Positions 1 to 32,000 of a stretch of DNA of 32,000 nucleotides are shown here, one piece after another; within the stretch, counting starts at the first letter, position 1; each line of letters starts with the position of its first letter. The stretch is from contig NZ_FUWK01000031.1 in the NCBI RefSeq assembly GCF_900167395.1, positions 1-32,000 of the forward strand. The letters are read 5' to 3'. Below the pieces are notes generated by a model. That model worked only from the letters and a program-made list of their open reading frames with translations, was not told the origin of the DNA and made no database searches. The translations under genes were made by a program, and so were the position numbers. This DNA comes from Nitrosomonas europaea (lineage in GTDB: Bacteria > Pseudomonadota > Gammaproteobacteria > Burkholderiales > Nitrosomonadaceae).

Positions 1-572
1 AATACTCATCGCCGTTTCATTCGCTGGCGTGACAAAGGTATCTGGGAAAAATTGCTGGAAATCCTGATTGATGATCCAGATTATGAATGGCTGATAATGG
101 ATGCCAGTCACTGTAAAGTTCATCCACACGCCAATGGAGCCAGAGGAGGTAATCAGGATATGAATCGGACAAAAGGGGGCTCAACACCAAGATACATCTG
201 GCCGTGGATGCGCATGGTATGCCGGTCAGAATCCTTGTTACACAAGGTACCACTGCTGATTGCACGCAGGCTGGCCGCCTGATCGAAGGGATTGATGCAG
301 ATCATCTGCTGGCAGATCGTGGCTATGACAGTAATGCCATTGTTGAACAGGCGGAAAAACAGGGAATGGAAGCTGTTATCCCGCCAAAAAAGAATCGAAA
401 AATACAAAGACCTTACGATAAAGAACTGTATAAGCTGAGGCATCTCGTCGAAAATGCTTTTCTTCATCTCAAAAGATGGCGTGGCATCGCTACAAGATAC
501 GCCAAAAACACCTCTTCTTTCCTTGCTGTCGTGCAAATTAGATGTATCGCCCTCTGGGCTGATATCTTGTGA
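1..572 (+). pseudogene. IS5-family DDE transposase; N-terminus off-window; reading frame broken at a G5 run (nt 175-179)
   Basis: Frame 1 from nt 1 reads NTHRRFIRWRDKGIWEKLLEILIDDPDYEWLIMDASHCKVHPHANGARGGNQDMNRTKGG. The family-like sequence continues only in frame 3 from nt 180: LNTKIHLAVDAHGMPVRILVTQGTTADC...LLADRGYDSNAIVE...YKLRHLVENAFLHLKRWRGIATRYAKN. One extra G would restore a single ORF. Confidence 0.8.
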
Positions 573-590
573 CTACACTATATAGTATTT
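1..590 (+). mobile_element. Right-hand portion of an IS5-family (IS427/IS1031-like) insertion sequence; left end is off-window and the right boundary is approximate
   Basis: A DDE transposase reading frame starts at nt 1 and stops at 570-572. IS ends usually lie a few tens of nt past the stop. The terminal inverted repeat cannot be verified without the left end. Confidence 0.8.
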
Positions 591-791
591 CGTGAAGAGA
601 TTTACCGTCCACAATGAAATCAAGGAAATCCCGCTCTGTTTGTCCAGCAGCAACTTTTCGTTTCTTTTGTTTCAGTTCAAATGTTGATTGTTTCATTGAT
701 GTTTTTTTGCCGCATAACAACGTAGGTGAGTGGCATTTGACCGGCTAGTTAGCCGTTCCTCCAACGAAGCGCTTTCCCAAATGTGATGCCG

Positions 792-1244
792 TCATTGCAG
801 TAGTTTCGTGTATCCACTTGCCACAAATTGACCAACCAAGAAAACTCCTACGCAAATGAATAATTGGAAGAGATACCAGAGAGAAAGCGTCAAGATTTCT
901 ACCCTCCGGAACCGCCAGTGTGTGCGCAGAAGTGCGTAGATACGAATTTTGCCGGCGAATCGCCTGAAACGTTTGCTAGTGAGGGCCTGCCAAGCATAGA
1001 AGGAAGAATACAGGTCTTCCTTCAACAGCGAAGCGTTCGCGATGAATGACACGATCAGGATCACTACAAATCCAGCAAGACAGATCACTGAGACGACTCG
1101 GGGCCCTCCTAAACTTGCCGTGAGCGCCCGGTATCCAAGAAACCCGATCAAGCCCGCAACGACGATCTGGAACGATATATTCCGCATGTAATCGAGGAAG
1201 GGTTTCCGAGCCTTCCTGAGCCAAATCTTAGTTCTCTGCTTCAT
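792..1244 (-). CDS. hypothetical membrane protein (several hydrophobic helices); no family recognised
   Basis: 150-aa ORF with hydrophobic stretches (IVVAGLIGFLGY, VVSVICLAGFVVILIVSFI, LSLWYLFQLFICVGVFLVGQFV). Lies in the AT-richer islet on the same strand as its neighbours. No clear SD. Confidence 0.5.
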   Translation of the reverse strand: MKQRTKIWLRKARKPFLDYMRNISFQIVVAGLIGFLGYRALTASLGGPRVVSVICLAGFVVILIVSFIANASLLKEDLYSSFYAWQALTSKRFRRFAGKIRIYALLRTHWRFRRVEILTLSLWYLFQLFICVGVFLVGQFVASGYTKLLQ

Positions 1245-1350
1245 CGATTTACTTGAATGGTAGCTAGGCGCTTGTCTTCATCGGCTGCCGAAGGCAGTCC
1301 ACTGGAAGGAAATATTAGGCTGTGGGTTCTACTTGCGATAGTTCTCGATT

Positions 1351-1647
1351 TTATTCATCTCCCCAAACTGGGGAACTTGGGCCGCTGAACGGTTCAAGGT
1401 TCAAGCAATATTTAATGACTAAGGCACCAGCCTCAACTATTACCAAATGCTTGGCGGAATGAACGGTATAACGTTTCGGTGACAATGGCGACGCAATTTT
1501 TCCTGCGCCGTCCAATCGCTCCCAACCGATATCATCGAAGCGTTCACCCACGCTGGCTGCTGTGAATGGTGTACTGGATTCAAACCGTGCGATTGGCTTG
1601 TGCTGCTCCGATGTGTCGAACAACTCCAAGATATATTTAGTTCTCAT
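1351..1647 (-). CDS. hypothetical small soluble protein; no family recognised
   Basis: 98-aa ORF. Its ATG lies 4 nt after the TAA of the upstream ORF (TAAGGTTATG on the minus strand), suggesting co-translation. Confidence 0.5.
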   Translation of the reverse strand: MRTKYILELFDTSEQHKPIARFESSTPFTAASVGERFDDIGWERLDGAGKIASPLSPKRYTVHSAKHLVIVEAGALVIKYCLNLEPFSGPSSPVWGDE

Positions 1648-1651
1648 AACC

Positions 1652-2128
1652 TTAATCGTTAGGTTTGTTGAGTATTTTGTATGCCCTTCTCACTTTGTTG
1701 ATAAGCCATTTGAGAATTGTTCCATTTCGGCGTACCTCGTAGCCGGCAGCGACCCGCAGGGACACGAACGCTCCGTTGACAATGAACATAAGGAAGCTAC
1801 CCAGAACTAGAAATGTTGTAACGAATACAGCACCATAAAGCTGGTTCTCCGCTGCAATTTCAAGCCCGGCGCGCAGAGTGGCAAAGAAACCAGGATGCAT
1901 AATTTTGATTGCGATTCCGAATGGAAGCATGAAACAACAAAGCAAAAACATGACTACCCAAATAACCGGAGGAGTTGCTTTCTTTAGCCGATATAGCGGC
2001 ACAATAAAGTTTTTTCTGTAGCAACGAGGAGGCCTGAACATCGAAAAACCTAACGTAATATATACGACACTGGATGTCCGATAATCTGGTTCATTTGTCG
2101 CATAATCTCCTTTAAATAGTGCTAACAA
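1652..2128 (-). CDS. hypothetical membrane protein (two long hydrophobic helices); start uncertain (TTG at 2128 or ATG at 2041)
   Basis: ORF with the hydrophobic segments VIWVVMFLLCCFMLPFGIAI and AVFVTTFLVLGSFLMFIVNGAFV. AT-rich putative promoter region at 2129-2247. Confidence 0.45.
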   Translation of the reverse strand: MLALFKGDYATNEPDYRTSSVVYITLGFSMFRPPRCYRKNFIVPLYRLKKATPPVIWVVMFLLCCFMLPFGIAIKIMHPGFFATLRAGLEIAAENQLYGAVFVTTFLVLGSFLMFIVNGAFVSLRVAAGYEVRRNGTILKWLINKVRRAYKILNKPND

Positions 2129-2247
2129 TCTGATTGTTAATAAATAAATTTCTATAACCTTCCAATTCTTACTGGAAGATACGATATTTGTACCGATCGA
2201 AAGTGCTGCTGGGTCGGTATCATTCTTCCAGAAGTTGTACGGCTTCC

Positions 2248-4086
2248 CTAACGGCTGGCATAAAGCTGGTCGATTTCACCTTGGTAGTGCTCATAAATCT
2301 TTTTCCGCTTCAGCTTGAGGGTTGGAGTGAGCATTTCATTCTCTACTGTCCAGGGTTCGGAAATCAGTAATGCACGGTGAACCTTGGCATAGCCGGGAAA
2401 TCCGCTGATCTGGCGCGCAATTTTCTCCAGAATGATTTCTTCCGCATACTCGTCGCACGCCAGTGCATGGGGATCATTTTTTGCATTGCAGTGGGTGGCG
2501 ACAACTTCCCACCCGCGCTTGCTCAGCACCGTCAGCGCGCTCAGATAGGAGCGGCCTTCACCGACGATCATGACCTGTTCAAAGATCGGGTCACGCAGAA
2601 TGGCTGCCTCCATATCGGCCGGCGGGATTTTTTCACCGGTGGAGGTAACGATGATGTCTTTCAGCCGGCCGGTGATGGTGACTCTGCTTTGTGCATCGAT
2701 ACTGGCGGTATCTCCGGAATTGAGCCATCCGTCTGCGGATAGAATGGCATGAGTGGCTTCCGGATTGTTCCAGTAGCCGAGCATGACATTGGGTCCGCGA
2801 ATCAGCAGGGCATTCTGTTCTCCCAGCCTGACTTCCACACCGGGAGCAGGGCGGCCGACGCTTGACGGGAGATTATCGTCCAACCGATTGGCACAGACGA
2901 CCGGGCTCGTTTCAGTCAGGCCGTATCCTTGCAGGATAGGTAATCCCAGGCCGATGAAGACACGTGAGATCTCCGGTGATAATGCCGCACCGCCACTCAT
3001 GACCTGCCACAAACGGCCTCCCAGTTTTTCCATGACCTTGCGCGCAACCAGTTTATCGAGCAGCGGCCACAGCAAGTGTGAAATCCGCCAGCCGACTCGT
3101 TTCTGTTGTCGTTCAAACCGGCTGTATCCTATATCGACCGCCAGTTTGAACAGCAGTCTGGAAATTGCAGGCCCTTCCGCCAGTTTGGCCTGTATTCCTG
3201 CATAGATTCTTTCATAAATTCTGGGAACCGAAATCAGGATGGTCGGCCGGATGATCAGCAGATCATCCTGCAATTGGCGGATGGACCGGGCATACGCTAC
3301 CGTGGCACCGCACAGCATGGGTACGTAATAGCCCGCCGTGCGTTCGAACGTATGGGATAGCGGCAGGAAAGACAGCAGTACATCATCCGGTCTGACAGTG
3401 ACAACCTGTGCACTGCTGTATGCGTTGGACAGAATATTGTTGTGGCTCAGCATGACCCCTTTCGGGCGGCCGGTCGTCCCTGACGTGTAAATGATGGTGG
3501 CCAGTACATGAGGGTCGTTTTGCACGGAAGGGATATCGCCCGGTGTTTCCGGCAGCCAGTCCTGCAGGGCGATGGCGCGCTTGTCACCTGTCTGGCGTAC
3601 ATCTTCCGGGGAAGCATCCAGAATGACGATACGCTTCAGTTGCTGAAGTCCGGTCATGGCCTCGTTCATGGCTTCCCATCGCGTCATGTTTTCCAGCAGC
3701 AGTAGCGCGGTGCCTGCATTATCCAGACACCAGGCCGCATTTTCTGCCCGATCTTCGGTATAAAGCGGGACGACCACCAGCCCCAATCCCAGTGCAGCCT
3801 GTTCAAACATCACCCACTGCGGGCAGTTGCGCGCCATGACTGCTACCCGGTCACCAGGAGAGAGATTTTCCTGTGAAAGTGCCATTTGCCAGCGTTTGAC
3901 GGCATTCGCCATGTCGTCCCACGTGTAATCCCGCCAGATTTCCTCGCTGACATCGTAGTCGCGGTAGGCTGTAGCATGGGGAGAACGTCTGACACGTTCT
4001 CTGAACAGGCCGTCGAGTGTTCGGGCCGTTTCGACCGAAATCATGTCCAGGTTGTGAGTGGGCAGGGTGTGGGTCGTCGGGTTCAT
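2248..4086 (-). CDS. long-chain-fatty-acid--CoA ligase (AMP-dependent synthetase/ligase family)
   Basis: 612 aa. AMP-binding signature IIYTSGTTGRPKGVMLSHNN, plus GYGLTETS and a C-terminal TPTLKLKRKK motif. ATGA start/stop overlap with the upstream acyl-CoA dehydrogenase gene. Confidence 0.93.
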   Translation of the reverse strand: MNPTTHTLPTHNLDMISVETARTLDGLFRERVRRSPHATAYRDYDVSEEIWRDYTWDDMANAVKRWQMALSQENLSPGDRVAVMARNCPQWVMFEQAALGLGLVVVPLYTEDRAENAAWCLDNAGTALLLLENMTRWEAMNEAMTGLQQLKRIVILDASPEDVRQTGDKRAIALQDWLPETPGDIPSVQNDPHVLATIIYTSGTTGRPKGVMLSHNNILSNAYSSAQVVTVRPDDVLLSFLPLSHTFERTAGYYVPMLCGATVAYARSIRQLQDDLLIIRPTILISVPRIYERIYAGIQAKLAEGPAISRLLFKLAVDIGYSRFERQQKRVGWRISHLLWPLLDKLVARKVMEKLGGRLWQVMSGGAALSPEISRVFIGLGLPILQGYGLTETSPVVCANRLDDNLPSSVGRPAPGVEVRLGEQNALLIRGPNVMLGYWNNPEATHAILSADGWLNSGDTASIDAQSRVTITGRLKDIIVTSTGEKIPPADMEAAILRDPIFEQVMIVGEGRSYLSALTVLSKRGWEVVATHCNAKNDPHALACDEYAEEIILEKIARQISGFPGYAKVHRALLISEPWTVENEMLTPTLKLKRKKIYEHYQGEIDQLYASR

Positions 4087-6416
4087 AGCGGGGTTTCTCC
4101 GTGTGAATTGCCTGTCTGGCGGAGATCAGCAGGAAAATCATCCACCATGATGACCCGGCGTCGCAGGGTTTTCATCTGTTCAAGCGAGGCAGCTTCTTTA
4201 CTGGTAATGATCCCTTGTGCCAGCGCCTGGTTGATCTGCTCATGTTCGTGGGGGGTGATCGCTTTATCTTTGACGGCTTGCCGCAATCTGGCCTCGATGG
4301 GTTCGCAGTCGATGGTACAGGCCAGGGCTTTTTTGAGCAGGGCCAGTGGTTCATTATCCTGTTCGGGCAGGTAGATGCCTGCTGTCAGGCGATCACGTAC
4401 TTCTCCGGGGGCCAGAATGAGCCGTGCGACTTCATGAGAGAGTGAGTCGGCAGGGGGCAGGCAACGCATACCCCGCGGAAAAATGATGAACCGCAGCAAT
4501 CCTCGCGTGATTCTGCTCACAGGGAAATTGAGCAGAAACTCATGGAACGACTGCTGGGTACGATAAAGCGCATCCTGTACCGACCAGTGCAACAGAGGCA
4601 GATCTGCCGCAGGGCGGCCATCATCCTCAAAACGCTTGAGGGTGGCCGAGCACAGATACATCATGCTGAGAATGTCACCCAGGCGTGCAGAAAGACGTTC
4701 ACGCCGTTTGAGTGCACCGCCCAGCTTCAGCATGGCGATATCGGTCAACAGTGCGAATGCTGCGGAGAAGCGTGTCAGTTGCCGATAGTAATTCACTGTT
4801 TCGTGCGTTACGTTTTGCGGTATGTCTTTGACCAGCCGCGTGCTGAATCCATAGATCAGACTGTGGAACGCATTCCTGAAGGTGAAGACGATATGCCCGG
4901 TCAGCGCCTCGTCAAATGCCCGTAATCCACGTTTTTTGTCCTGATCCCAGGCAGCATCGATTTCTCGCAGTGTGAAAGGATGGGCACGGATGGCGCCTTG
5001 CCCGAAGATGATCATATTGCGTGTCAGGATGTTCGCGCCTTCCACCGTGATGCCTACGGGTGTCTGCTGATAGGTTCTCGCCAGATAATTGGAGGGGCCC
5101 AGGCAGATGCCCTTGCCACCGTGAATATCCATGGCGTCATTGATGATCTGCCGGCTGCGTTCGGTCAGATGATATTTGACGATTGCGGAAATGACGGAAG
5201 GTTTCTCGCCCAGATCGACCGCGCCGGCAGTCATGATACGTGCTGCATCCATCATGTAGGTGTTGCCGGCGATACGCGCAAGCGCTTCTTCTACACCTTC
5301 GAAATAGCCGATCGGTAATTTGAACTGTACACGTACCCGGCCATAGGCCCCGCTGCTCCAGGCCGACAGCTTGGCTGCACCGACACTGGTGGCCGGCAGC
5401 GAAATCGACCGGCCGACGGAGAGGCTGTTCATCAGCATGCGCCAGCCTTGTCCTACTTTGTCCTGCCCGCCGATGACCCAGTCCATGGGAATGAAGACAT
5501 CCTTGCCGGAATTGGGCCCGTTCTGGAAAACTCCGTTCAGGGGATAATGCCTGCGGCCGATCTGGATACCCAATGTGCTGGTTGGGATCAGCGCGAGCGT
5601 GATGCCGATTTCTTTTTCGTTTCCGAGTAATCCATCCGGGTCGTACAGTCTGAAAGCAAGCCCCAGTAGTGTGGCAACCGGTCCCAGCGTGATGTAGCGT
5701 TTCTCCCAGTTGATGCGAATACCCAGTACATCGGGCTGGCCATCGAATACCCCCCGGCACACGATACCGGTGTCAGGAATCGACCCTGCATCTGAACCGG
5801 CGTCCGGCCCGGTCAGCGCAAAACAGGGAATCTCGCTGCCATTCGCCAGCCGTGGCAGATAGTGATCTTTTTGTTCTTCCGTTCCGTAATGCAATAGCAG
5901 TTCGGCTGGGCCGAGTGAATTGGGCACCATTACAGTCACTGCCGCCGTATTGCTGCGCGAACTGATTTTCATGACTACTTCCGAATGCGCCAGTGCAGAA
6001 AAACCAAGTCCGCCGTATTCCTTGGGGATGATCAGCGAGAAAAAGCGGTTTTCCCGGATGAACTGCCAGACATGGGGAGGCAGGTCATGGCGTTCATGGG
6101 TGATGTGCCATTCATCGAGCATGGCGCATAACTGTTCAACCGGCCCGTTGAGAAAGGCTTTTTCTTCCGGGGTCAGCTCCGGTTTGGGGTAGGCAAGCAG
6201 CTGATTCCAGTCGGGTTTGCCGCTGAACAGCGCCCCTTCCCACCATACCGTGCCGGCATCGAGTGCTTCCTGCTCGGTTTGCGAGATTTGAGGCAACAGC
6301 TTGCGAAAGATTCTTAAAACAAGGCTGGAAACAATATTGATACGCAGGAACGGCACTGCGAACAGTGCCACACCCGCCACGATCAACAGGATAAGTACAA
6401 CAAGAAATTCAAGCAT
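4083..6416 (-). CDS. fadE: large FadE-type acyl-CoA dehydrogenase with an N-terminal membrane helix
   Basis: About 777 aa starting MLEFLVVLILLIVAGVALFAV, followed by WWEGALFSGKPDW and an acyl-CoA dehydrogenase core with a long C-terminal domain, as in E. coli FadE. GGAGG lies 5 nt upstream of the ATG at 6416. The track start at 6482 is an unlikely upstream extension that overlaps a repeat arm. Confidence 0.92.
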   Translation of the reverse strand: MLEFLVVLILLIVAGVALFAVPFLRINIVSSLVLRIFRKLLPQISQTEQEALDAGTVWWEGALFSGKPDWNQLLAYPKPELTPEEKAFLNGPVEQLCAMLDEWHITHERHDLPPHVWQFIRENRFFSLIIPKEYGGLGFSALAHSEVVMKISSRSNTAAVTVMVPNSLGPAELLLHYGTEEQKDHYLPRLANGSEIPCFALTGPDAGSDAGSIPDTGIVCRGVFDGQPDVLGIRINWEKRYITLGPVATLLGLAFRLYDPDGLLGNEKEIGITLALIPTSTLGIQIGRRHYPLNGVFQNGPNSGKDVFIPMDWVIGGQDKVGQGWRMLMNSLSVGRSISLPATSVGAAKLSAWSSGAYGRVRVQFKLPIGYFEGVEEALARIAGNTYMMDAARIMTAGAVDLGEKPSVISAIVKYHLTERSRQIINDAMDIHGGKGICLGPSNYLARTYQQTPVGITVEGANILTRNMIIFGQGAIRAHPFTLREIDAAWDQDKKRGLRAFDEALTGHIVFTFRNAFHSLIYGFSTRLVKDIPQNVTHETVNYYRQLTRFSAAFALLTDIAMLKLGGALKRRERLSARLGDILSMMYLCSATLKRFEDDGRPAADLPLLHWSVQDALYRTQQSFHEFLLNFPVSRITRGLLRFIIFPRGMRCLPPADSLSHEVARLILAPGEVRDRLTAGIYLPEQDNEPLALLKKALACTIDCEPIEARLRQAVKDKAITPHEHEQINQALAQGIITSKEAASLEQMKTLRRRVIMVDDFPADLRQTGNSHGETPL

Positions 6417-6448
6417 GATTCCTCCCCGAGTTTTTGAGTGGTTGTTCA

Positions 6449-6718
6449 GGAATCTCTGATCAGATCCCACATGGCCGCACACTGTATTTTGCGGATGGAA
6501 CGCAAGGTGAGTGAGGCAGTGAATGGTTGGCCTTCACAACGAGCTCAATGCTGCAGTCCGTCTGCAAAACCAGCACCCTGAAGGGTTGTGGCAAAATCAT
6601 GCGCTCACTGTGTCGCACTCCTCGGCATCGTAGCTATGCTACGACCTTCGTCGTGCTTCTTGCGATCATCACGATTTTGCCTGCAATGCGGTTCATGGAG
6701 GATTTAATCAGAGATTCC
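6449..6718. repeat. MITE/REP-like intergenic element bounded by 19-bp inverted repeats, with internal inverted repeats
   Basis: GGAATCTCTGATCAGATCC (6449-6467) against GGATTTAATCAGAGATTCC (6700-6718) matches 17/19 as an inverted repeat. Inner inverted repeat GGCAAAATCATG (6590-6601) / CACGATTTTGCC (6670-6681). Central hairpin CGTAGC-TAT-GCTACG (6629-6643). Shares an exact 13-mer with the element at 23287-23447. Confidence 0.45.
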
Positions 6719-6801
6719 TTTGTCGTTACACTACCGGAGAATGAACGGCTGTCAAGCTTTGCTTTGTTTACATCCTGAATGACAAGCAATCATCCGTTCG
6801 T

Positions 6802-6829
6802 GGAAAACCCGGTTGCATGCAACCGGGTT
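6802..6829 (-). terminator. candidate rho-independent terminator downstream of the DoxX gene
   Basis: Perfect palindrome AACCCGGTTGCA/TGCAACCGGGTT (6806-6829), 30 nt past the DoxX stop. On the minus strand the stem runs into TTTTCC, a short U tract. Confidence 0.45.
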
Positions 6830-6858
6830 AATGATCGCCACGAATAATCCGGATTTCA

Positions 6859-7239
6859 TCAAGGCCGGGCGCGGCGGCTATCCAGGCTGTAGCCGCCCGC
6901 CCCATGCACGGCCAGCAGCATGAAACCACCCGCAATGGCAATATTTTTCATGAACATGATCATTTGTGTCTGATCGGCAAGATTGTTGTGAAAAATGGCC
7001 GCAGCTGCCAGCGTAAATACTGCCAGCGCGATGGACGTCAGCCGGGTTTGCCAGCCAGCGATGATCGCCAGACCGCCGCCGATCTCAAGTGCTATCACCA
7101 GTGGCAATAGCGTGCCCGGTACGCCCATCGCGTCCATATAGCCCTGCGTGCCAGCGTAGCTGCTGATTTTGGAAATGCCTGCGAGCAGGAATATTTGCCC
7201 CAGAAAGAGCCGTGCCACGAATTGACTGATTTTTTCCAT
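6859..7239 (-). CDS. DoxX family inner-membrane protein
   Basis: MEKISQFVARLFLGQIFLLAGISKI...LEIGGGLAIIAGWQTR...IFH is typical of DoxX. GGAGA SD upstream of the ATG at 7239. The track start at 7290 is an upstream extension. Confidence 0.85.
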   Translation of the reverse strand: MEKISQFVARLFLGQIFLLAGISKISSYAGTQGYMDAMGVPGTLLPLVIALEIGGGLAIIAGWQTRLTSIALAVFTLAAAAIFHNNLADQTQMIMFMKNIAIAGGFMLLAVHGAGGYSLDSRRARP

Positions 7240-7268
7240 TTTTGTCTCCTTGAAATGAATGATCGTTT

Positions 7269-8135
7269 TTATTGATTCCGTTTGACCCACGCCCGGTCAC
7301 GCACAAACTGACTGGATTGAAAATCTTTCAGTGCCTGATCGATCTGTTCGCGGGTATTCATGACAAAAGGGCCATGTTGCACGACCGATTCATGCAGTGG
7401 TTTACCGCTGACCACGATAAAACGTGCGCCTTTTTTTCCTGCGACAAAGTCGAAAGTGCCGCCATCAGTGCCAGCTGCAATCAGGGAATGAAGCCCGATA
7501 TCCTGGCCGTTAAACTGTCCGTTTCCTTCGAATAGATAGATGAAACTTGTGTTTTGCGCTGGCAGCCGGTGTTGAAAATGCCGCCCGGGCTGTAACTGCA
7601 CATCGAAATAAGTCACTTGCGTCAGATCATCCCGAATCGGTGCAACGGTATCGCCGAAACGGCCGATCAATACTTTCAGCCGGTAATCCGCAGTTTCGAC
7701 TACCGGGAAAGCGGCCGCGGGAAATTCCTGATATTCCGGGTGATCCATTTTGTTGATTGCCGGCAGGTTGATCCATAATTGAAATCCACGCAGTAAACCA
7801 TTTTCCTGTTTCGGCATTTCCGAATGAATCACGCCGCTGGCTGCTTTCATCCATTGCGCCGAGCCCGGCCCGAGATCACCGGTATTGCCCATGCTGTCCT
7901 GATGCTGCATATGACCATCCAGCATATAAGTGAAAGTGATGAACCCGCGGTGCGGATGCGGCGGAAAACCAGCGATGTAATCATCCGGATTATCGCTGCC
8001 GATGTGATCCAGCAACAGGAAAGGATCGTAATTGCGCAGCACCGGTGTGCCAATCGTACGATGTACGATCACGCCGGCACCTTCGGGTACCGCCATTGCG
8101 GGAATGATTCGTACAGTATTCATTGATGTATTCAT
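7269..8135 (-). CDS. pirin family protein (bicupin)
   Basis: GFPPHPHRGFITFTYMLDGHMQHQDSMGN metal-binding motif. About 288 aa counted from the ATG at 8135, which is preceded by GGAGA. The track start at 8354 runs through the divergent promoter region. Confidence 0.9.
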   Translation of the reverse strand: MNTSMNTVRIIPAMAVPEGAGVIVHRTIGTPVLRNYDPFLLLDHIGSDNPDDYIAGFPPHPHRGFITFTYMLDGHMQHQDSMGNTGDLGPGSAQWMKAASGVIHSEMPKQENGLLRGFQLWINLPAINKMDHPEYQEFPAAAFPVVETADYRLKVLIGRFGDTVAPIRDDLTQVTYFDVQLQPGRHFQHRLPAQNTSFIYLFEGNGQFNGQDIGLHSLIAAGTDGGTFDFVAGKKGARFIVVSGKPLHESVVQHGPFVMNTREQIDQALKDFQSSQFVRDRAWVKRNQ

Positions 8136-8202
8136 CGTTTTCTCCTTTTCTGTGATGCATTGACAGATTCTGCTTACTGGAAGCATTATCATCGTTGCTT
8201 TA

Positions 8203-8242
8203 ACAGGAATAAATATCGTTTTATGGAAATAATTGTTCCTGT
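8203..8242. promoter_or_regulatory. candidate LysR-type operator in the pirin/LysR divergent region
   Basis: Inverted repeat ACAGGAA (8203-8209) / TTCCTGT (8236-8242) enclosing ATAAA-N6-TTTAT (8209-8224), a T-N11-A-like dyad. Confidence 0.3.
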
Positions 8243-8265
8243 ATTGGCAACAATTAGGAGGCGTT

Positions 8266-9183
8266 ATGGATCGATTCGAAAATATGAATGCGTTTGTGCG
8301 TGTTGTGGAAACAGGTAGCATCAGTGCGGCTGCCGATCGCATGGATATAGCCAAATCCGTTGTCAGCCGGCGTTTGAAGGAGCTTGAGGAACATCTGGGG
8401 GTGGAATTGTTTCACCGCACCACGCGGCAAATGAATCTCACCGATAGCGGGCGCGCCTTTTATCAGCAATCCGTGCGCATCCTCGCTGATGTTCTCGAAG
8501 CCGAGCACGCCACGTCGCAGTTTCACGGCAGGTTGAAAGGTCATTTGAAAGTGGCGGTTCCGCTCAGTTTTGGCTTGATGCATCTGGGGGCCGCCATCTC
8601 CACCTTTCTGCAAACTCATCCGGATATCGAATTTGATCTGGATTTCAATGACCGGCAGGTCGATTTGCTGGCGGAAGGTTTTGATCTTGCCATCCGCATC
8701 GCAAACCTGCCCGATTCCAGCTTGATCGCACGTCGCCTTGCACCTATTCAGGCTGTCATGTGTGCCAGCCCGGCATACCTTGAGCGCATGGGCACGCCGC
8801 AAGCGCCGGAAGAACTCATCCGGCATCGCTGCCTGGTTTATAACCTGGTCAGTCACAGCGATAACTGGAATGTTTATGGCACCACGGGAGAGTTGATCAA
8901 AACCCGGATCATTCCCTATCTCAAGGCCAGTAACGGGGAATTTCTCCGTGATGCTGCCGTCGATGGTCTGGGTATCGTATTGCTGCCAACTTTTATCGTT
9001 TACCGGGAAATCCAGCGCGGTGCATTGATCCCGATATTGACCGGATACCACTACGCCCAGCTGGCTGCTTATGCCATTTACCCGCAAACCCGCCACCTCT
9101 CGCAGCGGGTTCGGGCATTTGTCGATTTTCTAAGCCAGCGGTTTGAAGGGATGCCTTACTGGGATGCGTGTCTGAATCAATAA
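8266..9183 (+). CDS. LysR family transcriptional regulator
   Basis: N-terminal HTH MDRFENMNAFVRVVETGSISAAADRMDIAKSVVSRRLKELEEHLGVELFHRTTR followed by an LTTR substrate-binding domain. AGGAGG lies 6 nt upstream of the ATG at 8266. Divergent from pirin-DoxX. Confidence 0.92.
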   Translation: MDRFENMNAFVRVVETGSISAAADRMDIAKSVVSRRLKELEEHLGVELFHRTTRQMNLTDSGRAFYQQSVRILADVLEAEHATSQFHGRLKGHLKVAVPLSFGLMHLGAAISTFLQTHPDIEFDLDFNDRQVDLLAEGFDLAIRIANLPDSSLIARRLAPIQAVMCASPAYLERMGTPQAPEELIRHRCLVYNLVSHSDNWNVYGTTGELIKTRIIPYLKASNGEFLRDAAVDGLGIVLLPTFIVYREIQRGALIPILTGYHYAQLAAYAIYPQTRHLSQRVRAFVDFLSQRFEGMPYWDACLNQ

Positions 9184-9192
9184 GGATTTTTG

Positions 9193-10188
9193 CTACTTCA
9201 CCAGCCAGCGGGTCGCCATACCTGCGATCATGTGATCGTTGACATGGCAATGAAACAGCCAGTTGCCCGGTGAGCGGGGAACCATGTCGACGGAAGTCAT
9301 GCTGGCCGGCATGATTTCGACGACATCGGTTCTGCGGCCATGATCGAGCACGGTTTGCCCGTGCCAGTGTACGGTATGGTTGTCCACTTCATTGCCCAGT
9401 GCGACCAGATGCCAGCGGACACGCTGTCCGCGTCTGGTTTCAAAACCGGACAGATTGCCGAAAATCCGGCCGTTGATCGCATGTTTCAGGCCGCTTTCCT
9501 CATCGTTTTCCTCGTTGAAGATCATGTACAGCGCGATGAATTCCTGATCGACATCGCGCGGAGCCGGATTCTTGTCTGAATACGCCTTGCCGGCAGCTGT
9601 GATGATGAGGGTTCCGATCAGTCCCAGATTGACTTCTTCCTCTGCCATCACGTGCGAGTGATACAGCCAGACGATGGATGAAGGATCACCCGGGCCGGGG
9701 CCGGCATCCTGGTCGACGATCCAGGTATAAGTGTAGCGCTCACCCGGTGGAATACTGCCACCCTTGCCGCCATCTGCACCCTCGTTGTCCTTATCGTACA
9801 TCACGCCGTGAGGGTGCATGGAAAGTGGCATATCGGTCTTGTTCAGAAAATGGATTTTGATGGTATCACCTACCGCAGCACGGATCGTGGGGCCCAGAAT
9901 CCCCATCCACTCCGGCTGGGGCAGGGGGTGAGAGTAACTGCCATCGGTATAACCGATATAACGATATTTGGTGTAAGTCAGGGTTTTACCCCAGACTCCC
10001 AGATCACTTGCGAGATCGATCTGGTTTGCACCGGTCGGTGCGTAATTCCAGTCTGTTTTTTCCGCTGCAATCCAGTATTCCCGTACTTTCCCGGCTTGCG
10101 CCAGAGAGGATGACAGAGACAGGAAAATCAGGATAAACAGGGTCAGGCAGGAATACAAAAACGGGTTATTGTTTCTTCTGGTGTGCAT
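9193..10188 (-). CDS. secreted two-domain multicopper oxidase, ceruloplasmin-like; start uncertain (10188 or 10245)
   Basis: All four Cu-ligand motifs are present: HPHG, WLYHSHV, HTVHWHG, HCHVNDHMIAGM. The N-terminal block REYWIAAEKTDWNYAP resembles ceruloplasmin/hephaestin domain starts. Signal peptide LTLFILIFLSLSSSLAQA. Confidence 0.85.
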   Translation of the reverse strand: MHTRRNNNPFLYSCLTLFILIFLSLSSSLAQAGKVREYWIAAEKTDWNYAPTGANQIDLASDLGVWGKTLTYTKYRYIGYTDGSYSHPLPQPEWMGILGPTIRAAVGDTIKIHFLNKTDMPLSMHPHGVMYDKDNEGADGGKGGSIPPGERYTYTWIVDQDAGPGPGDPSSIVWLYHSHVMAEEEVNLGLIGTLIITAAGKAYSDKNPAPRDVDQEFIALYMIFNEENDEESGLKHAINGRIFGNLSGFETRRGQRVRWHLVALGNEVDNHTVHWHGQTVLDHGRRTDVVEIMPASMTSVDMVPRSPGNWLFHCHVNDHMIAGMATRWLVK

Positions 10189-10289
10189 GGATAGGTTCTT
10201 TAAAACAAATTTTTGATAACCATGATCGAAATACCAACGATTCAATCATGACTAAAGAATCTGCTGAAGGCGGAGACAGCCTGCGGTGA

Positions 10290-11096
10290 TCAGGCCGCAG
10301 ACCGATTGAGAAAGTCAGTTTCGGAGTTGTGGCAATCACCCCGGGCAAGGGTTTCCACTGCCTTGCCGAAAGTGACCAGATCAGAACGCTCCAGCATGAC
10401 GCAGTTTTTGCCGGTACGCTGACAATAGCGTCTGACGGTGAAAAAATCCTCATGATTGATACAGTCAACCGGGCAAATGATGCTGTCTACACGAGCGAGC
10501 AGGGCAAGCAGGCATTCACTGTTATCCTGTGCACCGCCACGAAACACCATGAAATGTCCCCCGGCAGCTTCAATCAACTGATGGTAATTCGGATAGAGTG
10601 CAGCACGCCCACCGATACACAGGACAGACTGGCCCGCCAGATGATGACTGCTTTTCAGACGATCAATGGCCAGATAAGCATGATATTGATGCGGCAGGCC
10701 TGTTCTGATCCAGCGTAAATCCTCGTCATCAGATACTTGGGGGAGATGTGTGTCAGTACGGCTGTCGATCTGAACTTCAGTGTGAATAGAGTTTGCAGGT
10801 GAACGCCGGGTTGTATTCGCGGAAACAGTACCAGGCAAGGCCATACGGACCAGGTGATAAAGGTGCTTCAGCCGTGATTCCAGCTCTCGCCCCAGTTTCA
10901 GTGTGCGTTGTTTGTAGTGATGGAAAAGCGAATTGCAGAGGATTTCATTCTGATAGATTCCGGACAGTTTACCGGGATGGAGTTGCGCACCCTGATATGC
11001 CGGCTCCAGTACTGTTCTTTGGAAGAATTTCATGATCGATTCCGTATCAGAAAAAAGGCTGGCTTGCCCGGGAGGAGGGGGCTGGCTTGCCGTCAC
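10290..11096 (-). CDS. DUF2325-like domain protein (short paralog); start uncertain (11096 or 11033)
   Basis: The C-terminal block SVLCIGGRAALYPNYHQLIEAAGGHFMVFRGG...VDSIICPVDCINHEDFFTVRRYCQRTGKNCVMLERSDLVTF aligns with the C-terminus of the 15530-16849 product. It fits my recollection of Pfam DUF2325. Confidence 0.7.
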   Translation of the reverse strand: MTASQPPPPGQASLFSDTESIMKFFQRTVLEPAYQGAQLHPGKLSGIYQNEILCNSLFHHYKQRTLKLGRELESRLKHLYHLVRMALPGTVSANTTRRSPANSIHTEVQIDSRTDTHLPQVSDDEDLRWIRTGLPHQYHAYLAIDRLKSSHHLAGQSVLCIGGRAALYPNYHQLIEAAGGHFMVFRGGAQDNSECLLALLARVDSIICPVDCINHEDFFTVRRYCQRTGKNCVMLERSDLVTFGKAVETLARGDCHNSETDFLNRSAA

Positions 11097-11185
11097 AAAT
11101 CACTGGAAGAGGAGAGAGAACTGCCAGTGATTACCAGGAAAGTTGATGTTTGTCAGCGTGAGAGTACATCATGCAGGTTTACGGA

Positions 11186-11383
11186 TTACTTCGTCAGTAT
11201 CAGTTTGTCATTACGCGTCAGACGTAAATGATACTGTTCTCCTCGATGCTGAATGAGTACTTCTTTGCCTGTTCCAAACAGGTTTTCACTGCTGATCAGT
11301 TTGATGGGGAACTGTGCAAATGGCGAAACCAGCTCATTGTTTAGCCCGGGATCTGCGTGGTATTTGACATCGACCGAGTTCAT
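11186..11383 (-). CDS. hemP: hemin uptake protein HemP
   Basis: 65 aa ending GKEVLIQHRGEQYHLRLTRNDKLILTK, the characteristic HemP C-terminus. A Fur-box-like site lies directly upstream. Confidence 0.85.
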   Translation of the reverse strand: MNSVDVKYHADPGLNNELVSPFAQFPIKLISSENLFGTGKEVLIQHRGEQYHLRLTRNDKLILTK

Positions 11384-11409
11384 ATTTCACTCCATCTGAA
11401 TTTATGAAT

Positions 11410-11428
11410 GAGAATGATTATCATTATA
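11410..11428 (-). promoter_or_regulatory. Fur box candidate upstream of hemP
   Basis: GAGAATGATTATCATTATA matches 16/19 positions of the consensus GATAATGATAATCATTATC. It sits in the 119-nt gap between the heme receptor stop and the hemP start. Confidence 0.6.
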
Positions 11429-11502
11429 GTGATAAAAATAATTTATGCAAGCTTTTTTCTGAAAATATTTTTGAGAAATATTCCATAGCAATAGGTTCCG
11501 GA

Positions 11503-13596
11503 TCAGAACTGGTATGAAACGGCCAGTTTGTAGTTGCGTCCCGGATCTCTTAGCACGTTAAGGTGGCGCCGGTAATCTTTATCGGTCAGATTGTCGATTC
11601 CGAAATCCAGCCGTACACCTTTTAATGAGCCATTCTGCGGCAGCCAGGTCAGTGTCAGGTCATGCAATGTATAGCCAGGTGTAGGCGTTCCACCGGTTGG
11701 CACACGATTCTGTGCTTCGATGATGCTGCTGCGCCAGCCGAGGGAAAGGTCGTAGGTCGGCCAGTTCAGACCGGCCATTACAATCCATCTATCCGGCTGG
11801 ACATTGGACAATACTCCTCCATCCGTCCGGTTGTAGCCGCGCGTCTGGGAATAGGAGAAGCCGGTATAGCCGTATTTGGCTGCATAGTTTGCCTCTATTT
11901 CGAATCCTTCCAGTACGGCATCACGCACATTGTCACTGGTCGTGACGCCTCCTCTGCCAGGGTTACCGGGGACCGGGAAGAACACGAAGTCGACCATCAG
12001 GTCGACGAAATCTTTGACCTTGTTATGAAAATAGGCTCCCCGGATAGCCAGGCGATCATCCTCATACAGCAGATCAGATTTCTGTATGCGTGCTCCCACC
12101 TCTTTGTTGAATGCTGTTTCCGGTTTGAGATTGGGGTTGGGTACGAACAGATTGGCACAGCCCGGGCCGCAGGTGAAATGGGTCCCGGTGGTAAACAGTT
12201 CACCCAGTGTCGGAGCACGGAATGCTTCACTGTAATTGCCGATGAGTGAAAACCATTCGGTAACCTTGAACAATCCGCCGATTTTGAAGTTGACGCGGTC
12301 ATTTTTATTGGCGCTGGTAGCCATGCCTTCGGCTTCACTGCGGAAATAGTCCCAGCGTACACCGGGAATCAGCGACAACCGATCCCACAACGTAATTTCA
12401 TCCTGCAGGAACACACCTACTACATCTGCGTTACCCCGGGGGAATTCCGGTCGTATGGCACCGTTACGTTTTCCTTTGGCTTCATTGTGAAAATAATCGA
12501 CCCCGTAGGTAATCAATTGGGTGGCGAAGCTGCTCAGATCGAGACGTGAGCTGTTACGCGCATTGATACCCGTGGTGGAAAAATCGGTCTCGTCACGTCT
12601 CCGGTCAAGCAGTCGTTTCTCAAGGCTGTGAGTCGTGTTGTGATAAACCAGCACTTCCGGGTTCAACCAGGTATTGTCAGGATTCTCGTAGCGATAGCGC
12701 AATGTGTAATTGCGTTGTTCGGTGTCCCGATCTACCAGGGTATCCGGGGTGGAAGCCGTTTGTGAATTGGCAGGGACTTTGCCAGTCTGATCAAAGGTCT
12801 GCGTGGAAAATGTGAAGCGATGATCGCCCGGTGTCCAGTTGAATTTGGCCAGACCGGCATAGGATTGAAACTGAGAGTTTTGCAGTTTGGAACCATCACC
12901 ATGGCGGATATCATCGGCCGCATTGCGGTAAGAGAAATCCAGCAGATAGTCGAACTCTTCTCCAACCAGACCGTAAATGCTGGTTCCGGGGATATATTGC
13001 TCATTCATACTCTGGAATCCTCCCCTGACCTTGATCCCGGAGCGTTCACCCGGGCGCAGAAGATCGGTTGCATCCAGCGTGGTGAAGGAAATGACACCAC
13101 CGAGGGCACCACTTCCCCAGATTGCAGAAGCCGGGCCGCGCATGACATCTACTCGCTTGAGCAGGCTCGGGTCAGTGAAAATACGGGCATTATGCCCCCG
13201 GTTGAAATCCTGTCTGGCTCCATCCAGCAGGAACAGAATGCGATCATCGGCCATGCCGCGTATCGTCGGGCTGATGCCCAGGTTGCGTGGCCCTCCGCCC
13301 AGATCGATATTGGGCAGATAACGCAGCACATCACCGATATCGGCTGCCTGTCGGGTTCGTATCTGTTCGGTATCGACTACACTGACTGATTCCGGTATTT
13401 CACTGACCTTCCGGCTGGTACGGGTAGCGGTAACGGTGACTTCCTGCAGATTGGTAGCGGTAATGAGTTTGCCGGCAGGCTCAGTATCGGCCGATGCAGT
13501 TTCTGCATGAGCAGGATGGATAAACAGCGAAAAAGTAACGGTGGTGGCAAGATAAACCTTCCAGCCAGCCGAACGACATTTGAACCTTGAAAACAT
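11503..13596 (-). CDS. TonB-dependent heme/hemoprotein outer-membrane receptor
   Basis: 697 aa. Signal peptide ending HPAHA. Plug and barrel motifs. Heme-receptor signature YSEAFRAPTLGELF...GTHF...NPNLKPE (FRAP and NPNL boxes with an intervening His). C-terminal YQF. Confidence 0.9.
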   Translation of the reverse strand: MFSRFKCRSAGWKVYLATTVTFSLFIHPAHAETASADTEPAGKLITATNLQEVTVTATRTSRKVSEIPESVSVVDTEQIRTRQAADIGDVLRYLPNIDLGGGPRNLGISPTIRGMADDRILFLLDGARQDFNRGHNARIFTDPSLLKRVDVMRGPASAIWGSGALGGVISFTTLDATDLLRPGERSGIKVRGGFQSMNEQYIPGTSIYGLVGEEFDYLLDFSYRNAADDIRHGDGSKLQNSQFQSYAGLAKFNWTPGDHRFTFSTQTFDQTGKVPANSQTASTPDTLVDRDTEQRNYTLRYRYENPDNTWLNPEVLVYHNTTHSLEKRLLDRRRDETDFSTTGINARNSSRLDLSSFATQLITYGVDYFHNEAKGKRNGAIRPEFPRGNADVVGVFLQDEITLWDRLSLIPGVRWDYFRSEAEGMATSANKNDRVNFKIGGLFKVTEWFSLIGNYSEAFRAPTLGELFTTGTHFTCGPGCANLFVPNPNLKPETAFNKEVGARIQKSDLLYEDDRLAIRGAYFHNKVKDFVDLMVDFVFFPVPGNPGRGGVTTSDNVRDAVLEGFEIEANYAAKYGYTGFSYSQTRGYNRTDGGVLSNVQPDRWIVMAGLNWPTYDLSLGWRSSIIEAQNRVPTGGTPTPGYTLHDLTLTWLPQNGSLKGVRLDFGIDNLTDKDYRRHLNVLRDPGRNYKLAVSYQF

Positions 13597-13728
13597 AACA
13601 TTCCCCCAGAAAATAAATTATTTCCGGCTGACTGGCTCAATGCTGGCTGGCTGGTTAGAACAGGTCTTCAAATCAACCTGAATTTTTATTAGATTCGGGT
13701 AATGGCAACAAGCAGCCATTACAGATAC

Positions 13729-15450
13729 TTAACGACCAAGTGCCTCTTTGTGCAGATTGATCCCCTGACGAATTTGTTCATCTACCCATTGAGTAAATAA
13801 GGGGTGGGGGGCAAAACCCTCACCCAGTTCGAATTCCAGTCCGGCAAGGAACCGCTTTTCCGGCCCGACGGAAGTGGTACGGGTAGGGATGACGATCACC
13901 CTGTCACCTTGCTTGCTGGCTTCGGTGACCATGGCTCTTACTTTTTTGACCCAGGGTGCCCGTTTGTCCGGCCAATCCTCACGCCAGGTGGCAACTTTGA
14001 ATGCCTTGAATTTCTGGCCTCCCTGATCATGCATCTGGCTGGCAATGCTGTTGAGTTTCTCCAGCCATTCATCATTTTTCCGATCATCCTGAGTGCCGTG
14101 TGCGGTCAGAATCACTGTTTCTCTGGCCGGATCTTTGGAGAGTGCCAGTACGCGATCGAACAATGCACTGGCAAACAGGGGGTTGTCTTCGTAGCCGCCT
14201 GTCCAGATAACCGGCAGAGACGTCAGGATTCTGGGAACCGGTGTGCTGGATTTTGCATGTCCCCCATGCCCTCCATGGCTGCCGTGTCCACTGTTGTTGT
14301 CATGTATGTGGTCGTCCTGATTTTCGATATCCAGACCGGCCAGATAACCGATTTCATTGCGATAGGAGCTGCGGCTGGCAAAGGCGCTGACAACAATGGC
14401 TGCTTTTGCGCCGCGCTGTTCCAGTTTGTGCAGGGCACGTTCGATCGTGTATGGATCCGCCATGGAAAAGGCAAATTCGATTTTGTAGCGTTTCATCAAT
14501 GGCTCTACCGCTACGCGCAGATTTTCATTCCAGTGAAAGTCGGAGCCATGAGCAAACAGGATGACACCGGTATCTTCTTCGGCCAGAGGCAGATTGCGGC
14601 TGGCTTCGCGCTCCATCCACATGGCCAGATGCTGTGGTTCGATCTCGAAGTGATTGAGTGCTGCGTTTTCAGGCAACAGCCGTTCCAGCCGTGATTCGAG
14701 TGACATCATGCTGTCGTATTTGGGGCCGAGGGCGAATGCAATCACCTGATTTTTATTGTTTTTGGTAGCCGTGCCCAAAGATGACAATGCAGTGGCAAGC
14801 TGCTGTTTTGTCTTGTTGCCATAACTTTCCGGTTCTTCGTCTTTTTGTGCTTCCAGAAGAATCAGAGAGTTGATCGAACGAAAACTGACTCCCTGTGATG
14901 CCTGTTTGACAATGCGCATCCAGTCGTCATACATCGCCCGTCGGTGAGTATCGTTCTGTGCCCCGTAACCCACTACCAGCAGATGTTGCTGAGCGGTATG
15001 CTGCATGCCGCGCAAGCGGGTGGCGAGTGCCTCGACAGCGAAATAGCTTTCTCCGTAAGGTTTCGTGAAAGTCACAGGGATCGTCTGGTTTTCTTCCGTG
15101 ACCAGTGTGCGGATGAGCTGATAGCGCGGTTCTGCAGCAGAAATGAATAGTGGCAGTACGACGATACGGCCTATATTCTGCTGGTGCAGGCTGGCGAGAC
15201 CGGATTGCAGCGTTTGCCGGGTGCGCTCGTCAGTAACAAAGACCAGTGCAGCCGGGTGATTGGCTGAGAACGATGCAAAAGCATCACGGATTTCTTCATT
15301 ACCGACAAATCCCCGGTCAGCTGCAACTATCAGGAAACCGGTCTGATCGGCCGGTTTCAGTTCGGCCGCGTGCGCCGATCCTGCAAGCAGAGCGAACATC
15401 AATAAATAAAACCATGCAGCGGTTTGGATTGTTTTAATCCAGAAAAGCAT
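13729..15450 (-). CDS. secreted protein built from repeated CbiX/SirB-like (class II chelatase-like) modules with an internal His/Gly-rich loop
   Basis: GGAGGAAAT SD upstream of the ATG at 15450, giving the signal peptide MLFWIKTIQTAAWFYLLMFALLAGSAHA. Repeated strand-loop motifs IVAADRG / VVGYGAQ / ILFAHGS / ILTAHGT, each followed by VVLPLF / VVSAF / VIVIPT-type strands. His-rich HIHDNNSGHGSHGGHGGH. The family call is from memory. Confidence 0.65.
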   Translation of the reverse strand: MLFWIKTIQTAAWFYLLMFALLAGSAHAAELKPADQTGFLIVAADRGFVGNEEIRDAFASFSANHPAALVFVTDERTRQTLQSGLASLHQQNIGRIVVLPLFISAAEPRYQLIRTLVTEENQTIPVTFTKPYGESYFAVEALATRLRGMQHTAQQHLLVVGYGAQNDTHRRAMYDDWMRIVKQASQGVSFRSINSLILLEAQKDEEPESYGNKTKQQLATALSSLGTATKNNKNQVIAFALGPKYDSMMSLESRLERLLPENAALNHFEIEPQHLAMWMEREASRNLPLAEEDTGVILFAHGSDFHWNENLRVAVEPLMKRYKIEFAFSMADPYTIERALHKLEQRGAKAAIVVSAFASRSSYRNEIGYLAGLDIENQDDHIHDNNSGHGSHGGHGGHAKSSTPVPRILTSLPVIWTGGYEDNPLFASALFDRVLALSKDPARETVILTAHGTQDDRKNDEWLEKLNSIASQMHDQGGQKFKAFKVATWREDWPDKRAPWVKKVRAMVTEASKQGDRVIVIPTRTTSVGPEKRFLAGLEFELGEGFAPHPLFTQWVDEQIRQGINLHKEALGR

Positions 15451-15529
15451 ATTTCCTCCGGGTTGTGAATCGTAAAATGTATTGATGGATAAGGGTTCGT
15501 CTGTCATGCAGGCAGACTGCGCCGTAGTG

Positions 15530-16849
15530 TTATGTCGTGGTTTCAACTGTATCGACGGGAGAACTGTTGATACTGGCCTGGCCTGATGTGATTTTTGTCA
15601 GTGCTGCTGCAAAGCTGGAAACACCGGTACCCTTGAACAGCAGGCAGGGTTTATGCCCCAGCCGGCAAAGCCTTTTGACCTGATAGTAAGCGGCGTGACT
15701 GACGTAATCAGTCGGGCAGATCACTGCTGCAGCGCCATAGATCATTTCCGGCAAGCGCGAAAGTGCATCTTCCTGGCCGCCATCATGGTGTGATAATTTG
15801 AGGCCAAGCTGTCTGGCAAGTGTGCGGTATTGCGGCAGCAGCGTGGACCGGCCGCCTACGCACAGAATGCACTCGTAAGCAGCCATTTTCGTTTCGGTTG
15901 TATCCGCTGTTTCTGTATCTGTGGTGCTGCCAGAATTGAGGGTCAGCAGCAGATTTTCCAGTGTATCCCGCTCGACGCGAAGGGTATCGCGTTCGTGATA
16001 GAGCTCGGTCAGGTTGTGGCAGGCATTTTTGAGTGATTGCTTGAGATCATCGGCCTGTGCTGCTTTGATCTGCAGCTGCTCGTTTTCCACCGTTAGTTGC
16101 ATCAGGCGCTGACCCATTCGCAGTATGGCCTGGCCTGATTCCAGTGTTTCCAGCCGTTGGCGGGTGGTCTCGCTTTCTCGCCGGGATTGCTGCAACTGCT
16201 TGATTTCAGCCGCGGCCTGTTGCAGTTGCTGGCGCAGGCGCGATTCGGTCTGTACGTGCTTCTCTCTGATCTGTTCCAGTTGCCCGGCCAGTTCCTTCAG
16301 CATTTGTTCTGCCTGGTTGAGCCGGTGCTGCGTGGCTGACAGCTCGGCAACCGCTTCATGCATGTGCATGTGAACCCTGTCATGGATCTGCTCTCTGCCT
16401 TCGGAGCTGATCCGTTTGTGGGTGAGTGCTGCCCATAATGGACCGGCTATTCTTTCGTTGGTAAAACAGGTTTCCCAAAGCGCCAGCACCTCGCTGTCGG
16501 TTTTGGCGGCGTCGAACTGTTTAATGTGGCTTTCGTACAATCTGTCCAGATATTTATGAATCGTTTCCGATACGACGTTTCTGGAGGTTACGCGGCAGAC
16601 TGCTTCAACGTGCAGATCGTGCGCATTGTTTATCGAAGCTTTGAAATGAAAGCGTTTGGCAAAACGCTCGAGATCCGAGGCGGGCAGACAAAGGCCGATG
16701 ACAGGACAGTGATAGGTTCTGCTCAGTTCCCAGATTTTTGAACGCTTCACCGGGGGAGAAGGGGAATCGGTTACCATAATCTCGGGCGATCCATCTCCTG
16801 CTAATAAAGCATCGATTCCCGACTGTCGCAGAATGGCAGGTGCATGCAT
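15530..16849 (-). CDS. DUF2325-like domain protein (long paralog) with a central coiled coil
   Basis: GAGGAGA SD upstream of the ATG at 16849 (MHAPAILRQ). N-terminal HCPVIGLCLP block. Long Q/E/L/R-rich heptad region (LNQAEQMLKELAGQLEQIREKH...). C-terminal CILCVGGRSTLLPQYRTLARQLGLKLSHHDGG...VICPTDYVSHAAYYQVKRLCRLGHKPCLLFKGTGVSSF. Confidence 0.7.
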   Translation of the reverse strand: MHAPAILRQSGIDALLAGDGSPEIMVTDSPSPPVKRSKIWELSRTYHCPVIGLCLPASDLERFAKRFHFKASINNAHDLHVEAVCRVTSRNVVSETIHKYLDRLYESHIKQFDAAKTDSEVLALWETCFTNERIAGPLWAALTHKRISSEGREQIHDRVHMHMHEAVAELSATQHRLNQAEQMLKELAGQLEQIREKHVQTESRLRQQLQQAAAEIKQLQQSRRESETTRQRLETLESGQAILRMGQRLMQLTVENEQLQIKAAQADDLKQSLKNACHNLTELYHERDTLRVERDTLENLLLTLNSGSTTDTETADTTETKMAAYECILCVGGRSTLLPQYRTLARQLGLKLSHHDGGQEDALSRLPEMIYGAAAVICPTDYVSHAAYYQVKRLCRLGHKPCLLFKGTGVSSFAAALTKITSGQASINSSPVDTVETTT

Positions 16850-16915
16850 ACGGTATCTCCTCGTGGTGAAAATATCAGTCTGGATCAGACAGAATGGATT
16901 GCATTTAATACTAAT

Positions 16916-16934
16916 AATAACAATTATCATTAAC
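16916..16934 (-). promoter_or_regulatory. weaker Fur box candidate in the divergent region upstream of the long DUF2325-like gene
   Basis: AATAACAATTATCATTAAC matches 14/19 positions of the Fur consensus. It lies 67-85 nt upstream of the ATG at 16849. Confidence 0.4.
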
Positions 16935-17004
16935 GTAATCAATTGTGTTGTGTATTGCAGCCGATTCTGCATGAATCATGTGGAGCTTCATTTGTACGGC
17001 GAGG

Positions 17005-17021
17005 TGCGACAATTTGTCGCA
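17005..17021 (+). promoter_or_regulatory. 17-bp perfect palindromic operator TGCGACAA-T-TTGTCGCA (copy 1 of 3)
   Basis: Perfect 8-1-8 dyad immediately followed by TTTCCA (17022-27), a 17-nt spacer and TATTCT (17045-50). It ends 48 nt before the propeller gene ATG at 17070. Confidence 0.6.
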
Positions 17022-17069
17022 TTTCCATCCTTTTTGGAATCGGTTATTCTCCGAATTTTTGCGTGAACC

Positions 17070-18311
17070 ATGAAGAAGTCGACCTATTCTTTCCCCACGC
17101 TGGCCGGATTCTTTCTCACACTCGCTTCTGTGGTTGCAATCGCAGCCGGGCCAGGTACCGGCGACCCAACTCAGCAACCGTCTGTCATGCAAGCCTCAAA
17201 GTCCCCAAAGACCGCACTTGCGGTGGGAGTAACACTGGATCAGGAAGGGCAGTTGTGGCTGGCAAAAGTGATTGATCAGCGCTTGCTGGTTTCCAGATCA
17301 GAAGACGATGGCAAGCATTTTTCCGAATCAGTGACGGTTACTCCTGTGCCGGAAAACATAGGCAATGATGGCGAAAATCGTCCCAAGATCCAGGTGGCAC
17401 GTGATGGCACCGTGCTGGTCACCTGGACGGAGCTGCTGGCGGAAAAATATGCCGGAAATATAAAGTTCTCGCGTTCGACCGATTCAGGTCGGACGTTCTC
17501 AGAGCCAATCGTTCTGAACGATGATGGCCGTGTGACCAGTCACCGCTTCGATTCCCTGGCAATCGACGGAAAAGGAAGGGTGGTGGTGGCCTGGCTGGAT
17601 GCCAGAGATCGTGATGCAGCGAGGGAAAAAGGGGAGGAGTTCAAGGGGGTCTCACTCTACAGCAGTCAGTCGTTCGACAATGGCGCGCACTTTGAGCCAA
17701 ACCGGCAAATTCATCAGCATACCTGCGAATGCTGCCGGACTGCGCTTACCTGGACCAGCGAGGGGCCGGTCGTGCTGCTGCGAAATATTTTCGGCACCAA
17801 TACCCGTGATTTTGCCGTGGCCAGCCTGGATAAAGTGGAAGAAGGTGTCAGAAGAGTCACCCGCGATGAGTGGCAGATCGACGCCTGCCCGCACAACGGT
17901 GGCAGTCTTGCGACAGATGGCAGGGGGCAATTGCATCTGACCTGGTTCACCAGCGGCACCGCTGCACAGGGGCAGTTCTATAAACGGATCAGCGGCAACC
18001 AGGAATCGGAACCCATGGCGCTGGGTGATATGGATGCGCAGCCCAACCATGCTGCAGTGGTGGCGCATGGTGAAACCGTCATCCTCACCTGGCGCGAATT
18101 TGACGGAAACGTGTATTCCGCAAAGATGATGTTTTCGAATGACGGTGGCGAAACCTGGAGTGAGCCATGGCGCCTGATGTTGTCTGCCGGCGCAAACGAT
18201 TACCCGGTACCACTCATCAGTGACAGTAAAGCTCTGGTTGTATGGAATACCGAAAATGAGGGTTTGCGGGTTTTGTCCGTTGAAAGAGTCATCAACCGAT
18301 CCGACGGCTGA
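17070..18311 (+). CDS. secreted BNR/Asp-box repeat beta-propeller (sialidase-fold-like) protein with a conserved CxCC...CPH motif
   Basis: Signal peptide MKKSTYSFPTLAGFFLTLASVVAIAA. Asp-box motifs SEDDGKHF, STDSGRTF, SFDNGAHF, SNDGGETW. HTCECCR and DACPHNGG are conserved in the paralog at 28146-29384. Confidence 0.8.
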   Translation: MKKSTYSFPTLAGFFLTLASVVAIAAGPGTGDPTQQPSVMQASKSPKTALAVGVTLDQEGQLWLAKVIDQRLLVSRSEDDGKHFSESVTVTPVPENIGNDGENRPKIQVARDGTVLVTWTELLAEKYAGNIKFSRSTDSGRTFSEPIVLNDDGRVTSHRFDSLAIDGKGRVVVAWLDARDRDAAREKGEEFKGVSLYSSQSFDNGAHFEPNRQIHQHTCECCRTALTWTSEGPVVLLRNIFGTNTRDFAVASLDKVEEGVRRVTRDEWQIDACPHNGGSLATDGRGQLHLTWFTSGTAAQGQFYKRISGNQESEPMALGDMDAQPNHAAVVAHGETVILTWREFDGNVYSAKMMFSNDGGETWSEPWRLMLSAGANDYPVPLISDSKALVVWNTENEGLRVLSVERVINRSDG

Positions 18312-18419
18312 GAATCTTTAAAACAATAATAAGCAGCAGGCGGCTTATGACATGGATCGCAATGGCATCAGGCGCTGCTGCAAATACTAATTACCAATAA
18401 AAATCGAAAGGATCAGACC

Positions 18420-20972
18420 ATGAAGCAGTTCCCTCTGGCACTGATTGGCCTGCTTTGCGCCTCATCAGCCTGGGCAGCTCAAGATGTCGAACAACAGAAA
18501 CAGTTTTCCCGCAAAAATCTTTCAACACAGGCAGACAACAGTTCAGACGGAATCCGGGTATCAGGCGCAAACGGGGAGCACGCAGGGGAGCAGTTGGCGC
18601 AAGCGGCGGACGAACAGGTGCAAACCGGTAAATCGAGCAATAGTGACAACCTGAATGAACAGAAAGAGAAGGATAGTGGTGAGCCGGCTGGCCAGAATGA
18701 AACTGTTTTCAGGGAAATGGTAATTACAGGTGAAATAGAGCGGGATTCGCACTTTACTTCGCCTTCGATGCGCGTAACCCGGGCGCAGGTCGAACAGCAG
18801 AATGCGCAAACTACCGAAGAAGTGCTCAAATACATGCCCAGCCTGCAAATACGTCAGCGCTACGTGGGCGATCCGAATGGTGTGTTGGGGATTCGCGGAG
18901 CCGATATGTTTTCAACTGCGCGCAGCATGGTTTATGCCGATGGTCTGCCGTTGCACAACTTTCTGCAGGCTTCTTTCAATGGTGCGCCGCGCTGGTCGCT
19001 GGTCGGTCCTAACGAAATCGACTCGGTTGATGTCGTTTATGGCCCTTTCTCGGCCGAGTACAGCGGCAACTCGATAGGGGGCGTTGCCAATATCAGAACG
19101 CGCATGCCGCACAAGCAGGAATTTTACTTTGAAGGCAGCCTGTTCATTCAGCCCTACAAGAATTACGGGGAGGATAAAGGAACATTCATTGGTGACCGGC
19201 AGTATTTTTCCTACGGCAACAGGATTCAGGACAAGTTTACGGTGTTCCTGGCTTACAACCGGCTGGAGGCTCAGGGTCAGCCAATGTCTTATTTTATTGA
19301 TAATACCGGGTTGTCCAACGTGCCTGGAGGAACACCGGTGACGGGGGGTATCAGGACACCGGATACGCGCGGTACACCCAGTATCATTTATGGTGATACC
19401 GGTCCCGAAAAAGTGAATACTCACTTGTTCAAGGGTAAATTCGGGTACGACATCACTTCCGATCTGCAGGCGTTGTTTACCGTGGCGTATGAAGAGCGTA
19501 CCCGCAACCAGAACCATCCGAGCAACTACCTGTATACGGCGAACGGGGATTATTTCTGGGGAGGGAATGCGCCTACCTGTAATTCGGTTGCCACCTGTTC
19601 GACTCCGGGTAATGCTTCTCTGGATGGCACACGCTTCGATGTGGTGCGCAGTGGTTTCGGTGAAAGTCGTGACAAGCGTGAGACGCTGAATCTGGGTTTG
19701 TCGCTGCGCGGTGCGCTGACGCCCGACTGGGATGTCGATACCACATTCAGCTATTTCGATGTGTTGAAGGATATTCGTGCGACGGCGTTTTTCAATCATG
19801 CCGATCCGGGCAATACCGGTGCCGGGCAATTGCAGGATTTCCGCAAATTCAACTGGTGGAATTACGATCTCAAGCTGAGTACGCCCATGCTGCTGGGTTA
19901 CGACAAACTGTCGTTTCTGGCCGGATACCATTTTGACCAGTACAACCTCAGTTTCCGGCAATATAGCCTGACCAGTTATGAAGATCTGACCCGGGGTGCA
20001 TTGCAGGCCAACCGCAATAATGATGGCCGCACATCGACTCATGCGATCTTTGCCCAATCCATGTTCCGCTTCATGCCGGACTGGGATATTACCGCCGGTG
20101 TGCGTCAGGAATGGTGGGAAGCAAGCAAGGGAGTCGCCTCCAATGTGGCCGTGCCCGATCGCACCGAAACAGCCACTTCTCCGAAGGTTTCACTGGGGTA
20201 TGAGCCTGGACAGTGGAAATTCCGCTATTCCTTCGGGCGTGCGCACCGTTTCCCGGTGATTGCAGAGCTTTTTCAGTCACTTGGTACACCTACCAGTATT
20301 CTGGTTGCGAATGCGACGCTCAAACCTGAAAATGGCGTGCATCATAATTTTATGATGGAGTACGGGTTACCGAAGGGTTATGTTCGTGTCAACGTATTTC
20401 GGGATGACATCAAGGACGCCATCCGCCAGATCACTTCCGCCTCGGGAGCACTTACAACCAGCGCTTTCCAGAATATCGGTGAAGTTGGTACAACCGGTGT
20501 GGAGCTGATCTTCGAACAGCGAAATATTCTGGGCTCACGGTTCGATTTTATGTTCAACGGTACCTGGATGAACTCAAAAGTGGAAGACGGGCCGGTCGTG
20601 AGATTTACCGAATCAACCGGCGTGCCTGCCAACTACAGTCTGACCGGGAAACAGGTCATTCGTCTGCCACACTGGCGAGTCAATGTTTTCGGTACTTACC
20701 ATGTGACGGATGCCTGGGATGTTTCCCTGTCCGGCCGCTATACCAGCGATTCCTATAATGATCCTGATAACAGGGACTATAAGAACAACGTATTCGGTGC
20801 CCAGAGCGATTTCTTCTTCATGGATTTCAAGACCAGCTACCGGTATCGGTTCAACAACGGGCTGAAAAGCCGATTCTCATTCGGTATCAGCAACCTCAAC
20901 AACGACAAGGCCTGGGTATTTCATCCCTATCCGCAGCGTACCTATCTGCTCGAAGCTGCGTTCAGTTATTGA
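18420..20972 (+). CDS. TonB-dependent outer-membrane receptor with a long low-complexity N-terminal extension
   Basis: 850 aa. Signal peptide ending SSAWA. About 75 aa of Q/E/N/S/G-rich sequence, then plug motifs (VLKYMPSLQIRQR, GIRGA, VYADGLPL, VDVVYGPFSAEYSGNSIGGV) and a barrel ending AAFSY. Confidence 0.9.
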   Translation: MKQFPLALIGLLCASSAWAAQDVEQQKQFSRKNLSTQADNSSDGIRVSGANGEHAGEQLAQAADEQVQTGKSSNSDNLNEQKEKDSGEPAGQNETVFREMVITGEIERDSHFTSPSMRVTRAQVEQQNAQTTEEVLKYMPSLQIRQRYVGDPNGVLGIRGADMFSTARSMVYADGLPLHNFLQASFNGAPRWSLVGPNEIDSVDVVYGPFSAEYSGNSIGGVANIRTRMPHKQEFYFEGSLFIQPYKNYGEDKGTFIGDRQYFSYGNRIQDKFTVFLAYNRLEAQGQPMSYFIDNTGLSNVPGGTPVTGGIRTPDTRGTPSIIYGDTGPEKVNTHLFKGKFGYDITSDLQALFTVAYEERTRNQNHPSNYLYTANGDYFWGGNAPTCNSVATCSTPGNASLDGTRFDVVRSGFGESRDKRETLNLGLSLRGALTPDWDVDTTFSYFDVLKDIRATAFFNHADPGNTGAGQLQDFRKFNWWNYDLKLSTPMLLGYDKLSFLAGYHFDQYNLSFRQYSLTSYEDLTRGALQANRNNDGRTSTHAIFAQSMFRFMPDWDITAGVRQEWWEASKGVASNVAVPDRTETATSPKVSLGYEPGQWKFRYSFGRAHRFPVIAELFQSLGTPTSILVANATLKPENGVHHNFMMEYGLPKGYVRVNVFRDDIKDAIRQITSASGALTTSAFQNIGEVGTTGVELIFEQRNILGSRFDFMFNGTWMNSKVEDGPVVRFTESTGVPANYSLTGKQVIRLPHWRVNVFGTYHVTDAWDVSLSGRYTSDSYNDPDNRDYKNNVFGAQSDFFFMDFKTSYRYRFNNGLKSRFSFGISNLNNDKAWVFHPYPQRTYLLEAAFSY

Positions 20973-21184
20973 AGTACAGGTGTTTTTCTGCCCGATTATG
21001 TGATCTGAAACATCAGTAAAAATATCTGCAGAGTGTGCTTACGTAATTGAAGCTACCGAGCTGTTAATGTGGGTTCGGTAGGATGAGGTTAAAGTATTGT
21101 GTTCGTGATGCTATGATGAGCCGACCCGATGCCGAAGAAAACCCCCGAGGTGGCGTCGGGTCTGCTGGTTTCAGGAGGAAACAC

Positions 21185-21463
21185 ATGAATCGCGATCGGG
21201 TTTTGGCAGTATTGCGCCATAGTAAACCTATGTTGGCCAGTCGGTACGGTGTTCGTCGTTTGGCTTTGTTCGGCTCCACAGCACGTGATGACAGTGATGT
21301 TGATGTGCTGATGGTATTCGATGGTGTGGCAAGTGCAGCGCGTTATTTTGGCGTTCAGTTCCACCTGGAAGATGCATTGGGTTGCTCGGTAGATTTGGTA
21401 TCCGAGAAGGCGCTGCGGCCGGAGCTGCGTCCTTTCATCGAAAAAGAAGCGGTTTATGTTTGA
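21185..21463 (+). CDS. mntA: MntA-type nucleotidyltransferase (antitoxin of a HepT/MntA type VII TA pair)
   Basis: 92 aa. AGGAGGA SD. LALFGSTARDDSDVDVLMVFD (GS...DxD nucleotidyltransferase motif) and a C-terminal VDLVSEKALRPELRPFIEKEAVYV. ATGTTTGA start/stop overlap with the downstream DUF86 frame. Confidence 0.85.
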   Translation: MNRDRVLAVLRHSKPMLASRYGVRRLALFGSTARDDSDVDVLMVFDGVASAARYFGVQFHLEDALGCSVDLVSEKALRPELRPFIEKEAVYV

Positions 21464-21794
21464 GTTGGCCCGCGAGTGGCGTTTTTACCTGACTGACATG
21501 ATCAGTTTCGCCGAGAAGGTGCAGATTACTCGACCAGATACGCTTTGAAGCCAGTGGCCTGAATTACGACACTACGCTGCGCAATCTCGAATTGATCGGC
21601 GAGGCAGCGACCCATATTCCGGATGATATCCGGTCGGTACTCCCGATATTCCTTGGCGTATGATTATTGCTACGCGCAATCGGCTGATACACGGTTATCT
21701 CGGTATCGATAACGATACGATCTGGAGCATCATTCAGGATGAGATTCCCAAACTCTTGCGACAATTGACTGCCATGCTGGAGTCAATCAGATAA
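21456..21794 (+). pseudogene. hepT: HepT (DUF86/HEPN) toxin gene disrupted by two frameshifts
   Basis: Three consecutive frames carry the family sequence. (1) MFELAREWRFYLTDMISFAEKVQ, stop at 21546-48. (2) FEASGLNYDTTLRNLELIGEAATHIPDDIR, followed by a stop. (3) PWRMIIATRNRLIHGYLGIDNDTIWSIIQDEIPKLLRQLTAMLESIR, stop at 21792-94. The HEPN RxxxxH motif (RNRLIH) is still recognisable. Confidence 0.75.
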
Positions 21795-21981
21795 TCCTCT
21801 CCACCATAAAATCAACAAATCGAAATAGATCTCCCGTTTTTGTACTTTGAAGTGGAGGCCGAGTTTCAGTAAGGCAGCCTGTTAAAATAGGTATTAACAA
21901 CCTCCTGAAACTGTATCCTGATTCGTCCGGTTTCAGGCAGGCGCCGGTTTTTGACGTAAATAACATTCAAAGATATCAATC

Positions 21982-23286
21982 ATGACAGCTCAGCGGTATG
22001 TACGAGATTTGCTGAATTTCATCGACCAGAGTCCCAGTCCGTGGCATGCGGTGGCTACAATCGAGGCAACGCTCAGGGAATTTCGGTTCATCCGGCTGGA
22101 AGAAACAGACAAGTGGGCGTTGCAGGCGGGTGGACGGTACTATGTAGTACGGGATGATTCCTCCATTGTTTTGTTTATCCTGGGGAGCAAGGCACCTGCC
22201 GAATCGGGTTTCAGGATTGTCGGGGCGCATACCGACTCGCCCGGGTTGCGGATCAGGCCGAACGGGGTAAGCGCCAGCGATGGATTGGCCCGGCTCAAGG
22301 TCGAAATTTATGGCGGGCCGATTCTGGCGACGTTTACTGACCGGGATCTGAGCCTGGCCGGGCGCATCAGTTATACCGATGACGGTGGACAGGTTGCGCA
22401 CAAACGGATTTGTTTTGATCAGCCTCTGCTGCGTTTGCCGAATCTGGCGATTCATATGAACCGGGGAGTCAATGAGGACGGGCTGAAGCTGCATAAACAG
22501 AATGAGTTGCCGCTGTTGTTTGCACAACTGACCGACGATCAGTTGCCACAGCCTTATTTTCTGGCGTTGCTGGAACAGAAGGCCGGTATCCCCGCCACAC
22601 AAATCCTGTCCTGGGATCTCGCGGTTTATGACACCCAGAAAGGGACACTCTGGGGAGCAAATCAGGAGTTTTACACCAACAGTCAGATCGATAATCTGGC
22701 CAGTTGCCATGCCGGACTGCAGGCGGTACTGGACGATACCATTCTGGATCATGCCGAAAGTACGCTGGTATGCGCATTTTTCGATCATGAAGAAATCGGT
22801 AGTGAAAGTCATATTGGTGCCGGAGGCAGTTTCCTGTCCGATGTATTGCAACGCATCAATCTGGCGGTCTCACGAGATCCGGAGGATGGTGCGCGTGCGT
22901 TTGCCCGCAGTTTTCTGATCAGTGCAGATATGGCGCATGCCTATCATCCCAACTTTCCTTCATCCTACGATGCGGATCATAAAGTCTTCGTGAACCGGGG
23001 TCCGGTCATCAAATTCAACGCCAACCGTCGCTATAGCTCCGAAAGTATTTCTGCTGCGCATTTCATGCGCTGGTGTGAAGCAGCCGGTGTACCTTACCAG
23101 CGTTATTCACACCGCTCCGATCTACCCTGCGGGAGTACCATCGGGCCGATTGCTTCGGCAAAGCTCGGCATACGCAGTATCGATATCGGCTGCCCGATGT
23201 GGGCGATGCACAGTATCCGGGAAAGCGCCGGTGTTCAGGACCATGAGTACATCATCAAGGCACTGAAGCAGTTTTTCAGTAGCTGA
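21982..23286 (+). CDS. apeB: M18 family aminopeptidase (aspartyl aminopeptidase-like)
   Basis: 434 aa. N-terminal LLNFIDQSPSPWHAV, then IVGAHTDSPGLRIRP, FFDHEEIGS and ISADMAHAYHPN, which are characteristic M18 metal-ligand blocks. Confidence 0.9.
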   Translation: MTAQRYVRDLLNFIDQSPSPWHAVATIEATLREFRFIRLEETDKWALQAGGRYYVVRDDSSIVLFILGSKAPAESGFRIVGAHTDSPGLRIRPNGVSASDGLARLKVEIYGGPILATFTDRDLSLAGRISYTDDGGQVAHKRICFDQPLLRLPNLAIHMNRGVNEDGLKLHKQNELPLLFAQLTDDQLPQPYFLALLEQKAGIPATQILSWDLAVYDTQKGTLWGANQEFYTNSQIDNLASCHAGLQAVLDDTILDHAESTLVCAFFDHEEIGSESHIGAGGSFLSDVLQRINLAVSRDPEDGARAFARSFLISADMAHAYHPNFPSSYDADHKVFVNRGPVIKFNANRRYSSESISAAHFMRWCEAAGVPYQRYSHRSDLPCGSTIGPIASAKLGIRSIDIGCPMWAMHSIRESAGVQDHEYIIKALKQFFSS

Positions 23287-23447
23287 GAAACTTCTGAAAA
23301 ACTACCTGCGTTGCCATTTTTGCGTTAAAAATCGGTATCAAAATGCTCATTTATTATATATAAACTCCGCTTTTTCGCCGATTTTTGCCTTGAACTGACT
23401 ACCTCGCCGACGTTTTTCAGAGGTTCCCTGAAACCTCTGATTAAATC
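23287..23447. repeat. MITE/REP-like element related to 6449-6718
   Basis: GAAACTTCTGAAAAAC (23287-23302) against GTTTTTCAGAGGTTCC (23412-23427) matches 14/16 as an inverted repeat. The terminal CTCTGATTAAATC (23435-23447) is the exact reverse complement of GATTTAATCAGAG (6701-6713). CGATTTTTGCC resembles CGATTTTGCC at 6672-6681. Confidence 0.4.
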
Positions 23448-23486
23448 AATACTTCAAAATGCGTTTTATCCGCTGTTAGCCGGTGA

Positions 23487-23503
23487 TGCGACAATTTGTC
23501 ACA
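23487..23503 (+). promoter_or_regulatory. 17-bp palindromic operator (copy 2 of 3; one mismatch, TGCGACAATTTGTCACA)
   Basis: Immediately followed by TTGTTA (23504-09), a 17-nt spacer and TATGAT (23527-32), upstream of the TBDR gene. Confidence 0.6.
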
Positions 23504-23647
23504 TTGTTATGCCCTTTCTCCCGCTTTATGATGGGTGCCCTGCAGTAACTGCAATCACTTTAAGGGTTTCATAACAGGGATAAAAACATGAAGGGAACAA
23601 AAAGGTTTGAGCAATCGCGACAACATCTGCTCAAGGCTGGGGATGCC

Positions 23648-25711
23648 ATGATCAGAAAACCGCTGGCGGTTGCGATGGTGGGTGTGCTGGCGGGCATGAC
23701 ATCGGTATGGGCGCAGGCAGAAAGTAAAAAGGAACCGGTGCAACTGGAAACAATCGAGGTCGTGGCATCCGGGCAGGGGTCGCTTACGGTTCCAACGCTG
23801 GTTGAGGCGCAGCATGAAATGCGCAAAATCCCGGGCGGAGCAAATATCATCGACAGCGAATCTTATGCCAATGGCCGGGGTTCGACACTGCAGGATGCGC
23901 TGGGGTATTCGCCGGGAGTGTTTGTTCAATCCCGTTTCGGTGCCGAGGAAGCGCGTCTGTCAATTCGCGGTTCCGGCATCCAGCGTTTCTTTCACTTGCG
24001 CGGCATCAAGATTCTGCAGGATGGTTCGCGGGTGAATCTGGCTGATGGTGGCGCGGATTTTCAGGTGATCGAGCCACTGGCAGCACGCTATATCGAAGTT
24101 TATCGGGGTGCCAATGCATTGCAGTATGGATCGACCACGCTGGGTGGTGCGATCAATTTCGTCACGCCCACCGGCTACGATGCTGAACGTTTCCGCGCAC
24201 GTGGTGAGGCAGGCAGCTTTGGTTATAACCGCCTGATGCTTTCTTCCGGTGGTGTGCATGGTTCTCTGGATTATTTTGCCAGTGTTTCCCGCTACAGTCA
24301 GGATGGTTTCCGTGACTGGTCGGAGCAGGAAAACTGGCGCATGTTCAGCAATGCCGGGTATCGAATCACGCCCGATCTGGAAACCCGTTTTTACCTGACC
24401 TATACCAAAACCAATTCACAATTGCCAGGCGAGCTGACCAAAGCAGAACTGAAAGACAACCCGAAGCAGGCAAATTTCTTTAACAGCAATATAGCGCGGT
24501 ACAAGCGGGATTTTGATTTGATCCGCGTGGCCAATCGTACTGTGATGAAATTGGGTGAGGCCCAGCAACTGGAATTTTCCGCATTCTATGCGCATAAAAA
24601 AGTATGGCACCCGATTTATGTGGTGATGGAGCAGCCTTCGCATGATTACGGCCTTGGGTTGCGCTATATCAACGAAATGCCGATTGCCGGCTGGCGTAAC
24701 CGGTTTGTGGCCGGTTTCGAGCCAAGCTGGGGCAAGGTGATGGATAACCAGTTCGTTAATATCAATGGTGAGGCTGGTCCGCGAATTCACAAATATGATC
24801 AGGATGTCAGCAGTTATACGGTGTATGGAGAGAATCAGTTTTACCTGCTGCCGGAACTTGCACTGGTGGTGGGTGCCCAGTACACCAACATGACACTCAA
24901 ACAGAAAGATCTGCATACGGGTGATCCGCGGCAGAAGAAAAACTACGAACGCTTCACCCCCAAGGCAGGACTCATCTATGACCTGAATCCGGAAATTCAA
25001 TTCTTCACCAACGTCAGTACCAGTTTCGAGCCACCCAGTTTTTCCGAGCTGGCCAGTTGGCAGGCGACACCGGTACTGGCCAGTGCCCAGCGCGCACTGA
25101 CCTTCGAAGTGGGAAGCCGGGGCCGTTTTGGTATCGCCGAATGGGATGTTGCATTTTATCGCTCACATGTGCGCAATGAATTGCTTGCCCGCGTGGATCC
25201 AGTGTCCCGTTTCCCGATAGGAATGGTCAATGCGGATAAAACCGTGCATCAGGGAGTGGAATTGGGTCTGGATATGGAACTGGCAAAAATGCTTTACCTG
25301 CGCCAGATGTATACATTCAGCGATTTCAAGTTTGATGGCGACCCGCTTTTCGGAAACAACCAGCTGGCCGGTATTCCGCGCCATTTCTACAAGGCGGAGC
25401 TGCTCTATCGCCATCCTGCCGGCTATTATGCCGGTCCGAACGTGGAATGGTCACCCGAGAAGTATTATGTGGATCATGCCAATACGTTGTCTGTCGATAC
25501 CTATGCGCTGCTTGGATTCAAGCTGGGTAAGCGCAACAAAACCGGCTTTTCCTGGTTTGTCGAGGGGCGTAACCTGACTAACCAGAAATATGCGGCGACG
25601 GTTTCCGTAACCGACATCGCGGGGGTTGGTGCCTTTGGTGGCGCAAACTCGGCCTTGTTCTTCCCGGGAGATGGCCGCTCCTTCTTTGCTGGTCTGGAGT
25701 ATCGGATGTAG
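23648..25711 (+). CDS. TonB-dependent outer-membrane receptor (tandem paralog 1); alternative upstream in-frame ATG at 23588
   Basis: GGGGA SD upstream of the ATG at 23648, giving the signal peptide MIRKPLAVAMVGVLAGMTSVWAQA. Plug motifs LETIEVV, LSIRGSG, RGIKILQDG, EVYRGANALQYGSTTLGGAINFV. Barrel ends GLEYRM. Confidence 0.9.
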   Translation: MIRKPLAVAMVGVLAGMTSVWAQAESKKEPVQLETIEVVASGQGSLTVPTLVEAQHEMRKIPGGANIIDSESYANGRGSTLQDALGYSPGVFVQSRFGAEEARLSIRGSGIQRFFHLRGIKILQDGSRVNLADGGADFQVIEPLAARYIEVYRGANALQYGSTTLGGAINFVTPTGYDAERFRARGEAGSFGYNRLMLSSGGVHGSLDYFASVSRYSQDGFRDWSEQENWRMFSNAGYRITPDLETRFYLTYTKTNSQLPGELTKAELKDNPKQANFFNSNIARYKRDFDLIRVANRTVMKLGEAQQLEFSAFYAHKKVWHPIYVVMEQPSHDYGLGLRYINEMPIAGWRNRFVAGFEPSWGKVMDNQFVNINGEAGPRIHKYDQDVSSYTVYGENQFYLLPELALVVGAQYTNMTLKQKDLHTGDPRQKKNYERFTPKAGLIYDLNPEIQFFTNVSTSFEPPSFSELASWQATPVLASAQRALTFEVGSRGRFGIAEWDVAFYRSHVRNELLARVDPVSRFPIGMVNADKTVHQGVELGLDMELAKMLYLRQMYTFSDFKFDGDPLFGNNQLAGIPRHFYKAELLYRHPAGYYAGPNVEWSPEKYYVDHANTLSVDTYALLGFKLGKRNKTGFSWFVEGRNLTNQKYAATVSVTDIAGVGAFGGANSALFFPGDGRSFFAGLEYRM

Positions 25712-25731
25712 GCGCATAAAATAGATCAAGG

Positions 25732-25759
25732 CGGCATACCCCGGTAATGAGGTATGCCG
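25732..25759 (+). terminator. possible terminator hairpin after TBDR paralog 1 (no U tract)
   Basis: CGGCATACC-N10-GGTATGCCG begins 20 nt after the stop codon. No T run follows it. Confidence 0.3.
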
Positions 25760-25847
25760 GGAAACCGAATAAAATGGTATTCCCTAGCTTTTTTTGCTGA
25801 TCCGAATTTCGAATTAACCCGTTAATCCGTTTGTTTTTTCTTCAAGG

Positions 25848-25864
25848 TGCGACAATTTGTCGCA
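25848..25864 (+). promoter_or_regulatory. 17-bp perfect palindromic operator TGCGACAA-T-TTGTCGCA (copy 3 of 3)
   Basis: Immediately followed by TTGTGA (25865-70), a 17-nt spacer and TAAGAT (25888-93), upstream of TBDR paralog 2. Confidence 0.6.
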
Positions 25865-25998
25865 TTGTGATGTCATTCTGCCAGGCTTAAGATTGGCAGC
25901 GTGCAGTAATTGCCAATACTAATAATTCCAGAGGGAAGAAAATGAAGGAAAAGAAGGTTAAACAAGCTGGGCTTTATGAGTCATCGGGTGGAGAAATC

Positions 25999-28068
25999 AT
26001 GGCCCGGAAGCCGCTTGTCATTGTGCTGGCAGGTGTATTGGCAGCTATGGCAGCGCCATTGGCGCAAGCTCATGAGGTTGACGAGCCAGTACAGCTTGAA
26101 ACAATAAAAGTGACTACATCTAAGGATGATTTACCTCTTACTGTGCCAAGTCTGCCGGAAGTGCAACAGAAAATGCGTCAGATTCCAGGGGGCGCGAATG
26201 TGATTGACAGCGAATCTTATGCTACCGGCCGTGCCTCGACGTTGCAGGATGCATTGGGTTATTCACCGGGTGTGTTTGTTCAACCTCGTTTTGGTGCTGA
26301 AGAAGCACGCCTGTCAATTCGTGGTTCCGGTATTCAGCGTACTTTCCATATGCGCGGTATCAAACTGTTGCAGGATGGCTCCCGGCTGAATCTGGCCGAT
26401 GGCGGAGGGGATTTTCAGGCAATCGAGCCGCTGGCCGCACGCTATATCGAGGTATACCGGGGAGGTAATGCGCTGCAGTTTGGATCGACCACACTGGGTG
26501 GTGCGATCAATTTCGTTACCCCTACCGGTTATGATGCCGAACGTTTCCGTGCGCGTGGTGAGGCAGGCAGTTTTGGTTATAACCGTCTGATGCTCTCTTC
26601 CGGCGGTGTGCATGGCTCGCTGGATTATTTTGCCAGCGTTTCCCGCTACAGCCAGGATGGTTTCCGTGACTGGTCAGAGCAGGAAAACTGGCGCATGTTC
26701 AGTAATGTGGGTTATCGCGTCAACTCCGATCTGGAAACCCGTTTTTATCTCACTTATACCAAAACTGATTCACAATTGCCGGGTAACCTGACCAAGGCAC
26801 AGTTGAGAGCCAATCCCAAACAAGCGAATGCGGTTAGTCTGGCTGGTCGGCAGAAGCGGGATTTTGATCTGATCCGGGTGGCCAATCGCACTGTGCTTAA
26901 GCTGGGAAATAGCCAGCAACTGGAATTCTCCGCATTCTATTCACACAAGAAGTTGTGGCATCCGATCTTTCAGGTGCTGGATCAGCCATCGCATGATTAT
27001 GGCCTGGGGTTGCGCTATATAAATGAGATGCCGATTGCTGGCTGGCGCAACCGTTTTGTAGTTGGTTTCGAGCCGAGCTGGGGCACTGTTATGGATAATC
27101 GCTTCTTCAATAATGGTGGTAGAGCGGGTGCACGTACAGCCAAGTTTGATCAGAGTGCCAGCACTTATGACGTTTATGCGGAAGATCAGCTGTACGTATT
27201 GCCAGAACTGTCACTGGTTGTGGGTGCGCAGTACAGTTATACGACACGTAAACAAAAGGATCTGTTTGGAGCAGGCGCCCAGGATAGAAGCAAGAACTAC
27301 CAGCGCTTCACTCCCAAAGCAGGATTGATTTATGAGCTGAATCCGCATATTCAGTTTTTCAGTAACGTCAGTACCAGTTTTGAGCCTCCCAGTTTTTCCG
27401 AACTGACTGCCGGGCCGGTGGTTGCTCCGGTATTTGCAAAAGCTCAACGTGCGATCACATTTGAAGTTGGTAGCCGAGGTCATTTCGGTATAGCCGAATG
27501 GGATGTGGCGCTGTATCGGGCGCATGTACGTAATGAGTTGCTTGCCCGAGTGGATCCTATTACCAGTTCTTCACTGGGTACGGTCAATGCGGATAAAACA
27601 GTGCATCAGGGGGTTGAACTGGGCCTTGATATCGAGCTGGTGAAAATGTTCTATTTGCGCCAGATGTACCTGTTCAATGATTTCAAATTCGATGGGGATG
27701 CTTCTTTCGGTAATAATCAGTTAGCCGGCATCCCACGTCATTTCTACAAAGCGGAACTGACTTACCGTCATGCTGATGGATACTACGCCGGTCCGAATGT
27801 AGAATGGTCACCTCAGAAATACTATGTGGACCATGCCAATACGGTATATGCCAATTCCTATGCGCTGCTGGGTTTCAAAATCGGTAAACGGAGTAAGAGT
27901 GGATTTTCCTGGTTTGCAGAGGCACGTAACCTGACTGATCAGAAATACGCAGCTACTACAGGCGTAACAGATGTGGTTAAGTACAATAATGCGGGTGTTC
28001 TTCAGGATCAATTTTTCCTTCCAGGAGATGGACGCTCTTTCTTCGCGGGTCTCGAATATCGGATGTAG
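25999..28068 (+). CDS. TonB-dependent outer-membrane receptor (tandem paralog 2); alternative upstream in-frame ATG at 25942
   Basis: GGAGA SD upstream of the ATG at 25999, giving the signal peptide MARKPLVIVLAGVLAAMAAPLAQA. Collinear with and highly similar to the 23648-25711 product. Ends GLEYRM. Confidence 0.9.
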   Translation: MARKPLVIVLAGVLAAMAAPLAQAHEVDEPVQLETIKVTTSKDDLPLTVPSLPEVQQKMRQIPGGANVIDSESYATGRASTLQDALGYSPGVFVQPRFGAEEARLSIRGSGIQRTFHMRGIKLLQDGSRLNLADGGGDFQAIEPLAARYIEVYRGGNALQFGSTTLGGAINFVTPTGYDAERFRARGEAGSFGYNRLMLSSGGVHGSLDYFASVSRYSQDGFRDWSEQENWRMFSNVGYRVNSDLETRFYLTYTKTDSQLPGNLTKAQLRANPKQANAVSLAGRQKRDFDLIRVANRTVLKLGNSQQLEFSAFYSHKKLWHPIFQVLDQPSHDYGLGLRYINEMPIAGWRNRFVVGFEPSWGTVMDNRFFNNGGRAGARTAKFDQSASTYDVYAEDQLYVLPELSLVVGAQYSYTTRKQKDLFGAGAQDRSKNYQRFTPKAGLIYELNPHIQFFSNVSTSFEPPSFSELTAGPVVAPVFAKAQRAITFEVGSRGHFGIAEWDVALYRAHVRNELLARVDPITSSSLGTVNADKTVHQGVELGLDIELVKMFYLRQMYLFNDFKFDGDASFGNNQLAGIPRHFYKAELTYRHADGYYAGPNVEWSPQKYYVDHANTVYANSYALLGFKIGKRSKSGFSWFAEARNLTDQKYAATTGVTDVVKYNNAGVLQDQFFLPGDGRSFFAGLEYRM

Positions 28069-28145
28069 AAATAATGATGGGAGTGGTGAGCTCATAAACA
28101 AGCCATCTTCAGGTTTGATTGGCGATTAATTTCAAGGGATCGACG

Positions 28146-29384
28146 ATGTCAGTAAAACATTTCATTACAGCCGTTTCACTTGCTATGGTTTCCACAGTAA
28201 TTCCCCTGACCGTGACTGCTGAACAACATGCGCATGATGCTAAATCAGCAAAGCCCGGCCATGATATGAATAAAATGTGGGCGGAAATGCGCACAAGAGC
28301 AGTCGGCATGGCTGTTTCCGTAGCGGCTGATGAAAAAGGGAAATTGTGGCTGGTTCGTATGCAGGATGGCCATATCCGGGTAAGTCATTCGGAAGATGGC
28401 GGCAAGCATTTTTCTGAAGGTGTAACGGTAAACCCGCAACCTGAAGCGATTCTTGCAGAAAACCAGAACCGGCCGAAGATCGCGGTGCGTAACGGGGTGA
28501 TCGCAGTAACCTGGGTACAGGCGCTGCCGAAGGTGTTTGCCGGGAATATCCGCTTTGCCCGTTCTGTCGATGGTGGTCGTACTTTTTCCGAGCCGGTAAC
28601 TGTGAACGATGATCAGGGCGAAATCAGCCATGGTTTCAGTGCCTTGACACTGGGTGACAATGGCCGTGTGACATTGACCTGGTTCGACGGGCGTGAACGT
28701 GATGCAGCTGATAAGGGTGGGCAGAAGTATGTTGGCACCACGGTTTACTATGCAACGTCGGAAGACGGCGGAGCGAGTTTTTCTGCGAATCGCAAGTTGG
28801 CTGACCATGCCTGCGAATGCTGCAGAATCGGCATGACGCTCGATTCTGATGGGGTACCGGTTGTGTTCTGGCGGCATGTGTTCGAGGGCAGCATGCGTGA
28901 TTTCGCGCTGGCACGGCTGGATTCGCAACCCAAGGTGTTGCGGGCCAGTGAGGATGGTTGGGAAATCAATGCCTGTCCTCATCATGGCGGCGACATTGCA
29001 GTGGATGAAGCCGGTAGCCGCCATCTGGCGTGGTTTACCGGGAATCCGCAGAATCCCGGATTGTTTTACCGGCGTGCTGACGGTGAGAATATGACCGCAC
29101 CGCACGCATTTGGTGACCTTGATTTTCAGCCGGGTTACCCAGCTGTATTTGCGTATGGAAAGAAGGTTTATCTGGTCTGGCGCGAATTTGATGGCAATAA
29201 TTATCAATTGATGGCCTCCGTTTCGGCTGATCGTGGCGATACCTGGTCAGCAGCTCGTGCTGTGGCAACGACCGGTGGTGCAGCCGACCTGCCAGTATTT
29301 GTAGTCGGTGCACAGAAACCACTCGTCGTGTGGAACAGTGCCAGAGATGGAGTGCGCTTCTTTAATGCAGAGGGGGATTTATGA
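28146..29384 (+). CDS. secreted BNR/Asp-box repeat beta-propeller protein with the CxCC...CPH motif (paralog of 17070-18311)
   Basis: Starts MSVKHFITAVSLAMVSTVIPLTVTA at the ATG at 28146 (the track start at 28119 is a TTG). Asp boxes SEDGGKHF, SVDGGRTF, SEDGGASF, SADRGDTW. HACECCR and NACPHHGG. Confidence 0.8.
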   Translation: MSVKHFITAVSLAMVSTVIPLTVTAEQHAHDAKSAKPGHDMNKMWAEMRTRAVGMAVSVAADEKGKLWLVRMQDGHIRVSHSEDGGKHFSEGVTVNPQPEAILAENQNRPKIAVRNGVIAVTWVQALPKVFAGNIRFARSVDGGRTFSEPVTVNDDQGEISHGFSALTLGDNGRVTLTWFDGRERDAADKGGQKYVGTTVYYATSEDGGASFSANRKLADHACECCRIGMTLDSDGVPVVFWRHVFEGSMRDFALARLDSQPKVLRASEDGWEINACPHHGGDIAVDEAGSRHLAWFTGNPQNPGLFYRRADGENMTAPHAFGDLDFQPGYPAVFAYGKKVYLVWREFDGNNYQLMASVSADRGDTWSAARAVATTGGAADLPVFVVGAQKPLVVWNSARDGVRFFNAEGDL

Positions 29385-29878
29385 TGCGTCGTTTACTGTT
29401 TATCTGGCTGTTGACGATAGCCGGGGTTGCATCGGCGACCGAGGGTGTACGTCCGTTTGTACTCGGAAGTATGACGCAGATTCAGGAAGAGCATGCAGGC
29501 AAACCTTTCGTACTGTTTCTCTGGTCGCTGACATGTACTTACTGTCCAACTGAACTGAAAATGCTTGGTGAATTCAAGCAGCAGCATCCTGATCTGAATC
29601 TGGTGCTGATTGCGGCGGATACGCCGGATGATGAGCCGGAGATCGTTTCTCATCTTGCTGATTACGGGTTGAACAAGGTCGAGCGGTGGGTGTTTGCCGA
29701 GGATATGCCGGAACGCCTGCGTTTTGAGATCGACCGGCGCTGGTATGGCGAGGTGCCGCGCACCTATTTTTATGATCAGAGCCATCAGCGTGAAGCCAAG
29801 ACCGGGCTGGTCGGCCAGGAATATGTCAAGAGTTGGCTGGCGCGTGTCGGTATGGATGCTTCGTCCGCAAGCAAGTGA
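29381..29878 (+). CDS. periplasmic thioredoxin-fold thiol:disulfide oxidoreductase (TlpA/ResA-like)
   Basis: Signal peptide MMRRLLFIWLLTIAGVASA. WSLTCTYCP CxxC active site (29534-29545). ATGA overlap with the propeller gene stop. Confidence 0.8.
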   Translation: MMRRLLFIWLLTIAGVASATEGVRPFVLGSMTQIQEEHAGKPFVLFLWSLTCTYCPTELKMLGEFKQQHPDLNLVLIAADTPDDEPEIVSHLADYGLNKVERWVFAEDMPERLRFEIDRRWYGEVPRTYFYDQSHQREAKTGLVGQEYVKSWLARVGMDASSASK

Positions 29879-29961
29879 CCTTCCAGATTTCCTCTGAAAA
29901 TAATACGTTTCCACACTTTTTCAGGCAGATCGAACACTCGTTCAGGCTGATCTGCCTTCAC

Positions 29962-30003
29962 TCAGCCGGTGGATAAAGAGTATCTCCGGCTGATTTATCT
30001 TTT
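29962..30003 (+). terminator. candidate rho-independent terminator after the thioredoxin-like gene
   Basis: TCAGCCGG-N16-CCGGCTGA (29962-29993) followed by TTTATCTTTTT. Confidence 0.5.
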
Positions 30004-30205
30004 TCCACCAGGCAAATCGTATCTGTTTGCTACTGCACAGGAACATGTGAGCAACCCGTGAGGCATGGTCGAGCCGCATGATCAGTTCCGGTAGTAACAG
30101 CTTGCTCTTTGGGGTTCATGCTTGTAATCTTTTTAACAGGATTGATCCTGCTCTTGTTGTGAGCAGGTAGTATTTGCCCTGAAATCTGATCACGCAGGAG
30201 GTATC

Positions 30206-32000
30206 TTGAGCAATCCATTCATCGTAAGAAAGGCTGCAGTACTGGGAGCGGGGGTCATGGGTGCGCAAATTGCCGCACATCTGGTCAATGCCGGCATAGA
30301 GACTTTACTGTTCGAACTGCCGGCCGAATCTGGAAATCCCGATGCCAATGTACTGAAAGCGATCGAGAAACTGAAGAAACAGGAACCAGCACCTTTGTCG
30401 GTGATCGACCGGGCAAACTGTATCGAACCGGCCACTTACGATCAGCATCTGGAAAAATTGAGGGACTGTGATCTTGTGATCGAAGCGATTGCCGAACGGC
30501 TGGAGCTGAAATCGGAACTATACGAGAAAATTGCTACTTATCTGCATGACCAGGCTGTTTTAGCCAGCAATACTTCCGGCCTTTCCATCAATCAGCTGGC
30601 CGCGGTTATTCCTGAGGCCTTGCAACCACGTTTCTGCGGTATCCATTTTTTCAATCCACCCCGTTACATGTATCTGGTGGAGTTGATCCCGAGCGCGCAA
30701 AGCGATGCAGCGGTACTCGATGCGCTGGAGAGCTTTCTGGTGACCAGTCTGGGTAAAGGGATCATTCGTGCCAAGGATACTCCCAACTTCATTGCCAACC
30801 GGATCGGGGTTTTTTCCATGTTGGCGACCATGCATCATGCCCGGCAGTTTGGCCTGGCGTTCGATCTGGTAGATAAACTTACCGGTGTGCTGATCGGCCG
30901 GCCGAAAAGTGCCACATTCCGTACTGCTGATCTGGTCGGGCTGGATGTGTTGGCGCATGTCGTGCAAACCATGCAGAACGGCCTTGCGGAGGATCCCTGG
31001 CATATTTACTACATTATTCCCGACTGGTTGCAGAAACTGGTCGATCATGGTGCGCTCGGGCAGAAGAGTGGCAAAGGGGTGTATCAGAAACAGGGTAAGG
31101 ACATCCATGTATTGAATCCGGCCACAGATACGTATGAGCCGGCACAGAACGAAGTGGACGACGAAATCGAGGCACTGCTGAAGCAGAAAGATCCTGTGGC
31201 CCGATTTACTGCGCTGCATGATCATTCGCACCCACAGGCCCAATTTTTATGGGCGATTCACCGGGATCTGTTCCACTACTGTGCGATACATCTCGCGGCG
31301 ATCGCCGATAATGCGCGTGATCTCGACCTGGCGATACGCTGGGGATTCGGCTGGGAACGAGGTCCTTTCGAGATATGGCAGGCAGCAGGGTGGAATACGG
31401 TTGCCGGCTGGATAGAGGCGGATATTGCTGCCGGCAAGGCCATGGCTGAAATACCCTTGCCAGCCTGGGTGCAGACAGTCGGGCAGAGTACTATCCAGGG
31501 AGTACATACGCAGGAAGGTTCTTATGCTCCGATAACGGAAAGCTGGCAACCACGTTCGCAGTTGCCAGTGTACCGGCGTCAGCTTTTTCCCGACAGGCTA
31601 GTGGGCGAGGAAATCGTTTATGGTGAAACGGTTTTTGAAACGGATGCATTACGTATGTGGCATACCGGGGACCAGGTTGCCATCGTCAGTTTCAAGACCA
31701 AAAAACATACGATTGACAATCTGGTACTGCAAGGAATGCAGCAGGCCATTACCGAGGCTGAACATCATTTTCGTGCACTGGTGATCTGGCAGACCGAACC
31801 GCCGTTTTCACTGGGTGCCAACCTGAAAAAGGCAACCGAGCGGCCCAAAACTGAAGCACCACCCGCACCACCAGCTCCTCCTTCAGCATTCGAGAAATTC
31901 ATCAAACAGATCAGGGGCGCTACCCAGTCGGCTATCTTGCAGGCAGCTCGCAGTCTGGATGTGGCTGATATGCTGATGGCCGGGAAGCTGGCTGAAGTGG
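30206..32000 (+). CDS. 3-hydroxyacyl-CoA dehydrogenase / enoyl-CoA hydratase fusion (FadN-like); 3' end off-window
   Basis: Open frame with no stop from the TTG at 30206 (AGGAGG 5 nt upstream) to the window edge. Absent from the ORF track. N-terminal Rossmann motif AAVLGAGVMGAQIAAH, then NTSGLSI and HFFNPPRYMYLVELI (HADH). Later VIWQTEPPFSLGANL (crotonase-like). Confidence 0.9.
   Translation, partial: MSNPFIVRKAAVLGAGVMGAQIAAHLVNAGIETLLFELPAESGNPDANVLKAIEKLKKQEPAPLSVIDRANCIEPATYDQHLEKLRDCDLVIEAIAERLELKSELYEKIATYLHDQAVLASNTSGLSINQLAAVIPEALQPRFCGIHFFNPPRYMYLVELIPSAQSDAAVLDALESFLVTSLGKGIIRAKDTPNFIANRIGVFSMLATMHHARQFGLAFDLVDKLTGVLIGRPKSATFRTADLVGLDVLAHVVQTMQNGLAEDPWHIYYIIPDWLQKLVDHGALGQKSGKGVYQKQGKDIHVLNPATDTYEPAQNEVDDEIEALLKQKDPVARFTALHDHSHPQAQFLWAIHRDLFHYCAIHLAAIADNARDLDLAIRWGFGWERGPFEIWQAAGWNTVAGWIEADIAAGKAMAEIPLPAWVQTVGQSTIQGVHTQEGSYAPITESWQPRSQLPVYRRQLFPDRLVGEEIVYGETVFETDALRMWHTGDQVAIVSFKTKKHTIDNLVLQGMQQAITEAEHHFRALVIWQTEPPFSLGANLKKATERPKTEAPPAPPAPPSAFEKFIKQIRGATQSAILQAARSLDVADMLMAGKLAEV

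Follow-up and report, generated by a model that had tools for sequence, protein, structure and literature searches.

A 17-bp palindrome that recurs in front of three predicted promoters in Nitrosomonas europaea raises the question of which regulator, if any, reads it. The window (the whole 32-kb stretch of DNA that was analyzed) comprises genes NE1529-NE1537. A scan of this window located a perfect 8-1-8 dyad, TGCGACAATTTGTCGCA, with 0 mismatches at 17005-17021 and again at 25848-25864, and a further copy, TGCGACAATTTGTCACA, at 23487-23503 that differs from TGCGACAATTTGTCGCA by 1 mismatch (G to A at 23501). No additional copies were found in the 32-kb window when up to three mismatches were allowed, and the chance level, estimated from 100 shuffles, was a mean of 0.17 copies, with 0 of the 100 shuffles reaching three. 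The dyads, the predicted promoter cores, and the genes that follow them are:

17005-17021, no strand assigned: dyad site 1, TGCGACAATTTGTCGCA, a perfect 8-1-8 repeat; in the NE1537 promoter it covers about -52 to -36 as a proposed box of the RegA family
17022-17050, + strand: predicted promoter core of site 1, -35 TTTCCA (17022-17027), 17-nt spacer, -10 TATTCT (17045-17050); predicted start about 17057, ATG at 17070
17070-18311, + strand: NE1537, BNR propeller (Pfam), first gene of the site 1 operon (17070-20972)
18420-20972, + strand: NE1536, TonB-dependent receptor (Pfam), second gene of the site 1 operon
23487-23503, no strand assigned: dyad site 2, TGCGACAATTTGTCACA, one mismatch (window scan)
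23504-23532, + strand: predicted promoter core of site 2, -35 TTGTTA (23504-23509), 17-nt spacer, -10 TATGAT (23527-23532); predicted start about 23539, ATG at 23588
23588-25711, + strand: NE1532, TonB-dependent receptor of the YncD/PqqU-like subfamily, downstream of site 2
25848-25864, no strand assigned: dyad site 3, TGCGACAATTTGTCGCA, perfect (window scan)
25865-25893, + strand: predicted promoter core of site 3, -35 TTGTGA (25865-25870), 17-nt spacer, -10 TAAGAT (25888-25893); predicted start about 25900, ATG at 25942
25942-28068, + strand: NE1531, TonB-dependent receptor, first gene of the site 3 operon (25942-29878)
28146-29384, + strand: NE1530, BNR propeller with CECCR and ACPH motifs, second gene of the site 3 operon
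29381-29878, + strand: NE1529, periplasmic AhpC/TSA-like thioredoxin-fold protein with a CTYC motif, third gene of the site 3 operon

In each case the dyad abuts the -35 hexamer of a predicted sigma-70 promoter and spans about -52 to -36, with its centre near -44. The -35 hexamers are identical to TTGACA at 4/6 positions at each of the three sites, the -10 hexamers agree with the consensus at 4-5 of 6 positions, and the -10 hexamer of site 1 begins at dyad start +40, a rule that also fits sites 2 and 3. The original prediction, which had described the three dyads with their mismatch counts, the zero gap between dyad and -35 hexamer, the 17-nt spacers, the centre near -44, and a BNR-propeller or TonB-dependent receptor gene behind each copy, was accurate on all of these points (the gene assignments by Pfam); its description of the -35 elements as weak or poor was not, as 4/6 identity is not especially weak.

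The two receptors NE1532 and NE1531 are 76% identical to each other, and an assignment of both as OprC/NosA-type copper receptors was rejected, their nearest characterized relative being E. coli YncD/PqqU. A copper role for the N. europaea operons is therefore proposed only from the regulon in other genomes. No publication on the genes themselves came up in a literature search by locus tag (NE1529-NE1537), which yielded mentions of the adjoining NE1538-1543 operon alone, and a search for both half-site strings returned primer coincidences only.

Alignments with four other Nitrosomonas species show that, 5' of the orthologous operons (BNR proteins 74-88% identical), the dyad, the -35 hexamer, and the -10 hexamer stand out as conserved blocks amid intergenic DNA that diverges. 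An exact dyad occupies the position of site 1 in loci L007 and L009, with a 3-mismatch copy in L008, and the block from -35 to -10 of this promoter is conserved in alignment A3. The one-mismatch variant of site 2 is also present in L010, its promoter core is seen in alignment A2, and the dyad of site 3 is retained 5' of the orthologous receptor gene in L007, L008, and L009 and, with one mismatch, in L010 (alignment A2).

In reference genomes at large, the exact 17-mer has at least 120 matches, as compared to approximately 69 expected by chance for the whole 596-Gb collection (our own arithmetic). Among the matches listed, approximately 104 loci belong to Proteobacteria, almost all of them Beta or Gamma, and 16 are from other phyla. 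The dinucleotide TT directly follows the dyad in 57 of the 105 proteobacterial occurrences listed, across which a TTGnCA-like -35 hexamer is retained, and the pattern TAnnnT begins exactly at dyad start +40 in 47 of these 105 (at +39 to +41 in 62), against a background of 1.4% per position. No offset was enriched for TAnnnT on the mirror side of the dyad in the same 105 occurrences, nor was any in the 16 listed from other phyla. A MerR-type metal-responsive promoter, as for CueR or ZntR, was rejected, since the dyad is located 5' of both hexamers rather than between them, the spacer is 17 nt rather than 19-20 nt at all three sites, and the -10 hexamer is placed at +40 across the 105 listed sites.

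The same observations bear on whether the dyad is a structural or selfish repeat, either a REP-like element or the hairpin of an intrinsic terminator. Site 1 does score as terminator-like in a simple scan (an 11-pair stem followed by a T-run) and sites 2 and 3 are located 3' of the preceding genes; against this, site 1 is located in a divergent promoter region, and it is the sequence itself, beyond its pairing, that does not vary among Beta- and Gammaproteobacteria. Because, in addition, the dyad keeps one orientation and a fixed distance 5' of the -10 hexamer, and the 32 kb contain just three copies, each of them 5' of related genes, a repeat or terminator can be considered effectively refuted. 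The proposal that the palindrome is a real operator that defines a regulon, rather than a REP or scattered repeat, thus stands.

The genes 3' of the dyad in other genomes encode TonB-dependent receptors, BNR propellers, TlpA-like thioredoxins, TonB-ExbBD, SCO1/SenC, MbnP, DUF1775, and RegB, and genes for PCuAC and MbnH are present in the same loci, nearby rather than directly downstream. The receptor-BNR-thioredoxin module follows dyad variants in Dechloromonas and in a Sterolibacteriaceae genome, sometimes together with TonB and ExbB/ExbD, and TonB-dependent receptor or tonB-exbBD gene classes accompany the dyad in Nitrosospira and Methylococcales loci as well. A FecI-FecR-receptor-PepSY operon was seen in N. 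eutropha, and its N. europaea orthologs are candidate members of the regulon. Cytochrome P460 was considered as a target in two Nitrosomonas genomes (L252 and L239) and dismissed, the box-promoter facing away from the gene. With receptors, TonB-ExbBD, SCO1/SenC, and MbnP downstream and PCuAC and MbnH in the loci, the regulon plausibly supplies metal cofactors, above all copper.

A canonical Fur box, AATAATAACAATTATCATT, is present at 16913-16931 in the intergenic region of site 1, 74 bp upstream of the dyad, where it overlaps the predicted minus-strand promoter of a divergent heme operon. The original prediction had held that the dyad promoters lack a convincing Fur box; the box in the intergenic region of site 1 corrects this. 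It had also named nearby DUF2325-like proteins as candidate regulators, and these can be set aside, since they are encoded by the divergent heme operon that carries the Fur box and since DUF2325 does not recur as a neighbor of the dyad elsewhere among the matches listed. The half-site GCGACAA matches neither the AT-rich 19-bp GATAATGATAATCATTATC-type nor the 7-1-7 TGATAAT-N-ATTATCA-type repeat, and an operator of the Fur family (Fur, Zur, PerR) was rejected. The cop box of CopY/BlaI has the consensus KACA-N2-TGTA; the inner core of the dyad, GACA-ATT-TGTC, has a 3-nt spacing and other flanks, and this assignment was likewise rejected. CRP/FNR sites and LacI-type and GntR-type operators were ruled out on sequence and geometry. 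The operators compared in the original prediction were all those of metal sensors, and response regulators were left out.

Among response regulators a match is found. The core of the dyad, GCGAC-N5-GTCGC, fits the published motif definitions for RegA, PrrA, and RegR, as quoted in PMC5506826: GCGACAATTTGTCGC agrees with every position of the RegA motif SSGNVRDNHYSNCSS and departs by one mismatch each from the PrrA motif YSCGGC(5)GWCRMA and the RegR box GNGRCRTTNNGNCGC (10/11 specified positions of the latter). Sites bound by RegA in ChIP-seq of Rhodobacter capsulatus include those of cydA, GTGACAATTTGTCCC, and ccoN, GCGACCGTTCGTCGC (PMC5359404), and the window dyads differ from the former at 2/15 positions. 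The fit to these motifs and the resemblance to the ChIP-seq sites (PMC5359404, PMC5506826) place the palindrome in a known operator class, so that it is not the undescribed operator it had been taken for. Motif fit alone is weak evidence because the published RegA-family motifs are degenerate, the RegA motif having 30 matches in the window versus 18 expected; when positions 7-8 of the RegR box are relaxed to W, the three dyad sites are the only matches in the window, versus 0.4 expected.

Members of the RegA family (RegA, PrrA, RegR, ActR, RoxR) combine a receiver domain with a Fis-type helix-turn-helix, and their partner is the membrane kinase RegB, with which they form a redox two-component system. 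Genes for RegB and/or RegA were detected by tblastn in 12 of the 8-kb dyad loci among the matches listed, where approximately 0.2 would be expected by chance for a genome of approximately 3.5 Mb (our own arithmetic), and this occurrence of a RegB/RegA-type pair beside the identical 17-mer in 12 other genomes further counters the notion of an undescribed operator. In 8 of these 12 listed loci the dyad is at most 120 bp from the regBA operon, and in a Gallionella locus (L210) the predicted box-promoter drives regB itself. The best NCBIfam matches are ActS/PrrB/RegB for the kinase (225 bits) and ActR/PrrA/RegA for the regulator (164 bits), scores that fall below the alphaproteobacterial equivalog cut-offs of 350 and 250 bits in these beta- and gammaproteobacterial homologs. 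The source names of the homologs read RegA and RegB, the regulator has a full-length match in PDB 3rqi and a further one in the DNA-binding domain of R. sphaeroides PrrA (1umq), and most of the dyad-adjoining kinases carry GGxxNPF, the quinone-site motif of RegB (PMC8191878). Further, senC, a homolog of which is among the dyad targets, is classically co-transcribed with regA (PMC5359404).

In Nitrosomonadaceae, tblastn found no RegB/RegA pair in approximately 30 loci examined, and none was found within the window or in the flanks to its left, in keeping with the original prediction that no cognate regulator adjoins the dyads in N. europaea. A search with a RegA profile returned Halomonas-type proteins as top matches and a search with Gallionella RegB returned Gallionella only, neither reaching Nitrosomonas; RegB/RegA were not found among the gene names of a transcriptome supplement. 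The Gallionellaceae relative Ca. Nitrotoga has a RegB/RegA pair (PMC8415719).

The result for Nitrosomonadaceae would be accounted for if another dimeric regulator read the same sequence in Nitrosomonas, whether a metal-sensing repressor, for example the uncharacterized Fur-family paralog NE0730, or some other factor. Fur-family operators are 7-1-7 repeats, a form that the 8-1-8 dyad recalls. In addition, the regulon consists of metal-uptake genes, and two Fur paralogs of N. europaea are without an assigned box (PMC3050691). We consider such a substitution quite unlikely. Where regBA adjoins the dyad in other genomes, neither the 17-mer nor its placement in the promoter differs from what is seen here, and to postulate another protein of equal specificity and geometry would be unparsimonious. 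Moreover, the dyad shares little with Fur, Zur, and PerR half-sites, the region of site 1 has its own separate Fur box, and the 120 loci listed show no gene of the Fur family, or other small helix-turn-helix gene, as a recurrent neighbor of the dyad.

The dyad, at its fixed position near -44 of the promoter, is best read as a RegA-family response-regulator box that controls the uptake genes, most likely by activation, a reading to which we assign a probability of roughly two in three. Each dyad would be bound by a dimer of a RegA-family response regulator, in N. europaea as elsewhere, and RegB would sense the redox status of the respiratory chain and the quinone pool. On the dyad, RegA in its phosphorylated form would then, from its fixed position, most likely help RNA polymerase, and its occupancy would raise transcription of three units, NE1537-NE1536, NE1532, and NE1531-NE1529. 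The same box-promoter module may drive TonB-dependent receptors, TonB-ExbBD, SCO1/SenC, and MbnP across Beta- and Gammaproteobacteria, and the regulon could serve to provide metal cofactors to respiratory enzymes when electron flow is impaired. Activation by this family has a precedent in RoxR, which activates cioAB (cited in PMC5506826). An Ala-to-Ser change that activates RegA is also noted in PMC5506826.

The sign of regulation could also be the reverse: RegA, perhaps unphosphorylated, would block RNA polymerase from the dyad, and the operons would be derepressed once it leaves. The hexamers at the three sites, with their 17-nt spacers, could work without an activator, the -35 hexamer is retained across the 105 listed sites, and some Rhodobacter targets are repressed by RegA (PMC5359404, PMC5506826). 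Transcripts of the N. europaea genes are also low and steady in two chemostat conditions, in that mRNA of NE1529-NE1536 barely differs between ammonia limitation and oxygen limitation and NE1537 alone is up, by 2.6-fold (PMC6967387, supplement), a result that also speaks against the main reading. Repression is nevertheless unlikely. First, 47 of the 105 unrelated promoters among the matches listed have exactly the same distance from dyad to -10, in a single orientation, as expected for contact with polymerase on one face of the helix and not for simple occlusion. Second, in the gammaproteobacterium Methylomonas sp. DH-1, a 2026 study of RegB/RegA control over a TonB-dependent receptor, tonB-exbBD, and feo showed that in a regA deletion mutant the mRNA of the receptor and of the tonB-exbBD operon falls to 3-23% of the wild-type level (PMC13274454). 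These gene classes, RegA-dependent in a strain that relies on a copper monooxygenase, are those found behind the dyad. The study defined no binding motif, read the regulon as iron uptake, and, as evidence against the main reading, found no RegA by ChIP-qPCR at either the receptor or the tonB promoter (PMC13274454).

As a RegA-family box, the dyad has both familiar and novel features. It shares with the RegA/PrrA sites of R. capsulatus and R. sphaeroides the inverted repeat with GCGNC-N5-GNCGC architecture, and with their regulon SCO1/SenC. Alphaproteobacterial RegA/PrrA sites are variably spaced and placed. They are described as degenerate and dissimilar (PMC5506826), whereas the palindrome in the window is perfect over its 17 bp and stays fixed at about -44, and its targets are outer-membrane uptake and copper-chaperone genes in place of photosynthesis, nitrogen fixation, and oxidase genes. 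In Bradyrhizobium japonicum the RegR box, GNGRCRTTNNGNCGC, is likewise an inverted repeat, of 15 nt (Emmerich et al. 2000, cited after PMC5506826 and PMC4064962), and the RegR regulon includes the copper-homeostasis genes copCAB, but RegR boxes are imperfect with differently spaced half-sites (PMC4064962), unlike a perfect box that abuts the -35 hexamer. The fixed position near -44 and the use of the box for a metal- or copper-acquisition regulon in ammonia oxidizers seem not to have been reported.

Ammonia oxidizers depend on copper enzymes, including ammonia monooxygenase, NirK, nitrosocyanin, and heme-copper oxidases, and to our knowledge little is known of how they control metal uptake beyond Fur. 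If the boxes are RegA sites, the uptake genes of NE1529-NE1537 would answer to the respiratory redox state and not to a classical metal sensor, which opens the regulation of metal acquisition in nitrifiers to experimental test. More tentatively, RegB/RegA could in effect act as a copper-sufficiency sensor via electron flow, the perfect RegA box at -44 and its sigma-70 promoter forming a rigid module of a regulon that extends across Beta- and Gammaproteobacteria, and the receptor-BNR-TlpA-like operon could be an uncharacterized metal, possibly copper, uptake system of ammonia oxidizers; we regard this wider picture as possible rather than probable. The main lesson is that the supposedly undescribed operator is a member of a known family. 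Motif discovery for RegA-type sites failed in Acidithiobacillus (PMC5506826), and the crisp 17-mer, if it is a RegA site, would be the clear RegA consensus that studies there and in Alphaproteobacteria failed to extract. With its perfect symmetry and its fixed place in more than 100 promoters, the palindrome could be used as a tool to reconstruct RegB/RegA regulons in Beta- and Gammaproteobacteria, as well as to test contact between RegA and RNA polymerase.

Class II-type activation is exemplified by lambda cI at PRM and by CRP/FNR at -41.5. The arrangement in the window resembles such sites in that a putative dimer site lies immediately 5' of the -35 hexamer or overlaps it, at a set distance and in strict phase to the -10 hexamer, and differs from CRP/FNR in its unrelated sequence, its centre at about -44 rather than -41.5, and its retained -35 hexamer.

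A pattern search of the window recovered the exact palindrome TGCGACAATTTGTCGCA at 17005-17021 and 25848-25864 and a copy with one mismatch at 23487-23503, with no further match in the window at up to 3 mismatches; shuffled sequence gave a mean of 0.17 matches. The three sites are arranged as follows.

Dyad site 1, 17005-17021: abutting -35-like TTTCCA, 17-nt spacer, -10 TATTCT; BNR-propeller gene downstream
Dyad site 2, 23487-23503: abutting -35-like TTGTTA, 17-nt spacer, -10 TATGAT; TonB-dependent receptor gene downstream
Dyad site 3, 25848-25864: abutting -35-like TTGTGA, 17-nt spacer, -10 TAAGAT; TonB-dependent receptor gene downstream

Pattern search and sequence reading confirmed the dyad and promoters of the original prediction, whose geometry is exact to the base at all three sites. 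Start codons lie 19-55 nt past the -10 hexamers, and likeness among the three aligned regions is limited to GRTGCGACAATTTGTCRCATT and the -10 area. A simple scan also scored site 1 as a terminator (hairpin with T-run, 17001-17035); this is likely a false positive, and an error that automated annotation might repeat.

The window BNR protein has an identical copy encoded in Nitrosomonas europaea ATCC 19718 (AL954747.1, ~1.66-1.68 Mb), and the genes correspond to the following locus tags.

NE1537, 17070-18311: BNR propeller
NE1536, 18420-20972: TonB-dependent receptor
NE1532, 23588-25711: TonB-dependent receptor
NE1531, 25942-28068: TonB-dependent receptor
NE1530, 28146-29384: BNR propeller
NE1529, 29381-29878: thioredoxin-fold protein

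NE1531 and NE1532 are paralogues (76% identity), the nearest solved relative of NE1531 being E. coli YncD/PqqU. The BNR proteins NE1537 and NE1530 are 46% identical and share invariant HxCECCR and ACPHxGG motifs, with no sequence match to the BNR protein among solved structures. NE1529, co-transcribed with the BNR gene, has a CTYC active site (CxxC motif) and a signal-peptide-like N-terminus. Together these features suggest that cysteines in the periplasm form a site for a metal or cofactor, which a TlpA-like partner keeps in the reduced state. A conserved TGCAGTAAYTGC occurs just past the -10 at 23541-23553 and 25902-25914, in the predicted 5' leaders of NE1532 and NE1531, and is only partially retained in other Nitrosomonas species; it may form a hairpin in the leader or simply be left over from the NE1532/NE1531 duplication. 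Between the NE1536 receptor and an M18 aminopeptidase, an MNT-type nucleotidyltransferase gene (21083-21463) is followed by short HepT-like ORFs to ~21800, apparently a decayed toxin-antitoxin pair. Four related Nitrosomonas loci span this place, and three of them lack the pair there.

Divergent from NE1537 is the operon NE1538-NE1543 (locus tags from PMC10781756), encoding a DUF2325 protein, a CbiX-like protein, a haem receptor, HemP, a second DUF2325 protein and a multicopper oxidase. A canonical Fur box, AATAATAACAATTATCATT (16913-16931), sits between the divergent NE1538 and NE1537, where it overlaps the predicted minus-strand promoter of this operon (TTGATT-17-TATTAT); it is largely kept in three other Nitrosomonas genomes. 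The distance from this box down to dyad site 1 is 74 bp, so NE1537 could receive both inputs.

In four other Nitrosomonas genomes, BNR orthologues of NE1530 share 74-88% identity, and the dyad lies upstream of the orthologous operons in all four (five exact copies, one with 1 mismatch, and one degenerate, at a locus that no longer has the BNR gene). Alignments reveal an invariant block of dyad plus CATTG, a few -35-region bases and the -10 hexamer amid otherwise diverged intergenic DNA, which is a classical phylogenetic footprint of an operator and promoter. Farther afield, Dechloromonas carries CGCGACAATTTGTCGCA and CGCGACAATTTGCCACA upstream of two receptors with the -35/-10 spacing of the window, one of these receptors heading a receptor-BNR-thioredoxin-TonB operon, and in a Sterolibacteriaceae genome GCGCGACAATATGCCGCA precedes an operon of receptor, BNR, thioredoxin, TonB and ExbBD.

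A scan for the exact 17-mer over one genome per species matched at least 120 stretches, against ~69 chance matches computed for the whole 596-Gb collection. Among the matches listed, ~104 of 120 loci belong to Proteobacteria, including Nitrosomonas, Nitrosospira, Gallionella, Sideroxydans, Azonexus, Methylophilaceae, Competibacter, Methylococcales, Porticoccaceae, Kangiella, Rheinheimera, Thiomicrorhabdus, Marinomonas and one Rhodospirillaceae locus, and only 16 to unrelated phyla. The 105 proteobacterial occurrences among these matches were oriented by the central T and their flanks profiled, counting from the dyad start. TT directly follows the dyad in 57 of the 105, and positions +17 to +22 hold a TTGnCA-like hexamer. 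TAnnnT, with a background of 1.4% per position, is found at precisely +40 in 47 sites, a number that grows to 62 when +39 and +41 are allowed as well; all three window sites likewise have their -10 at +40. No enriched TAnnnT offset was found on the mirror side of the dyad at these 105 sites, nor in the 16 non-proteobacterial (chance) matches among those listed. With the -10 hexamer placed at -12 to -7, the dyad covers -52 to -36. The centre near -44 that had been proposed from the window is therefore correct, and this geometry is a general property of the promoter class.

After receptors and thioredoxins, the commonest neighbours of the dyad in ORF clusters of the loci among the matches listed are a histidine kinase of ~430 residues, with a GGxxNPF quinone-site motif in most cases, and a response regulator of ~180 residues with a C-terminal Fis-type helix-turn-helix (...NISATARALGMHRRTLQRKLAKRP). 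Their best NCBIfam hits are ActS/PrrB/RegB (225 bits) and ActR/PrrA/RegA (164 bits), both below the equivalog cut-offs; homologues of the pair are named RegA and RegB in public sources, and the regulator aligns full-length with PDB 3rqi and, in its C-terminal domain, with 1umq, the effector domain of R. sphaeroides PrrA. By tblastn, 12 loci among the matches listed, against ~0.2 estimated by chance, hold the pair or, where the locus ends, only regB; in 8 of the 12 no more than 120 bp separate the dyad from the regBA operon. The streamlined 1.3-Mb genome of Methylophilaceae bacterium LSUCC0401 retains regB-regA (locus L207, 1777-3660), with the exact 17-mer 10 bp past the regA stop codon and a TonB-dependent receptor right after. 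Protein searches with RegA and RegB returned, among the matches listed, only close relatives of the queries, and a literature search found no paper linking Nitrosomonas with RegB; Ca. Nitrotoga, a Gallionellaceae relative, has a RegB/RegA pair (PMC8415719). The putative assignment to RegA in N. europaea rests on an operator/promoter module identical to that of genomes carrying regBA.

Published sites of this redox two-component family point the same way. Of the motifs quoted in PMC5506826, GCGACAATTTGTCGC fits the RegA motif SSGNVRDNHYSNCSS at all positions and the PrrA motif YSCGGC(5)GWCRMA and the RegR motif GNGRCRTTNNGNCGC with one mismatch each. With positions 7-8 of the RegR motif relaxed to W, only the three dyad sites match in 32 kb (0.4 expected). 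RegA ChIP-seq sites in R. capsulatus include those of cydA (GTGACAATTTGTCCC), with 2 differences from the window dyad over 15 positions, and ccoN (GCGACCGTTCGTCGC), as well as CGGACAAAATGTCGC and GCGTCAATATGGCGC (PMC5359404). Because the published motifs are degenerate, motif fit alone would be weak; motif fit and adjacent regBA genes are together strong evidence for a RegA-family site. The window dyad is thus a putative RegA-family box of near-ideal consensus. The original interpretation holds in part: operator, regulon and geometry stand as proposed, and the description of the operator as undescribed is wrong, given its fit to RegA/PrrA/RegR motifs and the regBA genes adjoining it elsewhere. 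Three features appear to be new: the architecture locked at -44, how widely it is conserved, and the deployment of such a box in ammonia oxidisers at genes for TonB-dependent uptake and copper handling.

RegB senses quinone-pool redox state via GGxxNPF and a reactive cysteine (PMC8191878), RegA acts as activator, repressor or anti-repressor depending on the promoter (PMC5506826), and R. capsulatus RegA binds copper (PMC9147068). Predicted RegA occupancy at -44 would activate window-type promoters, given their rigid geometry and single orientation and given that a regA deletion in Methylomonas leaves 3-23% of the wild-type mRNA for a receptor and for tonB-exbBD (PMC13274454). In that study, ChIP-qPCR left RegA undetected at the receptor and tonB promoters, and the regulon was read as iron uptake. 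Plausibly, electron flow impaired by low oxygen or by copper-poor haem-copper oxidases would induce the genes for uptake and cuproenzyme assembly. Between ammonia-limited and oxygen-limited N. europaea chemostats, NE1529-NE1536 transcripts hardly differ and only NE1537 rises, 2.6-fold (PMC6967387 supplement).

ORFs were called in 120 loci among the matches listed and clustered, and representatives were annotated. TonB-dependent receptors lie directly downstream in promoter orientation in at least 21 loci. Other direct targets among the matches listed are a Nitrosomonas-specific 249-residue secreted family (5 loci), a TlpA-like thioredoxin in Nitrosospira and related betaproteobacteria (4, mostly followed by TonB-ExbB-ExbD), SCO1/SenC, MbnP and BNR propellers (3 each), an amidohydrolase (3, followed by a fused MFS/spermidine-synthase-like protein where the locus continues) and MetA-like outer-membrane proteins (2). 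Single cases are DUF1775 (YcnI-like), PepSY_TM, regB in Gallionella, a FecI-FecR-receptor operon in N. eutropha and a multicopper-oxidase-like gene in N. nitrosa. Among the loci listed, seven contain genes for the copper chaperone PCuAC and five contain MbnH. The recurrent themes are outer-membrane uptake and periplasmic copper handling.

Two further units stand behind this box-promoter in the N. europaea/eutropha lineage. In N. eutropha BJ4 (L191, 498-514), it precedes an operon of FecI-type sigma factor, FecR, receptor and PepSY_TM, so that a redox response regulator may stand above an extracytoplasmic-function sigma cascade; in Nitrosomonas sp. HPC101 (L185, 2115-2131), it directly precedes a PepSY_TM gene. 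The Nitrosomonas-specific dyad-driven cluster recurs (loci L135, L156, L163, L167, L158, L219, L224 and L235). Its 249-residue secreted protein carries the motif HTRLE...GHxCGD at the N-terminus and matches no Pfam family, and other members are a 157-residue protein without match, a TlpA-like thioredoxin and a DUF3570 outer-membrane protein. The cluster is often divergent from the amidohydrolase and fused MFS/spermidine-synthase-like gene, and some loci have a second dyad nearby. In a Sterolibacteriaceae locus (L013, 6845-6905), dense overlapping dyad-like half-sites GCGGCCAATTGCCGCA, TGCGGCGACATGTCGCA and GCGGCAATTTGTCC lie between a divergent Sel1-repeat gene and a receptor/SCO1/ABC transporter/thioredoxin operon, and may be several regulator sites in tandem. 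Among viral contigs scanned for GCGACAANTTGTCGC, several carry two copies each (L050, L073, L082, also L028 and L067), 567-593 bp apart in three; such pairs may be phage operators or a product of chance.

Follow-up and report, generated by a model that had tools for sequence, protein, structure and literature searches.

A conserved outer-membrane import module joining a TonB-dependent receptor to a cysteine-bearing β-propeller, with candidate RegA-type operators, in Nitrosomonas europaea

β-Propeller partners of TonB-dependent transporters are known from Bacteroidota, where BtuG handles B12 and cobamides and XusB handles siderophores such as ferric enterobactin; both are surface lipoproteins without a cysteine cluster. 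The initial annotation of the DNA studied here knew of no described partner of a TonB-dependent receptor (TBDR) that is a propeller with a cysteine cluster, and our literature search found no publication on the propeller-TBDR module either, but the Bacteroidota proteins show that propeller partners lacking such a cluster do exist. In the periplasm, the reductases TlpA and ResA/CcmG maintain client cysteines that bind metal or heme in the reduced state, with the reference motifs CVPC in TlpA and CEPC in ResA, and DsbL is a dedicated folding catalyst for a β-propeller, the arylsulfate sulfotransferase ASST. For copper, CrtA with its PepSY_TM partner (CrpH) is a TonB-dependent system of Bordetella and Pseudomonas (PMC12914433, PMC13038864).

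The window, by which we mean the whole stretch analysed, is 32,000 nt of N. europaea DNA (NZ_FUWK01000031.1, positions 1 to 32,000), and its features are as follows.

17005-17021, no strand assigned: candidate RegA/PrrA-type box 1, TGCGACAATTTGTCGCA, upstream of BNR1, 49 nt before its ATG
17022-17050, forward: tentative promoter directly 3' of box 1, -35 TTTCCA, 17-nt spacer, -10 TATTCT
17070-18311, forward: BNR1, 413 aa, Sec-exported Asp-box β-propeller with the invariant C-x-C-C…C-P-H motifs and a His/Arg set
18312-18419, forward: BNR1-TBDR1 spacer, 108 nt, with an imperfect hairpin at 18333-18381 that has no T-run
18420-20972, forward: TBDR1, 850-aa TonB-dependent receptor, Plug 62.8 bits and barrel 139.5 bits (Pfam)
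23487-23503, no strand assigned: candidate RegA/PrrA-type box 2, TGCGACAATTTGTCACA, upstream of TBDR2, one mismatch to box 1
23588-25711, forward: TBDR2, 707-aa receptor with its own box upstream, 76% identical to TBDR3
25848-25864, no strand assigned: candidate RegA/PrrA-type box 3, TGCGACAATTTGTCGCA, upstream of TBDR3
25942-28068, forward: TBDR3, 708-aa receptor, likely true start 25999
28146-29384, forward: BNR2, 412 aa, BNR1 paralogue with Cys/His motifs identical in kind
29381-29878, forward: thioredoxin (Trx)-fold gene, exported thiol-disulfide oxidoreductase with CTYC; 4-nt overlap with the BNR2 stop

The initial annotation had described a signal-peptide protein with four Asp-boxes, 108 nt upstream of an 850-aa receptor and behind a palindromic operator; its reading frames and gap are exact, and the operator is box 1. 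It had also seen the pairing recur at 25999-29384, and a paralogous pair does lie at 25942 (or 25999)-29384, BNR2 being 46% identical to BNR1 (E 7e-120) with a start backed by the N-termini of homologues, but the order is reversed, receptor first, and TBDR1 and TBDR3 show no relation beyond the family fold. TBDR1 begins with a low-complexity extension of ~95 aa and carries the Pfam domains Plug and TonB_dep_Rec_b-barrel; no NCBIfam model reaches its own cut-off on it and no solved structure is a close relative, while the nearest solved relative of TBDR3 is PqqU/YncD at 137 bits. The spacer hairpin has a ΔG of -23.6 kcal/mol (z -1.74), and neither a RegA box nor a canonical terminator was found in the 108 nt. 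The flanking genes in the window are a heme receptor gene and chelatase-like and DUF2325 genes, with a Fur-like box. The Trx-fold gene, the frequent TonB-ExbBD and the identity of the operator were absent from the initial annotation.

Gene neighbourhoods across genomes place this pairing beyond chance. The propeller is encoded in at least 578 species (Proteobacteria, Methylomirabilis and Nitrospiria), mostly obligate or facultative chemolithoautotrophs and many of them sulfur oxidisers, and 73 of 87 propeller genes at 80 genome loci have an adjacent TBDR on the same strand, the remainder being mostly at contig ends. Three layouts occur (BNR-TBDR, BNR-Trx-TBDR and TBDR-BNR-Trx), the propeller pairs with two unrelated receptor clades, 4-nt gene overlaps are frequent, and the module is completed downstream by TonB at 19 loci, ExbB at 17 and ExbD at 11; no conserved inner-membrane importer was found in the module operons. 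This synteny bears out the earlier proposal that propeller and receptor work as a unit, and the module is a widely conserved, unstudied outer-membrane import operon, present in two copies in the Nitrosomonas window.

The N-terminus of BNR1 is Sec-type (MKKSTYSFPTLAGFFLTLASVVAIAA), with neither a twin-arginine motif nor a lipobox, and only 8 of 116 propeller relatives have a lipobox-like motif. The Sec signal without a lipobox makes the periplasm the most likely location, one of the two placements (periplasmic or surface-exposed) first allowed. Four Asp-boxes (S77-D79-G81-F84, S136-D138-G140-F143, S201-D203-G205-F208 and S356-D358-G360-W363) accompany two cysteine motifs, H217-x-C219-E-C221-C222 and C273-P274-H275, both of which are kept in all 240 close homologues and in 100 of 116 full-length distant representatives. 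Invariant in 149 sequences are H158, D177, R179, C219, C221, C222, R238, R246, D247, R262, C273, P274, H275 and H289. The AF2 model (pLDDT 90.2, pTM 0.86) probably has seven blades, not six, and the structures with the best TM-scores (5mum, 5mul, 5mvh, 4irt, 5uam and 7esk) belong to what we take to be seven-bladed families. The cysteines lie beside invariant His in loops ahead of inner strands, and strand topology suggests that the Cys, His and Arg residues would cluster on the top face of the propeller. Together with a dedicated thiol-disulfide oxidoreductase and the co-regulated genes, these invariant residues suggest that the propeller may capture a metal or ligand.

The usual partner of the propeller is a TlpA/ResA-like Trx-fold gene. 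The product encoded in the window just reaches Pfam AhpC-TSA (26.4 bits; cut-off 26). A profile of the family finds ResA (E 7.7e-8) along with TlpA, StoA and DsbF, the nearest solved relatives being the extracytoplasmic reductases ResA, StoA and TlpA. Among the best 150 cluster representatives, at least 21 have the propeller fused to a C-terminal homologue of this window product (E down to 2e-38) with the CxxC kept. These fused forms mostly carry CPPC or CAPC, and the stand-alone partners mostly have the dipeptides x-H, x-Y or x-N.

Boxes occur at three places in the window (six strand matches) against 0.14 expected, a count that none of 100 shuffles reached. The box differs by one mismatch from the PrrA consensus YSCGGC(5)GWCRMA and by one from the RegR consensus GNGRCRTTNNGNCGC, as both are quoted in PMC5506826, and it is kept upstream of 46 of 75 modules in many genera. 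Putative promoters, read by consensus match only, have the same geometry at boxes 2 and 3 (-35 TTGTTA/TTGTGA, -10 TATGAT/TAAGAT) as at box 1, and the putative -35 element directly adjoins the box, an arrangement reported for RegA sites (PMC5506826). In 14 metagenome contigs the box precedes a regB-like kinase with GGxxNPF, with a regA-like regulator downstream, and at seven genome loci a regB/regA-like two-component system stands beside the module; in L041, L046 and L081, the loci examined, the two diverge with the box between them. Neither an operator resembling those of Zur or NikR nor a cobalamin riboswitch was found at the module. Judged by its sequence, the operator is a RegA/PrrA-type box, a type that points to control by redox state and not by a classical metal-sensor repressor.

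We consider the module architecture and its RegA-type control, taken alone, likely to be right. The full proposal of a RegA-controlled import module with copper as its cargo is more tentative, and we rate it a little short of evenly balanced, with copper the most likely metal. More broadly, the module probably provides respiratory enzymes with a redox metal, be it copper or another one. Its parts would be an outer-membrane receptor, a soluble periplasmic β-propeller with four cysteines and a His/Arg set, and a TlpA/ResA-like periplasmic oxidoreductase, joined in many genomes by the module's own TonB-ExbB-ExbD. Promoters abutting a high-quality RegA/PrrA/RoxR-family site would couple it to respiratory-chain redox state, not to Fur or Zur: once electrons no longer reach the terminal oxidases freely, RegB would phosphorylate RegA, which would activate the module. 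The receptor would bring chelated metal into the periplasm, where the propeller may bind it in its top-face pocket, arginines gripping the anionic chelator while the Cys/His cluster accepts the metal and perhaps reduces it. The Trx-fold partner would keep the propeller cysteines in, or return them to, the thiol state. Enzymes or stores that face the periplasm could then receive the metal, with no dedicated importer in the inner membrane. If copper is the cargo, the module would feed heme-copper oxidases, NosZ and NirK and, in nitrifiers, ammonia monooxygenase.

Copper is favoured by genes behind the same box: a Csp1 copper-storage gene (TIGR04401, 152 bits; L073 and L138, 37% identical to each other), NosL-domain/Met-rich outer-membrane protein fusions (L091 and L098, 26% identical) and a DUF1775/YcnI-like protein. 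The last, a PepSY_TM protein and a probable NosZ N-terminus (read by eye) lie behind the box or adjoin the module. RegA binds copper (PMC9147068) and nos and cop genes are under RegR control (PMC4064962). Against copper, the copper-linked neighbours are each confined to a few loci, up-regulation at high copper has been reported for Csp proteins (PMC7558416), a poor fit to an uptake regulon, and neither receptor clade has a conserved Cys or Met, hence no OprC-type copper site. The neighbours in the window itself are iron and heme genes, which speaks against copper.

A real rival, though an unlikely one, is that the receptor imports a ferric chelate. Propeller thiols, which the Trx-like protein would recycle, would then reduce Fe(III) and release periplasmic Fe(II) for uptake of the Feo type, serving chemolithoautotrophs in their very high need for heme and iron. 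In Methylomonas DH-1, deleting regA lowers expression of a TBDR, tonB-exbBD and feo to 3-23% of the wild-type level, interpreted as RegA-dependent iron uptake, but that TBDR operon is of PiuC/peptidase type without a propeller, and ChIP showed no RegA binding there (PMC13274454). The flanking genes and Fur-like box of the window would fit iron, as would a Trx-domain fusion acting as a catalytic reductase and the many conserved Arg of both receptor clades, which, with the lack of Cys and Met, are expected of anionic-chelate receptors. However, at the module promoters there is a RegA-type box but no Fur box, and it is the divergent operon that has the Fur-like site; the module has no linked feo, ABC-importer or siderophore genes, and its co-regulated accessory genes are copper-type (Csp1, NosL, DUF1775), not iron-type.

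We give a rather poor chance to other cargos bound or reduced by the propeller, be it another thiophilic metal (Zn, Ni or Co), PQQ or a quinone-like redox cofactor, or a sulfur or disulfide compound. Cys4/His sites bind Zn and Ni too, many hosts oxidise sulfur, and TBDR2 and TBDR3 have the PQQ transporters YncD/PqqU as nearest solved relatives (E 5.5e-39), but their 155 bits to NCBIfam PqqU fall far under the 1200-bit cut-off, and PqqU has no relation to the TBDR1-type receptors with which the same propeller pairs. The missing Zur- and NikR-like operators and cobalamin riboswitch count against such cargos, and no linked genes point to them.

The propeller might instead bind the imported substrate, or act on it as an enzyme, without redox chemistry, with the Trx-like protein as its dedicated folding catalyst. 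The C-x-H/Y-C dipeptides of the stand-alone partners are typical of isomerases and oxidases, so the propeller cysteines could be structural disulfides; x-H, x-Y and x-N are found in DsbC, DsbG and PDI, four cysteines could make two disulfides in an oxidising periplasm, and DsbL with ASST is a precedent. We find this improbable, as the Trx fold family is nearest the reductive ResA/TlpA branch, its fused forms are mainly CPPC or CAPC, cysteines in loops beside an invariant His are atypical of staples, and covalent fusion across many lineages suggests repeated catalytic interaction, not one-off folding.

Databases mis-annotate the propeller as sialidase family protein, exo-alpha-sialidase or glycoside hydrolase; as a sialidase it is not credible. 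That it is a true sialidase-like hydrolase or lyase processing a glycan that the receptor brings in, after the manner of SusC-type polysaccharide loci, has next to no probability in our view: BNR_2 is just over threshold (33.4 bits against 31.4), Foldseek matches the GH33, GH145, PL25 and PL42 propellers and R104-P105 aligns, in one weak alignment, with the sialidase FRIP-motif Arg, but the best PDB sequence match (E 0.002) rests on Asp-boxes only, the fold matches are generic (TM 0.44-0.58, identity 9-16%), the module holds no sugar transporter or catabolic genes, its hosts are mainly chemolithoautotrophs, and we know of no GH33 enzyme with the Cys and His features and thiol oxidoreductase partner that define this family. 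By the Pfam, AlphaFold and Foldseek checks proposed at the outset, the propeller is not recognisable as a glycosidase.

Set against known systems, the propeller shares with GH33 and the BNR_2 superfamily its Asp-box architecture, and differs in having no significant sequence match beyond the Asp-boxes, probably seven blades (by strand count in the model) rather than six, and a pocket whose conserved residues are Cys, His and Arg in place of an Arg triad plus Tyr, Glu and Asp. Like BtuG and XusB, it is encoded beside the transporter and would handle the receptor's cargo, but those proteins cap the transporter from the cell surface and have no thioredoxin partner, and neither structure is among the 50 Foldseek matches listed. 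The partner resembles TlpA with ScoI/CoxB, and ResA/CcmG with apocytochrome, in being an exported CxxC Trx-fold protein genetically tied to one cysteine-bearing periplasmic client; here, however, a β-propeller stands in place of the Sco or cytochrome domain as client, overlaps of 4 nt and complete fusions link the two genes far more closely, and the CxxC dipeptides differ from those of TlpA and ResA.

With RegB/RegA (PrrBA, RegSR, ActSR, RoxSR) the system shares, besides the operator, an adjacent kinase with six transmembrane helices and the GGxxNPF quinone motif, a 180-aa regulator with receiver and Fis-type HTH, and targets that include cytochromes, nosZ-like genes and copper genes. The kinase (240-255 against 350 bits) and regulator (192-210 against 250 bits) score below the NCBIfam equivalog cut-offs and so form a β/γ-proteobacterial branch; the box, a near-perfect 8-1-8 palindrome, is far less degenerate than α-proteobacterial RegA sites, and a TonB import module with a propeller is not among the RegA targets in the literature found. 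Also close are the copper transporters OprC/NosA, MbnT-MbnE and CrtA-PepSY_TM, likewise outer-membrane receptors, sometimes with their own TonB-ExbBD, without a Fur box and proposed to supply respiratory oxidases or NosZ; as with CrtA, receptors lacking conserved Cys/Met would take chelated, not naked, metal. Those are named copper importers, whereas copper transport here is putative, and our receptors have no close sequence relation to solved TBDTs and no OprC-type CxxxM/HxM site. Control by a RegA-type box would replace the CruR leader peptide of copper TBDT systems. Where they have PepSY_TM or a periplasmic binding protein as partner, this module has a soluble cysteine propeller with a thiol oxidoreductase.

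The initial annotation had described a secreted Asp-box propeller gene directly followed by a TonB-dependent receptor (TBDR) gene on the same strand, and the reading frames exist as described, 108 nt apart. It had also noted that the pair recurs in the window; a second pair is indeed present, with its gene order reversed and the receptor coming first. The genes of the two loci are as follows (BNR, propeller; Trx-like, exported thioredoxin-fold protein).

17070-18311, + strand: BNR1, 413 aa, Sec-type signal peptide, Asp-boxes, Pfam BNR_2
18420-20972, + strand: TBDR1, 850 aa, plug and barrel by Pfam
23588-25711, + strand: TBDR2, a copy of TBDR3 (76% identical)
25942/25999-28068, + strand: TBDR3, with BNR2 coming next
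28146-29384, + strand: BNR2, 46% identical to BNR1
29381-29878, + strand: Trx-like gene, 165 aa, exported, CTYC motif, overlapping the BNR2 stop by 4 nt

All three receptors carry Plug and TonB_dep_Rec_b-barrel domains well past the Pfam cut-offs, which identifies them as TonB-dependent receptors, and TBDR1 and TBDR3 are unrelated beyond their shared fold. The hairpin in the BNR1-TBDR1 spacer is unremarkable (z -1.74) and has no T-run, and is therefore not a canonical terminator. The best homologues are from Nitrosomonas, at 99% in a metagenomic Nitrosomonas and 83-88% in N. eutropha Nm57 and Nitrosomonas sp. HPC101.

The association of propeller and receptor is genuine and far from random. 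Among 1.84 billion cluster representatives, a search found 240 relatives of the propeller at E <= 1e-30, and a scan of one genome per species found it encoded in at least 578 species, among them Nitrosomonadaceae, Thiobacillus and other Hydrogenophilales, Rhodocyclales, Sulfuricella, Gallionella, Chromatiales, Halorhodospira, Methylomirabilis and Nitrospiria; the hosts are mostly chemolithoautotrophs or denitrifiers. Loss of synteny in other genomes had been named as grounds for giving up the pairing, and the synteny is kept: in the 80 loci retrieved, a same-strand TBDR adjoins 73 of 87 propeller genes, and of the 14 others ten lie at contig ends, the rest being tandem propeller-propeller-TBDR arrangements or frameshifted. 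The layout is propeller-TBDR in Nitrosomonadaceae, propeller-Trx-TBDR in Thiobacillus and Rhodocyclales, and TBDR-propeller-Trx across a broad distribution; 4-nt overlaps between module genes are common, and TonB, ExbB and ExbD genes are frequently found downstream. Two unrelated receptor clades pair with one propeller family. The proposed functional coupling of propeller and receptor is supported by this conserved pairing, and is extended here by a thiol oxidoreductase partner and RegA-type control.

Several loci depart from the simple arrangement. In N. eutropha Nm57, BNR1-TBDR1 is followed directly by an operator box, TBDR3, BNR2 and the Trx-like gene; relative to that locus the window has about 4.9 kb extra (20973-25840), apparently from a recent insertion together with a tandem duplication, containing a toxin-antitoxin remnant, an M18 aminopeptidase and TBDR2 with a copied box and promoter. 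The remnant (21083-21795) comprises an MntA-like nucleotidyltransferase antitoxin (NTP_transf_2) and then an apparently frameshifted HepT-like toxin, with five stop codons in the frame tried over 21464-21795. Three Nitrosospira/Nitrosomonadaceae loci (L016, L017, L023) have tandem propellers, with a BNR2-like gene immediately 5' of BNR1-TBDR1 and separate boxes, and L023 holds four boxes inside 6 kb. Two Pseudomonadales MAGs (L002 and L003, 10001-11688) carry a propeller-Trx pair with no adjoining TBDR, amid polysaccharide and sulfotransferase genes; this pair may work with an unlinked receptor, or have a second role.

The propeller belongs to the Pfam BNR_2 / Asp-box β-propeller superfamily, BNR2 scoring 45.0 bits and BNR1 33.4 bits, just past the cut-off of 31.4. 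The four Asp-boxes reported for BNR1 read as canonical, and its signal peptide has neither a lipobox nor a twin-arginine motif. An AlphaFold (AF2) model built from 149 sequences is confident (pLDDT 90.2, pTM 0.86) and all-β; judging from the number of strands, the propeller probably has seven blades. BNR1 carries the cysteine motifs H-x-C-E-C-C-R (217-223) and A-C-P-H (272-275), and both C-x-C-C and C-P-H are kept in 240 of 240 close homologues and in 100 of 116 full-length distant representatives. Invariant across the 149 sequences are H158, D177, R179, C219, C221, C222, R238, R246, D247, R262, C273, P274, H275 and H289, with R104, Y304, R342 and E343 nearly so. By strand topology, most of these residues appear to sit in loops before inner strands or after second strands, on the 'top' face. 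The 'top' face of propellers is where active sites lie.

Might the propeller be a glycosidase? Candidate positions for the GH33 catalytic set (R246, R262, R342, Y304 and E343) are conserved, and in one weak alignment R104-P105 falls opposite the Arg of the sialidase FRIP motif. Against this, the best PDB match to GH33 has E 0.012 with a single sequence and E 0.002 with a profile, aligned through the Asp-boxes only, and Foldseek gives TM 0.44-0.49 at 12-16% identity to GH33 entries, too low to count as significant similarity; its matches overall are generic propellers (GH145, PL25, PL42, GH33; TM 0.44-0.58, identity 9-16%). Judged by its sequence, the propeller is no recognisable sialidase, and the sialidase or glycoside hydrolase labels on genes of at least 578 species are very probably wrong.

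The thioredoxin-fold partner is part of the module's machinery. A Trx-like gene comes next after the propeller in 54 of 87 cases, and of the best 150 representatives no fewer than 21 are propeller-Trx fusions, whose C-terminal domain retains the CxxC and is homologous to the 165-aa protein of the window (phmmer E down to 2e-38). The window's protein scores 26.4 bits for AhpC-TSA against a Pfam cut-off of 26, with PDB matches to YkuV, DsbF, ResA and TlpA. It has a signal peptide. Residues C52, C55 and P126 are invariant across 20 family members, whose profile matches extracytoplasmic reductases (ResA at E 7.7e-8, also StoA, TlpA and DsbF/MPT53); with its predicted exported thioredoxin fold, CxxC and cis-Pro region, the protein can be classed as TlpA/ResA/DsbE-like. 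The CxxC dipeptide varies, with x-H, x-Y or x-N in the stand-alone genes and PP or AP predominating in the fusions, and for this reason the redox direction of the partner is not readable from sequence.

Control of the module points to a redox regulator. The palindrome TGCGACAATTTGTCGCA, with core GCGAC-N5-GTCGC, occurs three times in the window, 5' of BNR1 (17005-17021), TBDR2 (23487-23503) and TBDR3 (25848-25864), against 0.14 matches expected by chance. Each copy directly precedes a weak -35 hexamer, a 17-nt spacer and a -10 hexamer, which we tentatively read as promoters. The boxes at 17005 and 25848 have one mismatch each to the published PrrA (YSCGGC(5)GWCRMA) and RegR (GNGRCRTTNNGNCGC) motifs (quoted in PMC5506826), and 80 of 85 orthologous boxes depart from the PrrA motif at one position or none. 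In 46 of 75 modules a box lies roughly 50-100 nt 5' of the leading gene; the 1.06 Mb of flanking DNA contains just 39 further sites. There is an exact match to the loose RegA motif SSGNVRDNHYSNCSS as well, but with 30 matches in the window this motif is so degenerate as to be uninformative. Exact PrrA-motif matches at 4269 and 22289 are non-palindromic and inside coding regions, and we take them as chance. The exact operator 17-mer was not found in the literature.

A metagenome scan with a degenerate 17-mer, for which many chance matches are expected (phage terminase contigs, for example), was counted only where targets recurred in unrelated contigs. In 14 contigs the box stands 5' of a regB-like histidine kinase of about 430 aa with six transmembrane helices and the quinone-site motif GGxxNPF, with a 180-aa response regulator coming after it; the best NCBIfam matches of the two are ActS/PrrB/RegB and ActR/PrrA/RegA, under the equivalog cut-offs. 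A regBA-like system immediately adjoins the module in seven genome loci from different lineages, and in the three loci examined (L041, L046, L081) the two point away from each other on either side of a box-bearing intergenic region; within the 32-kb window there are no regBA genes. We conclude that the module is a predicted member of a RegBA/RoxSR-type redox regulon. RegA sites are reported to lie 5' of the -35 element (PMC5506826), the position of the boxes here, and we infer that the box acts in activation and not repression.

Other operator identities were set aside: the 7-1-7 boxes of Fur, Zur, PerR, Nur and Mur, the CopY box (TACAnnTGTA), the CusR box (TGACAAnnTTGTCA; wrong spacing) and MerR-type sites, a MerR-family gene standing beside the module in L054 only. 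That gene (L054 5143-5616, - strand), in one gammaproteobacterial MAG, is divergent from the module and encodes a metal-sensor-like regulator with a Cys-rich C-terminus, whose best NCBIfam matches (ZntR, CadR, CueR) are all under cut-off. Scanning the window for Rfam families and tRNAs gave no match, and the lack of an Rfam match means no riboswitch.

What the receptor imports is best answered, in our view, by copper, a reading we place slightly short of an even chance. Genes with links to copper share the box or adjoin the module. Tat-exported Csp1 copper-storage proteins (L073 2340-2819 and L138 2660-3085; TIGR04401, 152 bits against a cut-off of 100), 37% identical to each other, stand behind the box and each adjoin a TBDR-propeller pair; also behind the box are a NosL domain fused to a Met-rich outer-membrane barrel (L091 772-2274 and L098 9768-11081; 26% identical) and a DUF1775/YcnI-like protein (L157 451-1005). 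A PepSY_TM protein, cytochromes c and c' and, by eye, a probable NosZ N-terminus occur behind the box or beside the module in unrelated contigs. Also in favour of copper are the reductase-client logic, as in TlpA-ScoI, and the lack of any conserved inner-membrane importer in the module operon among the loci compared. RegA has been reported to bind copper (PMC9147068), and nos and cop genes are under RegR control (PMC4064962).

Several observations weigh against copper. Neither the 40 TBDR1-type nor the 32 TBDR3-type receptors that adjoin propellers show a Cys or Met column with 90% conservation or more, copper-linked genes appear in few loci only, and high copper reportedly induces Csp proteins (PMC7558416). 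Heme and iron genes neighbour the module in the window, and RegA-dependent TonB and Feo expression in Methylomonas has been read as iron uptake (PMC13274454). Iron is an unlikely cargo in our estimate; the TBDR2 and TBDR3 promoters have no Fur box and so do not look like Fur-regulated uptake. Cargoes other than copper or iron, together with other readings, take up what probability these two leave; the PqqU transporter family was rejected at 155 bits against an NCBIfam cut-off of 1200. The RegA-dependent TBDR operon of Methylomonas has PiuC-type neighbours and no propeller, and was unbound by RegA in ChIP (PMC13274454); with those neighbours in place of a propeller, we do not consider it a counterpart.

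Between its signal peptide and plug, TBDR1 has a low-complexity extension of about 95 aa rich in Q, E, S and N (residues 20-115; window 18420-18720), in which Pfam found no FecA-type signalling domain. Outer-membrane β-barrels of about 330 aa, some with an N-terminal CxxCxC and none with a Pfam or NCBIfam match, adjoin propeller genes in seven loci (L016 464-1480, L017 5434-6453, L023 5288-6304, L064 10518-11480, L065 4500-5483, L078 7279-8424 and L182 901-1935). Most have a RegA-type box 5' of the barrel gene, which in L182 is co-directional with the propeller gene, and the barrel may be an optional fourth component of the module.

Elsewhere in the window, an operon divergent from BNR1 (11503-16972, - strand) encodes three proteins: a heme-type TBDR (TIGR01785, 551 bits), one of 605 aa with CbiX/chelatase-like domains, and a DUF2325 protein of 480 aa, whose annotated start is probably too far upstream. 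The sole Fur-like site (about 16907-16935; AT-rich, about 13/19 to consensus by eye) lies at the 5' end of this operon, to which it belongs, 70-100 nt 5' of the first box. The - strand at 9193-11096, upstream of the heme receptor, encodes a 350-aa multicopper oxidase of two domains and another DUF2325 protein, of 268 aa, with no RegA-type box near them. Fatty-acid oxidation genes unrelated to the module flank the region: an acyl-CoA synthetase and a FadE-type dehydrogenase at 2248-6482 (- strand), and at 30179-32000 (+ strand) a FadB-like gene, 83.6% identical to that of N. eutropha, which runs off the window end.

We speculate that the module gives Gram-negative chemolithoautotrophs a widespread pathway for acquiring copper that has so far gone unrecognised. 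Taken jointly, the steps of this proposal are in our view possible and on the doubtful side. A RegB/RegA-type sensor would take respiratory-chain performance as a read-out of copper sufficiency and switch on the TonB-dependent importer. The imported cargo would be stripped and reduced by the propeller, a new class of periplasmic metallochaperone or reductase with a seven-bladed Asp-box fold and a Cys4/His site; a thioredoxin-fold partner of its own would recharge the propeller. The propeller would then hand Cu(I) to Csp1 and to NosL/Sco-type chaperones, with oxidases, NosZ and ammonia or methane monooxygenases as final recipients. If true, TonB-dependent transport in Proteobacteria would gain a new type of periplasmic partner, a propeller active through its thiols and served by a reductase of its own, and a new regulatory logic in which metal import is placed under a respiratory-chain redox sensor. 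For nitrifiers, denitrifiers and oxidisers of sulfur or iron, the module supplies concrete genes, residues and a promoter with which to test how copper gets to cuproenzymes of the periplasm and membrane; the answer bears on nitrification rates and N2O emission because NosZ and AMO need copper.

The pairing had been put forward as novel, and we found no published description of the module in the literature. Known systems resemble it in part. BtuG and XusB of Bacteroidota are alike only in the idea of a propeller beside a TonB-dependent transporter (TBDT); the signal peptides of BNR1 and BNR2 have no Cys, and a lipobox-like motif is seen in 8 of 116 representatives. The copper TBDT CrtA has a similar role, but its partner and regulation differ from those of the module, which we therefore do not place in that family: CrtA-type operons are defined by a downstream PepSY_TM gene and an upstream cruR leader (PMC12914433), whereas a PepSY_TM gene is not conserved in the module and no small leader ORF lies between box and gene in the window. 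OprC/NosA, also copper TBDTs, are likewise similar in role, although their CxxxM…HxM Cys/Met/His site is not conserved in the module receptors, and the NCBIfam TonB-copper model gives just 26 bits where its cut-off is 472. The pairing of a thioredoxin-fold protein with its client in the module is like that of TlpA and ScoI.

Follow-up and report, generated by a model that had tools for sequence, protein, structure and literature searches.

A TonB-dependent receptor (TBDR), a secreted cysteine- and histidine-rich β-propeller and a dedicated thioredoxin-like partner form a widely conserved but undescribed outer-membrane uptake module in Nitrosomonas europaea. The module is apparently switched on by the respiratory redox sensor RegB/RegA, and its most plausible, although unproven, role is to supply copper to respiratory enzymes. 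The locus is located in a 32,000-nucleotide stretch of DNA, here called the window, which covers positions 1 to 32,000 of contig NZ_FUWK01000031.1 (assembly GCF_900167395.1).

Organization of the locus

The features discussed below are the following:

17005-17021 (no strand assigned): RegA/RegR-type 17-bp palindrome, exact TGCGACAATTTGTCGCA, in front of propeller-1; it abuts TTTCCA (17022-17027), a 17-nt spacer and TATTCT (17045-17050)
17070-18311 (+): propeller-1, a secreted BNR-type paralog with CECCR and CPHNGG but no His-rich tail, followed by a TBDR rather than a thioredoxin gene
18420-20972 (+): 850-aa TonB-dependent receptor downstream of propeller-1, from a different TBDR clade
23487-23503 (no strand assigned): RegA/RegR-type palindrome with one mismatch, TGCGACAATTTGTCACA, in front of TBDR-A
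23504-23532 (+): promoter-like TTGTTA-N17-TATGAT directly abutting the palindrome
23588-25711 (+): TBDR-A (Plug plus barrel), a lineage-specific tandem duplicate of TBDR-B, followed by a hairpin and T-run at about 25733-25795
25848-25864 (no strand assigned): RegA/RegR-type palindrome, exact, in front of TBDR-B
25865-25893 (+): promoter-like TTGTGA-N17-TAAGAT directly abutting the palindrome, read from the sequence
25942-28068 (+): TBDR-B (Plug plus barrel), first gene of the TBDR-propeller-thioredoxin operon
28146-29384 (+): propeller-2, 412 aa, with a Sec signal peptide, a His/Met-rich tail (EQHAHDAKSAKPGHDMNKMW), C223-E-C225-C226 and C277-P-H279-H280
29381-29878 (+): secreted TlpA-like thioredoxin-fold protein of 165 aa, with a CTYC motif
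29962-30004 (+): intrinsic terminator-like hairpin (29962-29993) plus T tract

The earlier note described two tandem receptor genes that each have their own palindrome and promoter, the second of which is followed by a propeller and a secreted CxxC thioredoxin-fold gene and closed by a hairpin, and all of these sequence observations were confirmed. The three palindromes in the window compare with 0.14 sites expected by chance, and each is followed immediately by a -35-like hexamer, a 17-nt spacer and a -10-like hexamer. The two receptors are 76% identical to each other, and TBDR-B does not match any characterized TBDR subfamily above cut-off. The stop of TBDR-B is separated by a gap of 77 nt from the ATG of propeller-2, which is preceded by AAGGGA. 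The propeller-2 product hits BNR_2 and is 43% identical to propeller-1. The start codon of the thioredoxin-like gene overlaps the propeller stop codon (ATGA), and its product contains a signal peptide but gives only a borderline AhpC-TSA/thioredoxin-fold hit. The terminal hairpin folds at -18.5 kcal/mol (z = -4.2) and is followed by UUUAUCUUUUU, while the hairpin and T-run after TBDR-A support the reading that TBDR-A is its own transcription unit.

Conservation of the module

To learn whether this gene order is conserved, we compared 80 species-level loci. All propellers of the propeller-2 type with downstream DNA are followed by the thioredoxin gene, of which 72 were counted directly, while four apparent misses (L021, L058, L072 and L075 in our numbering of the loci) contain the gene according to the BLAST map. 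The only true exceptions are the Nitrosomonas propeller-1 paralogs. The stop/start junction overlaps in 69 of 72 loci, by 4 nt in 56 (ATGA type), by 1 nt in 12 (TAATG/TGATG type) and by 8 nt in one. Furthermore, the two proteins are naturally fused into one polypeptide in 21 of the 150 best family representatives (50% clusters). However, the link is very frequent rather than exclusive, since the thioredoxin family also occurs without an adjacent propeller in Nitrosospira, as the first gene of a TonB-ExbB-ExbD operon.

A TBDR is located directly upstream in 60 of 69 loci by strict criteria and in more according to BLAST, corresponding to about 90% of the loci. These receptors fall into at least four unrelated clades with less than 38% identity. 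TonB, ExbB and ExbD follow in about 31, 26 and 25 loci, respectively. The propeller carries four near-invariant cysteines, whereas the receptors, TonB, ExbB and ExbD are essentially cysteine-free, which makes the propeller the only plausible client of the thioredoxin within the module.

The AF2 model of the propeller has a mean pLDDT of 90.5. The residues C223, C225, C226, C277, P278 and H279 are invariant in 58 sequences, and among 134 distant representatives CxCC is present in 125 and CP[HDE][HQN]G in 117. The spatial proximity of the four cysteines is inferred from topology only. The tails are enriched in His (5.7% against 3.4% in the body) and Met (3.3% against 1.3%), with motifs such as HDMHDHMH, HMHMGH and GMPGMPGMSGMGDMH, and about half of the closest 120 members begin with AXA|H-[ED]-[HQ]. 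However, such tails are frequent but not universal, since propeller-1 lacks one and distant members carry a Cys pair instead.

The palindrome and the RegB/RegA system

The palindrome TGCGACA-N3-TGTCGCA is conserved across beta- and gammaproteobacteria at a median distance of 78 nt upstream of the receptor start, with 104 sites in 1.3 Mb against about 9 in simulations. It abuts a weak -35 hexamer at fixed spacing, and a TT(C/G)…N17…TAnnAT layout follows in 47 of 60 sites. The core GCGACAATTTGTCGC matches the RegR box GNGRCRTTNNGNCGC at 14 of 15 positions and the Rhodobacter capsulatus RegA motif SSGNVRDNHYSNCSS at 15 of 15 (motifs quoted in PMC5506826). The same box precedes regB, a FixH-like-Sco1-PCuAC operon, a Sco-domain gene, clade II nosZ and TonB genes. 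The site had been taken simply as an operator in the earlier note, but its sequence and its position directly upstream of the -35 hexamer, which is activator geometry, suggest that it is most likely a RegA activator site and not a metal-repressor operator.

The regB/regA genes are not present in the window, but they are located within 10 kb in about 11 of the 80 loci. The best NCBIfam hit of the neighboring response regulator is ActR/PrrA/RegA. It also matches PDB 3RQI with E = 2e-49, a B. pseudomallei response regulator that we take to be its RegA homolog although the entry is not so named, as well as the PrrA DNA-binding domain 1UMQ. The best NCBIfam hit of the neighboring kinase is ActS/PrrB/RegB, and it carries GGxxNPF and the redox-box Cys (motif described in PMC8191878). 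However, the scores of the regulator and the kinase are below the NCBIfam equivalog cut-offs (202 against 250 and 233 against 350).

The position of the box upstream of the -35 hexamer agrees with what was found for RegA in At. ferrooxidans (PMC5506826), and Sco/SenC, PCuAC, nosZ and regB itself are classic members of the RegB/RegA (PrrBA, ActSR, RegSR, RoxSR) regulon. A RegA-dependent TBDR and tonB operon has also been reported in Methylomonas, but these genes belong to an iron/heme island, were not bound by RegA in ChIP and were judged to be indirect targets (PMC13274454). No published RegA regulon that we could find includes the propeller-thioredoxin pair, and the sharp 7-3-7 palindrome contrasts with the degenerate motifs reported for alphaproteobacteria. 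For Accumulibacter, no RegAB site had been identified (PMC6446978).

Candidate cargoes and related systems

We suggest that the locus is a RegB/RegA-activated, TonB-dependent acquisition module. What the comparisons show directly is a constant core, consisting of a periplasmic BNR-type β-propeller with a near-invariant CxCC…CPH(H) motif that is translationally coupled, or in some organisms fused, to a secreted TlpA-like CxxC thioredoxin, with an interchangeable receptor upstream, often a dedicated TonB-ExbB-ExbD set downstream, and in front a 17-bp palindrome that matches the RegA/RegR box and abuts the -35 hexamer. The mechanism is inferred from sequence alone, including RegA binding, transcription, metal binding and redox chemistry. 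In this view, RegB would phosphorylate RegA when the quinone pool becomes reduced or terminal heme-copper oxidase activity falls, and RegA would bind the palindrome, centered at about -44, and activate the weak promoters. The receptors would import the cargo into the periplasm, where the propeller would capture it with its His/Met-rich N-terminal tail and its Cys3-Cys-His site. The thioredoxin partner, re-reduced through a DsbD/CcdA-type membrane protein, would keep those cysteines reduced and possibly reduce the metal, and the cargo would stay in the periplasm for respiratory and nitrogen-cycle enzymes or be passed to Sco/PCuAC-type chaperones. We are highly confident that the module is conserved, nearly as confident in the direct partnership of the propeller and the thioredoxin, and consider RegA-type control to be likely, whereas copper as the cargo, imported as an ion or a chelate, and the explanation as a whole remain tentative.

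The interpretation in the earlier note, that the cysteines of the propeller are the client of the thioredoxin and that the module may handle a thiophilic metal (Cu or Fe) or a redox-sensitive ligand, is thus partly supported, since the co-occurrence of the three families and the palindrome far beyond this genome, the overlapping junctions, the fusions and the distribution of cysteines agree with the partnership, while the evidence on the cargo is indirect. Copper is favored by the His/Met-rich tails, the CxCC…CPH(H) motif, the TlpA-like partner and the absence of an inner-membrane transporter from the module. No Fur box was found at or near the three palindromes (≤3 mismatches), although good Fur boxes occur elsewhere in the window. 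It is also known that loss of a heme-copper oxidase activates RoxSR output (PMC5492768). However, the receptors lack the Cys/Met/His site of the copper receptor OprC, and score highest, though below cut-off, against siderophore, heme and PqqU models.

The main rival cargo is iron, which we consider less likely. In this scenario, the receptors would import ferric chelates or heme-like compounds, and the propeller and thioredoxin would act as a thiol-driven periplasmic ferric reductase or Fe(II) chaperone that releases iron for a generic inner-membrane Fe(II) transporter such as Feo, with RegB/RegA raising the iron supply when the respiratory chain is over-reduced. Consistently, RegB/RegA controls a TBDR, a tonB-exbBD operon and, directly, feo in Methylomonas sp. 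DH-1, for which periplasmic Fe(III) reduction upstream of Feo has been argued (PMC13274454). The scores against siderophore and heme receptor models also agree with this reading, as does the location of the module next to Fur-box-associated genes in the window (a heme-type TBDR, a CbiX-like protein and DUF2325 proteins), and the lack of a dedicated inner-membrane transporter also fits the release of Fe(II) in the periplasm. Besides the lack of Fur boxes at the palindromes, the methionine-rich His/Met tails and a Cys-rich site are typical of copper sites and not of periplasmic iron proteins, the other box-bearing neighbors (Sco, PCuAC and nosZ) are copper-related, and no feo or ferritin genes recur in the 80 loci. 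It is also possible, although unlikely, that the propeller is a redox enzyme or binding protein for an imported organic, redox-sensitive ligand, such as a quinone-type cofactor like PQQ or a disulfide/persulfide compound, with the thioredoxin recycling its catalytic cysteines. PqqU is the top NCBIfam hit for TBDR-A and TBDR-B (154-155 bits), the propeller has many other invariant Arg, Asp, Glu, Trp and His residues, as an enzyme active site would, the vicinal Cys225-Cys226 recalls the vicinal disulfide of PQQ methanol dehydrogenase, and the regulator senses the quinone pool. However, the PqqU score is far below its cut-off of 1200, the other receptor clades do not prefer PqqU, Foldseek finds no quinoprotein or oxidoreductase among the best matches, and the tails point to a metal.

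Similarly unlikely is that the four cysteines form structural disulfides and that the thioredoxin-like protein is merely a dedicated isomerase or oxidase for folding of the propeller, in which case the cysteines would say nothing about the cargo. Periplasmic cysteines are normally oxidized by DsbA, a DsbC-like gene recurs in a few loci, and distant members carry an additional N-terminal Cys pair. However, TlpA-like proteins are reductants as a rule, and the family is named TlpA disulfide reductase in public sources. A DsbD_2/CcdA-type electron importer recurs next to the module in 9 loci, CxCC with an adjacent CPH(H) is an unusual pattern for purely structural disulfides, and the same thioredoxin family heads TonB operons that have no adjacent propeller. 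Least likely of all is the annotation at face value, namely that the propeller is an exo-alpha-sialidase or glycoside hydrolase acting on an imported glycan and that the palindrome is a Fur/Zur-type metal-repressor operator. Homologs are named “sialidase family protein”, “exo-alpha-sialidase” or “glycoside hydrolase” in public sources, there are Asp-box repeats in addition to the BNR_2 hit, and the best Foldseek matches are lectins, GH33/GH93 hydrolases and lyases. However, the Foldseek TM-scores are at most 0.58 with 10-16% identity, a PDB profile search aligned only Asp-box segments, out of register, at E >= 1e-4, and no NCBIfam family matches. No sugar transport or catabolism genes recur in the loci, the hosts are lithoautotrophs (Nitrosomonas, Gallionella, Sulfuricella and Thiobacillus), and the palindrome is GC-rich and matches RegA/RegR boxes rather than Fur/Zur boxes.

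The inferred role of the thioredoxin resembles that of TlpA with Sco/CoxB and of ScsB/ScsC with CueP, in which a secreted thioredoxin-fold reductase keeps the cysteines of a periplasmic copper-binding client reduced, with electrons supplied by a DsbD/CcdA-type membrane protein and a link to cuproenzyme supply. However, the putative client here is a β-propeller with no sequence relation to Sco, PCuAC or CueP and no SCO1 or PCuAC Pfam hit, and the pair is embedded in a TonB-dependent import operon. The OprC/NosA receptors likewise represent an outer-membrane TonB-dependent route proposed to supply copper to respiratory and denitrification enzymes, but the receptors of the module do not reach the TonB-copper model cut-off, and the best scores (112-125 against 472) belong to extra neighboring receptors. 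AztD is a secreted β-propeller with a flexible His-rich N-terminal segment that serves as a periplasmic zinc metallochaperone, but it belongs to a different propeller family and is not among the 50 best Foldseek matches. It works with an ABC-transporter binding protein, is under zinc control and is not known to have a cysteine site or thioredoxin partner. The GH33 sialidases and BNR/Asp-box propellers share the propeller fold with Asp-box repeats, which is the basis of the public annotation, but there is no detectable conservation of the catalytic apparatus, the family has its own Cys/His motifs, and its genomic context is TonB transport and redox genes rather than glycan use.

Gene organization and conservation of the module

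The open reading frames were listed and scanned against Pfam and NCBIfam, which gave the following gene order:
10290-11096 (minus strand), 268-aa DUF2325 protein
11503-13596 (minus strand), heme-type TonB-dependent receptor (TBDR)
13729-16972 (minus strand), operon for a 605-aa CbiX-like protein and a 480-aa coiled-coil/DUF2325 protein
17070-18311 (rightward), BNR-type propeller, here called propeller-1
18420-20972 (rightward), 850-aa TBDR
then a nucleotidyltransferase gene and an M18 aminopeptidase gene
23588-25711, TBDR-A
25942-28068, TBDR-B
28146-29384, BNR-type propeller, here called propeller-2
29381-29878, 165-aa thioredoxin-fold protein

Every statement on the sequence made in the earlier note was found to be correct. 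The palindrome TGCGACAATTTGTCGCA, described there in front of each of two tandem receptor genes, occurs at 23487 with one mismatch and at 25848, and also at 17005, giving three sites compared to 0.14 expected. TBDR-A and TBDR-B are 76% identical, the gap between TBDR-B and the propeller ATG is 77 nt, and the ATG of the thioredoxin gene overlaps the propeller TGA as ATGA. The hairpin at 29962-29993 folds at -18.5 kcal/mol (z = -4.2) and precedes a T tract. A hairpin with a T-run also follows TBDR-A, which therefore looks monocistronic, while TBDR-B, the propeller and the thioredoxin gene look like one operon. Close relatives have only one receptor gene in front of the propeller (two of the loci collected for comparison, L005 and L084), and TBDR-A is thus a recent tandem duplicate that took its promoter region with it. 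The two receptor leaders (23533-23587 and 25894-25941) share TGCAGTAAYTGC and a short hairpin before it, which is probably a trace of the duplication.

Both TBDR-A and TBDR-B contain the N-terminal plug domain (PF07715) and the barrel domain (PF00593) of TonB-dependent receptors. However, neither could be assigned to a characterized subfamily (PqqU, heme/hemoglobin, siderophore, B12, copper OprC/NosA or ZnuD), since the best NCBIfam hit was PqqU at 154-155 bits against a cut-off of 1200 and the other models were also below their cut-offs. The same holds for the receptors of the other clades.

To learn how widely the arrangement is conserved, which the earlier note had set as a test of its proposal, we searched for relatives of the propeller. 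The family has more than 1,100 close relatives, and a full profile search identified 1,036 clusters at 50% identity with E <= 1e-30. The nearest genomes are Nitrosomonas, with a propeller identity of 96% in a MAG and about 78% in N. eutropha. We collected 80 species-level loci (denoted by L numbers) from Nitrosomonas, Pseudomonadales MAGs, Dechloromonas/Azonexus/Azospira, Sulfuricella, Thiobacillus, Gallionella/Sideroxyarcus, Nitrotoga, Methylomirabilis and Nitrospirae, and mapped the proteins of the window onto their open reading frames. Every propeller of the propeller-2 type with enough downstream DNA is followed by the thioredoxin gene; 72 were counted directly and four more are visible in the protein mapping. 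The only exceptions are the Nitrosomonas propeller-1 paralogs, which are followed by a TBDR instead. The stop/start junction overlaps by 4 nt in 56, by 1 nt in 12 and by 8 nt in 1 of 72 loci, so that 69 of 72 overlap. Furthermore, 21 of the 150 best family representatives (P0245, P0250, P0258 and 18 others) are natural fusions of 520-650 aa, with the propeller (CECCR, CPHHG) at the N-terminus and the thioredoxin domain (WSLDCxxC … GELPR[ST]Y) at the C-terminus. Together with the conserved coupling, these gene fusions make a direct partnership very likely.

A TBDR gene lies directly upstream in 60 of 69 loci by strict criteria, and in more by BLAST. These receptors belong to at least four clades below 38% identity. 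The propeller-thioredoxin pair is therefore the constant part of the module, and the receptor is exchangeable. Genes for TonB, ExbB and ExbD follow the thioredoxin gene in roughly 31, 26 and 25 loci, respectively, while no inner-membrane permease or ABC transporter recurs in the loci examined. An MFS gene near the module in Dechloromonas was considered as a CcoA-like copper importer, but this was rejected because its product lacks the MxxxM/HxxxM motifs and looks like a NarK-type nitrate/nitrite transporter. A literature search on the palindrome, and on the combination of TBDR, BNR/sialidase and thioredoxin genes in Nitrosomonas or Dechloromonas, found no description of either the module or the palindrome.

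Sequence features of the propeller and the thioredoxin-like protein

The propeller has a Sec-type signal peptide and no lipobox, and it is modeled confidently as a propeller (pLDDT 90.5). It contains BNR repeats and a BNR_2 domain at 45 bits, and thereby shares the Asp-box propeller architecture of the GH33 sialidases. However, it has no close solved relative and matches no NCBIfam model. A profile search against PDB sequences aligned only about 100 residues, out of register, covering Asp-box segments of sialidases at E >= 1e-4, and a Foldseek search returned generic lectins, hydrolases and lyases with TM-scores of at most 0.58 and 10-16% identity. The catalytic residues of the sialidases (Arg triad with RIP motif, Asp and Glu/Tyr) could thus not be aligned, a conclusion that rests on the lack of detectable homology over the active-site segments rather than on a residue-level structural alignment. 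The public names “sialidase” and “glycoside hydrolase” rest on the repeat, not on the active site. Nor does either propeller in the window belong by sequence to the periplasmic copper chaperones Sco1/SenC or PCuAC, as neither gives a hit to PF02630 or PF04314; these families occur as separate neighboring genes in 6-7 related loci.

The invariant positions are C223, C225, C226, C277, P278 and H279, in addition to H162, H293 and several Arg, Asp, Glu and Trp residues. Among distant representatives, the CxCC motif is kept in 125 of 134 and the CP[HDE][HQN]G motif in 117 of 134. Both motifs follow the first (innermost) strand of two adjacent blades in the secondary structure of the model, from which we infer, without model coordinates for the four cysteines, that they may meet near the central axis. 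Between the signal peptide and the first blade lies a disordered tail that is enriched in His (5.7%, compared to 3.4% in the body) and Met (3.3%, compared to 1.3%). Examples are EQHAHDAKSAKPGHDM in this window, and HDMHDHMH…, HMHMGH, HSHASSMHMQMQHG and GMPGMPGMSGMGDMHGSTHH. In about half of the 120 closest members, AXA is followed by H-[ED]-[HQ], which would give a mature N-terminus with His at positions 1 and 3, although the rule used to place the cleavage site is crude and biased, and this is taken only as support. In many distant members, the His/Met-rich tail is replaced by a C-x6-10-(H)C motif before the first blade. The receptors, TonB, ExbB and ExbD, which were examined as alternative clients of the thioredoxin, have no conserved cysteines, and the propeller is the only candidate client inside the module.

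The thioredoxin-like protein is a TlpA-like periplasmic protein that contains a CTYC motif and a signal peptide, as read from the sequence. The CxxC is conserved in at least 90% of 71 orthologs. The protein has a borderline AhpC-TSA hit (26.4 bits against a cut-off of 26), its nearest solved relatives are YkuV and DsbF, and the family is named TlpA disulfide reductase in public sources. A gene for a DsbD_2/CcdA-type membrane protein is located next to the module in 9 loci, but not in the window. It belongs to a recurrent trio just upstream of, or near, the module (L065, 4715-7312; L042, 4781-7480; L036, 14297-16917; and 6-7 further loci), in which the gene for the DsbD_2 protein is preceded by those for an unknown exported and C-terminally anchored protein of about 300 aa without Pfam or NCBIfam hits and a NapH/MauN-like Fer4_5 membrane polyferredoxin. 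The presence of the DsbD_2 gene fits a reducing pathway but does not prove one. The trio may be an electron-input or metal-reductase unit. In Nitrosospira, the same thioredoxin family is the first gene of a TonB-ExbB-ExbD operon with no adjacent propeller or receptor (L085, 9793-12458, and L086; Nitrosospira multiformis ATCC 25196 and Nitrosospira sp. Nsp5). Its association is therefore with this TonB system as a whole.

A palindrome resembling the RegA/RegR box

The palindrome is conserved as TGCGACA-N3-TGTCGCA at a median of 78 nt upstream of the receptor start in most beta- and gammaproteobacterial loci. A total of 104 sites with at most two mismatches were identified in 1.3 Mb, compared to 6-12 in Markov simulations. 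Departures from symmetry are not compensatory between the half-sites, and the palindrome is therefore a protein site rather than an RNA hairpin. Consistently, there were no Rfam matches at gathering threshold anywhere in the window, and the folds of the two receptor leaders are not better than shuffles (z = -1.0 and -1.4), which argues against a riboswitch or other RNA element. In 47 of 60 sites, the palindrome is followed at once by TT(C/G)nnn and, exactly 17 nt later, by TAnnAT, so that the site occupies about -52 to -36, next to a weak -35 hexamer. This is the geometry of an activator. A sigma-54 promoter downstream of the palindrome, as expected for an NtrC-like enhancer, was rejected because no GG-N10-GC element was found in the leaders. 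The same palindrome and promoter layout (TTGCGA-N17-TATCAT) precede the thioredoxin-TonB operon in the two Nitrosospira loci.

The core GCGACAATTTGTCGC matches the B. japonicum RegR box GNGRCRTTNNGNCGC at 14 of 15 positions and the R. capsulatus RegA motif SSGNVRDNHYSNCSS at 15 of 15, with both motifs as quoted in PMC5506826, which also reports RegA binding upstream of the -35 box. In 16 loci, a 185-aa regulator with a receiver and a Fis-type HTH domain clustered with the module. After removal of a false member, which turned out to be NarL-type (L002), 9 carry the RegA signature HRRTLQR. RegB-type kinases occur in 8, with two further loci holding the kinase only. This makes about 11 of 80 loci within 10 kb, where well under one is expected by chance. 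The best NCBIfam hit of the regulator is ActR/PrrA/RegA, below the equivalog cut-off (202 bits against 250). The regulator also matches PDB 3RQI at 2e-49, a B. pseudomallei response regulator that we take to be its RegA homolog although the entry is not so named, and the PrrA DNA-binding domain 1UMQ. The best hit of the kinase is ActS/PrrB/RegB, also below cut-off (233 bits against 350), and it shows the quinone-site heptapeptide GGAENPF and the Cys of the redox box, as these features are described in PMC8191878. The regBA genes are not encoded in the 32-kb window.

The same box is located in front of regB itself (L015, L042), a FixH-like-Sco1-PCuAC operon (L036, 17491-19282), a gene for a long Sco-domain protein (L071, 13984-15137), clade II (Sec-type) nosZ (L079, 16008-18220) and TonB genes (L071, L028). 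All are plausible RegA targets, and the box could be used to map the RegA regulon in denitrifying Rhodocyclales. For Accumulibacter, a relative of several hosts of the module, no RegAB site had been identified (PMC6446978). In Methylomonas, a 2026 paper shows RegB/RegA-dependent expression of a TBDR, a tonB-exbBD operon and feo, but only feo was bound in ChIP, and the genes belong to an iron/heme island without the propeller (PMC13274454).

Candidate cargo and genomic surroundings

These results show a conserved gene arrangement, with its overlapping junctions and fusions, the conserved cysteine motifs, and a palindrome that matches published RegA/RegR motifs, whereas RegA binding and RegA-dependent expression, the reducing function of the thioredoxin and the nature of the cargo are inferred. 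In the most likely mechanism, a reduced quinone pool or falling heme-copper oxidase activity would activate RegB/RegA. Loss of cbb3-1 activates RoxSR output in P. aeruginosa (PMC5492768), and copper starvation is reported to do the same (Frangipani et al. 2008). RegA bound next to the -35 hexamer would then activate the receptor genes and the propeller-thioredoxin pair. The cargo would be delivered to the periplasm and caught there by the His/Met tail and the Cys/His site of the propeller, whose thiols would be kept reduced by the thioredoxin partner. The interpretation in the earlier note, that the propeller cysteines are the client of the thioredoxin and that the module may handle a thiophilic metal (Cu or Fe) or a redox-sensitive ligand, is thus partly supported, as the partnership is very likely while the cargo remains an inference.

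We tentatively favor copper as the cargo. Tails rich in both Met and His, and Cys-rich sites, are copper chemistry, TlpA-type reductases service copper chaperones, and the neighboring genes that carry the box are Sco, PCuAC and nosZ. There is no Fur box at these promoters although the window has them elsewhere, and a module without an inner-membrane transporter fits a metal whose clients face the periplasm. Although it is considered unlikely, iron is the main rival because of the precedent in Methylomonas and the siderophore/heme-like receptors. A non-metal redox ligand, a purely structural role for the cysteines and the sialidase annotation are less likely still.

A TonB-dependent receptor, a TlpA-like thioredoxin and a RegA box are each of a known type. 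What appears undescribed is the cysteine propeller family with its thioredoxin partner, which is obligatory apart from the Nitrosomonas propeller-1 paralogs and sometimes fused, its embedding in TonB uptake operons, and the inferred wiring of those operons to a respiratory redox sensor instead of a metal-sensing repressor. A more far-reaching possibility, which is doubtful on present evidence, is that RegB/RegA acts as the indirect copper-deficiency sensor of the cell and, when heme-copper oxidase activity falls, switches on a previously unrecognized TonB-dependent copper import route. The periplasmic acceptor of this route would be a new family of cysteine/histidine beta-propeller metallochaperone-reductases, serviced by or fused to a TlpA-like thioredoxin. 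Such a route would be widespread in nitrifiers, iron and sulfur oxidizers and denitrifying Rhodocyclales, and would feed AMO, NirK, NosZ and the terminal oxidases.

A conserved receptor-propeller-thioredoxin module putatively wired to the respiratory redox sensor offers a testable answer to the largely open question of how proteobacteria sense copper shortage and bring copper across the outer membrane for periplasmic and membrane cuproenzymes, and a handle on the maturation of N2O-relevant enzymes. This matters especially for ammonia oxidizers and denitrifiers, whose key enzymes (AMO, NirK, NosZ and heme-copper oxidases) depend on copper. The analysis also gives a sharp, transferable RegA-box consensus for beta- and gammaproteobacteria, where published motifs are degenerate or lacking, a corrected reading of more than a thousand “sialidase” annotations, and a new client/partner pair for TlpA-like reductases that is supported by gene fusions. 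If the cargo turns out to be iron or another cofactor, the link between quinone-pool sensing and TonB-dependent uptake would still be new physiology.

The possibility that the palindrome is a Fur or Zur operator was rejected, since a scan with the Fur consensus GATAATGATAATCATTATC identified no box at the three palindromes. The only strong box, with two mismatches and none expected by chance, is at 11410-11428, between the heme-type TBDR gene and the 268-aa DUF2325 gene. No RegA-type box with three or fewer mismatches lies near a 350-aa two-domain multicopper-oxidase-fold protein, NirK-like by domain content, which is located next to a LysR regulator and a pirin gene (9193-10245, minus strand, and 8233-9183, plus strand). 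A second Fur-box-like element (15/19, about 16912-16930) overlaps a promoter-like TTGATT-N17-TATTAT and belongs to the leftward operon upstream of the bona fide heme-type TBDR. The true start of the DUF2325 gene in this operon is probably the ATG at 16848, not 16972, and the operon shares its intergenic region (16849-17069), back to back, with the RegA-type box of propeller-1. The 605-aa protein encoded by the operon has two CbiX/chelatase-like regions, and a chelatase-like protein next to a heme receptor might act in heme iron extraction.
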